Notes: generated by a model not told the origin, from the letters alone. A stretch of 64,000 bases of DNA from Candidatus Lindowbacteria bacterium RIFCSPLOWO2_12_FULL_62_27 (GCA_001784175.1 MFPR01000011.1:1-64000); one strand, 5' to 3'; shown: positions 1 through 64,000, counted from the first letter of the stretch. Program-made: numbers and translations.

Positions 1-541
1 AACTTTTCCGATGCCGTTGGCAGTCTCATCTCACCTTGCACCAGATGATTATGACTCACAACCTCGAAAATTCACCCACAGGAAAACCGGAAGAGGCAAA
101 CATTCAAACGGGTTCGACTCTCCAAGCACAAACGCTTTCGGATTGCCTCTCTGCCCGTCTTTTTGCCCAAGGTTGGCTGGGTACGTCTCTTTGTTTCCAA
201 AACACCGGAGGCGGCTATCGTTTTTACATCTCCAACAATCTGCTCATGACCGAGGAGGAAATGGTCCGGCTCTACTCCCAGCGCTTCTGGATCGAAACCT
301 TCCATCAGGAAATCAAACAGCATCTCGGATTCCGCGAGGTCTTTATGCGATCTTGGATCGGCGTCCAAACACACTGGACGCTCGTCGCGATCGCGTACAA
401 TCTCATCGGCGTCGGATGTCGTCATTCCTCTGGAAGTTTTCGTCAGAAGATTTTCTCCTTTCGAGAGTCGATCATCCCCCGGGCGCTCTTCATTCTGTCC
501 AAAAAATCGCTCGCGCGGCGGTGAAATGTGCCAAAGTCGAG
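1..541 (+). mobile_element. IS701/IS4-like DDE transposase remnant (frameshifted 3' part) with probable right end just after the stop codon
   Basis: Frame 3 carries YISN...LYSQRFWIETFHQEIKQHLG...HWTLVAIAY, a typical DDE C-terminal signature (stop at 524). Frame 1 carries the preceding block FKRVRL...VFLPKVGWVRLFVSKT, so there is a frameshift near 205-215. AATGTGCCAAAGTCGAG (525-541) resembles an IS701-type terminus. Confidence 0.65.
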
Positions 542-1088
542 TCAAGTAATAGACAATGCTGGACAATTTGGCGATTCCGTTCTGAAGGGTGTTTTACCGA
601 ATCAAAAAGCCAGCGAGAACAGTGTTGGTGGAAAAACATTAGGCCCTGCTGTTCCTCCCACTGAACAAGTGGTTATATGCGACACGTTCATCCTCGACCT
701 GATCGGCCAAGTGCGCGAAGCAGTCGCGGCGGGCTGGATCAAGCGCGACCTGCGGAAAGACCGTGACGACGATGACGACCACGGCCAGCGGAAGGGCGAC
801 GACAAGGGCAAGAAGAAAGGCCACGAGAAGGACGACGACGAAGGCGACGACAACGGGGTCGATGACGACCTGTCCGACGCGGACAAGCAGTTGCCCGGCG
901 TTGCGAAGGCGCTCATCAAGAAATTGACGAAGGCGCGCCGGGAGTGCCTGCGCGGTCGGTTTGGCGATGCGCGGGAGATGCTGCGGGCGCTTCTCAAGCA
1001 GGTGAACGCGCAGCGGGGCAAACACCTGACAGACGAGGCGTATTATCTGATCCGGTTCAACGCGGAGTTTCTGCTCGAGAAAATCTAG
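528..1088 (+). CDS. C-terminal FIMAH-like helical domain protein with an Asp/Lys-rich insert; probably the 3' part of an IS-interrupted gene
   Basis: The end LRALLKQVNAQRGKHLTDEAYYLIRFNAEFLL resembles FIMAH-type C-terminal domains. The GTG start lies inside the putative IS end and there is no signal peptide. Confidence 0.5.
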   Translation: MPKSSQVIDNAGQFGDSVLKGVLPNQKASENSVGGKTLGPAVPPTEQVVICDTFILDLIGQVREAVAAGWIKRDLRKDRDDDDDHGQRKGDDKGKKKGHEKDDDEGDDNGVDDDLSDADKQLPGVAKALIKKLTKARRECLRGRFGDAREMLRALLKQVNAQRGKHLTDEAYYLIRFNAEFLLEKI

Positions 1089-1195
1089 TCCTTCTTGTTT
1101 GGGCGCCAATCATCGCCCTTAAGTAACCGCTTTTTTTTTGGTCCCATCTTTGTTAGTCTTTTCCGGAAGAGGGGAACAAAAGGAGAGCCGTCTTC

Positions 1196-1696
1196 ATGCC
1201 CATATCGTCAGCCCAACGGGAGCGACTGTCGATGGGCGTCAGCATATTCGAGGGGCTGGCGCCGTACGAGATTGACATCATCGCCGAGGCGCTGTATCCG
1301 CGCAGTCTCAAGGCCGGCGCCGAAATCATCCGCGAGGGATCCTTCAGCGAATGCATGTTCATTATTCTGAGCGGCAAAGTCCGTGTGGAGAAGGACATCA
1401 ACCGGACGCCGCGGCCGGTGTGGTATCTGAACGCCGGCGACTGTTTCGGCGAGATGTCGCTGTTCGACCGGCTGCCGCGGTCGGCCTCGGTGTATGCGGA
1501 CACGGACGTCGATATCCTTCTGATGTACCGGGTCGAGATGGAGGAGATGTTTGAGAGGCATCCGCACATCGCCTACCGGGTCATGATTCAGTTGTTCCGG
1601 ACCGTGAGCATCCGTATGCGCCAGGTGTTGGCGCAGCTCGGGCCGCCGACGCCCCAAGCGCCGGCGCCGGCCCCGGCCGCGTCGGCGAAGTCGTAG
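1196..1696 (+). CDS. Stand-alone cyclic-nucleotide-binding domain protein (no HTH)
   Basis: IIREG...MFIILSGKVRV...GDCFGEMSLFDRLPRSASV phosphate-binding cassette; RBS AGGAGA upstream. Confidence 0.9.
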   Translation: MPISSAQRERLSMGVSIFEGLAPYEIDIIAEALYPRSLKAGAEIIREGSFSECMFIILSGKVRVEKDINRTPRPVWYLNAGDCFGEMSLFDRLPRSASVYADTDVDILLMYRVEMEEMFERHPHIAYRVMIQLFRTVSIRMRQVLAQLGPPTPQAPAPAPAASAKS

Positions 1697-1710
1697 GCGG
1701 ACTCACTCCG

Positions 1711-3393
1711 ATGCCCATGGATCCCGTACATGCGTATCTGATCGAGAAGGGCATCCTCAAGAAAGCCGACTACGAGCGCGCCGCCGAAGCGGTGGAGCGC
1801 GGCGACGCCGAGATCAGCGAGTTGAACGGATACCTGATCAACAAGGAACTCCTCCGCATGGAGGACCTGCTGGCGGCGATGGCCGCCGTGATGAAACTGC
1901 GGCGGGTCGAAATCCGTCCCGGGAGCCTCGATCCGGCCCTCAAGACCATTTTTCCGATCAAACTTCTCACCAAACTCAACGTCGTCCCGGTCCTGCAGGA
2001 CGGCCCTCGGCTGGACGTCGCGATCAGCGATCCGATGCAGCTCATGGCGATCGACGATCTGCGCCTCTCGACCGACCTCGAGGTCCAGGCGGTGCTGGCC
2101 AAGCCCGAGGAGATCGAAGCCGCGCTCATCGAGTTCGGCGCGGACGTCGGCGCGGTGCGGCGGGCGCTGGCGGAACTGCAGGGCATCAGCGTGGGGGAGG
2201 GCGAGGACGATCCGCAGGCGGCGGAACGTCTGGCGAACGAAGCGCCGGTGGTGAAACTGGTGAACGGCATCCTCGAGCAGGCGGTGGAATCGCGGTCGAG
2301 CGACATTCACATCGAGCCGGAGGAGGACGCGCTGAACGTGAAATTCCGGATCGACGGCGTTCTCCAGATCGCGCACCAGCTGGACAAAAATCTGCGGTCG
2401 CTCGTTTCGTCCCGCCTCAAAATCATGGCCGGACTCGACATCGCCGAAAAGCGCCTTCCGCAGGACGGGCACATCCGGCAGAAACTCGGCAACCGCATCA
2501 TCGATTTCCGCATCTCGACGTTGCCGGTCGTCGGCGGCGAGAGCGTCGTGCTCCGCGTCCTCGACCGGCGGTCCGGCGAGGTCCCGCTGGAGAAACTGGG
2601 ACTTTTGCCCGAGATGAAATCTCAATTCGATCGCGTGCTGGGCGCGCCCAACGGCATTGTTCTCGTGACGGGTCCCACGGGCAGCGGCAAGACCACGACG
2701 CTGTACGCGGCGCTTCGGCGGCTGGCCGACGGGACGATGAAAATCCTGACGATCGAGGACCCGGTGGAGTTTCCGCTGAAGGGCGTCGCGCAGATGGAGG
2801 TCAAGCACAAGATCGGTCTCGATTTCGCCTCCGGCCTCCGCGCCGCTCTGCGGCAGGACCCGGACATCATTCTGGTCGGCGAGATCCGGGACAAGGAGAC
2901 AGCGGAGGTCGCGATCCAGGCGTCCCTGACCGGACATCTCGTGCTGGCGACGCTCCACACGAACGACGCGCCCAGCGCGGTCACGCGGCTGCTCGACATG
3001 GGCGTCGAGCCGTTTCTGGTTTCGGCGTCCCTCACGGCGGTCCTGGCACAGCGGCTGGTCCGCCGCGTGTGCGCGTCCTGCGGCGAGCGCGCCACGCCGC
3101 CCGAGCATCTGCTGAAATCGTTCGGCATCGAATCGCCGAATGGCGCGACGTACATGAAAGGCCGGGGCTGCCGGGAGTGCGGCCAGACCGGGTATCGGGG
3201 AAGGGTCGGGATATATGAACTTCTGGTTCTGACGGACGACCTGCGTCCGATGATCCTTCAGCGCGCCGATTACCGGAGGATCGGCGCGGTGGCGCGGCGG
3301 TCCGGATACCGGTATCTGCGGGATGATGGCGTGGAAAAATCCAAACTCGGCTGGACGACGCTGGACGAAATCGTCCAGATGGCGGGCGAGTAA
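1711..3393 (+). CDS. gspE: GspE/PilB-family secretion ATPase
   Basis: SDIHIEP, Walker A GPTGSGKTT, TIEDPVE, LRQDPDIILVGEIRD, TGHLVLATLH and a tetracysteine Zn motif. Confidence 0.93.
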   Translation: MPMDPVHAYLIEKGILKKADYERAAEAVERGDAEISELNGYLINKELLRMEDLLAAMAAVMKLRRVEIRPGSLDPALKTIFPIKLLTKLNVVPVLQDGPRLDVAISDPMQLMAIDDLRLSTDLEVQAVLAKPEEIEAALIEFGADVGAVRRALAELQGISVGEGEDDPQAAERLANEAPVVKLVNGILEQAVESRSSDIHIEPEEDALNVKFRIDGVLQIAHQLDKNLRSLVSSRLKIMAGLDIAEKRLPQDGHIRQKLGNRIIDFRISTLPVVGGESVVLRVLDRRSGEVPLEKLGLLPEMKSQFDRVLGAPNGIVLVTGPTGSGKTTTLYAALRRLADGTMKILTIEDPVEFPLKGVAQMEVKHKIGLDFASGLRAALRQDPDIILVGEIRDKETAEVAIQASLTGHLVLATLHTNDAPSAVTRLLDMGVEPFLVSASLTAVLAQRLVRRVCASCGERATPPEHLLKSFGIESPNGATYMKGRGCRECGQTGYRGRVGIYELLVLTDDLRPMILQRADYRRIGAVARRSGYRYLRDDGVEKSKLGWTTLDEIVQMAGE

Positions 3394-4764
3394 ATGGCGC
3401 GGGAGGACCTCACGCTTGGTGTGGCCGTCGGCGAAGAGCAGGTGCATGGCGTGTGGATGGAGGGCGCGACGAAGGTCCGGTCGGAGGCCGTGCCGCTGGG
3501 GTTCCGGTCATTTGCCGACGCGCTGAAGGAACTGGTCGGCAAATCGCCTCGGGCGCCCGACTGCTTGGTTCTGGCGGTGCCGTTTCAACGGCTGCTCATG
3601 CGGAGCATCGAGATTCCGCCGGCGCCGGATTTGCCGCTGGGCCCGTTTGCCGAGCAGTTTGCGGCGACGGAGCTGCCGTATCCGATCGAGGAGGCCATCG
3701 TGGATTATTCGGTGGCGCAGACGCCCGGCGGCCGGCAGCTCATGCTCGTGGCGGGCCAGAAAAAGGATTTTGAGCCGTACCGGACGGCGCTGGAAACCAT
3801 CGAGGTCCCGAAACGCGTATCGATTCCGCTGACGCTGGCCTGTTTCAAGGCGGCGGACCTGCCGAAAGACGCTCCAAACGCGCTGTTCGTTTATTTCTGG
3901 CGTTCGAATCTCGAAATCCTGTGGTATTTTCACGGTCAGCCGAGATACTTGAGACTGGTTCCGATGCCGCTGGCGCGCGTGGTGGCCGGCGTGACGTCGC
4001 GGGACCCGGATTTTGTGGCGGCGCTGGCGGCGGAGCTTCGCGTTTCCGGAGAATTCATCCGCAAGCAGACCGGATCGGATTTGCGGCAGGTCTCGGCCAC
4101 GGTGGTGAGCGTCGATCGGCGGTTCGACGACCTGCCGACGCTGATTCAGCCCGATCTGCCCTTCCCGATCCGCTGCCGGCTTCTTGAGGGGCCGGAGGGA
4201 CTCATGCTGGCATCGGGCGCGTGCAGGGCCGTCCGCGCGGGCGACTGGGATTTGAATTTATTTGAACCGAAGAAATACAAGTCGGCCGAATCGGCGGCGC
4301 CGGCGGCGCGCGGCCGGGAGTGGATGGTCGTGTCGCTGGCGGCGATTCTCATCCTGCTGGTGCTGGCGACGGTCAAGACGCTGGTGGCGTACACGTGGGT
4401 CAAGAACGCGGAGGCGGAATCGCAGGCGATGTCGTCGGGCGGCGCGAACTCCGGAACGGTAGACGCACCCGCAGGCGCGGCCACGCAGCTCGCGGCGTTT
4501 TTGTCCGGCCCGGACGCGGTCGACGTCCTGGACCGGCTTGCCCGGGCTTTGCCGGAAGGCACGCAGATTCAGGACCTGACGATCGACGACGCGCAAGTTT
4601 CCATCCGGGGTCTCGCGGTGCGGTCGATGTCCGTCTATGAGGGTCTTTCCGAGGGCGGCTTTCGCGATATCCGTTTTCTTCAGGATGTCGTTCGCGCCGA
4701 GGGGTCGGACTTGGAGCAGTTCGGGCTGGCGGCGCGGCATCCTTTTGCGGCGGATGCCGAGTGA
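3394..4764 (+). CDS. GspL / PilM-PilN-like assembly platform protein
   Basis: Actin-like cytoplasmic part (ELPYPIEEAIVDY), one TM helix, and a PilN-like periplasmic domain (LARALPEGTQIQDLTI...SIRGLA); operon position. Confidence 0.7.
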   Translation: MAREDLTLGVAVGEEQVHGVWMEGATKVRSEAVPLGFRSFADALKELVGKSPRAPDCLVLAVPFQRLLMRSIEIPPAPDLPLGPFAEQFAATELPYPIEEAIVDYSVAQTPGGRQLMLVAGQKKDFEPYRTALETIEVPKRVSIPLTLACFKAADLPKDAPNALFVYFWRSNLEILWYFHGQPRYLRLVPMPLARVVAGVTSRDPDFVAALAAELRVSGEFIRKQTGSDLRQVSATVVSVDRRFDDLPTLIQPDLPFPIRCRLLEGPEGLMLASGACRAVRAGDWDLNLFEPKKYKSAESAAPAARGREWMVVSLAAILILLVLATVKTLVAYTWVKNAEAESQAMSSGGANSGTVDAPAGAATQLAAFLSGPDAVDVLDRLARALPEGTQIQDLTIDDAQVSIRGLAVRSMSVYEGLSEGGFRDIRFLQDVVRAEGSDLEQFGLAARHPFAADAE

Positions 4765-4771
4765 GGCCGCG

Positions 4772-5341
4772 ATGTTCCTGAAACGGCGCGTGAAGGGATT
4801 GGCGGGACCGGCGGCGGCGCCGCCGGCCCACGCGGCCGGCACAGCCGGCGCGTCGAAGGACCGATTGCGGATCATGCTTTTGGCGGGCGTCGGGGTCTTG
4901 TGCCTCGCCTATTGGATCCGTGTACGGCCAATGCAGGTCGAGACGGAAGAAATATTGACTTCGATCGAGTCGGGCGCGGCTGATACCGGCGAACCCGACG
5001 TGGATTTTCCGGCGGCGGCCTATGTCGAATCTCCGGAGAAGGCGCTTGCGATGTTTTATGCGGACGTGGAAGCGCACGTAAAATCGGCCGGGATGTCACT
5101 CGAAAGCCGGCAGGTCCGGGTCGAGCCGGACGATCGATACCCGGCGACGCCGATCATTTTTGAAGGGCGCGCCAAAGGCCGATGGCAGGCCGTGACGCGG
5201 TTTGCGGGCCTTGTGAGGTCCGCCACGCCGCGGATCCGTCTGACGAGGCTGACGCTGAACCGCGGTTCGGACGGGCGGGACGTCGAGATATTCTTCGAAG
5301 CGCGCGCGCTGGCGATGCCCCGCGCCGGCGGTGAGGCGTGA
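4772..5341 (+). CDS. GspM/PilO-like protein
   Basis: One TM helix followed by a ferredoxin-like domain (GRWQAVTRFAGLV...IRLTRLTL). Start uncertain (4754 or 4772). Confidence 0.6.
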   Translation: MFLKRRVKGLAGPAAAPPAHAAGTAGASKDRLRIMLLAGVGVLCLAYWIRVRPMQVETEEILTSIESGAADTGEPDVDFPAAAYVESPEKALAMFYADVEAHVKSAGMSLESRQVRVEPDDRYPATPIIFEGRAKGRWQAVTRFAGLVRSATPRIRLTRLTLNRGSDGRDVEIFFEARALAMPRAGGEA

Positions 5342-5922
5342 TGAAATTCGGCGCGGGATGGGAGCGGACGGTCCCCGGCGGCGTGGGGTTGGCGGTGCTT
5401 GCGGTATTCGGCTGGTCGGCGATCCGGGAACTGTCGGACCTTTCCGCGCGCATCTCCGGCGCCGGCGCGGTCGAAACGGAAAGGCCGCGGGCTGCCCGTC
5501 CGGCGGAATTTCTTGCCGACGAGATCGACACGCTGACGCTGAAGTGGTTCGGCGGGTCGGCGGTCAGGCCGGCGGACATCGTGCTGGCGCCGGTGGGCCG
5601 AAGAAGGATTCCAGTTCCGGAGCCGCCTCCGGAGGAGATGGCGGTTGTGGCCGAACCGATCGCGGAGACTGTGGCGGAGGTTGCAGCGCCCGAGGAGCCG
5701 GTGGAGCCGGCCGCGCTGTTTCCGGCCATGAAGTTGTCCGGGATATTCATCGGAGGCGCCGTGCAGTCGATCGTGGCGGAATTCGAGGGAACGAAGCGGA
5801 CGTTGGCGCTCGGCCAGGACATTCAGGGCTGGCGGTTGATTGACCTCCAGCGTTCCGCCGCCGTGTTCGAGTCGCCCGGCGGCCAGGTCGAAACCGTGCG
5901 GCTCTTCGCGAGCGCGCGATGA
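5338..5922 (+). CDS. GspC/PilP-like protein
   Basis: N-terminal TM helix, Pro/Glu linker, C-terminal beta domain (MKLSGIF...LALGQDIQGWRLI); lies just before the secretin. Confidence 0.6.
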   Translation: MMKFGAGWERTVPGGVGLAVLAVFGWSAIRELSDLSARISGAGAVETERPRAARPAEFLADEIDTLTLKWFGGSAVRPADIVLAPVGRRRIPVPEPPPEEMAVVAEPIAETVAEVAAPEEPVEPAALFPAMKLSGIFIGGAVQSIVAEFEGTKRTLALGQDIQGWRLIDLQRSAAVFESPGGQVETVRLFASAR

Positions 5923-8888
5923 AAATGTCGTTGCGGGCCGTCGTCGCGTGCGCCGCGTGGTTGGCCCTGTGGCTTTGGCCATGCGGCGTTACGGCCGAGG
6001 TGATCGAGGGCGATGCGGTGCTGGACCAGGCGCGTCTCTTGATCGACGCGGGCCAGCCCGAATCGGCGCGGGAGATTTTGTCATCGTACATTTCAAGCGG
6101 GGGCGTTCAAAAGGATCACGCCGAGTATCTGGCGGCACTGACCTCTTTTGCGGACACCGACCCGGAGGTCCCGCGGCGGGCGGTCGAGACGTTCCGGAAA
6201 AAGTTTCCGAATTCAAAATACGCGCCGATGGCCATGTACCGCCTCGGCCAGTTTTACCGCGTGACGCTCCGGGACCCGGACCGTGCGATTCAGGTCTACT
6301 CGCAGTTCATTCAGCAATTTCCCAAGGAGACGCTGGCGCGCGACGCGCACCTGTGGCTGTCCTCGGCCCTCATCGACGGCGGGCAGTACGACCGCGCAGT
6401 TTCGACGATCCATCAGGCGCTGTCGATTTATGAATATTCGCCTCAGGACAGAAACGTCCTCGAGGGGTTGCTCGATTTTGCGAAGCAGAGCACGCAGAGG
6501 ACCGTTTCGAGCGCCGCCGGCGGCGTGACAGTCGACGTCCGGCCCTCCGTCGCGACCGCGCCGGCAGGCGCCGCGCCAGTCGAACCGGTCGAGGCGCCGG
6601 AACGCGTGCCCGCTCGCGATGTGCGCCCGGACCGGACCGCGCCTTCAGCGCCTACTGCGGACCGGCGCGCGGCGGCGGACAGGCTGGAATCGGAAACAGA
6701 GCCGGGCGTGCTGATGAATTATCGCGACGCCGACATTGATGATGTGTTGAATTCGCTCGCGGAGGAGCTGGGACTGACCTTCATCAAGGACGAGGAGGTT
6801 CAGGGCAAGATCACCGTCATCAACCCGCGCAAACTCACTTCGACCGAGGCCATGCACTTGTTCGAGTCCATTCTGGAACTCAAGGGGTACGCGATGGTCC
6901 GGTCGGGGTCCGTTTACAAGATTTTGCCGGCGCAGAAAAGCCACACGCGCGGCCTCGATGTGTATCCCTCGGAAACGCCGCCGCCGCGCGAGGACCGGCC
7001 GGTCACCAAGATCATCCGCCTGAACCAGGCGCTGGCGCAGGATGTCGTCCAAACGCTTCAGCCCCTCCTCGGCGACGCCGGGACCCTGCAGGCCGACCTT
7101 GCCAAAAATTCCATCATCCTCACCGGCATGGGCTCGAACGTGTTTCGGCTCGAGTCGGTGGCCCGGTCGATCGACGGGGCCGGCGCGTCGGACCAGCACG
7201 AGGCGGTGGCGCTGAAATTTCTGTCGGCCGCCGAGGCGCTGCCTCTGGTGCAGAGGCTTCTGGCGACCACGCAGCCGGAAAATCTTGGATCGCTGAAACT
7301 CGTTGCCGGCCCGACGCCCGTCTATCTGTTCGCGGTCGGCCCGATGGAGATGATTTTCAAAGTCCGCGACATCGTGAAATTGATCGATGTGCCCGGCTAC
7401 AAGGAGGAGTCGCTGAAAGTATACGCGCTCAAGCAGGCCAACGCGGAGAAACTCGCGGGATTTCTGGAGACGCTCCTCGCCAAGGGCCTCGCCGGGACGA
7501 CGCCCGAGGGCGCGCCGAGCCGGCCGGGCGTGGTGAGCGCGGACCGGATGACCAACAGCATCGTGGTCCTGGGCTCGCGCGCGTTTCACGACATCATCGG
7601 CCCGCTCATCGACCGGCTGGACTACGAGGGCTTCGCGGCGTTCCGGGTCCAGGTCATTCCGCTGAAACATGCGGGCGCGGCGGACTTGGCGCAGAAATTT
7701 GAAAACATTGTCGCGCGCGGAATGGGCCCGCGGGGCGAAGCCTACAGCAACCAGATTCTGATCCAGGCCGACGCGCGGCTGAACGCGCTCCTGATCGCGT
7801 CGACGTCGCAGTCTCTGTTGAAAACGCTCGGCAGTCTCGCTTCGGCGCTGGACCGGCCGGCCGAGGAGGGCGGGCCGCGGACGATGGTCTATTATCTGGA
7901 AAACGGCGACGCCACCAAGCTCGTGACGGTCCTGAGCGACATTTTCTCCCGAACCGAGGGGCAGACGGTGCAGCCCGCGAAAATCGTGGCGGACCAGGGG
8001 ACGAATTCGCTGGTCATCGTCGCCATGCGCGAGAATTACGAAGCGGTCATGGAAACGATCATGAAACTCGACATCGCGCCCTACCAGGTCCTCGTCGAAG
8101 CGATCATCCTCGAGGTCACGCTGGATGAGAGCACCGATTTCGGCGTCGACTGGACCTGGAAAAAATCCAACTTCGACGTCAATCTGCGCGACGCGTCACC
8201 GACGACCGGGCTCAAACAGGCGGTCCTCAAGGACCGCAAGACGCTCGACGGCCTCATCTACGCGCTTGTGTCCAAGGCCAACACGCGCGTCCTGGCGACG
8301 CCGCGCATTTTCGCCGCCAACAACCAGGAGGCCTCCATCCTCATCGGCGACGAGGTCCCCGTCAAAACCGGAACGACGACCACCACCACCGGCGTCACGC
8401 AGAACACATTCGAGTACAAGGATGTCGGCATCAAGCTCACCGTCAAGCCCCTCATCAACCGCAAGCGCCAGACGGCGATGACCGTCACGCAGGAGATCAA
8501 GTCGATCCGCGGCACCACCGTCAGCGGCGTCAGCTCGGAAAATCCGGTCTTTCAGTCGCGCCAGACCAAGACCAACGTCATGCTGGAGGACGGCCAGACC
8601 GCCGTCATCAGCGGGCTGATTCGGACCGAACGCACCAAACAGCGGAGCAAGGTCCCGCTCCTGGGTGATCTGCCGCTGGTCGGCGCCGCTTTCCGCAGCA
8701 CCTCGGAGGACGACGTGCGGACCGAACTCATGGTCTTCATCACGCCGACGGTGATCGTCTCCCAGAAGGAAATGAAAGCGGCGGTCAAGGCGCAGAAGAA
8801 GGGCGGCGAGGACGCCGGCTTCGGCCCCGCCGACCTCACCCCGGACACGCCGCGCACGAAGTTTCTGCAGGATTTTATTTTGAAGTAA
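5919..8888 (+). CDS. gspD: GspD-like secretin with an N-terminal TPR/BamD-like domain and extra N-domains
   Basis: Signal peptide, TPR repeats (FPNSKYAPMAMYRLG), N0 domain, five Secretin_N-like repeats and a secretin core (QVLVEAIILEV...KVPLLGDLPLVGAAFRS...ELMVFITP). Confidence 0.9.
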   Translation: MKMSLRAVVACAAWLALWLWPCGVTAEVIEGDAVLDQARLLIDAGQPESAREILSSYISSGGVQKDHAEYLAALTSFADTDPEVPRRAVETFRKKFPNSKYAPMAMYRLGQFYRVTLRDPDRAIQVYSQFIQQFPKETLARDAHLWLSSALIDGGQYDRAVSTIHQALSIYEYSPQDRNVLEGLLDFAKQSTQRTVSSAAGGVTVDVRPSVATAPAGAAPVEPVEAPERVPARDVRPDRTAPSAPTADRRAAADRLESETEPGVLMNYRDADIDDVLNSLAEELGLTFIKDEEVQGKITVINPRKLTSTEAMHLFESILELKGYAMVRSGSVYKILPAQKSHTRGLDVYPSETPPPREDRPVTKIIRLNQALAQDVVQTLQPLLGDAGTLQADLAKNSIILTGMGSNVFRLESVARSIDGAGASDQHEAVALKFLSAAEALPLVQRLLATTQPENLGSLKLVAGPTPVYLFAVGPMEMIFKVRDIVKLIDVPGYKEESLKVYALKQANAEKLAGFLETLLAKGLAGTTPEGAPSRPGVVSADRMTNSIVVLGSRAFHDIIGPLIDRLDYEGFAAFRVQVIPLKHAGAADLAQKFENIVARGMGPRGEAYSNQILIQADARLNALLIASTSQSLLKTLGSLASALDRPAEEGGPRTMVYYLENGDATKLVTVLSDIFSRTEGQTVQPAKIVADQGTNSLVIVAMRENYEAVMETIMKLDIAPYQVLVEAIILEVTLDESTDFGVDWTWKKSNFDVNLRDASPTTGLKQAVLKDRKTLDGLIYALVSKANTRVLATPRIFAANNQEASILIGDEVPVKTGTTTTTTGVTQNTFEYKDVGIKLTVKPLINRKRQTAMTVTQEIKSIRGTTVSGVSSENPVFQSRQTKTNVMLEDGQTAVISGLIRTERTKQRSKVPLLGDLPLVGAAFRSTSEDDVRTELMVFITPTVIVSQKEMKAAVKAQKKGGEDAGFGPADLTPDTPRTKFLQDFILK

Positions 8889-8916
8889 CCCCGGCGGGTA
8901 ATCTTTCAAGGAGGGG

Positions 8917-8964
8917 ATCCCCCCTCTCCCGCCATTGGCGGGAGAGGGTCGGGGTGAGGGTGGC
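8917..8964. repeat. REP-like palindromic element between convergent genes
   Basis: CCCTCTCCCGCC-ATT-GGCGGGAGAGGG hairpin plus GGGGTGAGGG tail; near-identical to the reverse complement of 50869-50916. Confidence 0.8.
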
Positions 8965-8989
8965 CCAGATGCTGTTGTCCTCTCACCTC

Positions 8990-11900
8990 TTAACCTTCGT
9001 AATACAAGGACACAAACACGCGGCCGGGAGCCGAATCCAGGAACCGATCCCGGATCGTTCGACAGGCGGCCGCCCACCGGGCCATCTGGGATTGCAATAT
9101 CCTCGTGATCAGACACGCCGCCGGATAGTTGATGGCCGCGTCGTCGCCGCCTGAACTGCCGGAACTGCTCCCGTCCGAAATTTCAAACCCACCGGGATCC
9201 ACCACGACGCCGTTGGCAACACCGTCGAGGTCGCCGGTGCCGCCGTCGGTGAGGGTCAGGAACACCTCGCTGTCGCCGTCGTGGCTGGTCAGGCTGGAGG
9301 TCATGTCGAGCCAGCCGTTGGCGGCGTCGAAGATGAAATACTTGGCCGTGACCGGCACGCTCTCCGGCATGTCGAGCGAGATCGTGATCGTGCCGCCGAT
9401 CGCCACGCCTTCGCATGTGAACGCGATGAGGCCGAATTTGAAATTCGTCGAAGGCTTCTCGGCCCGGCCGGTGTCGGACACCTCGTCCTCGAACTTCACC
9501 CCACCCAGCGTCGTGAACTTTTCGTCGCCGCCATTTTTGAGTTTGAACCCGATGGGTCGCGTGTCGCGCGCGAAGGGATTCGTGTCGAGCCTCTTGGCCG
9601 CTGTTGGCGTGATCGCCAGCGTCTCCGTCGCCGTCGTGAAACTCCGGGTCGTCATCCACGCCGACCACCCGCCGCGCGCATCGCAGAACCGCGCGCGCCA
9701 GTAATGCTTTTGCGCGCCCCGGAGTAGCCCGCGCGGGAATTTGAACCGCAGCCCCGCCATCTCCGCCGGGATCACGACGTTCACGCGCATGTGCATGTTG
9801 TCGAAGATCGACGTGGAGTCCGCCGCCTGCCAGTGCGTGCATTTGTGGGTGTCGCCGTCGGCGTCCGAGTAGCCGGTGATCGTGATCTCACCGCTTGGCG
9901 CGAAACCCACCGCCGCATCTGCGGGGGATGAAGGACTTGGCGCGGACGGACTCGTATTGAGAGACGACACCGCCGTGACGGGTTCGCCGGCGACGGGAAG
10001 GCCCGCAAAGTTGAACGACGCGCCGCTGCTTGCCGTCGCCGTGATATCCGAGGCCGACGCCACCAACGCGACAAAGGTCTGTCCGGCCGTCGCCGTGCCG
10101 GCGAAACTGTACGTCACGACAAGATACATCGGCTTGTCCTTCGTGAGCGACACCGAAAGCCCGCTGAAGGTCACGCTCCCATTGTCCGCCGTGACCGTTC
10201 CACTGCTCCCAAGTTGCGTGTCACCGGTTCCGTTGCCGTCCCCGTCCTGCCAGAGCTTCACGCCGGACGCGGAGAGCGCCGTCACGTCGTTTCCTGAACC
10301 CCCGGCGGTAACCTTGATGGACGACAACGTCCCGTTGCTTTTCGGCCCAATCACGATCTGGATCACCGGCAAGTCGGAGACCGCGCCGAAAACCGATTGC
10401 GGCGGCGGATTCGACGCGCCACGCCGGATAAAGGCGAACGCGGCGTTGCCGGTGTCCGTCGTCAGTATCGAATCCGAGAACCAGGATTCATTCACAATCG
10501 GCCACGTGTCGAAGGACGTGAGGCGATAGTAATAATTGTTCCCGGCGGTCACGCTCGTGTCCGTCCACGTCGTGACCGTTGGTCCGACCTGCGCAACCCT
10601 CCCCGCCGCCCAGTCGGTCGTGTCCGTGCGGTTCACGATTCGATAAATTCGTATGCCGCCGAATCCGGTCAGGACGGTGTTTTCTTCGTCCGCGGCGGGG
10701 TTCGTCCAAGAGAGCACGGGTTGGCCACTCGTGTTTTTGGTGATTGAAATATTCTGTGGGGCTTTCGGTGCGACTGTGTCCGCTCCCGGTGTGGTATCGA
10801 CCAAGCCGAGGCGAAATGGTTTGAATGTGATTTTTTTCGTTGCCGACGTATCGGCGATCATCTTATCAATTCGTTGCTCGTCGGTTGTCCCCCACCAATT
10901 GCGACTAAAATCAAACGGTTTACCTGTGTTGATGAAGACGCCTGAATCAGGCCAATACAACGAAGTTCGGATATTGTTTTTTTGAAAGGTGTCCATGGAC
11001 GCGCTACCCCATATAAACGAGGGTAAACCTTGGGCCAATGTGAATTGGTACGCTGTGTTTGAGTCCATATCGTTTTGATAGAAAAAGCTGTTGTTCGCAT
11101 TTCCGATAGCAAATGCATCGCCGGGTACTGCTGTCGCTCCCAACCCTCCCCCCGTCCCAGTCTCAAGGCCGGGCCACCGCGTCGCCCTTATAAGATTATG
11201 GGCAATTATATTACTGTCACTGCCTCTTCCGATGTTGTAAACGCTGCTTGCGCCCACACAAATACCCGCTCCAAAATTTGACACAATAAAATTCTGCAAA
11301 ATTTTGTTGTCGGAACTTCCGGCGAGCCTGATACCACAGTTTTCATTGTATCGGGCCGTATTGCCACTGACAACATTGCCCGTGCAACCCTCCAGTGCGA
11401 TTCCATTATCCGCATAGTACTCCACAGTGTTGTTGGATATCAAATTATTGGAGGCCCCGGCGGCGGTGAGCACTATTCCAGAAAACGAGCTGCCCATTCC
11501 CTTTCCGGTCATCGTATTGTTGGTGATAGTATTCCACGAACTGTAAATAAGGATCGTCGATCCAGTGCAGACATTGTTGCTGATGAGATTGGAAGTCGAC
11601 ACCCCAGAAACCTCGATGCCTCCTTTGAATATGCTATCCGACGTGATGGTCGATTGCGTCACATTCCGAAAGTCAATCAGCCCCTCAAGCAGACCAATGT
11701 TTTTTATCAATAGACCCGTTTGGGAATCGGCGTATATTCCGGTCCCTGTTCCAGGGGGATCGATGACTGTCGTGGCAGAATCTTTACCTACGAGAGCGAC
11801 ATTGTCCGTATCGATTGCGACGGTTTCCGCATATAGACCAGCATCGACAAAAACAGTGTCCCCAGATTTCACAGTGGCCATTGCCTTTGCGATCGTCCTA

Positions 11901-12061
11901 AAAGGTGCGCTTGCGACACCGGCACTGCCGTCGTTGCCGACGGCGGTCGTGTAAGCGTCGCCTGCGGTTGAAGTGTCGTTGACGTACCAATTTGCGGCGT
12001 AGATTGCCTGACAAAGAAACAAGTGTGACACGAAACCCCAAACCAGCCTACGGGTGACCAT
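8990..12061 (-). CDS. Large secreted surface protein: parallel beta-helix (NosD/pectin-lyase-like) + FN3/Ig-like modules + choice-of-anchor-U-like domain + CFI-box-CTERM-like tail
   Basis: Signal peptide ending IYA|ANWYVND; NNxIxxN beta-helix repeats; WTDTSVTAGNNYYYRL (FN3); LTLTDGGTGDLDGVANGVVVDPGG; Gly/Ser linker then CLITR...RTIRDRFL...GRVFVSLYY. Confidence 0.8.
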   Translation of the reverse strand: MVTRRLVWGFVSHLFLCQAIYAANWYVNDTSTAGDAYTTAVGNDGSAGVASAPFRTIAKAMATVKSGDTVFVDAGLYAETVAIDTDNVALVGKDSATTVIDPPGTGTGIYADSQTGLLIKNIGLLEGLIDFRNVTQSTITSDSIFKGGIEVSGVSTSNLISNNVCTGSTILIYSSWNTITNNTMTGKGMGSSFSGIVLTAAGASNNLISNNTVEYYADNGIALEGCTGNVVSGNTARYNENCGIRLAGSSDNKILQNFIVSNFGAGICVGASSVYNIGRGSDSNIIAHNLIRATRWPGLETGTGGGLGATAVPGDAFAIGNANNSFFYQNDMDSNTAYQFTLAQGLPSFIWGSASMDTFQKNNIRTSLYWPDSGVFINTGKPFDFSRNWWGTTDEQRIDKMIADTSATKKITFKPFRLGLVDTTPGADTVAPKAPQNISITKNTSGQPVLSWTNPAADEENTVLTGFGGIRIYRIVNRTDTTDWAAGRVAQVGPTVTTWTDTSVTAGNNYYYRLTSFDTWPIVNESWFSDSILTTDTGNAAFAFIRRGASNPPPQSVFGAVSDLPVIQIVIGPKSNGTLSSIKVTAGGSGNDVTALSASGVKLWQDGDGNGTGDTQLGSSGTVTADNGSVTFSGLSVSLTKDKPMYLVVTYSFAGTATAGQTFVALVASASDITATASSGASFNFAGLPVAGEPVTAVSSLNTSPSAPSPSSPADAAVGFAPSGEITITGYSDADGDTHKCTHWQAADSTSIFDNMHMRVNVVIPAEMAGLRFKFPRGLLRGAQKHYWRARFCDARGGWSAWMTTRSFTTATETLAITPTAAKRLDTNPFARDTRPIGFKLKNGGDEKFTTLGGVKFEDEVSDTGRAEKPSTNFKFGLIAFTCEGVAIGGTITISLDMPESVPVTAKYFIFDAANGWLDMTSSLTSHDGDSEVFLTLTDGGTGDLDGVANGVVVDPGGFEISDGSSSGSSGGDDAAINYPAACLITRILQSQMARWAAACRTIRDRFLDSAPGRVFVSLYYEG

Positions 12062-12557
12062 GTTTTCTGAAAAAGTCTCTCTGGTGTTCGTAATTCCTCG
12101 AATCCCGCGCGATGGCGGTGTATCGATCGAATTCGGCCTTGGTTATCCGATTGAGCGTTGGACGATAAACTCGAACAAGTCGTCCCGGTGGGATTCGAAT
12201 CACACTCCCGTTAGGCGGTCGGATTATCCATTTCATTCGTAACAACCTGCCGAAATCACCACCTGGCGTGGTCCCCAAAAGCGGATTCCAGTCGGTGTCT
12301 GTGTAACGGTAATACGACTCCCTTACCAGCCCAACGGCGCCGATTCGCCGGGCAAGAAGATAGGCGATGACGCCGTCGCCTTTCCTAATTTGTCTTGCGC
12401 AATTTTCGAAGGCTTTCCAAGCTTTGGGATGATTGACCTTATAATGCGACTTCGGCGGAAATCCACCAGCACAAACCAATTTCCTTCTACAAATATCCCA
12501 GAGATCATTCCATTCAGGCCTACGAATTGCAGGAATCTCGAATAGCCAGTGATTCAC
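12048..12557 (-). CDS. Hypothetical protein, EVE/PUA-like fold (resembles N-terminal domains of restriction-associated proteins)
   Basis: MNHWLF...QIRKGDGVIAYL...IGAVGLV...LRMKW pattern; RBS GGAGGTGG; AT-richer than the flanks. Confidence 0.5.
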   Translation of the reverse strand: MNHWLFEIPAIRRPEWNDLWDICRRKLVCAGGFPPKSHYKVNHPKAWKAFENCARQIRKGDGVIAYLLARRIGAVGLVRESYYRYTDTDWNPLLGTTPGGDFGRLLRMKWIIRPPNGSVIRIPPGRLVRVYRPTLNRITKAEFDRYTAIARDSRNYEHQRDFFRKHGHP

Positions 12558-12571
12558 GCTCCACCTCCCGA

Positions 12572-12711
12572 CAAAAAAGGGCAGGACGCCCAGAAACTTC
12601 GTCCTCGCCGGGAAGACTCAGACGGGTTTCCATTTCGGACGCCCCGCCCACGTGAGTAGGCAGAGCCGTCCCGTCTGAGTAACCTCGATATCCAATCGCT
12701 TCCCGGCGAGT
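12572..12711 (-). ncRNA. Candidate structured leader RNA ending in an intrinsic terminator-like hairpin
   Basis: Nested perfect inverted repeats 12604-12615/12699-12710 and 12616-12626/12670-12680, an inner hairpin, and GGGCG-TCC-TGCCC-TTTTTT on the minus strand. Confidence 0.45.
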
Positions 12712-12745
12712 TTAGGCGCGGCCGAAGCCGCAACGTGTATATTTT

Positions 12746-12784
12746 CACAAATCCCCGGCCGAAACACAAGGCGAAACGGGATCG
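12746..12784. repeat. 39-bp repeat A, copy 1
   Basis: CACAAATCCCCGGCCGAAACACAAGGCGAAACGGGATCG, followed by GAAACCGGATTCCGG, which is shared with copy 4. Confidence 0.95.
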
Positions 12785-12807
12785 AGAAACCGGATTCCGG
12801 CCGCGGC

Positions 12808-12836
12808 TTGCCGGATTGATGTTGTTGCGATACAAT
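12808..12836 (+). promoter_or_regulatory. Sigma70-like promoter
   Basis: TTGCCG-N17-TACAAT. Confidence 0.6.
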
Positions 12837-12898
12837 CAGACTGTGAATTTCCGGAATGTTGAGCGCCTCGTCGATCGGGAAAAAGATAGAGTTTGTAC

Positions 12899-13381
12899 AT
12901 GGCGATGAAACGGGTGTACATTGAGACGACGGTCGTGAGTTACCTCACGGCAAACCCGGCTCGGGATGTAATCGTCGCCGGGCATCAGGAGGCAACCCGT
13001 GAGCTTTGGCCGCGCCTTGCCGCCGGATACGAGGGCTACGTTTCCGCGCTTGTTTACCAGGAGGCGGGGAAGGGGGATCCGGAAAAGGCCGGATTGCGTG
13101 TTGAGGCCATCAGGTCATTCCGCATGCTGGACATTGATGCGGAGTGCCGGACACTCGCCGAAAAGATCATTGCCGGTAAGGGCATACCGGGAGAGTATCC
13201 GGAAGACGCGCTTCACATCGCCGTCGCGGCCGTCAACGGGATGGATGTCGTCATCACATGGAACTTTGCGCACTTAAACAATCCGTTGACCCGCATGGTG
13301 GTCAGGCGGATTGTCGAGAGCGCGGGATATGGGTGTCCGGAGCTGTGCTCACCGGAAGAACTGCTGGAGGCGGACAAATGA
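12899..13381 (+). CDS. PIN-domain (VapC-like) toxin
   Basis: KRVYIETTVVSYL...EDALHIAVAAVNGMDVVITWNFAHL; start at 12899 or 12905. Confidence 0.88.
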   Translation: MAMKRVYIETTVVSYLTANPARDVIVAGHQEATRELWPRLAAGYEGYVSALVYQEAGKGDPEKAGLRVEAIRSFRMLDIDAECRTLAEKIIAGKGIPGEYPEDALHIAVAAVNGMDVVITWNFAHLNNPLTRMVVRRIVESAGYGCPELCSPEELLEADK

Positions 13382-13566
13382 AAGATCCCATAGTGGAAGA
13401 GGTGCGAAAACACCGAATGGAACACACCCAAAAATTTTCGGGCGATCTTGCGGCCATATGCGCCGACCTGCGCTCTATTCAATCGGCATCGGGATTTCAG
13501 GTCGTCCGTCTCTCCCCGAGGAAAGCCGAGCCGGTTTTCACAGCAGAAAAAAAAGAAACCGCCTGA
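13378..13566 (+). CDS. Small putative antitoxin partner of the PIN toxin
   Basis: MKDPIVEEVRKHR...DLAAICADLR; ATGA overlap with the PIN gene. Confidence 0.75.
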   Translation: MKDPIVEEVRKHRMEHTQKFSGDLAAICADLRSIQSASGFQVVRLSPRKAEPVFTAEKKETA

Positions 13567-13730
13567 TTTCAAAAAAAGGGCCGGTTCGAATTTAAGGTGA
13601 GGCGTGCGAACGGGCAGCGCGGTTTGCGGAAGGAAAAACGATTTTTTTAAGTTGAGGCGGGCGAAGGGATTGACTGCGATTTTTTGTCTGTTTATTTCGG
13701 AAGACGGCAACAGCCGCGGCCATCGGATTT

Positions 13731-13769
13731 CACAAATCCCCGGCCGAAAGACAAGGCGAATCGGGATCG
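13731..13769. repeat. 39-bp repeat A, copy 2
   Basis: 2 mismatches to copy 1; closed by a GGATTT/AAATCC inverted pair. Confidence 0.95.
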
Positions 13770-13780
13770 TAAATCCACAT

Positions 13781-13809
13781 TTGACAATACACCAAAACTG
13801 ATGTATATT
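13781..13809 (+). promoter_or_regulatory. Sigma70-like promoter, probably producing a leaderless mRNA
   Basis: TTGACA-N17-TATATT, with a GTG start 6 nt downstream. Confidence 0.75.
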
Positions 13810-13815
13810 TCCCCT

Positions 13816-14169
13816 GTGTACGCGGTCATTTACTACAGCACGGAACGCGGAGACCGGCCGGTCCTTGAGTTCCTGGACAACCTGGACAAAAAGTCCCGCG
13901 CGAAGGTCATGGCCCATATCGACCTGTTGGCTCAATACGGTCCCGATCTGAAACGGCCATACGCGGATCATGTCCGGAGGAAGATTCGGGAACTCCGGGT
14001 TCAGATGGGTTCAAAAAAATACCGGATTTTGCATTTCTTCTTTTTTGAAGGGCGAATCGTATTGCTCCATTCTCTGCTCAAGACAACGCCGAAGCTGAAG
14101 GAAAGCGATATCGCCTTGGCGGAAAGCCGGATGGCTGACTGGATCGCCAGACATCCGAGAGGAGGTTGA
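13816..14169 (+). CDS. RelE/HigB-family toxin (Gp49/DUF891-like)
   Basis: PVLEFLDNL...LAQYGPDLKRPYADHV...IRELRV...YRILHFFF...IVLLHSLLKTT. Confidence 0.88.
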   Translation: MYAVIYYSTERGDRPVLEFLDNLDKKSRAKVMAHIDLLAQYGPDLKRPYADHVRRKIRELRVQMGSKKYRILHFFFFEGRIVLLHSLLKTTPKLKESDIALAESRMADWIARHPRGG

Positions 14170-14175
14170 ATTGCG

Positions 14176-14472
14176 ATGAGAAAACCGAAGATCAGAACAT
14201 TTCAGGAACATCTCAAAAAGGAATTGAAAGATCCCGAATTCCGGAAACATTTTGAGGAAGAGCGCCGGGCGCTGGCGCTTGCCATGAAAATCGTCAAACT
14301 CCGGCAAAGACGAGGATTGACCCAGAAAGATTTGGCAAGGGCGATGCGAACGAGCCAGCAGGCGGTTTCCAGGATCGAAAGCGGGGAATACGAAGGCTTT
14401 ACTTTAAAAACGCTTGAAAAGATTGCCGAAGCAACCGGCTCACGTCTGAAGATCGACCTTTTGCCGGCGTAA
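14176..14472 (+). CDS. HigA-like XRE HTH antitoxin
   Basis: LKDPEFRKHFEE...LRQRRGLTQKDLARAMRTSQQAVSRIESG; RBS GGAGG. Confidence 0.9.
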   Translation: MRKPKIRTFQEHLKKELKDPEFRKHFEEERRALALAMKIVKLRQRRGLTQKDLARAMRTSQQAVSRIESGEYEGFTLKTLEKIAEATGSRLKIDLLPA

Positions 14473-14511
14473 CACAAATCCCCGGCCGAAACACAAGGCG
14501 ACACGGGATCG
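14473..14511. repeat. 39-bp repeat A, copy 3
   Basis: Begins immediately after the TAA of the HigA-like gene; 1 mismatch to copy 1. Confidence 0.95.
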
Positions 14512-14651
14512 TGACAGGACTTGGAGACAAAGGGACAAGGAGACGAGGAGACTTGGGGAGGATGTCCGACGGCGCCGACCAACTCGCATCCGACCGCCGG
14601 CAGTTGCTGCCAAAGCTTGCTTCGCTCCGTTTTGTGCGGTAGCTTGTGGAC

Positions 14652-14897
14652 ATGAACATTCAAATTGATGAGGATACGGCTGGAAGTCTGAACCTGACCG
14701 AAGACCAACTGCGATTTGAGTTGGCGGTGGGGCTCTTCGTCGACAACAAGTTGAGCCTGGGCCGGGCCGCGCGCGTAGCCGGAATGGACAGCATCCAGTT
14801 TCAACGGGAGTTGGCCGCCCGGCGCATCCCATTGCATTACGGGGTCGAGGAATTCCGCCAGGATTTGAGGACCATTGAGAGTCTGTCTGCCCATTGA
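14652..14897 (+). CDS. UPF0175-family antitoxin
   Basis: LRFELAVGLFVDNKLSLGRAARVAGM...FQRELAARRIPLHYGVEEFRQDL; promoter TTGCTT-N17-TAGCTT at 14617-14645. Confidence 0.88.
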   Translation: MNIQIDEDTAGSLNLTEDQLRFELAVGLFVDNKLSLGRAARVAGMDSIQFQRELAARRIPLHYGVEEFRQDLRTIESLSAH

Positions 14898-14949
14898 TCG
14901 TCGTTAGCGACACGTCACCCTTAACCAATCTGCTCTCCATCGGCGCGGA
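14894..14949 (+). pseudogene. Truncated DUF3368-type PIN toxin (only about 18 N-terminal codons)
   Basis: The TTG overlapping the UPF0175 stop reads MIVVSDTSPLTNLLSIG, the usual partner N-terminus, then runs into the repeat/palindrome. Confidence 0.8.
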
Positions 14950-14980
14950 GTCAAGAGATGTGGGCCGTCAAGAGATGTGG

Positions 14981-15033
14981 GCCGCTCTTGACTTTTTGAC
15001 TTTTTGCCACAAAGTCAAAAAGTCAAGAGCGGC
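14981..15033. repeat. 53-bp perfect palindrome B, copy 1
   Basis: Arms GCCGCTCTTGACTTTTTGACTTT / AAAGTCAAAAAGTCAAGAGCGGC (23 bp) with a 7-nt loop; preceded by 2x GTCAAGAGATGTGGGCC. Confidence 0.95.
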
Positions 15034-15080
15034 ACCGGGCCCGGGCCCGAGATAGACCACGGCCGGCGTAGGTCGGAGTT

Positions 15081-15119
15081 TCAAAATCCCCGGCCGAAAC
15101 ACAAGGCGGATCGGGATCG
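15081..15119. repeat. 39-bp repeat A, copy 4
   Basis: TCAAAATCCCCGGCCGAAACACAAGGCGGATCGGGATCG followed by GAAACCGGATTCCGG. Confidence 0.95.
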
Positions 15120-15192
15120 GGAAACCGGATTCCGGACGATGTTCAGTGAAAACGCGCTTGCCAAATTCAGCGGAGGCGGGGATAATGGACCC

Positions 15193-15411
15193 ATGAAGAA
15201 CACACTGCAGGATTTAACGTCGTTGTCTGTTGCAGAGCGGATTCAACTCGTCGCCGATCTCTGGGACAGCATCGCCAGAACGCCCGCGAAGGTGCCGGTT
15301 CCGATGTGGCAGAAAAAGGAATTGGACAGGCGGAAGGCCCGATTCCTCAAGAATCCCGGCTCGGGAATGACATGGGAGCAATTCAAACGGTCCGTCAACG
15401 GCCGTAAATGA
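15193..15411 (+). CDS. Addiction-module antitoxin (TIGR02574-like)
   Basis: LSVAERIQLVADLWDSI...WQKKELDRR...MTWEQFK; promoter TTGCCA-N17-GATAAT at 15158-15186. Confidence 0.88.
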   Translation: MKNTLQDLTSLSVAERIQLVADLWDSIARTPAKVPVPMWQKKELDRRKARFLKNPGSGMTWEQFKRSVNGRK

Positions 15412-15707
15412 TTCATGATCTGATTCTGTTGCCCGAAGCCTGTCAGGATATTCTCGACGCCGCAACGTGGTACGAGGGACAATCCGACGGACTGGGCACG
15501 GAATTCTTTCGTTGCATAGATGCCTGCGTCAATCTGATTCGCCGGCAACCGTTGATCTACGGGATTCTTCACCGAAATTTTCGACGAGCGCTTGTCCGAC
15601 GTTTTCCCTATGCTGTTTTCTTCGAAGTCGACCGCAACGCGGTCGTCATCTATTCCGTATTCCATTGTGCGCGGAATCCATCCGCATGGCGGAATAGAAT
15701 CCAATAA
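15408..15707 (+). CDS. RelE/ParE-family toxin
   Basis: PEACQDILDAATWYE...GLGTEF...RRALVRRFPYAVFF...VFHCARNP. Confidence 0.9.
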   Translation: MIHDLILLPEACQDILDAATWYEGQSDGLGTEFFRCIDACVNLIRRQPLIYGILHRNFRRALVRRFPYAVFFEVDRNAVVIYSVFHCARNPSAWRNRIQ

Positions 15708-15825
15708 ACGACCGGCGGCCTCCGCTCGCCTCTCCGAGATAAAATAGATCGAAACCCGAACCCGCGCCTGGCGCTCCTGCGGGCGGATCGAGATACTTGC
15801 CTCGGTGGGTGAGTTGTAGTCCCGG

Positions 15826-15934
15826 TCAGCCGGGCCGTCCGGCCCGGAGAAGCACTGCGCCGAACAGGACGACCGTAACGGCGACGCAGAGGTACGGCAG
15901 GACCCATCCGAACCGGTGATAGATCGTCCGGTCC
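15826..15934 (-). repeat. Stranded duplicate of the 3' end of the lnt gene at 17381-18799
   Basis: 15854-15934 matches 17418-17498 (81 bp, 2 mismatches) and continues in frame to ...FGAVLLRAGRPG-TGA (15826). In addition, 15726-15746 = 17398-17418. Confidence 0.92.
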
Positions 15935-15967
15935 GAAAAGAAAAAAAAGGGGGCCGCTCAAAAAGGG

Positions 15968-16020
15968 GCCGCTCTTGACTTTTTGACTTTTTGCCGCAAA
16001 GTCAAAAAGTCAAGAGCGGC
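15968..16020. repeat. 53-bp perfect palindrome B, copy 2
   Basis: Same arms as copy 1 with one loop difference; flanked by short tandem duplications on both sides. Confidence 0.95.
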
Positions 16021-16041
16021 ACCGGGCCGCGGCACCGGGCC

Positions 16042-16302
16042 GCGCATGCGGACGAAGAGGCGCGCGAAGACGGGCTGACACGCGAGGAAGTTTACGATTC
16101 GGTTATTCGCGGTGAAATCATAGAGGACTATGCGGACGACGAGCCTCATCCAAGCTGTTTGATCTATGGCACGATCAAGGGGAAGCCGGTTCACAGCGTT
16201 TGGTCATACAACGCGAAAAATAAATCCACCGTGCTGGTCACCGTTTATCGGCCTGACCCCAAACAGTGGATCAACTGGAAGGAAAGGAGAAAAGCGAAAT
16301 GA
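16042..16302 (+). pseudogene. DUF4258-family toxin-like gene lacking its native N-terminus
   Basis: HADEEA...GEIIEDY.DD.PHPSCLIYG...PVHSVW...VTVYRPDP..W; the only in-frame start is the TTG at 15991 in the palindrome loop. Confidence 0.75.
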
Positions 16303-16544
16303 AACTTTTGGACAAGTGTCCGGTTTGCTCCGGCGAGATCGTAGAAAAAGGAGTTCGAAAACTTTTGGAGGGCGGCAGCAACCACACGGCAATCATGAAA
16401 GTCGCGGCCGAGGTCTGCCTGCACTGCGGCGAACGATTCTATTCCGATGCGACCGTCAAACGATTTGAAGAAATCCGGGCCAAACTGGAGCGGCAAGAAA
16501 CGGCGGGTCTTCAAAAAGTAGGACTGACCTTTCAGGTGGTTTGA
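16299..16544 (+). CDS. YgiT/MqsA-type zinc-finger antitoxin-like protein
   Basis: KCPVCSG...AEVCLHCGERFYS; the usual partner of DUF4258. Confidence 0.88.
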   Translation: MKLLDKCPVCSGEIVEKGVRKLLEGGSNHTAIMKVAAEVCLHCGERFYSDATVKRFEEIRAKLERQETAGLQKVGLTFQVV

Positions 16545-16778
16545 TTCGCCCTGATCCTCTGTAAGATATAAGCTGCGGGACCCTGTGTCATTGTTCTACT
16601 TTGCTACTTTCGCCTGCCGTGAAACATTGTCACTGCGAATCATGAAACCGAATCCCGAACCCGCCGCCGGTCGCGGAGGCCGCCGGAACGGGGTGCGGCG
16701 GACGTTTTGCGGACGTTCCCGAATGGTGACCGAATTGCAACGCTTGAAATACTTTCGCCTATGCGGTAAGAATTACAC

Positions 16779-16850
16779 ATGAACGTGCGCATCGAAGGTG
16801 TTGAGATGGACCAATTAAATCTGAGCGAGTCCCAGCGTAGAGCGGTTTGA
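16779..16850 (+). pseudogene. Probable second UPF0175 N-terminal remnant
   Basis: MNVRIEGVEMDQLNLSESQRRAV* aligns by eye with MNIQIDEDTAGSLNLTEDQLR at 14652; its stop overlaps the BrnT-like start. Confidence 0.45.
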
Positions 16851-17140
16851 ACTTGAAGATCGCAGAAATAATCTGGAAGGAGAAATTTGTCGAGAAACTG
16901 GAGGTTCTGCACCCTGTTTCGACGGACGAGGTCGAAGAGATCATTTGCGGAACGGAGAAATTCTTTCGGATGAAAAGGGGCAAGGTCAAAGGCGAGGATG
17001 TATATCGGGCCGGAGGGCAAACGGAGGACGGTCGGTTCCTGACGGTATTCTTCATTTACAAGAAACGACGGAACGCCGCGTTGCCGATCAGCGCGCGGGA
17101 AATGGACGACAAAGAAAGGAGACGATACAAACGTGAATAA
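16847..17140 (+). CDS. BrnT-family toxin
   Basis: IIW...VEKL...H.VSTDEVEE...YRAGGQTEDGRFLTVFFIYK...PISAREMDDKERRRY. Confidence 0.88.
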   Translation: MNLKIAEIIWKEKFVEKLEVLHPVSTDEVEEIICGTEKFFRMKRGKVKGEDVYRAGGQTEDGRFLTVFFIYKKRRNAALPISAREMDDKERRRYKRE

Positions 17141-17393
17141 AGTCAAAAAGCTTCCGGACGAGTTCGGCGGTGACGAGGCGGCAGGGAAGTTCTGGGACAC
17201 TCACTCATCCGCCGATTACGAGGATGAAATGACGGAAGTCGAGATGGAAGTCGACATCCGCAGGCGGACGTTTCTTGTCCCGGTCTCGGATCGGATATAT
17301 CGGATAGCCAAAAAGCGGGCCGCGGCCAAACGGTGTTCCGTTCAAGCGATTATCAATACTCTCCTGCGCCGGGATCTGGTTCAAGCAAGGTAA
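17133..17393 (+). CDS. BrnA/CopG-like antitoxin
   Basis: KKLPDEF...EAAGKFWDTHSSADY plus an RHH-like C-terminus. Confidence 0.85.
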   Translation: MNKVKKLPDEFGGDEAAGKFWDTHSSADYEDEMTEVEMEVDIRRRTFLVPVSDRIYRIAKKRAAAKRCSVQAIINTLLRRDLVQAR

Positions 17394-18799
17394 CCTTTCG
17401 CCTCTCCGAGATAAAATACTGCGCCGAACAGGGCGACCGTAACGGCGACGCAGAGGTACGGCAGGACCCACCCGAACCGGTGATAGATCGTCCGGTCCTT
17501 GCGGGCGGCAATCGTTGCGGTCAGGACGCCCTCCTTATTCAGCGCCAGAGACGCCACACGCCGCCCGGCCGGATCGATCGCTTCCGACGGCCCTGATGAG
17601 GACGCGCGGACGATCCAGCGGCGCGATTCGACCGCGCGGAACGACAGGAGCGCCGCGTGCTGCAGGCGTTCGACGTTTCCCCATTCCGCCGGATCGTAGG
17701 ACGGAACGAGGAAAAATTCGGCGCCGAGACCGGTCAGGCGTCGGGACAGGTCGGTGAAGTTTTCGTCGAAACATATCTGAACGCCCGCGACCCCGTGCGT
17801 CGTCGGAAACACTTCGCGGGCCGGCCGGCGCGCGAATCCTCCTCCGAAAAATGTTTTCTCCATCAGCGGCACGAGATGAACTTTGGTGTGCCGTCCGAGA
17901 TATTTTCCTTCCGGGTCGAAGACGAGCGCGCAATCTTCGGGGTTCTGCCGCGCCATCGGCGAGGACCCCACGATCGCGCCGGCGATCAGATGCGTATTCC
18001 AGCGGCGGGCGAGTCCGGCGAGGGGGTCCAGCGCGGCTGTGTCCAGCGCCGGAATGGACATGGCGCCTTCCGGCCAGATCAGAAAGTCGCGCCGTTCGGC
18101 TGCGGCTTGCTCGGAGAGTTGGTATAGCCGGCCGGACGCGTAGTCCTCGTGTTGGACCGCCGCCACGCGGATGTCGCCGGGTGCGACCTCGGGCGTCAGC
18201 GTCCGGCCGCCCGCGTAGAGGGCGATGGCCATGATCAGCGCGGCCAGACCTGCCGCCCAGGACCCGCCAAGCGCGGCCGCGAGCAGGCCGTTGACAAGGA
18301 CCACGATGAAACTCAGCCCGTACACTCCGATGATGCTTGCCCACTGGAGCACGGCCGGCGTGGAGTGAAAGGCCGACCCGGGCGTGAGCCACGTGAATTC
18401 GAACCACCAGAGTTCCGACCGGAAAAACTCGAGCCCGACCCAGACCGCCGCGGCAGCCACCGCGCGCGGGAGACGCGGCCACGACGCTGTCGAGAAATAC
18501 CAGAGCGCGAACAGCGCGGGCCACAGCGCCAGAAGGACCCACAGGGACACCGCCGCGGGGCCGAACAATCGCGTGAGCCAGAAAAGGCTCAACACGCAGA
18601 GGACGAGTCCCGCCGTCAGGCCCAAATAAAACGCCGTGCGCGCGGAGCCCGCGCGCTGAGCTGCCCACAGGAGGGGCAGGAGCGCAATCCAGATGAGAAT
18701 AGATATGGATCGCGGTGGGAGCGCCAGATGAAGGAGAACCCCTGTACAGACTGCGGCCGCGAATCCTGTCAACGCCGACATCTGAGAGGAGCGAATCAT
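17381..18799 (-). CDS. lnt: Apolipoprotein N-acyltransferase (Lnt family), copy 1
   Basis: Multi-TM N-terminus, WVGLEFFRS, nitrilase triad WPE / KVHLVP / ICFD. Confidence 0.85.
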   Translation of the reverse strand: MIRSSQMSALTGFAAAVCTGVLLHLALPPRSISILIWIALLPLLWAAQRAGSARTAFYLGLTAGLVLCVLSLFWLTRLFGPAAVSLWVLLALWPALFALWYFSTASWPRLPRAVAAAAVWVGLEFFRSELWWFEFTWLTPGSAFHSTPAVLQWASIIGVYGLSFIVVLVNGLLAAALGGSWAAGLAALIMAIALYAGGRTLTPEVAPGDIRVAAVQHEDYASGRLYQLSEQAAAERRDFLIWPEGAMSIPALDTAALDPLAGLARRWNTHLIAGAIVGSSPMARQNPEDCALVFDPEGKYLGRHTKVHLVPLMEKTFFGGGFARRPAREVFPTTHGVAGVQICFDENFTDLSRRLTGLGAEFFLVPSYDPAEWGNVERLQHAALLSFRAVESRRWIVRASSSGPSEAIDPAGRRVASLALNKEGVLTATIAARKDRTIYHRFGWVLPYLCVAVTVALFGAVFYLGEAKGYLA

Positions 18800-18872
18800 G
18801 GGCGCGGGGAATGGTCAACGAAGCGAATCCGGCGGATGCTGATTGCGAGTTTTCTTGATATGGTAGCCGCCC

Positions 18873-20738
18873 ATGTGCGGGATAGCAGGATTTTTTGATT
18901 CCGCCCGGCGGGTGAGCCGGCCGGATGAGACGTTGCTTCGGATGACCCAGACGCTCAAGCGTCGGGGGCCGAACGATATGGGGGTGCTTCACAGCGGGCC
19001 GTGGCATCTGGGGCACCGGCGGCTGTCGATCCTGGATTTGTCGGCCGCCGGGCGGCAGCCGATGGTGAGCGACGACGGGAAGCTTGCGGTGGTGTTCAAC
19101 GGAGAGATTTACAATTTCCAGGAACTGCGGCAGTGGCTCGAAAGCCGCGGGTACCGGTTCCGGACGCGCACCGACACCGAAGTGCTTCTCCATATATATA
19201 AGGAGGAGGGCGAGGCGGCGCTGGCGAGGCTCAACGGGATGTTCGGGTTTGCGCTGCTGGACCTGGAACGGCAGCGGTTGCTCCTGGCCCGCGACCGCGC
19301 CGGCAAGAAGCCCCTGTATTATACGGTCCAGAACGGTGTCTTCGCGTTCGCCTCCGAACTCAAGGCGCTGACGGCGATGGCTGAATTGGATCGGACGGTC
19401 GATCCAGAAAGCGTGCGGCTGTTTTTCGGTTTGGACTACATTCCGTCGCCGAAAACCATCTACCGGGAATTCAGGAAACTGCGGTCGGGGCACTATCTGA
19501 TCTTCGACGGTCGAACTGTGACCGAAGAGCCGTACTGGCGCCTGCGGTACGTCCCCAAGGCCAAGGGCCACCCGCGAGAAATGGCCGTGGAGATGGCCGA
19601 CCGGATCCGCTCGGCGGTCAAGGCGAGGCTGGTGGCCGACGTGCCTGTGGGGGTGCTGCTCTCGGGCGGGATCGACTCGTCGTGCGTCGCGTATTTTGCG
19701 CAGGAACACGCCACACAGCGCGTTCGGACATTCTCGATCCACTTCGACGATCCGTCCTACGACGAATCGGGATACGCGCGTCTCGTGGCGGAGCGGTTGG
19801 GAACCGAGCATACGGAATTTTCTTTCACGGCCAGGGACGCACTCGACCGCATGGAAACAGTCTTCGCCTATCTCGACGAGCCCTTCGCCGATCCTTCCAT
19901 TCTTCCGACGGCGCTTTTGTGCGAGAACACCGTCAAGCACGTCACCGTCGCGCTGGGCGGCGACGGCGGCGACGAATTGTTTTACGGCTATCCAACGTAT
20001 CAGGCCGAGGCGGCGGCGAGGGCGCTGGCGCCCGTGCGGTGGGCCGCGCCGGCGTTTCATTATCTGGCACGGCGTCTGCCGGCCTCCGACCGATACATGA
20101 GCTGGCCGTTCAAGCTCGAACGATTCTGCCGGGGTCTTGCGGCCGATCCGGTACGCCGCCATTTTCTGTGGCGCGGTCCATGCGCTCCGGAAACGCTCGA
20201 CCGCCTGATGGGTCGGCCGGCGGCGAACGACCTGTACGGGCCGCTGGCGCGCGAGGTCGGAGAGAACCAACCGTACGACAGCGCGTTCGAGCCGGTGCTT
20301 TACAACGATTTCCGTTTTTATCTGCAGGATGGCGTGCTCGTGAAGGTGGACCGCGCGAGCATGATGCACTCGCTGGAGGTGCGTGCGCCGCTTCTGGACC
20401 AGCGCGTGATCGAATATGCGGCGAGCCTGCCGCGGGAGTTGAACTTTCGCGGATTCAAGACGAAATCTTTTTTCAAGGACATCCTTCGGGGCAAGTTGCC
20501 GGACGAGGTGATCGACCGGCCGAAGCAGGGGTTTGCGGTGCCGGTTTCGGGGTGGCTGAAGAAGGACCTGAGGGACCTGTTTCTGGATCTTTGGACGGGC
20601 CCGGCCGCCGCCGAGGCATGGATCCATCCGAAGGTTGCGACAGAATTATTCGAAGAGCACGCCTCAGGCCGGCGCGATCGCCGCAAGGAACTGTGGGCGC
20701 TCCTGTCCTATCAGATGTGGCGCCGGTCGGCCGGATGA
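18873..20738 (+). CDS. asnB: Asparagine synthase (glutamine-hydrolysing) family amidotransferase
   Basis: MCGIAG, LGHRRLSILDL, NGEIYN, LSGGIDSS, GDGGDELF, KVDRASM. Confidence 0.93.
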   Translation: MCGIAGFFDSARRVSRPDETLLRMTQTLKRRGPNDMGVLHSGPWHLGHRRLSILDLSAAGRQPMVSDDGKLAVVFNGEIYNFQELRQWLESRGYRFRTRTDTEVLLHIYKEEGEAALARLNGMFGFALLDLERQRLLLARDRAGKKPLYYTVQNGVFAFASELKALTAMAELDRTVDPESVRLFFGLDYIPSPKTIYREFRKLRSGHYLIFDGRTVTEEPYWRLRYVPKAKGHPREMAVEMADRIRSAVKARLVADVPVGVLLSGGIDSSCVAYFAQEHATQRVRTFSIHFDDPSYDESGYARLVAERLGTEHTEFSFTARDALDRMETVFAYLDEPFADPSILPTALLCENTVKHVTVALGGDGGDELFYGYPTYQAEAAARALAPVRWAAPAFHYLARRLPASDRYMSWPFKLERFCRGLAADPVRRHFLWRGPCAPETLDRLMGRPAANDLYGPLAREVGENQPYDSAFEPVLYNDFRFYLQDGVLVKVDRASMMHSLEVRAPLLDQRVIEYAASLPRELNFRGFKTKSFFKDILRGKLPDEVIDRPKQGFAVPVSGWLKKDLRDLFLDLWTGPAAAEAWIHPKVATELFEEHASGRRDRRKELWALLSYQMWRRSAG

Positions 20739-21652
20739 AAAAAACGATCGCGCTGATCGCGCTTTTTGCCGCGCTCTGCCTGGCGCTCTGGGGCCTGAGT
20801 GACTCCGCCGTGCGCGCGGGCAGGGACCTGTTGCCCGAGTCGTGGACGGCGGGCGGTCCGGGCGAAAAAACGGTGTCTCTGAATCTGTACGGCGTCGACC
20901 GGTTTCTTCGTCAGAGTCTGTTCGGTCCGGTTTCGCGGCGGTGGATGTTTCTCGGTCTGGCCGCCTTTTTTGCCGTGACCGGCCTCGTCGCGATCCGTGC
21001 GCTCACGGGAGAATCGCGGCTGGAGACGGAGCCGCGGTGGCGCTGGGCGGATCTCTTCTGGGTATTCGGGGCCGTGATGGTCTTCTGGGAATGCGGCGCG
21101 GGCCCGGCGGAGGACTCGACCGGCCGGCTGTTTCTGAAGGATGCCGCCATCGGCGTGTGGATATGCGCGCTGGCGGCCGCGCGGGGCATTGGCGCGCGCG
21201 CCATGGGTCTGTCGGCGCGCGATCTTATGTCCGCCGTCGCGCGTGGCGTCGCCGCGTCCCTCCTGCTGATCCCGACGCTTGCATTTCTGTCCCTGATCGC
21301 GCTTGCGTCGGCGGGTCCCCCCGGCGTCGTTTCCGATGTCCGCCTGCCGGTGCCGTCCAGCGTGGCGGCGGCGTGGCTGGCAGCTTTGGTCCTGCCATTT
21401 TTTGAAGAGATGTTGTTCCGCGGCTTTTTATACCGGCACCTCCGCGCCCGTTGGCCGGAGGTCCTTGCGAACGTCGGAACGTCGCTGATCTTCGCGGCGA
21501 TTCACGGCGTGGCCGGATCCGTGGGTCTCGCGCGGTTCGTCGGCAGCCTTCTCATGTGCCGGCTCTATGAGCACAGCGGGTCGCTCTGGTCTCCCCTGGC
21601 CGCGCATGCCACCTTCAACGCGATCCTCCTCGTCGGCCCCAAGCTTCTGTAG
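20735..21652 (+). CDS. CPBP (CAAX/Abi) family intramembrane glutamic protease
   Basis: PFFEEMLFRG, FAAIH and AHATFN motifs; ATGA overlap with asnB. Confidence 0.9.
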   Translation: MKKTIALIALFAALCLALWGLSDSAVRAGRDLLPESWTAGGPGEKTVSLNLYGVDRFLRQSLFGPVSRRWMFLGLAAFFAVTGLVAIRALTGESRLETEPRWRWADLFWVFGAVMVFWECGAGPAEDSTGRLFLKDAAIGVWICALAAARGIGARAMGLSARDLMSAVARGVAASLLLIPTLAFLSLIALASAGPPGVVSDVRLPVPSSVAAAWLAALVLPFFEEMLFRGFLYRHLRARWPEVLANVGTSLIFAAIHGVAGSVGLARFVGSLLMCRLYEHSGSLWSPLAAHATFNAILLVGPKLL

Positions 21653-21662
21653 GCCGGCGACC

Positions 21663-22304
21663 TCAGGCGCGGCCGAGCGCGTAGAAAATGAGTTTGATGG
21701 ATTCCTTGAAGACCTGCTGATATGCGTCGGAAGATTCGTTATCGCGCCGCAGGAGGTCGTCGAACGTGGAGGACGCGATGTACAGGACGCGCTGTTCGGC
21801 TGCGGCGTTGGTGCGCGCCATGGAGAGCCGGATCCGCCGCAGGTGATATCCGTCCGAAACCGCGAGCGCCGTGGCCGCCGGCCGCGCCGCCAGAAAATCT
21901 GAAAACAACCGCGCGTCCTGCCACGTGCTGCGGGACTGGCCCAGAAACACAACCTGGGTTTCGCTCACGCCGTGCGACCGCAACAGCTTCAGCACGAGCG
22001 AGCCTTCCGTCAGGTCCTCACCGGCGATGTCCCGCATCTCCCGCCGCCACCGAGGCGGCTCGGTGACCGTCAGCACCAGCGTGTCGCCGAGGCGCCGATC
22101 CATCAGGCCGACGGCGAAGGGCAGCCGATAGAAGAGGCTGCCGGAGGGCACGAGCAGGTAATCGACGCGGCGGGGTTCCTGGGAAACGTCGAGAAACGAA
22201 AAGATCGTCCGGCTGACCGCCTTCGGCATCACGAGGGGCGTCACGAGGATGGCGGTCCAGACAAGGCACGCGGCCAGAAAGCCGTACACGAAACCCTTCC
22301 TCAT
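21663..22304 (-). CDS. YdcF/DUF218 (ElyC/SanA-like) envelope protein
   Basis: N-terminal TM helix, SRSTWQDA, VSDGYHLRR and C-terminal KESIKL. Confidence 0.75.
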   Translation of the reverse strand: MRKGFVYGFLAACLVWTAILVTPLVMPKAVSRTIFSFLDVSQEPRRVDYLLVPSGSLFYRLPFAVGLMDRRLGDTLVLTVTEPPRWRREMRDIAGEDLTEGSLVLKLLRSHGVSETQVVFLGQSRSTWQDARLFSDFLAARPAATALAVSDGYHLRRIRLSMARTNAAAEQRVLYIASSTFDDLLRRDNESSDAYQQVFKESIKLIFYALGRA

Positions 22305-23686
22305 GCCGGCCGGTCCTCCGCCGGCGTTCCGTAACCGTATTTTTCCATCTTCTTGTACAGGGTGGTGCGATTGATCCCGAGGACGCCGGACGCGCGGCTG
22401 ATGTTCCATTTTTCCGCGTTCAGCACGCTCAGGATGTGGCGCTTTTCCACCTCATCCAGCGACAGGCTCGACTCGTATCCGGCCGCCATCGCCGGCCGGG
22501 GCGCCGGCCGCTGGAGGGGCGCGGGCAGGTGCAACAGTCCGATCTCGCCGGCGTGCTGGGAGAGCGCGATGGCGTATTTGAGCGCGTTTTCGAGTTCGCG
22601 AATGTTGCCCGGCCAGTCGTACTCGAGACAGCGCTGGAGCGCCTCGTCGGAAAACGGTTTCTGCGAAACGTTCAATTCCTTGAACGCCTTCTGCGCCAGG
22701 TGCGAGATCAAGAGGGGGATGTCCTCAGGGCGCTCCCGGAGCGGCGGCATGCGAAGGGGGACGACGCTGAGCCGGAAGAAGAGGTCTTCCCGGAATTTTC
22801 CCTCCTTGACCATCAGCGCGAGGTCGACGTTGGTCGCGGCGATGACGCGGACATCCACCCGCGTTTCCTTGTCGTCGCCGAGCCGGCTGAAAGTGCGCTC
22901 CTGCAGGAAGCGGAGCAGTTTGGCCTGGAGGGTCGGGTCCATGTTTCCGATCTCGTCCAGAAAGACCGTGCCGCGGTCGGCGCTTTCAAAGCGGCCCTTG
23001 TGGCTCCGGACCGCGCCCGTGAACGCGCCGCGCTCGAAGCCGAACAGCTCGCTCTCCAGGAGCGTGCCCGGGATGCTGCCGCAGTCGACCACGACGAAGG
23101 GATTGTCGCGGCGGCCCGACCGGAAGTGGACGGCGCGCGCCACGAGTTCCTTGCCGGTGCCGCTTTCGCCGGTGATGAGGACCGTGACGTCGGTCGAGGC
23201 GACTTCCTGGATGATATGGAAGATTTTCTGCATGACCGCCGTCTTGCCGACGAGATGTTCGAAGCTGTATTTTTCCGCGAGTTCCTCCCGGAGCCGCCGG
23301 TTGGCCGACCGGAGTTCCTTACGTTCAAGGGCCTTGGCCACGACAAGTTCGACGGCCTCCGGGCCGCCGGGGATGGGTTTGGTCAGGTAATCGAACGCGC
23401 CGTCCTTCATCGCCTCGAGGGCCGATTCAACAGTCGCGAAGGCCGTGAGGAGGATGACTTCGGTTTCGTGGCTGCGGCGTTTGACTTCGCGCACAAGCTC
23501 GTTGCCGTTGAGGCCTGGCATCCGGATGTCTGAAATCACCACATCGATCTCGCGCTCGGACAAAATCGACAACGCCGCCGCCGCGTCCGGCGCCTGGTAG
23601 ACGAGGTGGGACGCGCGCTCCAACGCTTTGGCGACCGAATCCCGCATGGACCGGTCGTCGTCGACCACGAGGATGACGGGTCTCAT
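22301..23686 (-). CDS. Sigma-54-dependent response regulator (NtrC/AtoC family)
   Basis: REC domain (VVDDD, DIRMP), GESGTGKE, GAFTGA and a Fis-type HTH. Confidence 0.95.
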   Translation of the reverse strand: MRPVILVVDDDRSMRDSVAKALERASHLVYQAPDAAAALSILSEREIDVVISDIRMPGLNGNELVREVKRRSHETEVILLTAFATVESALEAMKDGAFDYLTKPIPGGPEAVELVVAKALERKELRSANRRLREELAEKYSFEHLVGKTAVMQKIFHIIQEVASTDVTVLITGESGTGKELVARAVHFRSGRRDNPFVVVDCGSIPGTLLESELFGFERGAFTGAVRSHKGRFESADRGTVFLDEIGNMDPTLQAKLLRFLQERTFSRLGDDKETRVDVRVIAATNVDLALMVKEGKFREDLFFRLSVVPLRMPPLRERPEDIPLLISHLAQKAFKELNVSQKPFSDEALQRCLEYDWPGNIRELENALKYAIALSQHAGEIGLLHLPAPLQRPAPRPAMAAGYESSLSLDEVEKRHILSVLNAEKWNISRASGVLGINRTTLYKKMEKYGYGTPAEDRPA

Positions 23687-25254
23687 CGTTTGGACCTCAT
23701 GCCGGCGGGCGTTTCGGTTTCGGCCTCCACGGCGCGCGGCAGATAGACGCGGAAGGTACTGCCCTTTTTCCACTCGCTCTCAAACGTGATCTCTCCGCCG
23801 TGGACCTTCACGATTTTCCTGGAAATGGCGAGCCCCAGTCCCGTGCCCTTTTCGCGGGTGGTATAGAAATCCTCGAAGACCCGGCCCTTCTGTTCCTCGG
23901 TCATGCCGACGCCCGTGTCGGTAATCTCGGTCACCACCCACGGCCGGTGTTCTTCGGTCGCTGATTCCTTGTACAGGCCCCGGACCGTCAGGGTCCCGCC
24001 CGTTTCCTGCATCGACTGCGCGCCGTTCAGGAGCAGATTGAGGAACACCTGGCGGAGCTGGTCGAAGTTTCCGGTGACGACGAGGTCGCGCGGCATGACG
24101 CACTTGAATTTCACGCCGATGCGCTGGATTTCGGGTTTCACAAAGTCGCCCGCCGCCTCCAGCACGTCGGCCATCACGATCCGGTCGTTCATCTCGCCGC
24201 GCGCGACCCGGGCGTATCCGAGGAGGTTGCCGACGATCGTGTCGAGCGTTTTGATGCCGTCGAGAATTTTCCCGATGATCTCGATGGCGTCCCCGTTGGA
24301 CGGGGGCGCCGCCTGAAGGTCGCGCTGAAGGATCCGGGCGTACATGTCGAGCCCGCCGAGCGGATTTTTGATTTCGTGCGTGAGACTCGCGGCCATCTCG
24401 CCGAGGGCGGCCAGGGTTTCCGACAAACGCAGTTTTTCCTCCAGTTCCCGCTCGCGTCCGAGCGCCTCGCTGACCTTCAGGCCCAGCGTTTTCGACAGCG
24501 CTTTCTCGCGGTTCAGCAGCCGGACGCGCTGAAGAACCACCGAGACCTGATCGAGGTACGTTCCAAGAAGTCTCATCTCCTCGGGCTCGATCCGCTGGCG
24601 CCGGCGGGCGTGCCGGACGCGGTCGATATACAGCGCGCCGGCGGTCTTGCCCTCCTGCCGCAGCGGGATCAGCGCAAACCGTTCGGGGCGCATCGCCTGG
24701 TCGCCGGCCAGCAAAAGTTCGCGGTCAAAGGCCGCCTCCCCCACGTTGTCGAAGACTTTCGGCAGGCCGGCCTCCACGGCCTGCGGGATGGGCGAGTCGC
24801 GCTTGAGGTCGATCACGGACGCGGCGACCTCCTCCATGGGAAATCCAACACAGGACCGGAGCCCCAGCCGGCCCGGCGGGAGTGCGTCGTCCGTCAGGAA
24901 AATCGCGGCGCGGTCGAATTCGAAAACTTCGAGAATGCTGCTCATCGCGCGTTTCAGCAGCGCCTCCTCTGTCTCCTCCTCCTGGACTTCCCGCGTGATC
25001 CGGTAGACCTCCTCCAACCAGCGCCGCATCCGCGCGTTGCGCTCCACAAAATACTCGATCAGCGTGAACGCGACGTAGTGGATCAGAACGACCAGCAGGG
25101 CGTAGCCGGAGACCTGCCCCAGGTTTTCCTTGAGAAACCACTCGAACGACAGATAGGGCGAGATGAACCAGCCCCAGATGACGACGAGGACGGTCAGCGC
25201 GAGCGTGCTGACCCATTTGATGATGGGAAGCGCGGCCTGGAGCCTCGAGGTCAT
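23683..25254 (-). CDS. Membrane sensor histidine kinase with a GAF domain
   Basis: 2 TM helices, GAF-like region, [20 protein letters not shown] and GTGLGL. Confidence 0.92.
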
Positions 25255-26522
25255 GCGGAGGTCAGGCGGTCGAGGCCGCCCATGTATCCACGCAGCGCGT
25301 CCGGCACCATCACCGATCCGTCGGCCTGCTGGAAGTTCTCGAGAATCGCGACCAGCGTCCGGCCGACCGCGAGGCCCGATCCGTTCAGCGTGTGCACCAG
25401 CGCCGGCGAGCCGCCTTTCGGGCGGTACCGGATCATGGCGCGACGCGCCTGAAAGTCGGTGAAGGTCGAGCAGGACGAAATTTCGCGGTAGGCGTTCTGC
25501 CCGGGCAGCCACACTTCGAGATCGTATGTTTTGGCGGAAGCAAATCCGGTGTCGCCGCTCGACAGCACCACCACGCGGTAATGAAGGCCCAGCCGCCGCA
25601 GCACCTCCTCGGCGTCGGCCCGAAGGCCCTCCAGTTCCGCCTCGCTCTCCTCCGGCCGGCAGAACTTGACGAGTTCCACCTTGTCGAATTGATGCTGCCG
25701 GATCATTCCGCGCGTGTCCTTGCCCGCGGCGCCGGCCTCGGCGCGGAAGCAGGGCGTGTAGGCCGCGTAGCGGATCGGCAGGGCCTCCTCGGAAAGAATC
25801 TCGCCGGCGTGGAGATTGGTCACCGGCACCTCGGCGGTCGGCGCGAGCCAAAGGTCGACGTCTTCGCATTTGAAGAGATCGGCGCGGAATTTGGGCAACT
25901 GGCCCGTGCCGGTGAGAGACGCGGCGTTGATCAGAAACGGCGGCCACACTTCCGTGTAGCCCCGGCCGGCGTGCAGGTCCATCATGAACGATATCAGCGC
26001 ACGCTCCATCCGGGCGCCGGCGCCGAGGAGCGCCGTGAACCGCGACCGCGCGATTTTTGCCGCGCGCTCGAAATCGAGAATCCCCAGCCGCTCGCCGATG
26101 TCCCAGTGCGGTTTGGGCGGAAACGCGAACGCCGGTTTTTCCCCCCACGTCGCAACGACCGGGTTGTCGTCCCCGGTCGCGCCGTCGGGAACATCGGGCA
26201 GGAGAACATTGGGATACAGGAGTGCTTCGGATTCGAATTCGGCGTCCGCCTTGCGCTGTTCCTCCTCCAGCGCGCCGATCTGCGCCGAAAGGTCCCGAAG
26301 CTCGGCGCGGAGGGTATCGGTGTTGACCTTCATCCGCATCGCGCGCGCGAGTTCCTCGGACCGCCGTTTCTGGTGGCTGCGCAGGTCGTCCCCGCGCTTC
26401 TGGAGGTCGCGCCGCGTCTCGTCCTTGCAGATGAGCGCCTGGACGTCCATGTCCATGCGCCGCCGCCGGAGGCTGTCGCGCACCGCGTCGGGGTTTTTCC
26501 TCAACAGTTTCGGATCGATCAT
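25251..26522 (-). CDS. serS: Serine--tRNA ligase
   Basis: [40 protein letters not shown]. Confidence 0.97.
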
Positions 26523-26604
26523 CGCCGCGTCCAAATAACCATCTGGCCGGTGAAGGTTCAACGGGCTTTGAATCTTTGAAGTCCTGGGATAGAATCGCCG
26601 TCCT

Positions 26605-26928
26605 GTGAATCCAAAATATCTCAAGATGATCCGGGGGATGAAGAAGGGGCGGAAGCGCGAGTGGGCCGTGTACATTTTGCGGTGCGGGGATGGGTCGCTG
26701 TACACGGGGATCGCCAAGGACGTGGCGGCGCGGGTCGAGCGGCACCGGCGGGGCAAAGGCGCCGCGTACACGCGAACGCACCTCCCCGTCAGGCTTGTCT
26801 ATCAGGAACCCCGTCGCACCCGTTCCTCGGCGCTCATCCGGGAGGCGCAGATCAAGCGAATGTCGCGTTCGTCCAAGAAAAAAATGATATGCGGCAGATA
26901 TGCCGGGATTGACAAAATCCAAAATTGA
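26605..26928 (+). CDS. GIY-YIG nuclease (YhbQ/UPF0213-like)
   Basis: [15 protein letters not shown]...H..GKGAAYTR...ALIREAQIK; the start may be 26638. Confidence 0.9.
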
Positions 26929-26931
26929 CCG

Positions 26932-28896
26932 ATGATCGACTCCATGGACGGAAGCCCGCCGAACGACATGGACGCCCAGACGCTGGTCGCGCTTCGCGCG
27001 CTCGGCCGGCAGTATCCGACGATCGACGCCGCGACGGCCGAAATCGCGGGCCTTCGGGCGCGGCTGACCCTGCCCAAAGGCGCCGTTCACGTCATCAGCG
27101 ACATCCACGGGGAATACAGGAAACTCGTCCACGTGATCAACAACGCCTCCGGGAGTCTCCGGCCGCTCGTCGACGAGGTTTTTGGCGACCGGTTGAGCGC
27201 CGAGGACAAACTGGAACTGCTCAGCCTCATTTATTATCCGCGCGAAACCTTCGCGCATCTTTTGGCGCGTCTTTCGGACGAGCCGTCGCGCCGCGCGTTT
27301 GTGCGCCGCGCGCTCGAGAGGGCCTTTGAACTGATGAGGGTCCTGGTGCGGCGCTACAGTCTTGGCGCCGCGGAATCCATTTTTCCGGAAACGTACCGGC
27401 CGCTGTTTCGGGAACTGCTGTTTGAGACGTATCTGGGCCGGAGCGAGGAGTATCTCAACACGATGATCGACCCGTTTGTCGAAGACGGCCGGGACGCGGA
27501 GCTTCTCCGGCAGGTGGCCCACGCGATCCGGGGAATGCAGATTTCAGAGCTGGTCGTCGCGGGGGATCTGGGCGACCGCGGACCCCGGATCGACCGGGTG
27601 ATCGATTTTCTGATGCATCAGCCGAACGTGCGCATCACGTGGGGCAACCACGACGCGTCCTGGATGGGTGCGTGTCTCGGCCACGAGGCCTGCATCGCCA
27701 CGGTCCTGCGCATTTCGCTGCGATACCGGCGGCTGTCGCAGCTTGAGGAAGGGTACGGCATCCCGGTCGCGCCGCTCGAAAAACTGGCGCGGACCGTCTA
27801 CGGCGACGACCCGGCGGCGTGTTTCGAATGCAAAGGCGAGGGACTGCGGGAGGCGCTGCTCATGGCGCGCATGCAAAAGGCGATCGCGATCATCCAGTTC
27901 AAACTGGAGGGGCAGGCAGTTCGGCGGAATCCGGAATTTGAACTCGACCACCGAAACCTCCTGCACCGGATGGATCCTGGCGCGGGGACCGTGACCGTAG
28001 ACGGGAAATCCCATCCGTTGCGCGACCGGAACTTCCCGACGATCGACGGCGCGGATCCATACCGGCTGACGTCCGGGGAGGAAGCGTGCATTGGGCGGAT
28101 GCGCCAGTCGTTCTTGCAAAGCCCCGTGCTCTGGCGGCATATGCAGTACGTGGCGCGGCGCGGCGCCATGCACGTGATCCGCGACGGCCACGTCATATTT
28201 CATGGCTGCGTTCCGGTGGACGACACCGGCCGCTTTCTGTCGATGCGCGTGGCCGGCCGGGAGACATCCGGGCGCGCGCTGTTTGACGGCTTGGGCCGCG
28301 CGGTTCACCGCGCGTTCCGCGAGAAGTCCCCCCGCGATCTCGACCTTCTGTGGTATCTCTGGGCCGGCCCGCGCTCGCCGGTCTTCGGCAAGGACCGGAT
28401 GGCGACGTTTGAAGGGTATTTCATCGAGGACAAGGCGACGCACAAGGAAATCAAGAACCCGTATTTCAAACTGATTCACGACCGCGCCTTTTGCCGCCGG
28501 GTCCTCGAGGAATTCGGCGTCGATCCCGACCGCGGGCTTCTCGTCAACGGCCATGTGCCCGTGAAGGTCGAGAGGGGCGAGTCGCCGATCAAGGACAGCG
28601 GCTGCGCCATCACGATCGACGGCGCGTTTTCCGAGGCCTACGGCGACAAAGGCTACACGCTGGTGCTGGAGGCAGGCCGCACGTATCTCGCGACCCACCA
28701 TCATTTCGAATCCGTCGAGGAGGCGATCACACAGGGCGCCGACATCATTCCCACCGTGCAGGACGTCCGCGTCCACGCGAGCCCGCGAACGGTCGCGGAC
28801 ACCGAAACCGGCGACGAGATCCGCCGGGAGATCGCCGCGCTCGAGCGCCTGATCCGCGCGTACCGGGAGAACGCGATTCTGGAAAATTCCTATTAA
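26932..28896 (+). CDS. fbp: Class 3 (Firmicutes-type) fructose-1,6-bisphosphatase
   Basis: [56 protein letters not shown]. Confidence 0.88.
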
Positions 28897-28898
28897 GG

Positions 28899-29519
28899 AT
28901 GTATCGGGGCGAACGCTTTAGCGGCATCAGCCACCTGGTGGGTGCGGTTCTGGCCCTGGCCGGCGTGGTGGTATTGATTGTGATGGCGGCTCGACAGGGC
29001 GATGTCTGGAAAATCGTCAGCTTCAGCGTCTATGGCGCCTGCCTTTTCTTCCTGTATCTTGTGTCGACGCTCTACCACAGCCTGCGAGGCAAGGCCAAGA
29101 TATTTTTCCGCGCCATGGACCATTCCGCCATTTATCTTTTGATTGCCGGCAGTTATACGCCGTTCACCCTCGTCACCCTTCGCGGAACGTGGGGCTGGTC
29201 GCTGTTTGGCGTGATTTGGGGTCTGGCCACGGCCGGCATCGTACTGGATGCCGTGCTGCCGAAGAGGGAACCCCGGATCTGGCCGGTGGTGATTTATGTC
29301 ATGATGGGATGGCTCATCGTGATTGCCTTGAAACCGCTCTTGCAGGCGCTCCCGCCGGCCGGATTTGGTTGGCTTCTCGCGGGCGGCCTATTCTATACGG
29401 TGGGGGTAATTTTTTTCGCTCTGGACGAAAAAATGCGCCATGCGCACGGCGTGTGGCATCTTTTCGTTCTGGCAGGCAGCGCCAGTCACTATTTTGCCAT
29501 CCTGTTTTATGTGGGATGA
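28899..29519 (+). CDS. Hemolysin III / PAQR family membrane protein
   Basis: STLYHS, DHSAIYLLIAGSYTP, HGVWHLFVL. Confidence 0.93.
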   Translation: MYRGERFSGISHLVGAVLALAGVVVLIVMAARQGDVWKIVSFSVYGACLFFLYLVSTLYHSLRGKAKIFFRAMDHSAIYLLIAGSYTPFTLVTLRGTWGWSLFGVIWGLATAGIVLDAVLPKREPRIWPVVIYVMMGWLIVIALKPLLQALPPAGFGWLLAGGLFYTVGVIFFALDEKMRHAHGVWHLFVLAGSASHYFAILFYVG

Positions 29520-29559
29520 GGGTTTACGATCCCTGCCCGGAGTGCTACACATACACGTG

Positions 29560-30735
29560 ATGAAACAGGCGGTTTTTGCGCGGGGGCTTCCGCACGGCGG
29601 GAAGCTGGCGAAGAATTTCGTGTCCGACGAGAAGCGCCGGAAGGCGCTCCAACAGAAGGCCGGCTGGATGCCGGCCCTGACGGTGCCGGACAGGATTGTT
29701 TCAGACATCGAGATGCTGGCGTCCGGCGCGCTGTCTCCCCTGGCGGGATTCATGGGCAAGAAGCAGCTCCTTTCGGTGCTCAAGACGATGCACCTGCCGG
29801 ATGGCCTTCCGTGGACGATCCCGATTGTTCTTCCCGTGGACGGCCCGACGGCCGATTCCTTCAAGACGGGCCGGCCGGTTGCGCTTAAAAGCGAAAACGG
29901 CAGGATCCTCGCTGTCCTCGATGTGGAGGAAAAATATCCCTACGACAAGGACACGTATGCCGAATCCGTCTACCGGACGAAATCGGCGGAACATCCGGCG
30001 GTCCAGATCCTGATGGAGCAGGGCGAGATCTTTTTGGGCGGCCGTGTCCGCGTGATCGACCGATATCCCTACGGAAACTTCGAGGCCTACCGGCTGGACC
30101 CGGAGGAGACGCGCCGGCGTTTTTTGGAGCGCGGATGGAAACGGATCGTCGGGTTTCAGACGCGCAACCCGGTCCACCGCGCGCACGAATTCATCCAGAA
30201 ATGTGCGATGGAGATCGTCGACGGCCTGCTCCTTCATCCGCTCGTGGGCGAGACCAAGTCCGACGACATTCCGGCCGATGTGCGGATGAGATGCTATGTG
30301 GCCCTCCTGGAGAATTATTATCCAAAAGACCGCGTCCTGCTCAGCGTCAATCCGGCGGCGATGCGGTACGCGGGCCCGCGGGAGGCGATCTTTCACGCCA
30401 TCGTCCGGAAAAATTTCGGCTGCACGCACTTCATCGTCGGCCGGGACCATGCCGGGGTCGGCAATTTCTACGGGCCCTTCGACGCGCACGCCATCTTTGA
30501 CGAGTTTGACCCGCAAAGGCTCGGCATCACGCCGCTGTTTTTCGACAACAGTTTCTACTGCCGGACCTGCGGCAACATGGCGACGCCGAAAACATGCCCC
30601 CATCCGCCCGAATCCCGCGTGACCCTTTCCGGCACGCAGGTGCGGCAGATGCTGGCCGCCGGCCAGATCCCGCCTGTCGAGTTCACGCGTCCCGAAGTCG
30701 CCCGCGTCCTGATTGAAGCCTCCCGCGGGAAGTAG
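29560..30735 (+). CDS. sat: Sulfate adenylyltransferase
   Basis: FQTRNPVHRAHE, MRYAGPREA, HFIVGRDHAG. Confidence 0.95.
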   Translation: MKQAVFARGLPHGGKLAKNFVSDEKRRKALQQKAGWMPALTVPDRIVSDIEMLASGALSPLAGFMGKKQLLSVLKTMHLPDGLPWTIPIVLPVDGPTADSFKTGRPVALKSENGRILAVLDVEEKYPYDKDTYAESVYRTKSAEHPAVQILMEQGEIFLGGRVRVIDRYPYGNFEAYRLDPEETRRRFLERGWKRIVGFQTRNPVHRAHEFIQKCAMEIVDGLLLHPLVGETKSDDIPADVRMRCYVALLENYYPKDRVLLSVNPAAMRYAGPREAIFHAIVRKNFGCTHFIVGRDHAGVGNFYGPFDAHAIFDEFDPQRLGITPLFFDNSFYCRTCGNMATPKTCPHPPESRVTLSGTQVRQMLAAGQIPPVEFTRPEVARVLIEASRGK

Positions 30736-30739
30736 CAGA

Positions 30740-31423
30740 ATGGACATCATCTGGCTGAAAGAAATGTCGTGCCCCGTCTGCAGTGGGAAGTTCATGTCCG
30801 AAAACATCCGGCAGAACAAGCTGGCGCAGATTCAGGTGGACGAGGATTTCCACACGCACTTTGATCCCCTGAGCCCCCTCTATTACGCCGTGGTCGTCTG
30901 CCCCGACTGCTGCTACGCGGAGCGGCGGCAGAATTTCGAGGAGGTCAAAGGCAAGACGCTGATCGCGGTCAAGGGCGGGATCGGCGCGCTTAAGCAGCTC
31001 AGCGCCGGATTCAACTTCCGGCTCATCCGCACCTTTGAGCTGGCCCTCAAAAGTTTTGAGCTGGGCGCGCTCACGGTCCAGTTCAAGGGCGAGACATCGG
31101 ACGTCATCGGCGGCATGTACCTGCGCGCCGCATGGCTTTGCCGGGAGGCCGCGGACGACAAGCTTGAGCAGGTGTACCTGCGAAAGGCGCTGGAGTTTTA
31201 CGAGAAGGCCTACATGAACGAAGCGACGGAATTCGGCCAGCTCGGCACGTGCGGGTTTCAGTACATGCTCGGCGAAATTTACCGGCGGCTGGGCAACGAC
31301 GAAAAGGCGATGGAGCTGTACATGCGCGCCGTGGCGAACAAGGAGATCCGGCAGAAGCCCCAGGTCGAGCGGCTCGCACGCGAGCAACTGTCGGCGCTCA
31401 AGGAAAAATTAAAAACGCCGTGA
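30740..31423 (+). CDS. DUF2225-family protein (Zn ribbon + TPR)
   Basis: CPVC...PLYYAVVVCPDC.YA...LRAAWLCRE...YMLGEIYRRLG. Confidence 0.8.
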   Translation: MDIIWLKEMSCPVCSGKFMSENIRQNKLAQIQVDEDFHTHFDPLSPLYYAVVVCPDCCYAERRQNFEEVKGKTLIAVKGGIGALKQLSAGFNFRLIRTFELALKSFELGALTVQFKGETSDVIGGMYLRAAWLCREAADDKLEQVYLRKALEFYEKAYMNEATEFGQLGTCGFQYMLGEIYRRLGNDEKAMELYMRAVANKEIRQKPQVERLAREQLSALKEKLKTP

Positions 31424-31725
31424 CGCGCCCGCTCCGGCTTTTCCTGTGCCTGCTGACTCTCTGCCTGGCCGGATGCACGACCGGTGTGATCCGCGGGACC
31501 GTGGTGGACGCGTGGGGCCGGCCGGTCGAAAACGCGAACATCCAGACGCTCCCGCCGACCCATTCGATCCTCACCACCAAAGACGGCTTCGTGTTCCGCG
31601 ACGTCGAGGACGGCGAGTATTCCCTGATCGTGTCGAAGGAAGGCTACCGGACCGGCTCGGCGAGGGTGGAAGTCCGCGGAAAAAAAATCACATACGCCAA
31701 CATCATCCTTCAGAAAGTCGACTAG
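31420..31725 (+). CDS. Lipoprotein with a carboxypeptidase-regulatory-like beta domain
   Basis: Lipobox LAGC; IRGTVVD..G.PV..A...GEYSLIVSKEGY. Confidence 0.8.
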   Translation: MTRPLRLFLCLLTLCLAGCTTGVIRGTVVDAWGRPVENANIQTLPPTHSILTTKDGFVFRDVEDGEYSLIVSKEGYRTGSARVEVRGKKITYANIILQKVD

Positions 31726-31730
31726 CCGGC

Positions 31731-33035
31731 ATGCCGGCCGCCCTGTTCTGGGTTTGCGTCACGATCCTCGGCTGGGGACTCGGGGGCGGCGCGGACGCCG
31801 CTGCGGCGGCCGACCGCACGATCGCGGCGCGGCTGGGCGAGCCCGTGGAGATTCCGATGCCGCCGTCCGACGCGCTCGCCGAGTGGATCATCCAAGACAT
31901 GACCGCGGCCATCGTGGAACACGTGGCGGTGCGGCGCCTGCCGGCGGAGACCGTTTTTCTGTTCCGGCCGACGGCTGTGGGAACGACGCTGATCCGGTTT
32001 GCGAAAAAAGCCGTGGGGTCGGCCGGGCCGATGGCGTTGACGGACCGGCAGGAGGTGGAGGTCATCGTGACGGCGGGCCAATCCAAATCGGCGAAACTGG
32101 CCGGGCCCAGGACCATTCCGGCGCTGAAGAAACCGGCGGGCGAAAAGGCCGACGCGGCCCGCGCACCGTCCGCCACAGCGGCGCCGGTACCCGCCAACTA
32201 CTCCGGCGACCCGCTGATCCTCGACATGCTCGAGGGTCAGCTCGGCTTTCCGGCGGAAAATCCACCGCCCTATGTCCCGACCGAAACGGAGCTTGCACTG
32301 ATGGAGAAGTATCCGCTCCCCTTTTCGTATTACTATGTGATTCCGAAAGGCTCGTATCTTCTCAATCCGTCCCACCAGTTGCCGCTGCCCGACACACCGC
32401 CGGCGGTGGACACCCCGCAGTATCCGGCCTACCATCACGCGCTGGCGCTGGCGCGGCGCGGACTCCTGAAACAGGCGTCGGACGCGCTGGAGGAATTGAT
32501 CAAGGAGCAGAGGGGGAAGCCGGAAAAGAATGCGGCCGTGGAGGCGTTCTACCAGTTCGTCAACGCGCACATCAAACTGGCGAACAAGGAATATGGCGAT
32601 GCGGCCAAGAAGTTCAAAACGCTCTACGCCGACCGCGACTACGGCCCGGCTTCGCGATTCTACGCGGCGCTCGCGACCGAATGGTCCGGCGACACGCTGG
32701 GCGCAATTTCCGGATACCAGGGAGCGCTTTCGAGGTATCCAAAAAGTTTTTTTGCGCCCGAAGCCGCGTGGCGGATCGCGCGGATATTTCTAAACGCCCG
32801 GGCCTTCGACCGGGCCAGGCTCGAGTATGAGGAGTTCATCCAGAAAAACGCGCGCACGCCGTTCATCGACGACGCGATCATGGACCTCGCCTACATCCAC
32901 GACCAGATTTACGCCTACCAGGATTTCGAGCTGGCGATCAAACTCTACGACACCCTGGCCACGCAGTACGCCGAAAGCCTCTTCGCGGACACCGCGCAGG
33001 CGCGGAAGAAGTTTATTTTGGAAAATTATTACTGA
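31731..33035 (+). CDS. Exported TPR-repeat protein (BamD/CpoB-like C-terminus)
   Basis: Signal peptide; YPKSFFAPEA-type TPR repeats. Confidence 0.7.
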   Translation: MPAALFWVCVTILGWGLGGGADAAAAADRTIAARLGEPVEIPMPPSDALAEWIIQDMTAAIVEHVAVRRLPAETVFLFRPTAVGTTLIRFAKKAVGSAGPMALTDRQEVEVIVTAGQSKSAKLAGPRTIPALKKPAGEKADAARAPSATAAPVPANYSGDPLILDMLEGQLGFPAENPPPYVPTETELALMEKYPLPFSYYYVIPKGSYLLNPSHQLPLPDTPPAVDTPQYPAYHHALALARRGLLKQASDALEELIKEQRGKPEKNAAVEAFYQFVNAHIKLANKEYGDAAKKFKTLYADRDYGPASRFYAALATEWSGDTLGAISGYQGALSRYPKSFFAPEAAWRIARIFLNARAFDRARLEYEEFIQKNARTPFIDDAIMDLAYIHDQIYAYQDFELAIKLYDTLATQYAESLFADTAQARKKFILENYY

Positions 33036-33058
33036 GCTGCGGAACCCCCCGGACAGAA

Positions 33059-34531
33059 TCAGCTTTCGATATCTATTTCGTACTTCACTTTCACTTTCTG
33101 CCGCTGGTCTTTCAGCCATTGGTTCAATGTCTGTTCGCTGAGGAGGCGCAGGTAGGTGTTGCGGATGATGGCGGCGTCGGTGTCGGTCGGGGCGGGATCT
33201 CCGATGGGCCGGCGCTCGTGGACTTTCACGATGTGCCATCCAAACACGCTGCGCACGAGTTCCGGCGCGACCGTCCCGGCCGGCGTTTCGAACGCGGCCT
33301 TGCTGATCGCACGGTCGATGGCGGCGCCCTGGGTGACTTCGCCGATGAGGTGTTCGCGCTCGTAATTGGACGGAAACACGAGCCTGGGAATCCAGCCCAC
33401 TCGGCCGCCCGACCTGGCCGAGATCGCCTGGGAATGGACGGACGCCAGGACCGCGAACTGGTCGGGAAATTTCAGGAGCGTGTCGAGGACCCGTTGGGCG
33501 CGGACTTTGGCCCGGTCGACGTGCGAGTCGGTCACAACCGAGGGCCGAAGCTCTTCGAGGAGTTTTTCCGACCAGGGCCGGATGGTGGTCGGAACGCGTT
33601 CCTCCTGTTTGAGGATGTGCAACCCGAATTCGGTGCGGACGAACGTGTCGTGGACCTGTCCGGCCGCCAGCGCGAAGGCGACATTTTCGACTTCCTGGAG
33701 CATGTCGCCGGGGGAATAGAATCCCATGTCGCCGCCGTCTTCGGCGTCCGGCGCCTCCGAATATTTTTTCGCCAGGGCCGCGAAATCCTTCCCGGCTCGC
33801 GCAAGTTCGAGTACGCGATGTGCCTTCGACATCACCTCGACGGCTTCGGTTTCGGCGGCGTCGAACGGCAGCTTGAACAGGATTTGCCGGGTGCGGACTT
33901 TCTCGGGCTCCAGGATGAGATGGCGGTGCGACTCGTAGTAGTCCTGGACTTCCGAATCGGTCACTTCGCGGGCCGCGGTAAACAGGATGTGGGAAAGGTC
34001 CGCCTCCCAGAACATGTCCCCGACGATCTTGGACCATTCCGCGTCCGACACCCACACCGCGTCCAGAATCGGCCATCGCGCGCGGGATATCTTGATCCGC
34101 TTGTCCGTCGACTCCTCCAGCGTCTGCCACCACCTCGGGGACGCCTGGAAGAGGTAGGTCCGATAGACGTCGTCGTTCGGGAACTCCGCGTGCACGTGGC
34201 CCTTCAGCTCCTCCGGCGTCACGTAGATGCCGTTCTTGGTGGACGTCTGCTCCAGGATTTTTTCGTTGATCAGGTCCTCCGCCGCCTGCTTGCGGATCTG
34301 GCGCCGGAAGGACTCGGAGATGTCCTGGCCGCGATAGGACTCCATGTACCGCTCCACGGCCTGCTCGTAGGTGCGGATGGGGATGTCCTCGCCGTTGACG
34401 GAGAAGGCGACATTGCCGCGGAGCTGGCGCGAGTCGATGTCCATGCCCCAAAACGCGAAGATGGTGACAAGGAACGCGGCCGCCACGATCGCAAACACAA
34501 TCTTCATTTTGGATCTCAGGTACGAAAACAT
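33059..34531 (-). CDS. SurA/PpiD-like parvulin peptidyl-prolyl isomerase
   Basis: N-terminal TM helix, SurA-N-like region and rotamase motifs (FAALAKKYS...GGDMG, FGLHILK, FGWHIVK). Confidence 0.88.
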   Translation of the reverse strand: MFSYLRSKMKIVFAIVAAAFLVTIFAFWGMDIDSRQLRGNVAFSVNGEDIPIRTYEQAVERYMESYRGQDISESFRRQIRKQAAEDLINEKILEQTSTKNGIYVTPEELKGHVHAEFPNDDVYRTYLFQASPRWWQTLEESTDKRIKISRARWPILDAVWVSDAEWSKIVGDMFWEADLSHILFTAAREVTDSEVQDYYESHRHLILEPEKVRTRQILFKLPFDAAETEAVEVMSKAHRVLELARAGKDFAALAKKYSEAPDAEDGGDMGFYSPGDMLQEVENVAFALAAGQVHDTFVRTEFGLHILKQEERVPTTIRPWSEKLLEELRPSVVTDSHVDRAKVRAQRVLDTLLKFPDQFAVLASVHSQAISARSGGRVGWIPRLVFPSNYEREHLIGEVTQGAAIDRAISKAAFETPAGTVAPELVRSVFGWHIVKVHERRPIGDPAPTDTDAAIIRNTYLRLLSEQTLNQWLKDQRQKVKVKYEIDIES

Positions 34532-34571
34532 GGTCGCACGTTAATATGGATTGAAACGGATTTTCAAGGGA

Positions 34572-36824
34572 TCAGGCCCGGAAGAGGTCCTTGAAAAACT
34601 GCCGGGTCCGGTGCGCGGCGCGGTCGAGCGCGGAAAGCGCCGATCCGCGCGTGACGACGTCGGCCGGAAGTCTCGCGAGAAACCGCGACGGGCGGTGGGA
34701 CACCACGCGGCCGTAGAGGCGGCGCTGTGCGGCGCTGGTGAGAACGAGCCGTTCCCGGGCGCGGGTGATCGCCACATAGAACAGCCGCCCTTCCTCCTCC
34801 TCTCGTTCCGCGCGGTCCGACTCCGTTTCCTCCGCCGAGCCGCCCGGATGCGAAAACGGCAGGAGGTCCTCCTCGACGCCGACCACAAACACCACGGGAA
34901 ATTCCAGGCCCTTCGACGCGTGGATCGTGAGAAGCCGCACCGCGTTTTCCTGCGTGAGGTCGGTGATCGGCTCGCCCTCGGCGGATGCGTGGAAGGCGGC
35001 CAGCACCAGATCCAGCCCTGGCCGGCCCGGCGGCGCGTAGGGCAGGCGCGAAGCGAGCAGCCGCTGAAGCCACACGAGACCCCGCCGGACCGTCGCGTCT
35101 CCGGTCGCGGCGTCCTTCAGGCCGAACGTGTCGACGAGAAACTTCAAAATATCCTGTGGCGTGTGGATGTCCATGCCGAAGGCCGCGCCGTGGATGCCGG
35201 TCCACATCCGTTCGAGATGCTGCTGGGCCTCTCCGCTCTGGCAGGCGCGGACCGCCTCGACATAGCCCTGCTCGTCGAGCAGAATCCGTTCGGGCGCCGG
35301 CAACGCCAGGAGCATGGCGTGATCGACGCGATTTTTTGGCCCGAGAATTCCCAGCGTCCAGATTTCGCGGAGCGCCTCCTGAAGCAGAAGCGAGTCGCGG
35401 ATGGGGTCCAGCCGGCCCTCTCGTTTCAGCGCCGCCACGTTCACCGCCTGGTACACCGCGCGGAAGGTCCGGACCACGTCATTCTCCAGGAGCGCCGGCC
35501 CGCCGACTTCCACATACGGCACCTGCCGCGCACGCAGCGCCGATGCGACCGGCCCGGACAATTCGTGGACTCGGTAAAAGATCACCATGTCTTCGTGCCG
35601 GAATCCTTCCTGGAGGAATTCCTGAATTTGAAACGCGACGAAATTCATCTCGTCCTGTTCGTCCGACGCCTCGTAGACGACGATCTTCTCGGGCGGCCTC
35701 GCCCCCGCCGGGGCCATGGCTAGAAGCGTCTTGTCGGTCGCGCCGGCCGGCCGGTCGGCCAGGACGGCGTTGGCGGCGCCGAGGATGACGGGCGTGGACC
35801 GGTAATTCCGGATGAGCCGGACGATCCGCGCGTCCGGATAATCCTCCGTGAACGCCCGGATGTTGCGGATGTCGGCGCCGCGAAATCCGTAGATGCTCTG
35901 ATCATCGTCTCCGACGACAAACAGGTTTCGCCGGGCCGCCGCAAGTTCGGTGGCGATGGCGTACTGCGCGACGTTGGTGTCCTGATACTCGTCGATCAGC
36001 ACGTGCGAGAACCGCGTCTTCCACCGCTCGGCGCACATCCGCCGGTCGGCGATCGCCGTGGCGGCGAGATACAGGAGGTCGCCGAAATCGGCCAGCCCGC
36101 GCGACCGCTTGGTCTCCACGTATTTTTTCCATGCCTCCGCCGCCGCCTCGCCCGGAACGCCCTCGTAGGTTTTATGCCGCGCGAGCGTTTCCGGCGTCAA
36201 GAGCTCGTTGACGGCCAGATCGAGGGCGGCGCTGAGGTCCCGCGGGTCACAGGGGACCGCAAGGTCGGCGCAGGATTCCTTCAGGAGCTTCCGGCTGTCG
36301 GCGTCAGAGAGGATGGAGAACGTCGGCGGATAGCCCAATTCCTCCACCGCCGAAAATCCATCCGCGTCTTTTTCCCGGAGCATCCGCAGGCACAGGGAAT
36401 GAAACGTGCCGATCCAGGCCTTCGGCAGCGCCCGCATGAGATCATCGAGCCGCGCCCGGATGGCCGGCGGAACGCGCCCCGCAAGGTCCTGGACCTGCTT
36501 GCCGATTCGCTCCTTCATTTCGCCTGCGGCCTTCACCGTGAACGTCGCGACAAAAATCTGGTCGGCCGGACAGCCGGCCAACAACAGAAGCGCCACGCGC
36601 CGCGTCAGCACCGCGGTCTTGCCGCTGCCCGCGCCGGCCACGATCAGAAGCGGCCGGCCATCCGACAGAGGGTGGGTGAGCGCTGCGACCTGTTCGCGAT
36701 TCAGACCCGCGACGAGCGCGTTGAGCGCCGGGCGGATCTGCGGACCCAGCGCGTCGTACAGTTGTTCAACCTGCTGCAGCTCTTCGAACGATAATCCGGG
36801 TAAGAGGGCGCTGGTCGATTCGAT
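34572..36824 (-). CDS. UvrD/PcrA-family SF1 helicase; start uncertain, possibly ATC
   Basis: LNREQ Q-motif, AGAGSGKT, DEYQD, VGDDDQSIY, NYRS, TIHASKGLEF, LFYVAITRA. The frame is open upstream of the 36641 GTG but has no ATG/GTG/TTG there. Confidence 0.88.
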   Translation of the reverse strand: MESTSALLPGLSFEELQQVEQLYDALGPQIRPALNALVAGLNREQVAALTHPLSDGRPLLIVAGAGSGKTAVLTRRVALLLLAGCPADQIFVATFTVKAAGEMKERIGKQVQDLAGRVPPAIRARLDDLMRALPKAWIGTFHSLCLRMLREKDADGFSAVEELGYPPTFSILSDADSRKLLKESCADLAVPCDPRDLSAALDLAVNELLTPETLARHKTYEGVPGEAAAEAWKKYVETKRSRGLADFGDLLYLAATAIADRRMCAERWKTRFSHVLIDEYQDTNVAQYAIATELAAARRNLFVVGDDDQSIYGFRGADIRNIRAFTEDYPDARIVRLIRNYRSTPVILGAANAVLADRPAGATDKTLLAMAPAGARPPEKIVVYEASDEQDEMNFVAFQIQEFLQEGFRHEDMVIFYRVHELSGPVASALRARQVPYVEVGGPALLENDVVRTFRAVYQAVNVAALKREGRLDPIRDSLLLQEALREIWTLGILGPKNRVDHAMLLALPAPERILLDEQGYVEAVRACQSGEAQQHLERMWTGIHGAAFGMDIHTPQDILKFLVDTFGLKDAATGDATVRRGLVWLQRLLASRLPYAPPGRPGLDLVLAAFHASAEGEPITDLTQENAVRLLTIHASKGLEFPVVFVVGVEEDLLPFSHPGGSAEETESDRAEREEEEGRLFYVAITRARERLVLTSAAQRRLYGRVVSHRPSRFLARLPADVVTRGSALSALDRAAHRTRQFFKDLFRA

Positions 36825-37573
36825 TAGATCTTCACCGCCGAAATGATCATCGAGCCGGCGATCTCGCCCGTCAGCGGCATCCGCTCCAAAAATCGCCCGA
36901 ACGCCGATACCGCCGGGATCAGCCGGTCGGGCGTGCTGGGATGGAGAAAATCAAACGGCCGGGCGCGCGCGTCTCGAAAGCCGTGCTCCTTCAGTTTCCG
37001 GACGATGTGCCAGCGCGTGAACGGCATCTCGTCGGGCGAGTAGGGCCGGAGGCGCCGCACAAACGTTATTCTGTTTTCAATCCAGTTTTGCGGGTTCAGG
37101 AGATTCGGCTCGGCGAACGCCAGCCGGCCGCCGCTCTTGAGCTGCCGCGCGCACACGGGCAGGATGCGGTCGAGTTCCAGATGGTGCAGGATGTTGTTTC
37201 CGCAGACAGCGTCGAACGTGCCCGGCCTGAACGGCAGCCGCTCGCCGTCGGCCAGCACGCCCGCCGCCTGCCCTCCCAGCCTTTGACGAAACCGTTTGAG
37301 CAGCCCAAGCGACACGTCGATGCCCACCACCAGCCTGAAATGCCCCGCCAGGTGCGGCGTCATCTCCCCCGATCCGCAGCCGATCTCCAGCACGAGCTTG
37401 CGCGGATCCGGTCCGAGTGCGTCCCGGACCAGCGCCGAGCGGCGCTCCGTCCGGAGTTTTCCCGCCGGCGTTCCGGCGCCCCACCAACTGTAGCCTTCCG
37501 CCTCCGCGACCTTGTCGAAATGGTCCTGCTCCCGTCGTACGCGATCCGGATCCATCCGCGTCCCTTGTAGCAT
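36824..37573 (-). CDS. Class I SAM-dependent methyltransferase
   Basis: VLEIGCGSG, DGERLPF...FDAV...ILHH; start at 37573 or 37555. Confidence 0.88.
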   Translation of the reverse strand: MLQGTRMDPDRVRREQDHFDKVAEAEGYSWWGAGTPAGKLRTERRSALVRDALGPDPRKLVLEIGCGSGEMTPHLAGHFRLVVGIDVSLGLLKRFRQRLGGQAAGVLADGERLPFRPGTFDAVCGNNILHHLELDRILPVCARQLKSGGRLAFAEPNLLNPQNWIENRITFVRRLRPYSPDEMPFTRWHIVRKLKEHGFRDARARPFDFLHPSTPDRLIPAVSAFGRFLERMPLTGEIAGSMIISAVKI

Positions 37574-37599
37574 GGCTATGGTGGATATAGAATATCCGC

Positions 37600-40332
37600 A
37601 TGGATTCTGTGTCTTTGCCCCCGCCTGAGCGTCCGACATCCATGTCGGACGGTGGGCGGGGACGGCTGACTTCCGTGTCGCCGGAAGATACGGCGCGCCG
37701 GCCTTCGGCTCCGGGCTGGCGGGATAGAAACATTGCGTGGGTGCCCTGGACGGTGCTGGCCGTCTCCCTCTCGATCTCTGTTTGGGCCTATCAGGCGGCG
37801 GAAACGGCATTGTCGTTGCGCGACATGATCCGATTTGACGGCCGCGTGGAGGACATCCGGACCGCCATCCGGGACCGGATGCAGGTTTACGAGCAGGCCC
37901 TTCACGGCGCCCGCGGGCTGTTTGCCGCTTCCAAGTCGGTCGAACGGCTGGAGTGGCGGGAATATATTTCCTCCATCAATATTTCCAAGAGTTATCCGGG
38001 CGTCAAAGGACTCGCGTTTGTTTCCCATGTGCCGCACGCGAAACTGGAGTCGTTTCTTGCGTGGACCCGCGCGGATGGCGCGCCCAACTTCGAGATACAC
38101 CCCAAACAGATCCGGGACGATTATTATGTCATCACGTACATCGAGCCGGAACCGGAGAACCGCCGGCTCCTGGGGTTTGACATCGGATCCGATACGCTGG
38201 TTCGCCGGCCGGCGGCCGACCTGTCGGTCGAGGAGGGCCGGGCCATTCTCAGCGGCAAGATACTGTCCGAACACGGCGGCTCGCCGTTTCTCGGAAGCAT
38301 TTTCCTGCTTCCTGTGTACCGCACCGGCGCGCCGGTGGGAACCGCCGGCGAGCGGCGTGCGGCGCTCATCGGATGGATTTACGGGCGGCTCGACGCCCAA
38401 GAACTGATGAAAGGCATTCTGGGCGGCGGGCCGGCCGACATCGGGTTTTCCATATATGACGGCATCGAGATGACGGCCGAATCCCGCCTCTACGAAAAGG
38501 CGCCCGACCTTGTCGGCCCACCGGACTACCGTCCCACGTTTTCTCACACGTCGCCGATCGAAGTCGGCCGGCGCGTCTGGATGACCAATTTTTATTCCCG
38601 GCCCGAATTCGACGCGGCCGGCGACCACACCTCCGCGTACCTCGTGCTCATCGCGGGACTCCTCGGCAGCTTTCTGCTCTTCAGCATCACCTGGTCGCTC
38701 GCGACCACGCGCCGACGCGCCCTGGCCGAGGCCGAACTCATGACCGCCCGGTTCCGCGCGGTCCTCGAGACGGCCTCGGACGCCTTCATCGCCGTCGACG
38801 CCGCCGGCCGCATTTCGGACTGGAACCGCCGCGCGGAACTGACGTTCCGATGGCGCCGGCCGGAGGTTCTCGGCCGAAGCCTGGTGGATCTTCTGGCGCC
38901 GCCAAAATACCGGGAAGCGGTTTTGAAACAGATGCAGGAGTTTCAGGCGAAGGGCGAGAGTCCCTATCTCAACCGCCGGATGGAGTTGATCGCCCTGCGC
39001 CGGGACGGCAGCGAGTTTCCGGTGGAGGTTACCGTGTGGCCGATCTGGGACGAGCGGGGGTCCTTCACGTTTAACGCCTTCGTCCACGACATCACCGAAC
39101 GGCAGCGCGCGAGGAAGGATATCCTCATGGCCCGGGATGCGGCCGTGGGGGCCAACCGCGCCAAGAGCGAGTTTCTGGCGAACATGAGCCACGAACTGCG
39201 CGCGCCGCTCAATTCCATCCTCGGATTCGCCAATATCCTGCTTCAGAACAAGACCGGTTCCCTTCAGGACCCGGACCTCGCTTTCGTCGATCGGATCCAG
39301 GAAAATGCCGTGCATCTGTTGAATCTCATCAACCAGGTGCTGGACCTTTCCAAGGTCGAAGCGGGCCAGACGGACCTCGAAATCGAGCCTCTGTACCTCG
39401 ATGTGCTTGTTCAGGAAACGATCCAGCAGATGGAAAGCCGGGTCTTGGGCCGCGACATCAAACTCCTGACGGATCTCCCGCCCGTCCTCGCGCCGATCGA
39501 AACGGATGCGATCAAACTCAAGCAAATCCTGATCAACCTCATCGGAAACGCGATCAAGTTCACCGAAAAGGGCAGCGTCACCGTCCGGGTCATGGACGAT
39601 CCCGAAACACACCACCCGGTCCGGATCGATGTCATCGACACCGGCATCGGCGTCCCCCCCGATTTGCAGGACGCCATCTTCGAGCCTTTTCAGCAGGGCG
39701 ATCGCCGCACGTCGCTCAAATACGGCGGCACCGGCCTCGGGCTCAGCATCACGCGGTCGCTGTGCCAGCTCATGGGCTACAAGATTTCGGTGGAAAGCGT
39801 GCGCGGGAAGGGTTCGGTGTTCATGGTCACGATTCCCGCGGAGTCCCTTCGGCGGACCCGCCCCGTGGATGAGGACACGCCGTCGCGTTCGGCCAGAAAA
39901 ATTTCTCTTTCGAGAGCGCTGCCCGTGGAGGAGAGCGTGGCCCGGAGTCTCTTTGCGGGCAAATGCGTCCTCGTCATCGACGACGACCCGGATTCCCGGC
40001 TGCTCCTCACGCATTATTTCGGAGATTTCGGCATGCGCGTGATTTCCGCCGGTGGCGGCGACCATGGGATCGCGATGGCGCGGCAAGACCGGCCGGACCT
40101 CATCACCGTCGATCTCATGCTGCCCCAAAAAAACGGCTGGCAGGTCATGCTCGACCTCCAGCGCGATCCGGTCCTCCGGGACATCCCGGTGATCGTCATC
40201 AGCACGATCGCCGACGACAACTGGCAGGCCTTCAACGACAAAATCGACCGGCTGAACAAACCGGTCAACCGGGAGGAGCTGTTTCTCGTTCTTCGAAAAA
40301 ATCTCGCCCTGCCCCCTCCGCCCGCCGCTTGA
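37600..40332 (+). CDS. Hybrid sensor kinase CHASE-PAS-HisKA-HATPase-REC
   Basis: CHASE (YIEP...LGFD), PAS (DGSEFPVE), FLANMSHELR, YGGTGLGL and REC (DLMLP). Confidence 0.93.
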   Translation: MDSVSLPPPERPTSMSDGGRGRLTSVSPEDTARRPSAPGWRDRNIAWVPWTVLAVSLSISVWAYQAAETALSLRDMIRFDGRVEDIRTAIRDRMQVYEQALHGARGLFAASKSVERLEWREYISSINISKSYPGVKGLAFVSHVPHAKLESFLAWTRADGAPNFEIHPKQIRDDYYVITYIEPEPENRRLLGFDIGSDTLVRRPAADLSVEEGRAILSGKILSEHGGSPFLGSIFLLPVYRTGAPVGTAGERRAALIGWIYGRLDAQELMKGILGGGPADIGFSIYDGIEMTAESRLYEKAPDLVGPPDYRPTFSHTSPIEVGRRVWMTNFYSRPEFDAAGDHTSAYLVLIAGLLGSFLLFSITWSLATTRRRALAEAELMTARFRAVLETASDAFIAVDAAGRISDWNRRAELTFRWRRPEVLGRSLVDLLAPPKYREAVLKQMQEFQAKGESPYLNRRMELIALRRDGSEFPVEVTVWPIWDERGSFTFNAFVHDITERQRARKDILMARDAAVGANRAKSEFLANMSHELRAPLNSILGFANILLQNKTGSLQDPDLAFVDRIQENAVHLLNLINQVLDLSKVEAGQTDLEIEPLYLDVLVQETIQQMESRVLGRDIKLLTDLPPVLAPIETDAIKLKQILINLIGNAIKFTEKGSVTVRVMDDPETHHPVRIDVIDTGIGVPPDLQDAIFEPFQQGDRRTSLKYGGTGLGLSITRSLCQLMGYKISVESVRGKGSVFMVTIPAESLRRTRPVDEDTPSRSARKISLSRALPVEESVARSLFAGKCVLVIDDDPDSRLLLTHYFGDFGMRVISAGGGDHGIAMARQDRPDLITVDLMLPQKNGWQVMLDLQRDPVLRDIPVIVISTIADDNWQAFNDKIDRLNKPVNREELFLVLRKNLALPPPPAA

Positions 40333-40339
40333 TTTGCAC

Positions 40340-40368
40340 TTGTGAAGCCCCGCGTGGTCTGCTATAGA
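40340..40368 (+). promoter_or_regulatory. Putative promoter of the arg-lys operon
   Basis: TTGTGA-N17-TATAGA with a TG extension. Confidence 0.4.
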
Positions 40369-40418
40369 AGGTCGTCCTCTCCATATTATATATAGGGGGG
40401 GGCGGGGGTGGTGACAGT

Positions 40419-41330
40419 ATGACAGCTCGGCCGAAGATCGTGGATGCCGGCCTGCGGGCGAAAATTCTGTCCGAGGCGCTTCCCTACATACGGGCCTTCA
40501 ACGGTAAAACCATCGTCATCAAGTACGGCGGCAGCGCGCAGGTTGCGTCCGACCTCAAGGAGGGCTTTGCGCAGGATATTGTGCTCCTCAAGTATGTCGG
40601 GATCCGCCCGGTCATCGTCCACGGCGGTGGCGAGCAGGTGTCGGACATGATGGAGAAGCTGGGCAAGGACCCGAAATTCGTCGACGGCCTGCGGGTCACG
40701 GACCCGGAAACGATGGAAGTCGTCGAGATGGTCCTGGGCGGGCGGCTCAACAAGGAGATCGTCGCGCGGATCAACAAACACGGCGGGTCGGCCGTCGGAC
40801 TCACCGGCAAGGACGGCCGGCTGATGCAGGCGGTCAAGAAAAAACCGAAACGGCTGGTGGACGTCGAGGGCCGGGAGAAGCTCGTCGATCTGGGGTTGGT
40901 GGGCGACATCGAGAAAATTGATTCGCGCATCCTGGAAATCCTGCTGGCCAACGATTTCATTCCGGTCGTCGCCCCGGTCGGCGTCACGGCCGACGGCGTC
41001 AGCCTCAACGTCAACGCTGACACCGCCGCCGGATCCATCGCCGCCGCGCTCCGGGCGGCCCGGCTCATCTACCTGACGGACGTCCCGGGCTTGTTGAAGG
41101 ACGAAAAGGACGACGACAGCCTCATCTCGACGGTTCGGCTGTCCGAAGTGGACGATCTTCGGGAGGCCGGCGTGATTTCGGGTGGGATGATCCCCAAGAT
41201 CGAGTCGGTGACCCAGGCGATCTACACCGGCGTCGAAAAAGCCCATTTCATCGACGGCCGGGTGCCCCGGTCCCTCCTGCTCGAGCTCTTCACCGATGAG
41301 GGCATCGGCACGGAAATCATCCAGAGCTGA
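40419..41330 (+). CDS. argB: Acetylglutamate kinase
   Basis: EALPYI, VIKYGG, HGGG, GLRVTD, NVNAD, GGMIPK. Confidence 0.96.
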   Translation: MTARPKIVDAGLRAKILSEALPYIRAFNGKTIVIKYGGSAQVASDLKEGFAQDIVLLKYVGIRPVIVHGGGEQVSDMMEKLGKDPKFVDGLRVTDPETMEVVEMVLGGRLNKEIVARINKHGGSAVGLTGKDGRLMQAVKKKPKRLVDVEGREKLVDLGLVGDIEKIDSRILEILLANDFIPVVAPVGVTADGVSLNVNADTAAGSIAAALRAARLIYLTDVPGLLKDEKDDDSLISTVRLSEVDDLREAGVISGGMIPKIESVTQAIYTGVEKAHFIDGRVPRSLLLELFTDEGIGTEIIQS

Positions 41331-41331
41331 C

Positions 41332-42528
41332 ATGGCCACAAATCTCGCCGCGCGCGCCTCCAGGGTTTTGATGAATACCTACGGCCCGCGCAGTCTTTCG
41401 TTCGTGAGGGGCCGCGGCGTCTGGGTGTGGGACGCGGCCGGAAAAAAATATCTCGACCTTCTGGGCGGCGTCGCCGTCAACGCGCTCGGCCACTGCCATC
41501 CGGCCGTCGTCCGCGCCATTTGCGCGCAGGCGCGGAAAATCCTGCACGTGTCCAACCTCTACCTGATCGAACCCCAGATCCGGCTGGCCGAGGAACTCGT
41601 CGAGTCCACCTTTGCGGACCGCGCCTTCTTCTGCAACAGCGGGACCGAGGCCAACGAGGCGGCGCTGAAACTGGCGCGAAAGTTTTTCTTTCTCAAAAAG
41701 GAAAGCCGCGACCATCTGGTCGCGTTTCAGAATTCCTTTCACGGCCGCACGACCGGGTCCCTCGCGCTGACCGCGCAGGAAAAATATCAGAAGGCCTTCC
41801 GGCCGCTGTTGCCGGTCAACGTCGCGCGCTTTAACGATCTCGGCGACGCGGACCGGATGATCACGCCGGGCACGGCGGCGGTGTTTGTCGAACTGGTCCA
41901 GGGCGAGGGCGGGATGGAAACGGCGACCGCGACGTTCCTGGCCGGCCTTCGGAGAATTTGCTCCCGGCGCGGCGCGCTCCTGGTGTACGACGAAGTCCAG
42001 ACCGGAAACGGCCGCACCGGCGACCTGTTCGCCTACCAGCACTTTGGCGAGCGGTTGGCCCCGGACCTGCTGACCACCGCGAAGGGCTTGGCGGGCGGCG
42101 TGCCCATCGGGGCGCTCCTCGCGCGTCGGCCGTACGCGGACGCGTTCGAGGCGGGGGACCACGCGGCGACGTTCGGCGGAAACTTTCTTGCCTGCGCCTC
42201 CGCGTTGGCGGCGTTTCGCGTGCTGTCGTCGGCGTCGTTTCTGAAGTCCGTCCGGGACCGCTCGGCCGTGCTGTGGGCGCGGTTGAGAGCGGTGAAGGAA
42301 CGCTTTCCGGACAAGATCGAGACGCTGCGAGGGCTGGGCATGATGGCGGGGCTGAAACTTCGGTTACCATTTTCCTCCAAGACACTCCGCGAGCGCCTTC
42401 AGGCGCGGCGGGTCCTCACGGGGATTTCCGGCGAGTCCGTCCTGCGCCTCACACCGCCGCTCGTGATCTCCCGCATGGAAATTCTTCTGGGCGTTCGGGC
42501 TATCGAAGAGGAGGTGGCGGCGCTGTGA
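41332..42528 (+). CDS. argD: Acetylornithine aminotransferase
   Basis: NSGTEANEAALK, FHGRT, DEVQTG, TAKGLAGG. Confidence 0.93.
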   Translation: MATNLAARASRVLMNTYGPRSLSFVRGRGVWVWDAAGKKYLDLLGGVAVNALGHCHPAVVRAICAQARKILHVSNLYLIEPQIRLAEELVESTFADRAFFCNSGTEANEAALKLARKFFFLKKESRDHLVAFQNSFHGRTTGSLALTAQEKYQKAFRPLLPVNVARFNDLGDADRMITPGTAAVFVELVQGEGGMETATATFLAGLRRICSRRGALLVYDEVQTGNGRTGDLFAYQHFGERLAPDLLTTAKGLAGGVPIGALLARRPYADAFEAGDHAATFGGNFLACASALAAFRVLSSASFLKSVRDRSAVLWARLRAVKERFPDKIETLRGLGMMAGLKLRLPFSSKTLRERLQARRVLTGISGESVLRLTPPLVISRMEILLGVRAIEEEVAAL

Positions 42529-43511
42529 TGAAACATCTGGTGTCCCTCAACGACGTGTCGCCGGCCGATCTCCAGGCGCTCCTCGCGGTCTCCCGGAAAG
42601 TCAAAGCGGCCCGGTCCGCGAAAACGGCGCCGCTCTTCCGGCCGCTTCTGAATGCCTCAGTCGCGTTGCTGTTCGAAAAACCGTCGCTCCGGACGCGCGT
42701 GACGTTCGAAGTCGCCGTCACTGAACTTGGCGGTCATCCCATTTACCTCGGCCCGCAGGAGGTGGGCTTGGGCAGGCGCGAGAGCGTTTCAGACATCGCG
42801 CAAAATATGTCCCGCTGGATTCACGCCATCGTCGCGCGCACCTTCCAGCACGAAAGCGTCGCCGGCCTGGCGCGCACCGCGCGGGTCCCGGTCATCAACG
42901 CGCTGACGGACCGCGAGCATCCCTGCCAGGCCGTCGGGGACATTCTGACGATTCTGGAGCGGCGGGGCCGGCTCAAAGGCTTGACGCTGGCGTTTGTCGG
43001 GGACGGGAACAATGTCTGCAATTCTCTCCTGTATGCCGCCGCCAAAACCGGCCTGTCGATGCGCGTCGCCTGTCCCCCGGGCTTTGAGCCGGCGGCGGAT
43101 GTGCTGGCCGCGGCGCGGGCCGCGGCGCGGATTTCCGGCGCGCGCCTCGCGGTGACGCACGATCCGGTCGAGGCGGTGCGCAATGCCGATGCTGTGTATA
43201 CCGATGTGTGGGTGAGCATGGGCTTCGAATCGGAGGCCGCCCCGCGCCGGCAGGCGTTTGAGTTTTACCGCGTCGACGGCCCGCTCATGTCGAGGGCCCG
43301 GCCGGACGCGATCTTTCTCCATTGTCTGCCCGCCCGGCGCGGCGAAGAGGTGACGGACGAGGTCATGGACGGGAAACAATCCGCGGTGCTCGATCAGGCT
43401 GAAAACCGCCTGCACTCGGCCAAGGCGGTCCTGCTGGCCGTGATGGCGCCGGCGGTGTTTGGAAAACTTGCGGCTTTGGGCCGGCGAAAAACGAGAAGGA
43501 GATCAGGATGA
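42528..43511 (+). CDS. argF: Ornithine carbamoyltransferase
   Basis: KPSLRTR, HPCQ, DVWVSMG, HCLP. Confidence 0.95.
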   Translation: MKHLVSLNDVSPADLQALLAVSRKVKAARSAKTAPLFRPLLNASVALLFEKPSLRTRVTFEVAVTELGGHPIYLGPQEVGLGRRESVSDIAQNMSRWIHAIVARTFQHESVAGLARTARVPVINALTDREHPCQAVGDILTILERRGRLKGLTLAFVGDGNNVCNSLLYAAAKTGLSMRVACPPGFEPAADVLAAARAAARISGARLAVTHDPVEAVRNADAVYTDVWVSMGFESEAAPRRQAFEFYRVDGPLMSRARPDAIFLHCLPARRGEEVTDEVMDGKQSAVLDQAENRLHSAKAVLLAVMAPAVFGKLAALGRRKTRRRSG

Positions 43512-44725
43512 AAAGGGAAATTCGAAAAGTGGTGCTCGCCTATTCCGGCGGGCTCGACACCAGCGTCATCGTCCGGTGGCTCATCAACAAATACGGCTGC
43601 GAGGTCATCGGCTACAACGCCAACCTCGGCATCGCCGAATCCCGACGCGACCTTGACCGGCGGTTAAAGCTGGCCGGCGGAAAACGGATGGTCATGGAGG
43701 ACATCCGCCGGGAGTTTTTGGAGGACTACTGTTTCCCCGCGATGCGCGCGGGCGCCGTCTACGAGGGGAAATACCTCCTGGCGACGGCCCTGTCCCGGCC
43801 GCTCATCGCGCAAAAGCTCATCGAGATCGCGCGCCGGGAAAAAGCCGATGCGGTCGCGCATGGATGCACGGGCAAGGGAAACGACCAGGTCCGGTTTGAG
43901 ATCACGACCAAGGCCCTCGCGCCGGACGTCGAAGTCCTCGCGCCCGTGCGCGAATGGGAATTCAAAACCCGCGACGAGGAGATCGCCTACGCCCGCGAGT
44001 ACGGCATCCCGGTCACCGCGACCAAGAAAAATCCCTACAGCTATGACCGCAATCTCTGGGGTATCTCCATCGAGTGTGGCCCCCTCGAGGATCCCTACCG
44101 GGAGCCCCCGGAGGGCGCGTTCGTCATCACGTCATCGCCGGCCGGCGCACCCGCAAAATCCGTAGTCATCACCATCGGATTTTCGAAAGGCGTTCCCGTT
44201 TCGCTCAACGGGCGGAACATGGGCCCGGTCGATCTCGTCGAACGGCTCACGGCGCTCGGCGCGCGGCACGGGATCGGCCGCGTGGACCTCGTGGAAAACC
44301 GGCTGGTCGGAATCAAGTCCCGGGAGGTCTATGAACAACCCGCTTCGACGATTCTGCACGCGGCCTACCGCGAGCTTTTGTCGATGGTGGCCGACCGCGA
44401 CACGCTCCATCTCATGCCGGCGCTGTCCGACCGGTACGCCCAGCTCGTCTATGACGGATTCTGGTTCACACCGCTTCGGCATGCGCTCGACGCATTTTTC
44501 GGAAAAATCGCCGCAGGGGTCACGGGCGAGGTCCGGCTCCGTCTCTTGCGCGGCTCTTGCATCCCGATCGGCCGCCGGTCGCCCAACGCGCTCTATCAGG
44601 AAAAACTCGCAACCTACGGAGCGGCGGACGTGTTTGACCAGTCAGCTTCGGTCGGCTTTATCAAGATTCTGGGTTTACCTGTGGAAGTGCGCGCGCGTCT
44701 CAGAAAGGGCCGGCCGCACGCCTGA
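43508..44725 (+). CDS. argG: Argininosuccinate synthase
   Basis: LAYSGGLDTS, HGCTGKGNDQVRFE, KSREVYE. Confidence 0.97.
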   Translation: MKREIRKVVLAYSGGLDTSVIVRWLINKYGCEVIGYNANLGIAESRRDLDRRLKLAGGKRMVMEDIRREFLEDYCFPAMRAGAVYEGKYLLATALSRPLIAQKLIEIARREKADAVAHGCTGKGNDQVRFEITTKALAPDVEVLAPVREWEFKTRDEEIAYAREYGIPVTATKKNPYSYDRNLWGISIECGPLEDPYREPPEGAFVITSSPAGAPAKSVVITIGFSKGVPVSLNGRNMGPVDLVERLTALGARHGIGRVDLVENRLVGIKSREVYEQPASTILHAAYRELLSMVADRDTLHLMPALSDRYAQLVYDGFWFTPLRHALDAFFGKIAAGVTGEVRLRLLRGSCIPIGRRSPNALYQEKLATYGAADVFDQSASVGFIKILGLPVEVRARLRKGRPHA

Positions 44726-44728
44726 CCC

Positions 44729-46162
44729 ATGACTGACCCACAGGCGCCGACGCCGGAATCCAAAATCCAAAATCCAAAATCCAAAATCTCCGGAATGATG
44801 TGGGGCGGCCGCATGAAGGGCAAGCTCGACCGCCGCGCGCTGGAGTTTTCGTCTTCCATCGCGCTGGACATCCGGCTCCTGCCCTACGACGTGTTGGCCA
44901 GCATCGCGTGGGCCGAGGCGATCCGGAAAGCCGGCATTCTCTCTGCGGGAGAGCTTCGGCGCATGAAAGGCGCGCTCCGCCTGATTGCCCGCGAGCCGAT
45001 TCCGTCCCCTGCGGAACTCGCAGTCTACGAGGACGTTCACAGCTTCGTCGAATCCCGCCTGCGCGACCGGATCGGCGACACGGCCGACAAACTGCATACC
45101 GGCCGATCAAGAAACGACCAGGTCCTGACCGACGTCGCGCTCTACATCCGGCGGTCGGCCGACCGGATCGTGCGGGAATTGAAAAATCTTTCGAAGGTTT
45201 TCTTGAACCTCGCGTCCAAAAACAAAAAAGTTCCCATGCCGGGCTTTACGCACTTGCAGCCGGCCCAGGTCGTCACCCTCGGCGCGCATTTCATGGCCTA
45301 CGCCGAAATGTTTCTCCGCGATCTCGGCCGAATCAAGCTGCTCCTCCAGCCGCTCGACGCCTGTCCGCTCGGGTCCGGCGCCATCGGCGGAACCACCATC
45401 CCGGTCGACCGCGACTTTCTCGCGCGCCGGCTTGGCTTTCCGCGGCCGACGGCCAGCGCCATGGAGACGATCGCCGGCCGCGACCTCGCCAGCGATTTCC
45501 TCTACGCGCTGACCATCCTCATGATTCATCTTTCAAGATTCTCGGAGGAGGTCATCCTCTGGTCCAACCCCTACTTCGGATTTGTCCGCCTGCCCGACCG
45601 GTTTTCGACCGGCTCGTCCCTCATGCCGCAAAAACGAAATCCGGATTTGTCGGAACTCACGCGCGGCCGCGCCGCCCGCGCCATCGCCGATCTCACAGGC
45701 ATCTTGACGCTCCAGAAAGGCCTGCCCCTCACGTACAATCGTGACCTGCAGGAGGACAAGGTGTATCTGTTCGATCTCGTCGATCTCGTCACCGCCACCC
45801 TCCGGGTTCACGTCCGCATGGTGCCGCGGTTTAAATTCAACCGCAAACGGCTCCGGGAAGCCTGCTCCGTCGGATACATGGAGGCCACGGACCTTGCGGA
45901 GTATCTCGCCAAAAAAGGCGTGCCCTTCCGCCAGGCCCACGAGATCATCGGCCGGCTGGTCGCGCGCCTCGAGCGCCGCCGCCGGAAATTCCGCGACCTG
46001 ACGCTGAAGGACCTTCAGGCATTTGACCCCCGCTTCGGCCCGGATGTCGTGGCCCTGCTGAACGCCGAGCAATCACCGTGGAGGAAGCAGACCTACGGCT
46101 CCGTGTCGCCGGAATCCGTCGGCCGCCGCGTCATCCGCCTCCGGCTGACGAGGATTTATTAG
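44729..46162 (+). CDS. argH: Argininosuccinate lyase
   Basis: MWGGR, HTGRSRNDQ, HLQPAQ, GSSLMPQKRNPD; the true start may be 44795. Confidence 0.96.
   Translation: MTDPQAPTPESKIQNPKSKISGMMWGGRMKGKLDRRALEFSSSIALDIRLLPYDVLASIAWAEAIRKAGILSAGELRRMKGALRLIAREPIPSPAELAVYEDVHSFVESRLRDRIGDTADKLHTGRSRNDQVLTDVALYIRRSADRIVRELKNLSKVFLNLASKNKKVPMPGFTHLQPAQVVTLGAHFMAYAEMFLRDLGRIKLLLQPLDACPLGSGAIGGTTIPVDRDFLARRLGFPRPTASAMETIAGRDLASDFLYALTILMIHLSRFSEEVILWSNPYFGFVRLPDRFSTGSSLMPQKRNPDLSELTRGRAARAIADLTGILTLQKGLPLTYNRDLQEDKVYLFDLVDLVTATLRVHVRMVPRFKFNRKRLREACSVGYMEATDLAEYLAKKGVPFRQAHEIIGRLVARLERRRRKFRDLTLKDLQAFDPRFGPDVVALLNAEQSPWRKQTYGSVSPESVGRRVIRLRLTRIY
44757..44788. repeat. Heptamer tandem repeat (CAAAATC)x4 plus a partial unit
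   Basis: Direct reading of the sequence between argG and the argH core. Confidence 0.9.
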
Positions 46163-46164
46163 AG

Positions 46165-47448
46165 ATGGACTTCTTCTCCTACGACCAGGGCGCGTATTGC
46201 TGTGAGGGCATCCCGCTCGATCGGATCGCCGCCGAGTTCGGCACGCCCGCCTACGTCTACAGCGAGAAAACGGTCACGGACCATTACCAGAAACTGGACC
46301 GCGCCCTCGCGCCGGTGCCGCACCTCATCTGCTATTCGGTCAAAACCAATTCCAACCTCGCAATCCTCGCCCACATGGCGCGGCTCGGCAGCGGGTTCGA
46401 CATCGTGTCCGGCGGCGAACTCTATCGCGTCCTCAAGGCGGGCGGAGACGCATCGAAGGTCGTGTTCGCCGGCGTCGGAAAAACGACGGACGAAATGCGG
46501 CGCTCGATCGAGTCCGGTATTTTCATGTTCAACATCGAGTCCCTCCCGGAAGCCGAGGCGCTCTCCGGCGTCGCGCGCGACATGAACCGCGACGTGCGGG
46601 TGGCCGTCCGGATCAATCCCGACGTTTCGCCGGATACGCATCACTACATCACCACCGGAAAGAAGGAGACCAAGTTCGGCCTCCCCATCGACCGCGCGAT
46701 GGACGTCTTTCGGGCCATCGGCCGGATGGACCGGCTGATCCCGACGGCGGTCCATTGCCATATCGGATCGCAGATCACTGAAATCGATCCATACAAGGAA
46801 ACGCTGGAAAAGATCGGGCCGCTGATTCAACAATTGAGAGACGAGGGATTCGACATCCGTTACTTCAATCTCGGCGGAGGGCTCGGCATCATCTACAAGG
46901 AGGAATCCCCGCAGACGGCCGCGCGGTTCGCCGAGTCGATCCTGCCCATGGTCAAACCGATGAACGTGGAACTCCTCATGGAGCCGGGCCGGTTCGTGGT
47001 CGGCAACGCCGGCGTGCTCCTGACCCGCGTCCTTTACATCAAGGACACCGGCAGCAAGTGTTTCGCCATCGTCGACGCCGGCATGAACGATCTGGTCCGG
47101 CCGACCCTCTACGGCGCCTACCACGAGATCTTGCCGGTGCGGCAGAAGAGCGCGAAGAAAAAGACGTACGACGTCGTGGGCCCGGTCTGCGAGACCGGCG
47201 ATTTTTTCGCGAAGGACCGCTCCATCGACGAGATGCATGCCGGGGATTTGCTGGCGATCAAAAGCGCCGGCGCCTATGGATTTGTCATGGCCTCCAATTA
47301 TAATACCCGCCCACGCCCGCCCGAAATCTGGGTGAGCGGCGGCCGGCCGCGCATCGCGCGCCGCCGGGAAACGTACGAGGATCTGGTGTCGGCCGAATGC
47401 GACGGCATCGAATCGGTCCTGTCCGACCGGACAACCTTTGGGGGTTGA
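46165..47448 (+). CDS. lysA: Diaminopimelate decarboxylase
   Basis: YSVKTN, HIGSQI, LGGGLG, EPGR, GPVCETGD, MASNYN. Confidence 0.96.
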   Translation: MDFFSYDQGAYCCEGIPLDRIAAEFGTPAYVYSEKTVTDHYQKLDRALAPVPHLICYSVKTNSNLAILAHMARLGSGFDIVSGGELYRVLKAGGDASKVVFAGVGKTTDEMRRSIESGIFMFNIESLPEAEALSGVARDMNRDVRVAVRINPDVSPDTHHYITTGKKETKFGLPIDRAMDVFRAIGRMDRLIPTAVHCHIGSQITEIDPYKETLEKIGPLIQQLRDEGFDIRYFNLGGGLGIIYKEESPQTAARFAESILPMVKPMNVELLMEPGRFVVGNAGVLLTRVLYIKDTGSKCFAIVDAGMNDLVRPTLYGAYHEILPVRQKSAKKKTYDVVGPVCETGDFFAKDRSIDEMHAGDLLAIKSAGAYGFVMASNYNTRPRPPEIWVSGGRPRIARRRETYEDLVSAECDGIESVLSDRTTFGG

Positions 47449-47449
47449 G

Positions 47450-48286
47450 ATGGCTAAACTTGCGCTGAGCGTCGCCAAAATGCAGGCGGCTGGAAACGAT
47501 TTCGTCGTCGTCAACGACATGGCGCGCCGAATCTCCTCCCCCGCGCGCCTCGCGGCCAGACTCTGCCACCGGCAGTTCGGCGTCGGCGCCGACGGGCTCA
47601 TCCTGCTCCAGCCCGCCCGGAACGGCCGGTCGGCCTACCGCATGCGCATCATCAATTCGGACGGCAGCGAGGCCGAAATGTGCGGCAACGGCTCAAGGTG
47701 CGCGGTGAAGTTCGCCGTCGAGTCCGGCCTGGCGCCCGCGTCCCACATCTTCGAAACGCTGGCCGGCGCCATCGCCGGGCGTTATCTTTCTCCGGCCAAA
47801 GTCCGGGTGGCGCTGACCGAGCCGTCGGAATTCCGGAGCAACGTCGTCGTGCCGCTAAGATCGGGCCGAATCCGCGGCACGTTCATCAACACGGGCGTGC
47901 CGCACTTCGTGACATTCGTGCGCCGGCTGGACGGATTGGACGTGAACGTCCTCGGCCGGGAAATCCGGACGCACCGGATTTTTTCCCCGCGGGGAACCAA
48001 CGTCAATTTCGCGCAGGTCCTCAAATCCGGCCGGCGTAATTCCCGCATCCGCCTGCGAACGTTCGAACGCGGCGTCGAATCGGAAACCCTCGCGTGCGGC
48101 ACGGGCGCCACGGCTTCCGCGATCGTCGCGGCGCTGACGCGGGGACTCTGCCCGCCGGTCGCAGTCGTGACCACGGGGGGATCGGTCCTGACGATCCAGT
48201 TCTGCATTGGAAGTCCAACCGGCGTCTCCACCGTCACCATGGAAGGCCCGGTAGAAAAAGTGTTTGAAACGAGGCTGTCGATATGA
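47450..48286 (+). CDS. dapF: Diaminopimelate epimerase
   Basis: GNDF, NSDGSEAEMCGNG, ERGV..ETLACGTG. Confidence 0.95.
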   Translation: MAKLALSVAKMQAAGNDFVVVNDMARRISSPARLAARLCHRQFGVGADGLILLQPARNGRSAYRMRIINSDGSEAEMCGNGSRCAVKFAVESGLAPASHIFETLAGAIAGRYLSPAKVRVALTEPSEFRSNVVVPLRSGRIRGTFINTGVPHFVTFVRRLDGLDVNVLGREIRTHRIFSPRGTNVNFAQVLKSGRRNSRIRLRTFERGVESETLACGTGATASAIVAALTRGLCPPVAVVTTGGSVLTIQFCIGSPTGVSTVTMEGPVEKVFETRLSI

Positions 48287-48319
48287 TTCGAGAGAGGGTT
48301 AAAGAAAGGGAGTGATTCA

Positions 48320-49237
48320 GTGAAGAAACGAAATCATTTTACACTGCGAGGGTCCATCGTCGCCATGATCACGCCGTTTCGCGAGGGGCGCGTGGACGAG
48401 GAGGCGATCCGGCGGATCGTCGAGTTTCAGATCAGGAACGGCACCGACGCGCTCCTGCCCTGCGGGACCACCGGGGAAAGCGCGACGCTGTCGCATGATG
48501 AGCACCGGCGCGTGGTCGAGCGGACGCACGAGTTTGCCCGCGGCCGGATTCCCGTCATCGCCGGCACCGGTTCGAACTCCACGGACGAAGCGGTCGAGTT
48601 GACGCGGCACGCTGCCGACACCGGCTGCGCCGCGGCCCTGCTCATCTGTCCGTATTACAACAAGCCGACCCAGAGTGGGCTGATCAAGCATTTTACCCGC
48701 GTGGCCGATGAGGTCGACATTCCGCAGGTCCTCTACAACATTCCCGGCCGCACCGGCGTGAACATGGCGCCGGAGACGATCGCGACGCTTGCCGAACATC
48801 CCCGGATCGTCGGCGTCAAGGAGGCCTCGGGCAACATGGCCCAGATCATGCAGCTCATGAGCCTCCTCCGAAGCCGACCCGCGCTCCGGAAAACGAATTT
48901 CTCGGTCGTGTCCGGCGATGACGCTCTGACCTTCTCGATCATGGCAGCCGGCGGAACCGGCGTGATATCGGCGACCGCAAACGTCGTGCCGAAACAAATC
49001 GCGGCCATCGTTCACCATTTTGCCGCCGGCCGCTTCGAGCAGTCGCGCCGGACTCAGCTTGATCTTCTGGAACTGATCGACGTGATGTTCATCGAGACCA
49101 ATCCGATCCCGGCCAAAACCGCCTGCGCCCTCATGGGGCTCTGCGGCCCCGAGTTCCGCCTGCCGCTCTGCGAGATGAGCGCGCCGCATCTCGACAAGCT
49201 CAAAAAGGTCTTGAAACAGTATCATGTCATCCGCTGA
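48320..49237 (+). CDS. dapA: 4-hydroxy-tetrahydrodipicolinate synthase
   Basis: GTTGE, PYYNKP, YNIPGRT, KEASG. Confidence 0.96.
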   Translation: MKKRNHFTLRGSIVAMITPFREGRVDEEAIRRIVEFQIRNGTDALLPCGTTGESATLSHDEHRRVVERTHEFARGRIPVIAGTGSNSTDEAVELTRHAADTGCAAALLICPYYNKPTQSGLIKHFTRVADEVDIPQVLYNIPGRTGVNMAPETIATLAEHPRIVGVKEASGNMAQIMQLMSLLRSRPALRKTNFSVVSGDDALTFSIMAAGGTGVISATANVVPKQIAAIVHHFAAGRFEQSRRTQLDLLELIDVMFIETNPIPAKTACALMGLCGPEFRLPLCEMSAPHLDKLKKVLKQYHVIR

Positions 49238-50039
49238 TAAAATTTGTGTCGGCGTCAACGGCGCCGCCGGGAAAATGGGCCGCCGACTCGTCGCCCTCAT
49301 CGTCGCCGGGCCCCGCTTCGCGCTCGCCGGCGCCTACGAACGCGCCGGCCACCCCGATCTCGGCAAGGACGTGGGCGTGGTCGTGGGCTGCGCAAAGACG
49401 GGCGTCACGCTCAAACCCCTCGATACCACCGACCGTGCCCTGCAGGTCCTCATCGATTTTTCCAGTCCCGAAGGCGCCGTCCACTGCGTTCAGACGGCTG
49501 CGGCGGCGTGCCGGCCGGCGGTGATCTGCTCCACGGGGATTTCGCCGGACTTGGAAAAGAAAATCCGGGCGGCGGCGAAAAAAATCGCCGTCGTCTACGC
49601 GCCCAACATGAGCCTCGGAATGAACCTGATGGTGTATCTCGCCGAACTCACTTCCAAATACCTGAGCGCGTCCTATGACGTCGAAATCGTCGAAGTTCAC
49701 CACCGGTTGAAAAAAGATGCGCCCTCCGGCAGCGCCCGCGCCCTCGCCGCCGCCGTGCAGTCCGGCCGCGGAGGAAAACTGGACGAAGTCTACGGCCGAT
49801 CCGGCGTCCCCGGCGAGCGCCCGCTCTCCGAAATGGGCGTGCTTGCAGTCCGCGGCGGCGACGTGGTCGGCGATCATACCGTCCATTTTCTGGGCTCGGG
49901 CGAGCGCCTGGAACTCACGCACCGCGCCTCGACCCGCGACACCTTCGCCGCCGGCGCGCTGCAGGCCGCCGAATGGGCGATCCGCGCCAAACCCGGCCTC
50001 TACGGGATGCGCGACGTGTTGGGGTTGCCGACCGCGTGA
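49224..50039 (+). CDS. dapB: 4-hydroxy-tetrahydrodipicolinate reductase
   Basis: GAAGKMG, EVHHRLKKDAPSG, GDVVGDH. Confidence 0.95.
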   Translation: MSSADKICVGVNGAAGKMGRRLVALIVAGPRFALAGAYERAGHPDLGKDVGVVVGCAKTGVTLKPLDTTDRALQVLIDFSSPEGAVHCVQTAAAACRPAVICSTGISPDLEKKIRAAAKKIAVVYAPNMSLGMNLMVYLAELTSKYLSASYDVEIVEVHHRLKKDAPSGSARALAAAVQSGRGGKLDEVYGRSGVPGERPLSEMGVLAVRGGDVVGDHTVHFLGSGERLELTHRASTRDTFAAGALQAAEWAIRAKPGLYGMRDVLGLPTA

Positions 50040-50947
50040 CGACATGGGCAAGGTTTCTGAAAGACGGCCGCGCAGTCTATGGAATTGTCGAAGGCGCCGC
50101 AATCCAGCCGGTATCTGGCCATCCGCTCGAAACGTACCGGCTCCTGGACGAGCGATATGATCTCCAATCTGTCCGGCTTCTGGCGCCTTTTGAAAGCTCC
50201 AAAATCATCGGCGTCGGACTCAACTACCGCGACCATATTTTTGAACTCGACCGCAAGGGTGTTCCTTCCAAAATCCCCGACGAGCCTGTCTTGTTTTTCA
50301 AATCTCCGTCCGCGCTCCTCGCGCCAGATGAGCCGATCGTCCTGCCGCCGCAGTCCCGGCGGGTCGAGTACGAGGCGGAGATCGGATTCTACGTCAAGCG
50401 CCGCGCCCGGCGCGTCTCAAAGGAAGAAGCGGCCGATTTTATTTTCGGTTACACCTGCGTCAACGATGTCACCGCCCGCGACCTGCAGCGAACCGACGTC
50501 CAGTGGACCCGGGCCAAATCCTTCGACACCTTCTGCCCGGCCGGCCCGGTGGTGGAAACCGAGTTCGACTGGTCCGGCGCCCGAATCGAAGGCCTTCTCA
50601 ACGGCCACGCTGTCCAGTCTTCAAAAGGCAGCGATATGATTTTCGATCCCCCGGCGCTCCTGTCCTACATCTCGCAGTGTTTCACGCTCGAACCGGGCGA
50701 TCTCGTGGCCACCGGCACGCCGGCCGGCGTGGGCCCGCTGCAGCCCGGCGACCGCTTCACCGTCCGGGTCGAAGGCATCGGCGAGCTGTCGAATCCGGTT
50801 CACCTCCTCTCCCCCCGCAGGGGGGAGAGGATTGAGGTGAGGGGGGTGGACGGCGTCGACCGAAACCTGCCACCCTCACCCCAACCCTCTCCCGCCAGAG
50901 GCGGGAGAGGGGGGATACTTGGACAGCCACAGCGGTGGACTCAATAA
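50036..50947 (+). CDS. Fumarylacetoacetate-hydrolase-family protein with a REP-derived C-terminal extension
   Basis: GLNYRDH, EYEAE, NDVTARD, KSFDTF, TGTPAGVG. Confidence 0.92.
   Translation: MTTWARFLKDGRAVYGIVEGAAIQPVSGHPLETYRLLDERYDLQSVRLLAPFESSKIIGVGLNYRDHIFELDRKGVPSKIPDEPVLFFKSPSALLAPDEPIVLPPQSRRVEYEAEIGFYVKRRARRVSKEEAADFIFGYTCVNDVTARDLQRTDVQWTRAKSFDTFCPAGPVVETEFDWSGARIEGLLNGHAVQSSKGSDMIFDPPALLSYISQCFTLEPGDLVATGTPAGVGPLQPGDRFTVRVEGIGELSNPVHLLSPRRGERIEVRGVDGVDRNLPPSPQPSPARGGRGGILGQPQRWTQ
50803..50916. repeat. Pair of inverted REP-like palindromes (REPIN-like doublet)
   Basis: CCTCTCCCCCC-GCA-GGGGGGAGAGG...GTGAGGG followed by CCCTCACC...CCCTCTCCCGCC-AGA-GGCGGGAGAGGG. Confidence 0.8.
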
Positions 50948-52182
50948 TGCCCAAATCCGTCGCTCGCAAAAAAACGCGCGCTGAGCCTGCAGCGCGTCGC
51001 AGCGCCTTCGCCCGCGCAGATCGCCTCAATGTCCTACCGCCCTACTTGTTCGCGGCGATCGACCGGAAAAAACGGGAGCTTCGGGAAAAGGGCGTCGACC
51101 TCATTGATCTCGGCATCGGCGATCCGGACATTCCGACCGCCCCGCATATCGTCGAGGCGCTGAAGGTCGCGGCCGGGCGGCCGGAGAACCATCGCTATCC
51201 GGCCTACGAGGGTATGCTGTCCTTTCGCGCCGCCGCCGCGAGCTGGTTCAAGAAACGGTTCGGCGTCGACCTCGATCCCAAAACGGAGGTCCTGTCGCTC
51301 ATCGGATCCAAAGAGGGCATCGGTCACATGGTGCTGGCCTTCTGCAACCCCGGCGATGTGGTGCTGGCCACCGAGCCGGGCTATCCGGTCTACAAAATCG
51401 GCACGATCTTTTCCGGCGGCCGCATGTACGAACTGCCGATCCTCGAGGAAAACAGCTTTTTGCCCGACCTCTCCCACATCCCGGCCGGAGTCCTTCGAAA
51501 GGCGAAACTTCTCTTCATCAATTATCCAAATAACCCAACCGGCGCGGTCGCGCCCATCGAATTTTTCGAAGAGGCCGTGGCCTTCTCCCGCAAGCATCGG
51601 ATCATTCTGTGCCACGACGCGGCCTACACCGAAGTCGTCTTTGACGGATACCGTTCGCCGTCCGCGCTCCAGGTGCCGGGCGCGAAGGACGTGACGATCG
51701 AGTTTCATTCGTTGTCCAAAACCTATTGCATGACGGGATGGCGCATTGGGTTCGCGGTCGGCCATCCGGACCTCGTCGCGGGGTTGGGCGCGATCAAAAC
51801 TAATCTCGATTCCGGCGTCTTTCAAGCCGTCCAGGAGGCCGGTATCGCCGCGCTCACGGGCGACCAGTCCCACACGGCCAAAAACAACGAGCGGGTCGGC
51901 CGCCGCCGCGACCTCCTCGTGCAGGCCCTGCGATCGGCCGGATGGCGGATCGATCCGCCCCGCGCCACCTACTACCTGTGGGTCCGCGTTCCCGGCCGCA
52001 TGTCGAGCGCCGACTGCGTCGACCGCCTGATGTCCGAGGCTGGCGTCGTCTGCACGCCGGGCAACGGCTTCGGCCCCAGCGGGGAGGGCTTCGTGCGCTT
52101 TTCCCTCACGGCCCCTGACGATCGCATCGCCGAGGCCGCGCGGCGCCTGTCCAAAATCCGGATCGCGGGACCGGCGAAGTGA
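50947..52182 (+). CDS. dapL: LL-diaminopimelate aminotransferase
   Basis: LPPYLFA, LIGSKEG, NYPNNPTG, SLSKTYCMTGWRIG; dap operon context. Confidence 0.85.
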   Translation: MPKSVARKKTRAEPAARRSAFARADRLNVLPPYLFAAIDRKKRELREKGVDLIDLGIGDPDIPTAPHIVEALKVAAGRPENHRYPAYEGMLSFRAAAASWFKKRFGVDLDPKTEVLSLIGSKEGIGHMVLAFCNPGDVVLATEPGYPVYKIGTIFSGGRMYELPILEENSFLPDLSHIPAGVLRKAKLLFINYPNNPTGAVAPIEFFEEAVAFSRKHRIILCHDAAYTEVVFDGYRSPSALQVPGAKDVTIEFHSLSKTYCMTGWRIGFAVGHPDLVAGLGAIKTNLDSGVFQAVQEAGIAALTGDQSHTAKNNERVGRRRDLLVQALRSAGWRIDPPRATYYLWVRVPGRMSSADCVDRLMSEAGVVCTPGNGFGPSGEGFVRFSLTAPDDRIAEAARRLSKIRIAGPAK

Positions 52183-52529
52183 AGCTTCGCGTGTCGGGAA
52201 TCCGGCTGGAGGCGGCGCACGCCGCGTACGAGTGGGAGCAGAAGCTCGGGACGACGCTGGAGGTCGACGTGGAGCTGGCCTACCGCCGCGCGCCGCAATC
52301 GGACCGGCTCGCGCAGGCGGTCCCGGTCGAAACCGTCGTCGACGCGGTCCACCGGATGTCTGCGCGCAAAACCTACACGATCCTCGAATCGCTCGCCGGC
52401 GACATTCTTTCAGCGCTCTGGAAATCGCACCGGTCCAAACTCGCGGAATTGGTTGTCCGCGTCCGGAAAATCCGCCCTGCGTCCGACCGCCGCATCGTTG
52501 GATACGAGGTCGAGGTCAGCAGAAAATGA
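52179..52529 (+). CDS. folB: Dihydroneopterin aldolase-like protein (divergent)
   Basis: H..YEWE, LEVDV, ILESLA, VRVRK; directly upstream of folK. Confidence 0.75.
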   Translation: MKLRVSGIRLEAAHAAYEWEQKLGTTLEVDVELAYRRAPQSDRLAQAVPVETVVDAVHRMSARKTYTILESLAGDILSALWKSHRSKLAELVVRVRKIRPASDRRIVGYEVEVSRK

Positions 52530-52996
52530 TGCGAACGTATCACCTCTCCCTCGGGTCCAACATGGGCGACCGCGCGTCGATCCTGCGTTCCGGCCTCGAC
52601 CGGCTGAAGGCCGTCGGGCAGGTGCGAAAGGTTTCTGCGTTCTATGAGACGAAGCCCTGGGGCAATCCAGACCAGGCCGATTTCCTGAACGCGGCGGCGG
52701 AATTTCAAACCGATCTTTTGCCGGAGGGACTGCTCGACACGATCAAGAAAATCGAAATGGAGGCCGGCCGCGATCTGACGGCAGAGCGTTGGGGACCCAG
52801 GCCGCTCGACATCGACATTCTCCTCCAAGGAACCCTCCGGCTCTCCACGCCGCGCCTGACCATTCCCCATCCGCATCTGGCCGACCGCGACTTCGTGCTG
52901 GCGCCTCTCTCTGAAATCGCACCCGAGGTCGAAGTACCTGGCACCGGCAAGACCGCCGCGGAACTTTGGGCCGGAAGGCAGGCGTCGGGACGATGA
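52526..52996 (+). CDS. folK: HPPK (6-hydroxymethyl-dihydropterin pyrophosphokinase)
   Basis: LSLGSNMG, RWGPRPLDIDIL, IPHP...RDFVL.PL. Confidence 0.95.
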   Translation: MMRTYHLSLGSNMGDRASILRSGLDRLKAVGQVRKVSAFYETKPWGNPDQADFLNAAAEFQTDLLPEGLLDTIKKIEMEAGRDLTAERWGPRPLDIDILLQGTLRLSTPRLTIPHPHLADRDFVLAPLSEIAPEVEVPGTGKTAAELWAGRQASGR

Positions 52997-53355
52997 CCAA
53001 ATGGGAACTCCTGAAAGACCTTGGCATCACCGACCGGCTCCTCAAATTCTGGGTCGCCTGGTACAAACTCCCCGTCAATCGCCGCGGCCGCGGGTCGACC
53101 TATCCCCTCGAAACCATCGAGCGGCTGCGGTGGATCAAACGCCTCGCCGACAGCCGGTACTTCACGATGCGTTTCGTGAGAGAACTCCTGCGCGCGTCCC
53201 AGGGCGGCGACCGCGCCGCCGTCGACGCCAGCCTGTCGCTCTGCCGCTCCGTCCTCAGCCGTCAGCCGATCCCGGCCGCCGCGCGGCCTTCCGGAGCGGC
53301 CGCCCCCGAGGTGGCCGCGCAGCCGCAAAAACGAATCGGAGACGATCTCCTATGA
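52993..53355 (+). CDS. Small MerR-like HTH protein
   Basis: LGITDRLLKFW...RGSTYP...IERLRWIKRL pattern; translationally coupled on both sides. Confidence 0.6.
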   Translation: MTKWELLKDLGITDRLLKFWVAWYKLPVNRRGRGSTYPLETIERLRWIKRLADSRYFTMRFVRELLRASQGGDRAAVDASLSLCRSVLSRQPIPAAARPSGAAAPEVAAQPQKRIGDDLL

Positions 53356-54194
53356 ATAGAAACCGACCCATCGGCATCTTCGACTCCGGACTCGGGGGAC
53401 TCACGGTCCTGAGGGCCTTCCGCGCAAAATTCGCCAACGAAGAGTTCATCTACTACGCCGATACCAGGCACGTGCCGTACGGGGAGAAATCCCCGGACGA
53501 GATTCGCGCGCTCGCCATGAACATCGTCGACTATCTGGTCCGCCGCAACGTCAAGATGATCGCCTTTGGATGCAACATCTCCTCGGCCGTGGCCCTCGAG
53601 GAGGCGCGGGAAAAATATCCGGACATCCCGATGGCAGGCCTGATTTCCCAGTCGCTGGCCGAAGAGGCGCGAAAGAACTCCGGCGGCAAGATCGGCGTGA
53701 TCGCCACCACCGCCACCGTGTCGACCGGCCGCTATCCACTCGTGCTCAAGTCCGGCGCGGAGAACATCGAGGTCTTCATGTGCGCCTGTCCCGTGTTCGT
53801 CCCGCTCATCGAGTCCGGCAAAACCGCCGGACCCGAGGTGGACGCCGCCGTCGAATCATCGATGGAGATGCTGGTCTCGGCCAGAATCGACACGCTGATC
53901 TACGGCTGTTCGCATTACCTGCTTCTTGAGGAGCCGATCCGCGCGTTTTTTCAACGACACGGCATGGCGCCCCGTCCGGTGGACCCCGCGCTCCCCCTGG
54001 TCGCCGACACCAAAGCGACTCTGCGCAAATCCAAAATCGACAACATCCGGCTCGGATCGGGCGTCACCAAATTCGTGGTCAGTGGGAGCAAGCCGTCCTT
54101 CAAGGAAAATCTTAGAAAACTCTCCACCCCCTTCTTCGAAAGCATGGTGTTCGCCCCCGCCGAAATGGATGAAGAACTCCATCCGATTCTCTAG
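53352..54194 (+). CDS. murI: Glutamate racemase
   Basis: IGIFDSGLGGLTV, PYGEK, catalytic GCN and GCSHY. Confidence 0.88.
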   Translation: MNRNRPIGIFDSGLGGLTVLRAFRAKFANEEFIYYADTRHVPYGEKSPDEIRALAMNIVDYLVRRNVKMIAFGCNISSAVALEEAREKYPDIPMAGLISQSLAEEARKNSGGKIGVIATTATVSTGRYPLVLKSGAENIEVFMCACPVFVPLIESGKTAGPEVDAAVESSMEMLVSARIDTLIYGCSHYLLLEEPIRAFFQRHGMAPRPVDPALPLVADTKATLRKSKIDNIRLGSGVTKFVVSGSKPSFKENLRKLSTPFFESMVFAPAEMDEELHPIL

Positions 54195-55548
54195 GGTTCT
54201 CTGTTTCGTCCCTCCGCTGGCGTCGGCCGTTCTCCTGTATTACAGCTTCGTCCCCGAATGGGGATTCCTGCTCGCGCATGTGGCGCTCGCGCCGCTGTTT
54301 GTTTCCATCCTGCGCGGATGCGGATTCGCGCCGGTCTGCATGTTTGGTTGCGTCTTCGCCGCCCTGTACTTTTCCTGGTTGACCGTCTTCAGCCCTTTGG
54401 CACCGATTTTGATGACGGCGCTACATGGATTCTGGCTGTGCGCCGGCCTCTGGACTGTCCTTCGGTTCCGGAGCGCCGATACTCCGTGGAAGACACTCAT
54501 CCTCGCCGGCGCCGGCTGGATCGCGTCCGAATGGCTCAGATCCTTCGGACCCTACGGCTACGAGTGGGGCGCACTCGGCTACTCGCAGTACGGGAGCCTC
54601 AAGCTGGCCGCCTACTCATCCATTGGCGGCGTGTGGCTTGTGTCGGCGATCGTGCTGGGGTCGAACGCGATCGTGACGGTCGGCTGGCTGAAGATGCGGC
54701 AGGACTGGATCGGCATCGCCACCCTCTATTGGGTCGCGCTCTGGGTTCTCTCCCCCTCGCACCATCTGTCCGGCGAAGCGCCCGCGGCGAAATCGTTCGC
54801 GCTGGTTCAGACCAACATCAGTCCCTGGCTCAAATCTCTCGAACGCGAGGCCGTCATGCAACAACAACTGGGCGATCTGGCCGTGGAAGCTGCGCGGTCG
54901 CCGGCGCAGAACGTCGTCCTTCCGGAAACCCTCTTCTCGACGGAGATTACCGGCATGCGCGGATTTCTGACCGAGGAGCCCCGCGCGCTTCTCATGGGCT
55001 TTCTCGCCCCCAGCGCCGACCGGCGACTGCTGGTGGGAGCGATCGAAAAGGACGACAGGGGATTCTACAACGCGGCGATCCTCTTCGACGGCCAGGGCGA
55101 GCGCATCGCGTCTTATCGAAAACGCCATCTGGTCCCCTTCGGCGAAACCATCCCGGGCCTCGAAAACGCCGATTGGGCTCGATCCCTTGGAGAGAAACTC
55201 GGCACGCCGTTTTTCTCCGCCGGCGACACCCACGCGCCGATCCTGTTCGGCCATGTCCCGGTGGCGGTCCTCGTCTGTTTCGAAGGCACGTTCTCGCGCC
55301 TCGTGGCCGAGTCCGCCGCCCACGCCCGGCTCATCCTCAACATCTCCAACGACGCATGGTCTGAAAGCGAATTCGGCCACGCCCAGCACGCACGGTTCCT
55401 CCGCTTCCGCGCCATCGAAACGGGCCTCCCGGTCCTCCGCGTCGGCAACAGCGGCCCCACGGCGCTCTTCGCCCCAAACGGCATAATCCTCTACGAAGCC
55501 CACCGCCCCACCCCTGCGGTCCTCGACCTCGACGCGTTCCGTAGCTGA
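54169..55548 (+). CDS. lnt: Apolipoprotein N-acyltransferase, copy 2
   Basis: EWLRS...WGALGYSQ, LPET, YRKRHLVPFGE, VCFE, NISNDAW, FRAIE. Confidence 0.9.
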   Translation: MKNSIRFSRVLCFVPPLASAVLLYYSFVPEWGFLLAHVALAPLFVSILRGCGFAPVCMFGCVFAALYFSWLTVFSPLAPILMTALHGFWLCAGLWTVLRFRSADTPWKTLILAGAGWIASEWLRSFGPYGYEWGALGYSQYGSLKLAAYSSIGGVWLVSAIVLGSNAIVTVGWLKMRQDWIGIATLYWVALWVLSPSHHLSGEAPAAKSFALVQTNISPWLKSLEREAVMQQQLGDLAVEAARSPAQNVVLPETLFSTEITGMRGFLTEEPRALLMGFLAPSADRRLLVGAIEKDDRGFYNAAILFDGQGERIASYRKRHLVPFGETIPGLENADWARSLGEKLGTPFFSAGDTHAPILFGHVPVAVLVCFEGTFSRLVAESAAHARLILNISNDAWSESEFGHAQHARFLRFRAIETGLPVLRVGNSGPTALFAPNGIILYEAHRPTPAVLDLDAFRS

Positions 55549-55880
55549 GTTTTCTGGGGATGGCGCCGTTTTGAAAAAATGGTGTGTTTTCCGTCAAAGC
55601 AGACCCGGAATCGGTCCAATCCCTGAAATCGACCGAGGAGCGGGGGGACGCGGCTGTCGGATGAGAAAACGACCCGCATCATGAACGCCATCGGCCCGAT
55701 TCGGCACGGGAGAGGTTTTTTGCAAAAATATCCGGCTGCGGATCCTCCGACGCCATGGGATTGGATCGGACGGCAATCTTCTTTCAAGGATATCCCCAGA
55801 ACTTTCGCCAGGTTGTGCGGCAGATACGTCAAATCCGCACCGCTGTCGACGATCACATCGATGTCCTGCCAGAACCCCGC
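55491..55880 (-). pseudogene. Retropepsin-like (clan AA) aspartyl protease fragment
   Basis: IVDSGAD motif, GVGG flap and LLGR; the N-terminus appears truncated. Confidence 0.6.
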
Positions 55881-55964
55881 CTTAAGGGACTCTACGACAA
55901 CCTGGGGAAGCGGCGGAAAATCCTGGTGACGGGCAGCGCGCGCCTGGATTTCTATCGCGGCTGA
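55881..55964 (+). pseudogene. Internal fragment of an AAA_14/DUF4143-type ATPase
   Basis: LKGLYDNLGKRRKILVTGSARLDFYR matches the post-Walker-B segment of that family. Confidence 0.55.
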
Positions 55965-56051
55965 TTTAGCTTCGGCAAGGATGAAAAACCCGTCCCTGCA
56001 AGCTAGAGTGGGCGACGTTTTTCAAATCGATCCAAGAAGAGGTGATTTGGC

Positions 56052-57311
56052 ATGAAAGCATCCGTCCGCAAGCGGACCCGAACGAACCCCAAACTGCCCG
56101 TGACCGTGCTGTCCGGTTTTTTGGGCGCCGGAAAAACCACGCTCCTCAATCATGTGTTGAACAATCGCGATGGCCTGCGCGTCGCGGTCATTGTGAACGA
56201 CATGAGCGAAGTGAACATTGACGCGGCGCTGATCCGGAAGGGGGAGGCGGCCGTGACCCGGCTGGATGAGCAGATGGTGACGATGACGAACAGCTGTATC
56301 TGCTGCACGATGCGTGAGGACCTCCTGAAGGAAGTGGCGAAACTCGCGCGGCAGGGGAAATTCGATTACCTGCTGGTGGAGTCGAGCGGGGTTTCGGAGC
56401 CGATGCCGGTGGCGGAGATATTCGACGTCCAGGATCGCGAGGGCAACCGGCTGGGGGACAGCGCCCGGCTGGACACGATGGTGACGGTGGTCGACGCGTA
56501 CCATTTCTGGAAGGACTATAATTCGAAGGAGGACCTGCGCGCGCGGGGGGTGAAGGTCGACAAAGACGACGACCGCAGTCCCGTGGATCTGTTGATCGAG
56601 CAGGTGGAATTCTGCAACGTGATCGTGCTGAACAAGACCGACCTCGTGACCGAGGATCAACTCAAGCGGCTCGAGGGGATTTTGTCCTCGTTGAACCCCG
56701 GCGCGAAACTCCTTCGCGCGGTGAACGCGAGCGTGCCCTTGGCCGAAATCCTGAATACGCGCCGGTACGACTATGAGCGGACCGCCCAGGGCGCCGGCTG
56801 GGTCAAGGCGCTGGAGGCCCACGAGGCCGGCGAACACGGACATGACCACCGGTCGATCGCCGAGAAGATCGGCATCAAGAGTTTTGTCTACAAAGCACGC
56901 CGGCCCTTTCATCCGGCCCGGCTGCGCGGGGTGGTGGAGTCGAGCTCGCTGGACAAGGCCATACGCACAAAAGGCTTTGTGTGGATGGCGTCCCATCACG
57001 ATGACTGCGGTCTCTGGAACCAGGCCGGCCGGCTCATGAAACTCGATCCCATCGGCCGCTGGTGGGCGGCGGTCCCGCAGTCCGGATGGCCGGACAACCC
57101 GGCGCTTCGAAAGGAGATCAAAAAAGACTGGGACATGATGCACGGCGACCGCAGGCAGGAGCTCGTGTTCATCGGAATTCAGATGGATTCGGCGTCGATC
57201 ATCGCGTCTCTCAACGGGGCACTTCTGACGGACGAGGAAATGCTGTTGGGCCCGGGCGGCTGGCGTGGATTCCCCAATCCCTTTGGATGGCCCGCCATAA
57301 TCCGCGCGTAG
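56052..57311 (+). CDS. COG0523 (CobW/ZigA/YciC) metallochaperone GTPase
   Basis: [30 protein letters not shown], His-rich linker and [11 protein letters not shown]. Confidence 0.93.
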
Positions 57312-57426
57312 GACCGAAAATCAGGTGGAATATCATCCCTTGAACGGAGGGTAATCCCGAACCTCCAACCCACCAACCCAAAAAACGAATTAGAACTTTT
57401 CCGCCCCTTCTGCTAGTATCCCCGCC

Positions 57427-60400
57427 ATGTCTCCGACCAGCGGGATCCAAAAACTTCTGGTTGCCAACCGGGGCGAGATCGCCATCCGGATTTTCCGCGC
57501 GGTCAATGAGTTGGGCATCCGGACCGTCGCGATTTATTCCCATGAAGACCGGCTGAGCCAGCACCGCCAGAAGGCCGACGAGGCCTATCTGGTCGGGCGC
57601 GGCAAAGAACCGGTGAAGGCATACCTCGACATCGAGGACATTCTTCGGATTGCCAAAGAGTGCGGGGCCCAGGCGATCCATCCGGGATACGGGTTTTTGT
57701 CCGAGAACGCGGATTTCGCGAGCGCCGTCCAGGACGCCGGATTGATCTTTGTCGGGCCGCCTCCGCCGGTCCTCCGGCAGATGGGGGATAAAACAGCGGC
57801 GCGGAAAGCCGCTCTGAGTGTCGGCATTCCGGTCATTCCGGGGACCGCCCGGTCGACGTTGTCCGTGAAAGTCGCCCGGCAGGAATCCCGGCGGATCGGA
57901 TTTCCGCTGATGCTCAAGGCGGCCTTTGGCGGCGGCGGCCGGGGCATGCGCGTGGTGCGGAGCGCGGCCGATCTCGATGGGGCATTCAAAGAAGCATCGC
58001 GAGAGGCCGCCTCCGCTTTCTGGAACGGCCATCTCTTCATGGAACGGCTCGTGGAAAACGCCAAACACATCGAGGTCCAGATCCTGGCGGACAAGAAGGG
58101 CGCCTGCGTTCATTTGTACGATCGGGACTGCTCCGTCCAGCGCCGGCACCAGAAGATGGTCGAAATCGCGCCGTCGCTCACTCTGCCGACGAAGCTTCGC
58201 GAGGAACTTTGCGAGGCCGCCGTCCGGCTGGCGAAAGAGGTCGGATACGAGAACGCCGGAACGGTTGAGTTTCTCGTGGAGCATGGTCCAAGGCAGGGCG
58301 CCCGCAAGGAGCGCCCCTACTATTTTATTGAAATGAATCCACGGCTCCAGGTCGAACACACGGTCACCGAAATGGTCACCGGCATCGACATTGTGGCGTC
58401 CCAAATCCAGATCGCCGCCGGCCAACGGCTGGCCGATCTGGGCATTGCCGATCAGTCGGTCGTATCGACTCGAGGGGTAGCCATCCAGTGCCGGATCACC
58501 ACCGAGGATCCCTACAACAATTTCATTCCGGACCACGGCCGGCTGACGGTCTACCGGTCGGCCGCCGGGTTTGGTATCCGGCTGGACGGCGGCAACGCAT
58601 TTACGGGAGCCGTGGTTGCGCCCTACTACGATTCGCTTCTGGTCAAGGTGACCGCGCTGGCGCCGACGTTTCCGCTGACGGTCGCGAAGATGTCGCGGGC
58701 GCTGGCTGAATTCCGGGTCCGGGGCGTTCGGACCAACATTCCGTTTCTGCTGAACCTTCTGGCCCATCCGAAATTCCGGTCCGCCGATTTTGCAACGACC
58801 TTTATCGAGGAATCTCCGGAACTGTTCAAGTTCGTTCCGTTCCGCGACCGCGCCAACAAAATCCTGAGATGCATCGCCGATGTCATCGTCAACGGAAATC
58901 CCACGGTCCAGGGCGCTCCGAAACCTCCGAAACTGATCCAGCCGTACCTGCCGCCAATCCCTCCCATCGATCCGCCGGAAGGGATGCGGCAGAGATGGAA
59001 ACAAATGGGCTCGGACGCGTTTTGCGATTGGATCCGGCGGCAGAAAAGATTGCTGATCACGGACACCTCATTCCGCGACGCCCACCAGTCGCTCCTGGCC
59101 ACGCGGATTCGGACCTTTGACATGCTTCGGATCGCGCCGGTCTATGCGCGAACGTCGGCCGGGCTGTTTTCGATCGAGATGTGGGGCGGGGCGACGTTCG
59201 ATGTGGCCATGAGATTTTTGAATGAGGATCCTTGGGAACGGCTCGCGAGCCTTCGGCAGGCCATTCCGAATATTCTGTTTCAGATGCTCCTTCGCGGGGC
59301 CAACGCGGTCGGCTACACCGCCTATCCGGACAATGTGGTCAAAGCGTTTATCCGGCAGTCGGTTGTGTCGGGCATCGATGTTTTCCGGATCTTTGATTCG
59401 CTGAACAATGTTTCCCAGATGCGCAAAGCCATCGCCGCGGTCCGGGCCGCCGGCGGCCTGGCCGAAGGCGCGCTGTGCTACACGGGCGATATCGACGATC
59501 CGTCCCGGCCCAAGTTTGATCTCCGGTACTATGTCCGCATGGCCAAGGAGCTGGAGAAAACCGGCGCGCAAATTCTCGGGATCAAGGACATGTCGGGTCT
59601 CCTCAAACCTTATGCCGCCCAGCGGCTCGTGCGGGCGCTTCGGGAATCTGTTGACCTTCCGATTCATTTTCACACGCACGACACGAACGGCCTGCAAGCG
59701 GCGGCGATCCTCAAAGCCGCCGACGCAGGCGTCCATATCGCCGACGCCGCCGTCGCGTCGCTGTCGGGCCTCACCAGTCAGCCCAACCTGAATTCGATCG
59801 TGGCGTCGCTCCGGCGGCAGACGCGGGATACCGGCCTTTCACTCAATGATCTGAACGACATTTCACAGTACTGGGAGGATGTCCGAACGTATTATTCTCC
59901 TTTTGAGTCGGGCCTTCAGTCGGGCACGGCCGAAGTCTACGAGCACGAAATTCCCGGCGGCCAGTATTCGAACCTGCGGCCACAGGCCGAAGCCATGGGC
60001 CTGGGCGGGCGCATACGGGAACTCAAAAAAATGTACGCGGTGGTGAACCGGATGTTCGGAGACATCGTCAAGGTGACGCCCAGCTCCAAAGTCGTCGGCG
60101 ACATGGCCTGTTTCATGCTGGCCAACAACCTCACGGAAAAAGACGTCCACGACCGGGGCCGGGACATGGCCTTCCCGGAGTCGGTGGTCGGATTCTTCCG
60201 CGGGGAACTCGGCCGGCCCACCGGCGGATTTCCGCCGAAGCTGAGAGACATCATTCTGAAGGGCGCGGATTCCCGCCGAAGCTCACGGGTGCCGCCGGCG
60301 AATTTTACGAAGACGAAGGCCGACGTGGAAAAGAAAGTGCGGCGGCGCATCCGGGACGAGGAACTCATGTCCTATTTCATGTATCCGAAAATTTTTCTGG

Positions 60401-60900
60401 ACAGCGCCCAGCGCCACGCCGAATACGGCGACGAGGGCGTTCTGCCCACCCCCGTCTTTTTCTACGGCATGCAGCCGGGCGAAGAGATCGAATTCGACAT
60501 TGAGAAAGGCAAGACGCTGGTCGTCAAATATCTGGCCGTGTCGGAGCCGGACCACGAGGGCCGCCGGACCGTCTTTTTCGAACTCAACGGCCAGCCGCGG
60601 GAAGTCGTCGTCATCGACCGATCGCTTGGGCGGGAGATCAAAAAGAATCCGAAGGCCGAGCCGTCCAATCCTCTGCATGTCGCGTCGCCCATGCCGGGCC
60701 TCGTGGTGGCGGTGTCGGTCAAACCGGGAGACGCGGTCGAAAAAGACGCGCCGCTGGTGGCGATCCAGGCGATGAAGATGGAGACCACTCTCTACGCCTC
60801 GCGCGCCGGGAAAATGTCCACGGTGCACGTCCGAGTTGGCAGCCGAGTCGAAGGAGGGGATCTCTTGATGGAGTATGAACGCTGGTGCAGAGTCTCATAA
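57427..60900 (+). CDS. pyc: Pyruvate carboxylase
   Basis: BC domain (ANRGEIA, RDCSVQRRHQK), CT domain (RDAHQSL, KDM, HTHD) and biotinyl motif AMKM. Confidence 0.97.
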   Translation: MSPTSGIQKLLVANRGEIAIRIFRAVNELGIRTVAIYSHEDRLSQHRQKADEAYLVGRGKEPVKAYLDIEDILRIAKECGAQAIHPGYGFLSENADFASAVQDAGLIFVGPPPPVLRQMGDKTAARKAALSVGIPVIPGTARSTLSVKVARQESRRIGFPLMLKAAFGGGGRGMRVVRSAADLDGAFKEASREAASAFWNGHLFMERLVENAKHIEVQILADKKGACVHLYDRDCSVQRRHQKMVEIAPSLTLPTKLREELCEAAVRLAKEVGYENAGTVEFLVEHGPRQGARKERPYYFIEMNPRLQVEHTVTEMVTGIDIVASQIQIAAGQRLADLGIADQSVVSTRGVAIQCRITTEDPYNNFIPDHGRLTVYRSAAGFGIRLDGGNAFTGAVVAPYYDSLLVKVTALAPTFPLTVAKMSRALAEFRVRGVRTNIPFLLNLLAHPKFRSADFATTFIEESPELFKFVPFRDRANKILRCIADVIVNGNPTVQGAPKPPKLIQPYLPPIPPIDPPEGMRQRWKQMGSDAFCDWIRRQKRLLITDTSFRDAHQSLLATRIRTFDMLRIAPVYARTSAGLFSIEMWGGATFDVAMRFLNEDPWERLASLRQAIPNILFQMLLRGANAVGYTAYPDNVVKAFIRQSVVSGIDVFRIFDSLNNVSQMRKAIAAVRAAGGLAEGALCYTGDIDDPSRPKFDLRYYVRMAKELEKTGAQILGIKDMSGLLKPYAAQRLVRALRESVDLPIHFHTHDTNGLQAAAILKAADAGVHIADAAVASLSGLTSQPNLNSIVASLRRQTRDTGLSLNDLNDISQYWEDVRTYYSPFESGLQSGTAEVYEHEIPGGQYSNLRPQAEAMGLGGRIRELKKMYAVVNRMFGDIVKVTPSSKVVGDMACFMLANNLTEKDVHDRGRDMAFPESVVGFFRGELGRPTGGFPPKLRDIILKGADSRRSSRVPPANFTKTKADVEKKVRRRIRDEELMSYFMYPKIFLDSAQRHAEYGDEGVLPTPVFFYGMQPGEEIEFDIEKGKTLVVKYLAVSEPDHEGRRTVFFELNGQPREVVVIDRSLGREIKKNPKAEPSNPLHVASPMPGLVVAVSVKPGDAVEKDAPLVAIQAMKMETTLYASRAGKMSTVHVRVGSRVEGGDLLMEYERWCRVS

Positions 60901-60958
60901 GTCCCTTTACATTCGTCACCCCCGCGAAAGCTGAGGTCCAGACTGCACGCCTCCTGAC

Positions 60959-60987
60959 TTGAATCCCTCACGGGCGCACCGTATAAT
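60959..60987 (+). promoter_or_regulatory. Sigma70-like promoter of nadA
   Basis: TTGAAT-N17-TATAAT. Confidence 0.7.
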
Positions 60988-61023
60988 GTCTCGGGTACGG
61001 TACCAGGACGAGGAGAGTGGAAC

Positions 61024-62012
<989 letters not shown>

Positions 62013-62016
<4 letters not shown>

Positions 62017-62996
62017 GCGTGCGTAAACTCCTCGTTTTGGTCGCCTGTCTGTCTCCTCTTTGGGCTTCCGCCGAGTCGATGTCCCTGTCCGATGGTGCGG
62101 TCATGTCTGACGCGCCGGCCAAGGGAAAAACGATCGGAAAGCTGAACGGCGGCATTCGCGTCAATCACATTCAGAGCCAGGGTGACCAGGCGCTTGTACA
62201 GGTCGAGGGATGGGTCCACCGCTCGGCCTTCGAAAAAATACCGCCCCTGCTCGCCCGAAACCGCTCCCTCACTCTTTCCCAGGCAAACGCCGATATCCGC
62301 TCGGCGGCCGACGGCGGCCGCGCGATGGGACGGCTCGGCAAGGACGCCAAACCCGAAATGCGCGACATCAAGGGCAAATGGATCAAGGTCACGGTCGGCG
62401 CGTGGGTTCCCGCCGCCCTCCTCGCCGAGGTTTCCGCGGCGGCCCCGTCTTCCGACAAACCCGCGTCTGCGTCCGCGCCGGAAGGCGCCGGCCCTGGACC
62501 GCGCGTGCGCCTCTCGACGTCGATGGGCAACATCCTGATCGAACTCGATCCGGCCCGGGCGCCGAAATCCGCCGCCAATTTTCTCTCGTACGTCGGGAAG
62601 GGCCATTATGACGGCACGATTTTCCACCGCGTGATCGACAATTTCATGGTCCAGGGCGGAGGATACGCCACGGACTACTCGAAGAAGCCGACCGATGCGC
62701 CCGTTCCGATCGAGTCGAGCAACGGATTGAAAAACGCCCGCGGCACGGTCGCCATGGCCCGCACTAACGATCCGAACAGCGCGACCAGCCAGTTTTACAT
62801 CAACGTCGTCGACAACGAGTTCCTCAACTACGTCTCGGACGCCGAGCCCGGCTACACGGTCTTCGGCCGCGTGATCGAGGGGATGGACGTGGTGGACCAG
62901 ATCCGGAAAGTTCCGACGGGCCCCGGCCCCGCGGAGCTTTCCTCCGACGTTCCGAAAACCATGGTGGTGATCACGAAAGCCTCGAAAGTCGATTAG
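62013..62996 (+). CDS. Exported cyclophilin-type PPIase with two N-terminal SH3b-like modules
   Basis: Signal peptide; [30 protein letters not shown]. Confidence 0.9.
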
Positions 62997-63003
62997 CCGC
63001 GAC

Positions 63004-64000
63004 GTGGACGATATCTCAATCAAGCCCCGGATTCGCCCGGTCGAGGCGTTTCCCATGCGCGAGAACGGTCAGATGTTGATTGTTCTGCGCGACCCCTGTC
63101 ATTATTCGGACGCGGTCCTCACCCTTACACCCGCCGCCGCGCTGACCATTCAGATGCTGGACGGGACGCACACGCTTCTGGACATCCAGGCGGCCCTGAC
63201 CCGGGCGGCCGGGCAGATTTTTCCTTCGGACAAAATTCAGGAACTGGTCCGGATCCTCGACGACTGCTTTTTCCTCGACAACGACCGGTTCGACGCCCAC
63301 AAACGGCGCTGCGATGACGAATTCTCGGCCAGCCCCATCCGCCCGTCCGCGATGGCCGGCAAAAGCTACCCGGCCGATCCCTCCGAAGTCCGCGCGCTCC
63401 TCGACGGCCTCTTCGCGCAATCGGCGCCGTCCGGGCTCCTCTCCACCGGCGAAAACGGTCCCGTCGTCGGCGTCGTGTCGCCCCACATCGACTTCGCGCG
63501 CGGCGGAACGACCTATACGCCTGCATACCGCGCGCTGGCGGAATCAGACGCGGAGACGTACGTGATTTTCGGAATTTCCCACGCCGGCGGCGAGACGCCG
63601 CTCATTCCGACCCGCAAGGATTTTCAAACGCCGTTGGGGCGGGTCGAAGCGGACCACGAGATCCTGGACCTCCTCGAAAAAAATCTCATCGCGCGGGACG
63701 GATGGCCCCGTCCCTACGCCGCCGAATTCGCGCACGCGCACGAGCATTCCATCGAATTCCAGGTCGTCTTTCTCCAGCACCTCCGGCCTTCCCGACCGTT
63801 CAGGATTCTGCCCATCCTCTGCGCGTTTTCCCACGAGGAAGTCCATGCCGAATCTGACCGGACCGGCCCGATCCGCGTCTTTCTGGACGCACTGCGAGTG
63901 GCGATCGAGCAGAGCGGCCGGCGGGTCGGATACATCGCCGGGGTCGATTTCGCGCATGTTGGCGCCCAGTTCGGAGACACGTATCAGGTGAAGGAAAAAG
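63004..64000 (+). CDS. MEMO1-family / AmmeMemoRadiSam system protein B with an N-terminal extension; runs off the window and is absent from the ORF track
   Basis: Manual translation from GTG 63004: PRIRPVEAFP...AGKSYP...SPHIDFARGG...FGISH...FQTPLG...EHSIEFQVVFL...AGVDFAHVG. Confidence 0.88.
   Translation, partial: MDDISIKPRIRPVEAFPMRENGQMLIVLRDPCHYSDAVLTLTPAAALTIQMLDGTHTLLDIQAALTRAAGQIFPSDKIQELVRILDDCFFLDNDRFDAHKRRCDDEFSASPIRPSAMAGKSYPADPSEVRALLDGLFAQSAPSGLLSTGENGPVVGVVSPHIDFARGGTTYTPAYRALAESDAETYVIFGISHAGGETPLIPTRKDFQTPLGRVEADHEILDLLEKNLIARDGWPRPYAAEFAHAHEHSIEFQVVFLQHLRPSRPFRILPILCAFSHEEVHAESDRTGPIRVFLDALRVAIEQSGRRVGYIAGVDFAHVGAQFGDTYQVKEK

Follow-up and report, generated by a model that had tools for sequence, protein, structure and literature searches.

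Serial repeat-mediated insertion as the best reading of a toxin-antitoxin islet beside lnt in an uncultured lineage

Integrons and CALINs contain at least two attC sites, which are imperfect palindromes with R''/R' boxes located at the 3' end of cassettes, and an intI tyrosine recombinase may or may not lie nearby. CRISPR arrays consist of identical repeats at regular spacing, parted by short non-coding spacers. The pdif modules are bounded by 28-nt XerC-spacer-XerD sites in alternating orientation on plasmids, REP/BIME repeats are dispersed intergenically across the genome in many copies, and toxin-antitoxin (TA) genes commonly cluster in islands. TA cassettes with their own promoters are described for chromosomal integrons in the excerpted text of PMC8618304 and PMC4889954. 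The cited sections of PMC5704250 describe accretion at the 3' end of genes, including integrase-less CIMEs bounded by att repeats, and those of PMC5426353 describe an integrase-less island excised between short direct repeats by an unidentified RecA-independent host function.

In this study, we analyzed a TA array beside the core gene lnt in a 64-kb window, that is, the whole stretch of DNA under analysis (Table 1). As the initial annotation had proposed, six different modules lie co-oriented within 4.7 kb, and from sequence they are classed as type II TA pairs because the genes are small, adjacent, overlapping or closely spaced, and carry family domains. Both partners matched a family in four of the six pairs (HigBA, ParD-like/ParE, DUF4258/YgiT and BrnTA, with BrnT below the cut-off); the 62-aa PIN partner matched no known family, and the 53-aa ORF holding the very short DUF3368-like stub matched no Pfam family. 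The HigB-type toxin is identical in sequence to P0059. We read the locus, as the best of several possibilities, as the product of small promoter-plus-TA units inserted serially beside lnt through repeats.

Table 1. Features of the array and its neighbors (window coordinates)
Feature	Coordinates	Strand	Remarks
beta-helix surface protein gene	8990..12061	-	GC3 0.55-0.58
orf169	12048..12557	-	divergent from array; GC3 0.51
Repeat A1	12746..12784	+	core 39 nt; likeness to A4 extends to 12800
PIN unit promoter-like site	12808-12836		consensus match
TA array, six co-oriented type II modules	12893-17393	+	all on + strand
PIN-domain toxin gene	12893..13381	+	PF01850, 26.4 bits vs cut-off 23.6, E 1.2e-5
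Presumed PIN partner, 62-aa ORF	13378..13566	+	overlaps PIN by ATGA
Repeat A2	13731..13769	+	
HigB promoter-like site	13781-13809		11/12 matches
Gp49/HigB-type toxin, 122 aa	13801..14169	+	E 2e-22
HTH (XRE-type) antitoxin	14176..14472	+	
Repeat A3	14473..14511	+	
UPF0175 antitoxin	14646..14897	+	E 1.5e-19
19-codon stub of downstream presumed toxin gene	14894..~14950	+	cut at 17-mer duplication and palindrome B1
Palindrome B1	14979..15046	.	arms 26 nt of TTGACTTT octamers; DNA fold -40 kcal/mol, z -7.1
Repeat A4	15081..15119	+	94% identical to A1 over 52 nt, 15084-15135
ParD-like promoter-like site	15158-15186		consensus match
TIGR02574 / Unstab_antitox antitoxin (ParD-like)	15196..15411	+	
ParE-family toxin	15408..15707	+	E 6.7e-7
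L1, displaced lnt 3'-end copy	15726..15934	-	
Palindrome B2	15966..16033	.	62/63 nt identical to B1; DNA fold z -5.6
DUF4258 toxin-like gene	15991..16302	+	domain complete from profile position 3
YgiT-type zinc-finger (MqsA-like) antitoxin	16266/16299-16544	+	TIGR03831, 38.9 bits vs cut-off 20.2
BrnT promoter-like site	16744-16773		consensus match
BrnT-like toxin	16847..17140	+	27.4 bits, under Pfam cut-off 34.5
CopG/BrnA antitoxin	17133..17393	+	28.2 bits vs cut-off 28
lnt, apolipoprotein N-acyltransferase, core gene	17381..18799	-	GC3 0.78
L2, lnt 3' segment duplicated in L1	17398..17498	-	codons 435-467

A direct repeat is present at every inter-unit boundary, and three classes were recognized: A in four copies, the palindrome B in two and the lnt 3' end (L) in two. 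The first lies ahead of each of the first four modules, as had been claimed before, and the other two were absent from the initial annotation. The A-to-A units (985, 742, and 608 bp) are each made up of a TA pair with one repeat and a promoter-like site; they contain no other coding debris, and 87 additional stop-to-stop frames (40 aa or longer) compared with Pfam over 12000-17700 yielded 0 hits. Nearer lnt, the layout becomes periodic, with [B-cassette(s)-L] occurring twice as [B-ParDE-L][B-DUF4258/YgiT-BrnTA-L]. Sigma-70-like sites, which are consensus matches only, numbered seven in the region against 2.0 ± 1.5 in shuffles; the earlier suggestion that most modules have their own promoter stands at the level of predicted sites for four of the six (PIN, HigB, ParD-like and BrnT). 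Likewise, the several modules said to be cut at sharp junctions came down to two, each cut at a B copy. In both truncations the toxin gene was damaged and the antitoxin spared, as expected if TA addiction filters deletions.

Base composition also sets the array apart. The cassettes have a GC content of 0.51-0.58 that varies between units, TA-gene GC3 is 0.52-0.71 compared with 0.77-0.84 in flanking core genes, and the window has no second large block of low GC. On the observed GC3, the foreign islet probably spans 8990-17397; the low GC3 of orf169 places this gene in the same islet, and none of the tests made supported it as a recombinase.

Pfam scans of 16 + 42 + 87 + 61 translations detected no integrase or resolvase family, Phage_integrase included, and no recombinase debris was found in or beside the array. 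The nearest transposase trace, and the only one, was a DDE_Tnp_1 fragment at positions 3-521 of the window, 12 kb away. A regular expression for the attC consensus found 0 paired R''/R' motifs 40-150 nt apart in 12500-17500 and 0 in the window. The earlier statement that no integrase, transposase or attC lies in or next to the array was therefore confirmed, and the "trans-acting" mechanism attached to it was deduced from the absence of an identified recombinase. The locus resembles integrons and CALINs in its co-oriented small units, its repeated separator and the lack of a nearby integrase. In contrast, A is 36-39 nt long, has no R''/R' pair by this search and no significant fold (z -1.7 to +0.6), precedes the units, is missing on the 3' side of the last A-bearing unit, and is absent from both lnt-proximal modules, that is, from two of the six. 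On the lack of attC pairs and of Phage_integrase in these searches, an integron or CALIN was rejected. The likeness to an integron array with a different boundary element holds in that the units are repeat-bounded; nevertheless, the array is not uniform, as B and L add further kinds of junction. A CRISPR array was also rejected, because the spacings of 985, 742, and 608 nt hold TA operons and A had no CRISPR-DR match in Rfam. As reported, pdif modules of Acinetobacter plasmids share with this locus small size, frequent TA content, short sites and a recombinase located elsewhere, whereas the repeats here are all direct, chromosomal and 36-39 nt long, and inspection of A by eye against the dif consensus showed no dif-like motif.

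In L1, 101 nt of the lnt 3' end recur 1.56 kb from the genuine copy, divided into two blocks, 15854-15934 (79/81 nt identical to 17418-17498) and 15726-15746 (21/21 nt identical to 17398-17418). The 107 nt between them have a host-like GC content (0.69) and, in the lnt frame, encode an alternative tail closing with a stop; this segment may represent the tail that lnt originally had or have been inserted later, the C-termini of relatives being too variable to tell. Both L copies begin at the same nucleotide, directly after the 3' ends of the unrelated cassettes ParE and BrnA, with 18 nt between the ParE stop and L1 and a convergent overlap of 13 nt between the CopG/BrnA 3' end and the lnt stop codon. 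The duplication brackets a 1.46-kb insert with the two lnt-proximal modules, which, judged from the sequence, is what an element inserted at a gene 3' end classically leaves. The B copies are near-perfect palindromes of 56-68 nt, each adjoining a damaged toxin gene. A 17-nt tandem duplication (14950-14984) precedes B1, and tandem duplications of 15 and 13 nt flank B2, which replaced the native start and promoter of the DUF4258 gene, leaving a TTG within B as the sole in-frame start. Between B and L the two B...L units have no sequence in common.

These features resemble 3'-end accretion and CIMEs, with which the locus shares a direct repeat of the target-gene 3' end, stacked units and the lack of an integrase in the units, as far as the cited text of PMC5704250 describes them. 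The target-gene 3' end lies on both sides of the lnt-proximal 1.46-kb insert only, and the 87 non-TA frames of the array gave 0 Pfam hits and so no sign of ICE or IME remnants. The differences are that the units measure 0.6-1.5 kb, carry no transfer or integration genes and are mostly bounded by A, which is not a lnt sequence. The E. coli H47 island is also small, with short direct repeats, no recombinase of its own and host-provided mobility, yet the cited part of PMC5426353 presents it as a single island, not as an array or as TA-based.

We favor the explanation, about evenly poised between right and wrong in our judgment, that ordinary type II TA modules (for addiction or defense) accumulated by the lnt 3' end through several separate insertions, forming a composite islet with att-like duplicated junctions. 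Each insertion would involve recombination at a short sequence and leave a second copy of it at the insert boundary, much as happens at att sites. First, a founder unit, A-ParDE, may have lain directly beside lnt. Second, three small circles or segments, each bearing one A site and a TA pair with its promoter, would have been added at A; addition of the PIN, HigBA and UPF0175/toxin units in this way explains the four A copies. Third, in the latest event, a copy of the lnt 3' end may have arrived on one segment together with B, DUF4258/YgiT and BrnTA; recombination of this segment inside the 101-nt lnt segment would have produced the displaced L1 and the periodic [B...L] layout. Deletions at B would have removed parts of two toxin genes and no part of an antitoxin. 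A dedicated recombinase, if one exists, would be encoded elsewhere in the genome or have been lost; alternatively, host recombination may have acted on short repeats. The order of events, the circular intermediates and the type of recombination are what we infer from this anatomy. A younger B/L event fits the identities within repeat classes, which are 98% for B and 97.5-100% for L compared with 92-97% for A pairs. A near-identical Lnt from another assembly, P0001, agrees at 470 of 472 residues and differs only at residues 435 and 440, both within codons 1-6 of the duplicated block; this suggests that the joint is a real recombination edge. Overall, the earlier notion of a hotspot where cassettes are gained and overwritten is partly supported, by internal anatomy only: it gains from the boundary repeats, the minimal units, cassette GC and GC3, the lnt duplication and the toxin-sided truncations, and loses from the missing recombinase and the unstructured A. 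Some points tell against the composite islet. It is a single locus, with no other A-core genome found; plasmid and phage collections held no matching DNA, and the sole relative found, L001, has a 59% identical Lnt but lacks synteny and any TA gene downstream of its lnt. The missing recombinase and the lack of structure in A count here as well. Because lnt does not contain A, two different junction sequences must be invoked, one for events of the A type and one for those of the L type. In addition, had ParDE formerly adjoined a functional lnt at what is now the left junction of L1, the frame would close only through the 107-nt segment.

Repeat A itself bears on a second explanation, possible though unlikely, in which a dedicated non-integron system captures cassettes with A as its recombination site, single promoter-plus-TA cassettes being inserted and excised there by a recombinase encoded elsewhere in the genome. 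The four co-oriented copies, with 0-2 mismatches over 36 nt, lie exactly at the boundaries of very compact units, and A3 begins at the base right after the stop codon of the HTH antitoxin (HigA). The 36-39 nt core, with outer 5-bp inverted repeats (ATCCC...GGGAT), is in the size range of simple recombinase sites, although no recombinase-site or core-site architecture was recognized in it. In a profile search the four copies scored E 9e-17 to 4e-15 and the next best match 1.5; no further A was found in the 64-kb window, 0/100 shuffles gave a match, and the 59 kb of the window outside the array held 0 copies of A or B. On the other hand, no recombinase gene was found in the 64 kb, the four copies are confined to one locus that includes two modules without A, and the A core had 0 hits in 185,579 species genomes. 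A search of low power for HigB homologues with an A-derived N-terminal extension in a 5.8-billion protein set found none among the 120 listed of 406 significant matches, each of those listed covering at most 76% of the ORF in its extended form. Dedicated capture was the reading of the initial annotation and amounts to a sharper form of the second step above. A broader version, in which A, and perhaps B as well, is the attachment site of an undescribed non-integron system that stacks self-expressed TA or defense cassettes behind a housekeeping gene of an uncultured bacterial lineage, with its recombinase elsewhere in the genome, is doubtful. If A truly is a recombination site, it would represent a second, integron-independent route for stockpiling small self-expressed cassettes, here addiction or defense modules, at a fixed chromosomal address. 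The idea is testable, since from the three distinct repeats at the junctions one can predict which excision circles and empty sites metagenomic reads should contain.

The array could also descend from integrative elements of larger size (ICE, IME, or prophage-like), inserted in tandem at lnt as in CIME-type accretion, which lost their integrases and cargo until att scars and self-stabilizing TA genes were left. The geometry of the lnt 3' duplication agrees with this, and the cited text of PMC5704250 reports both tandem accretion with integrase-less CIMEs and TA modules as common cargo of such elements. We consider it improbable nonetheless, because none of the 87 frames between the cassettes is a pseudogene remnant of another function, four independent decays to exactly a promoter plus TA are hard to credit, and A matches neither a piece of lnt nor a tRNA. 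Were it correct, the locus would be a tidy example of TA genes outliving their carriers, with deletions striking toxins and not antitoxins.

Very unlikely is an origin with no special mechanism, in which horizontal transfer of the usual kind and recombination, whether illegitimate or homologous, brought the TA genes together, with A as a locally spread cis element and B/L arising from tandem duplication followed by content replacement. As such an element, A might serve as an insulator, bind a host factor or be a REP-like repeat of this locality, and gene conversion or duplication on the spot would have spread it. The doubled [B...L] is the pattern expected of tandem duplication, the 17-, 15- and 13-nt duplications around B suggest slippage-prone DNA, and clustering of TA genes in islands is commonplace. 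However, the lack of common content in the two B...L units calls for an extra replacement step, and identical 39-nt sequences before four unrelated operons with differing promoter-like sites are difficult to obtain without recombination there.

An assembly chimera, in which two or more strain alleles downstream of lnt were joined through B and L, is highly improbable, for although the source is probably a metagenome assembly, its relatives being only MAGs or metagenome contigs, and concatenated alleles would look like [B...L][B...L], the longest exact runs between repeat copies (37 nt for L, 32 nt for B and at most 29 nt for A) are short for causing a mis-join, a separate 31-nt sequence lies at the L1-to-B2 join, the 107-nt segment and two substitutions of L1 are absent from L2, and the sparing of antitoxins by both truncations is biologically coherent.

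Serial repeat-mediated insertion is the best explanation for the internal anatomy of the toxin-antitoxin (TA) array beside lnt (apolipoprotein N-acyltransferase). Six TA modules, all on the plus strand, lie between lnt and the pair formed by orf169 and a surface-protein gene, both flanks being on the minus strand. The order of elements is A1-PIN, A2-HigBA, A3-UPF0175/stub, [B1, A4-ParDE, L1], 31 nt, [B2, DUF4258/YgiT, BrnTA, L2-lnt]. The six modules and the four direct copies of repeat A agree with the initial annotation, to which the palindromic repeat B and the duplicated 3' end of lnt (L) are additions. The annotation had further described several modules as cut off at sharp junctions, and two such cuts were recovered: the toxin gene downstream of UPF0175 is cut where B1 is placed, and B2 takes the place of the DUF4258 start. 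Where it gave most modules a promoter of their own, sigma-70-like consensus matches were found ahead of four of the six, and the array region contains seven such matches vs 2.0 +/- 1.5 in shuffles.

Coordinates of the array, its repeats and neighbouring features (positions in the window)
Feature	Position	Strand	Remark
IS fragment (DDE_Tnp_1)	3-521	+	E 6e-11
Type IV pilus/type II secretion cluster	1555-8888	+
Beta-helix surface protein	8990-12061	-	1023 aa; NosD/Beta_helix/DUF1565
Probable foreign islet	8990-17397
orf169	12048-12557	-
Repeat A, copies A1 to A4	starts 12746, 13731, 14473, 15081	+	36-39 nt
PIN gene	12893-13381	+
Partner of PIN	13378-13566	+	unassigned 62-aa ORF
Gp49/HigB	13801-14169	+
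HTH antitoxin (HigA)	14176-14472	+
UPF0175	14646-14897	+	followed by 19-codon stub of next gene
Tandem duplication	14950-14984		17 nt
Palindrome B1	14979-15046
TIGR02574-type antitoxin	15196-15411	+
ParE	15408-15707	+
L1, first block	15726-15746		21/21 nt identical to lnt
Segment between L1 blocks	15747-15853		107 nt, GC 0.69
L1, second block	15854-15934		79/81 nt identical to lnt
Tandem duplication	15945-15974		15 nt
Palindrome B2	15966-16033
DUF4258	15991-16302	+
Tandem duplication	16016-16044		13 nt
YgiT zinc finger	end 16544	+
BrnT-like	16847-17140	+	score below Pfam cut-off
CopG/BrnA	17133-17393	+
lnt, core gene	17381-18799	-
L2 (lnt codons 435-467)	17398-17498	-
Second lnt paralogue	53926-55548	+	LNT_N + CN_hydrolase
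Small ORF at paralogue 3' end	55491-55856	-	weak retropepsin-like aspartyl protease match

Repeat A stands once before each of the first four modules, as had been noted, 5' of the promoter-like sites. The copies differ by 0-2 mismatches over 36 nt, a likeness matched by 0 of 100 shuffles, and similarity between A1 and A4 extends over 52 nt (94%). There is no further copy elsewhere in the 64 kb, and a profile of the four recovered those alone, at E 9e-17 to 4e-15, while the next best match reached E 1.5. The first base of A3 directly follows the HigA stop codon. The repeat contains a weak hairpin (ATCCC...GGGAT, GCC...GGC) in which a triplet varies. A role as a folded element was rejected, since RNA folding of 4 + 2 stretches gave z of -1.73 to +0.60, which is not significant. 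An origin as a coding-sequence remnant was likewise rejected, because its six translations (11-mers, up to 3 mismatches) had no near match elsewhere in the window or in the three loci returned by the Lnt search.

The two copies of B are identical at 62 of 63 nt, with 26-nt arms composed of TTGACTTT octamers. As DNA they fold at -40 and -39 kcal/mol (z -7.1 and -5.6), and none of 200 shuffles folded equally well. Rfam gave no match at the gathering threshold in the window; at E<=5 within 12400-17500, the B hairpin drew only microRNA-model matches far below threshold, and A drew none. Three tandem duplications flank the B copies; they are exact or near-exact, take in the outer bases of B, and possibly arose from slippage at the hairpin.

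The third repeat is a displaced copy (L1) of the 3' segment of lnt, in two blocks. L1 and L2, the copy inside lnt, start at the identical nucleotide, just past the 3' ends of the unrelated cassettes ParE and BrnA. L1 has a core-like GC of 0.65, and the segment separating its blocks is also host-like in GC. Read in the lnt frame, L1 acquires from this segment an alternative C-terminus, LLRAGRPG, closed by a stop codon, behind which lies a GC-rich hairpin. The segment may represent the tail and terminator that lnt had originally, or it may have been inserted later. A near-identical Lnt protein from another assembly (P0001) matches the lnt product at 470 of 472 residues, and its only differences, D435A and H440P (window 17480-17497), are confined to codons one to six of the duplicated block. 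Going by these protein sequences, their position hints at a genuine recombination edge. The window also holds a second lnt paralogue, whose site has no low-GC islet; a small convergent ORF overlaps its 3' end.

Under serial insertion, a founder unit A-ParDE would have stood adjacent to lnt, and three cassette-sized insertions at A would have followed; such insertions plus the one resident site would give the four A copies. Later recombination within the lnt 3' segment would have produced the displaced copy L1. The higher identity of the B and L copies than of the A copies fits a B/L event younger than the A insertions. Joining may have been carried out by a dedicated site-specific recombinase, by host recombination on short repeats, or by both. 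Neither truncation touches an antitoxin, in keeping with real selection at TA loci. Repeat A seems to us rather unlikely to mark a truly new cassette-capture system. Decay from large elements is argued against by the compactness of the units. An assembly chimera is unlikely, as the exact runs common to repeat copies are at most 37 nt and L1 and L2 differ in sequence.

The annotation had placed no integrase, transposase or attC in or next to the array, and our searches bear this out. Pfam scans of 16, 42, 87 and 61 translations gave no integrase or resolvase match and, within the array, TA domains only; no pair of R''/R' motifs matching the attC consensus was found. Fragments of tRNA or tmRNA as att sites were also rejected, since ARAGORN found no tRNA or tmRNA gene in the window. 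The sole mobile-DNA match in the window is the DDE_Tnp_1 fragment, which has no sequence similarity to A, B or L. It is the C-terminal part of an IS4/IS5-type transposase and is truncated at the edge of the window; the first kilobase, where it lies, is low in GC.

The minus-strand orf169 diverges from A1, the position of intI in an integron. It was rejected as a hidden recombinase, with no Pfam, NCBIfam or PADLOC match. It is nearly an orphan, with one 99% copy and 42 distant relatives; in 13 of the 28 relatives scanned, the orf169-like domain is followed at the C-terminus by a NucS_C or NOV_C (PD-(D/E)XK nuclease) domain, and a PDB profile search matched the nuclease part of the relatives alone. 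From this domain layout, orf169 looks like a stand-alone sensor or binding half of the nuclease family.

The initial annotation read the array as a hotspot where cassettes are gained and overwritten. The internal repeat anatomy of this one locus partly supports that reading, to which comparison with other genomes adds almost nothing. The exact 20-base core of A had no match in one genome per species from 185,579 species, and the A profile reached at best E 0.63 in the three loci from the Lnt search. Only four Lnt relatives of at least 59% identity were found among 5.8 billion proteins, and one of the three loci (L001, 59%) is a true relative. Around its lnt there is no synteny and no TA gene 3' of lnt, and GC is uniform (63-72%). 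Array DNA had no blastn match in plasmid and phage collections. When the HigB query was extended upstream through A, the extension was covered by none of the best 120 of 406 significant protein matches. Ten contigs are on record for the 90% cluster of HigB (P0059), which also has an 89% relative, so material for a decisive comparison exists. The orf169 cluster P0017 is known from 2 contigs, the Lnt variant P0001 from a 13-kb contig, and a further Lnt of 75% identity, P0002, from a 6-kb contig.

Among known systems, the array behaves like integron and CALIN (integrase-less cassette) arrays as described in PMC4889954, but differs from integrons in what defines them, having neither attC (by the consensus motifs) nor intI. 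It also behaves like tandem accretion with integrase-less CIMEs (PMC5704250), and of the marks of accretion islands it shows target-gene duplication and absence of an integrase only. It is reminiscent of pdif modules and of an integrase-less island excising between short repeats (PMC5426353). A literature search for TA arrays that are bounded by repeats but belong neither to integrons nor to pdif modules found no description of the arrangement, which is no proof of absence in print. We therefore place the array outside every named family, as a variant among the cassette or accretion arrays that are bounded by repeats.

In composition, the TA genes (GC3 0.52-0.71), orf169 (0.51) and the surface protein (0.55-0.58) stand apart from the neighbouring core genes (0.77-0.84), and low-GC DNA is confined in the window to about 10,000 to 17,400 and the short IS fragment at its start. 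Since GC3 stays at this level throughout the surface protein, the foreign islet is probably larger than the TA array. The start of the surface-protein gene overlaps orf169. Directly upstream of the islet lies a type IV pilus/type II secretion cluster, which includes a T2SSE ATPase, a PilN-like protein and a 989-aa TPR-secretin.
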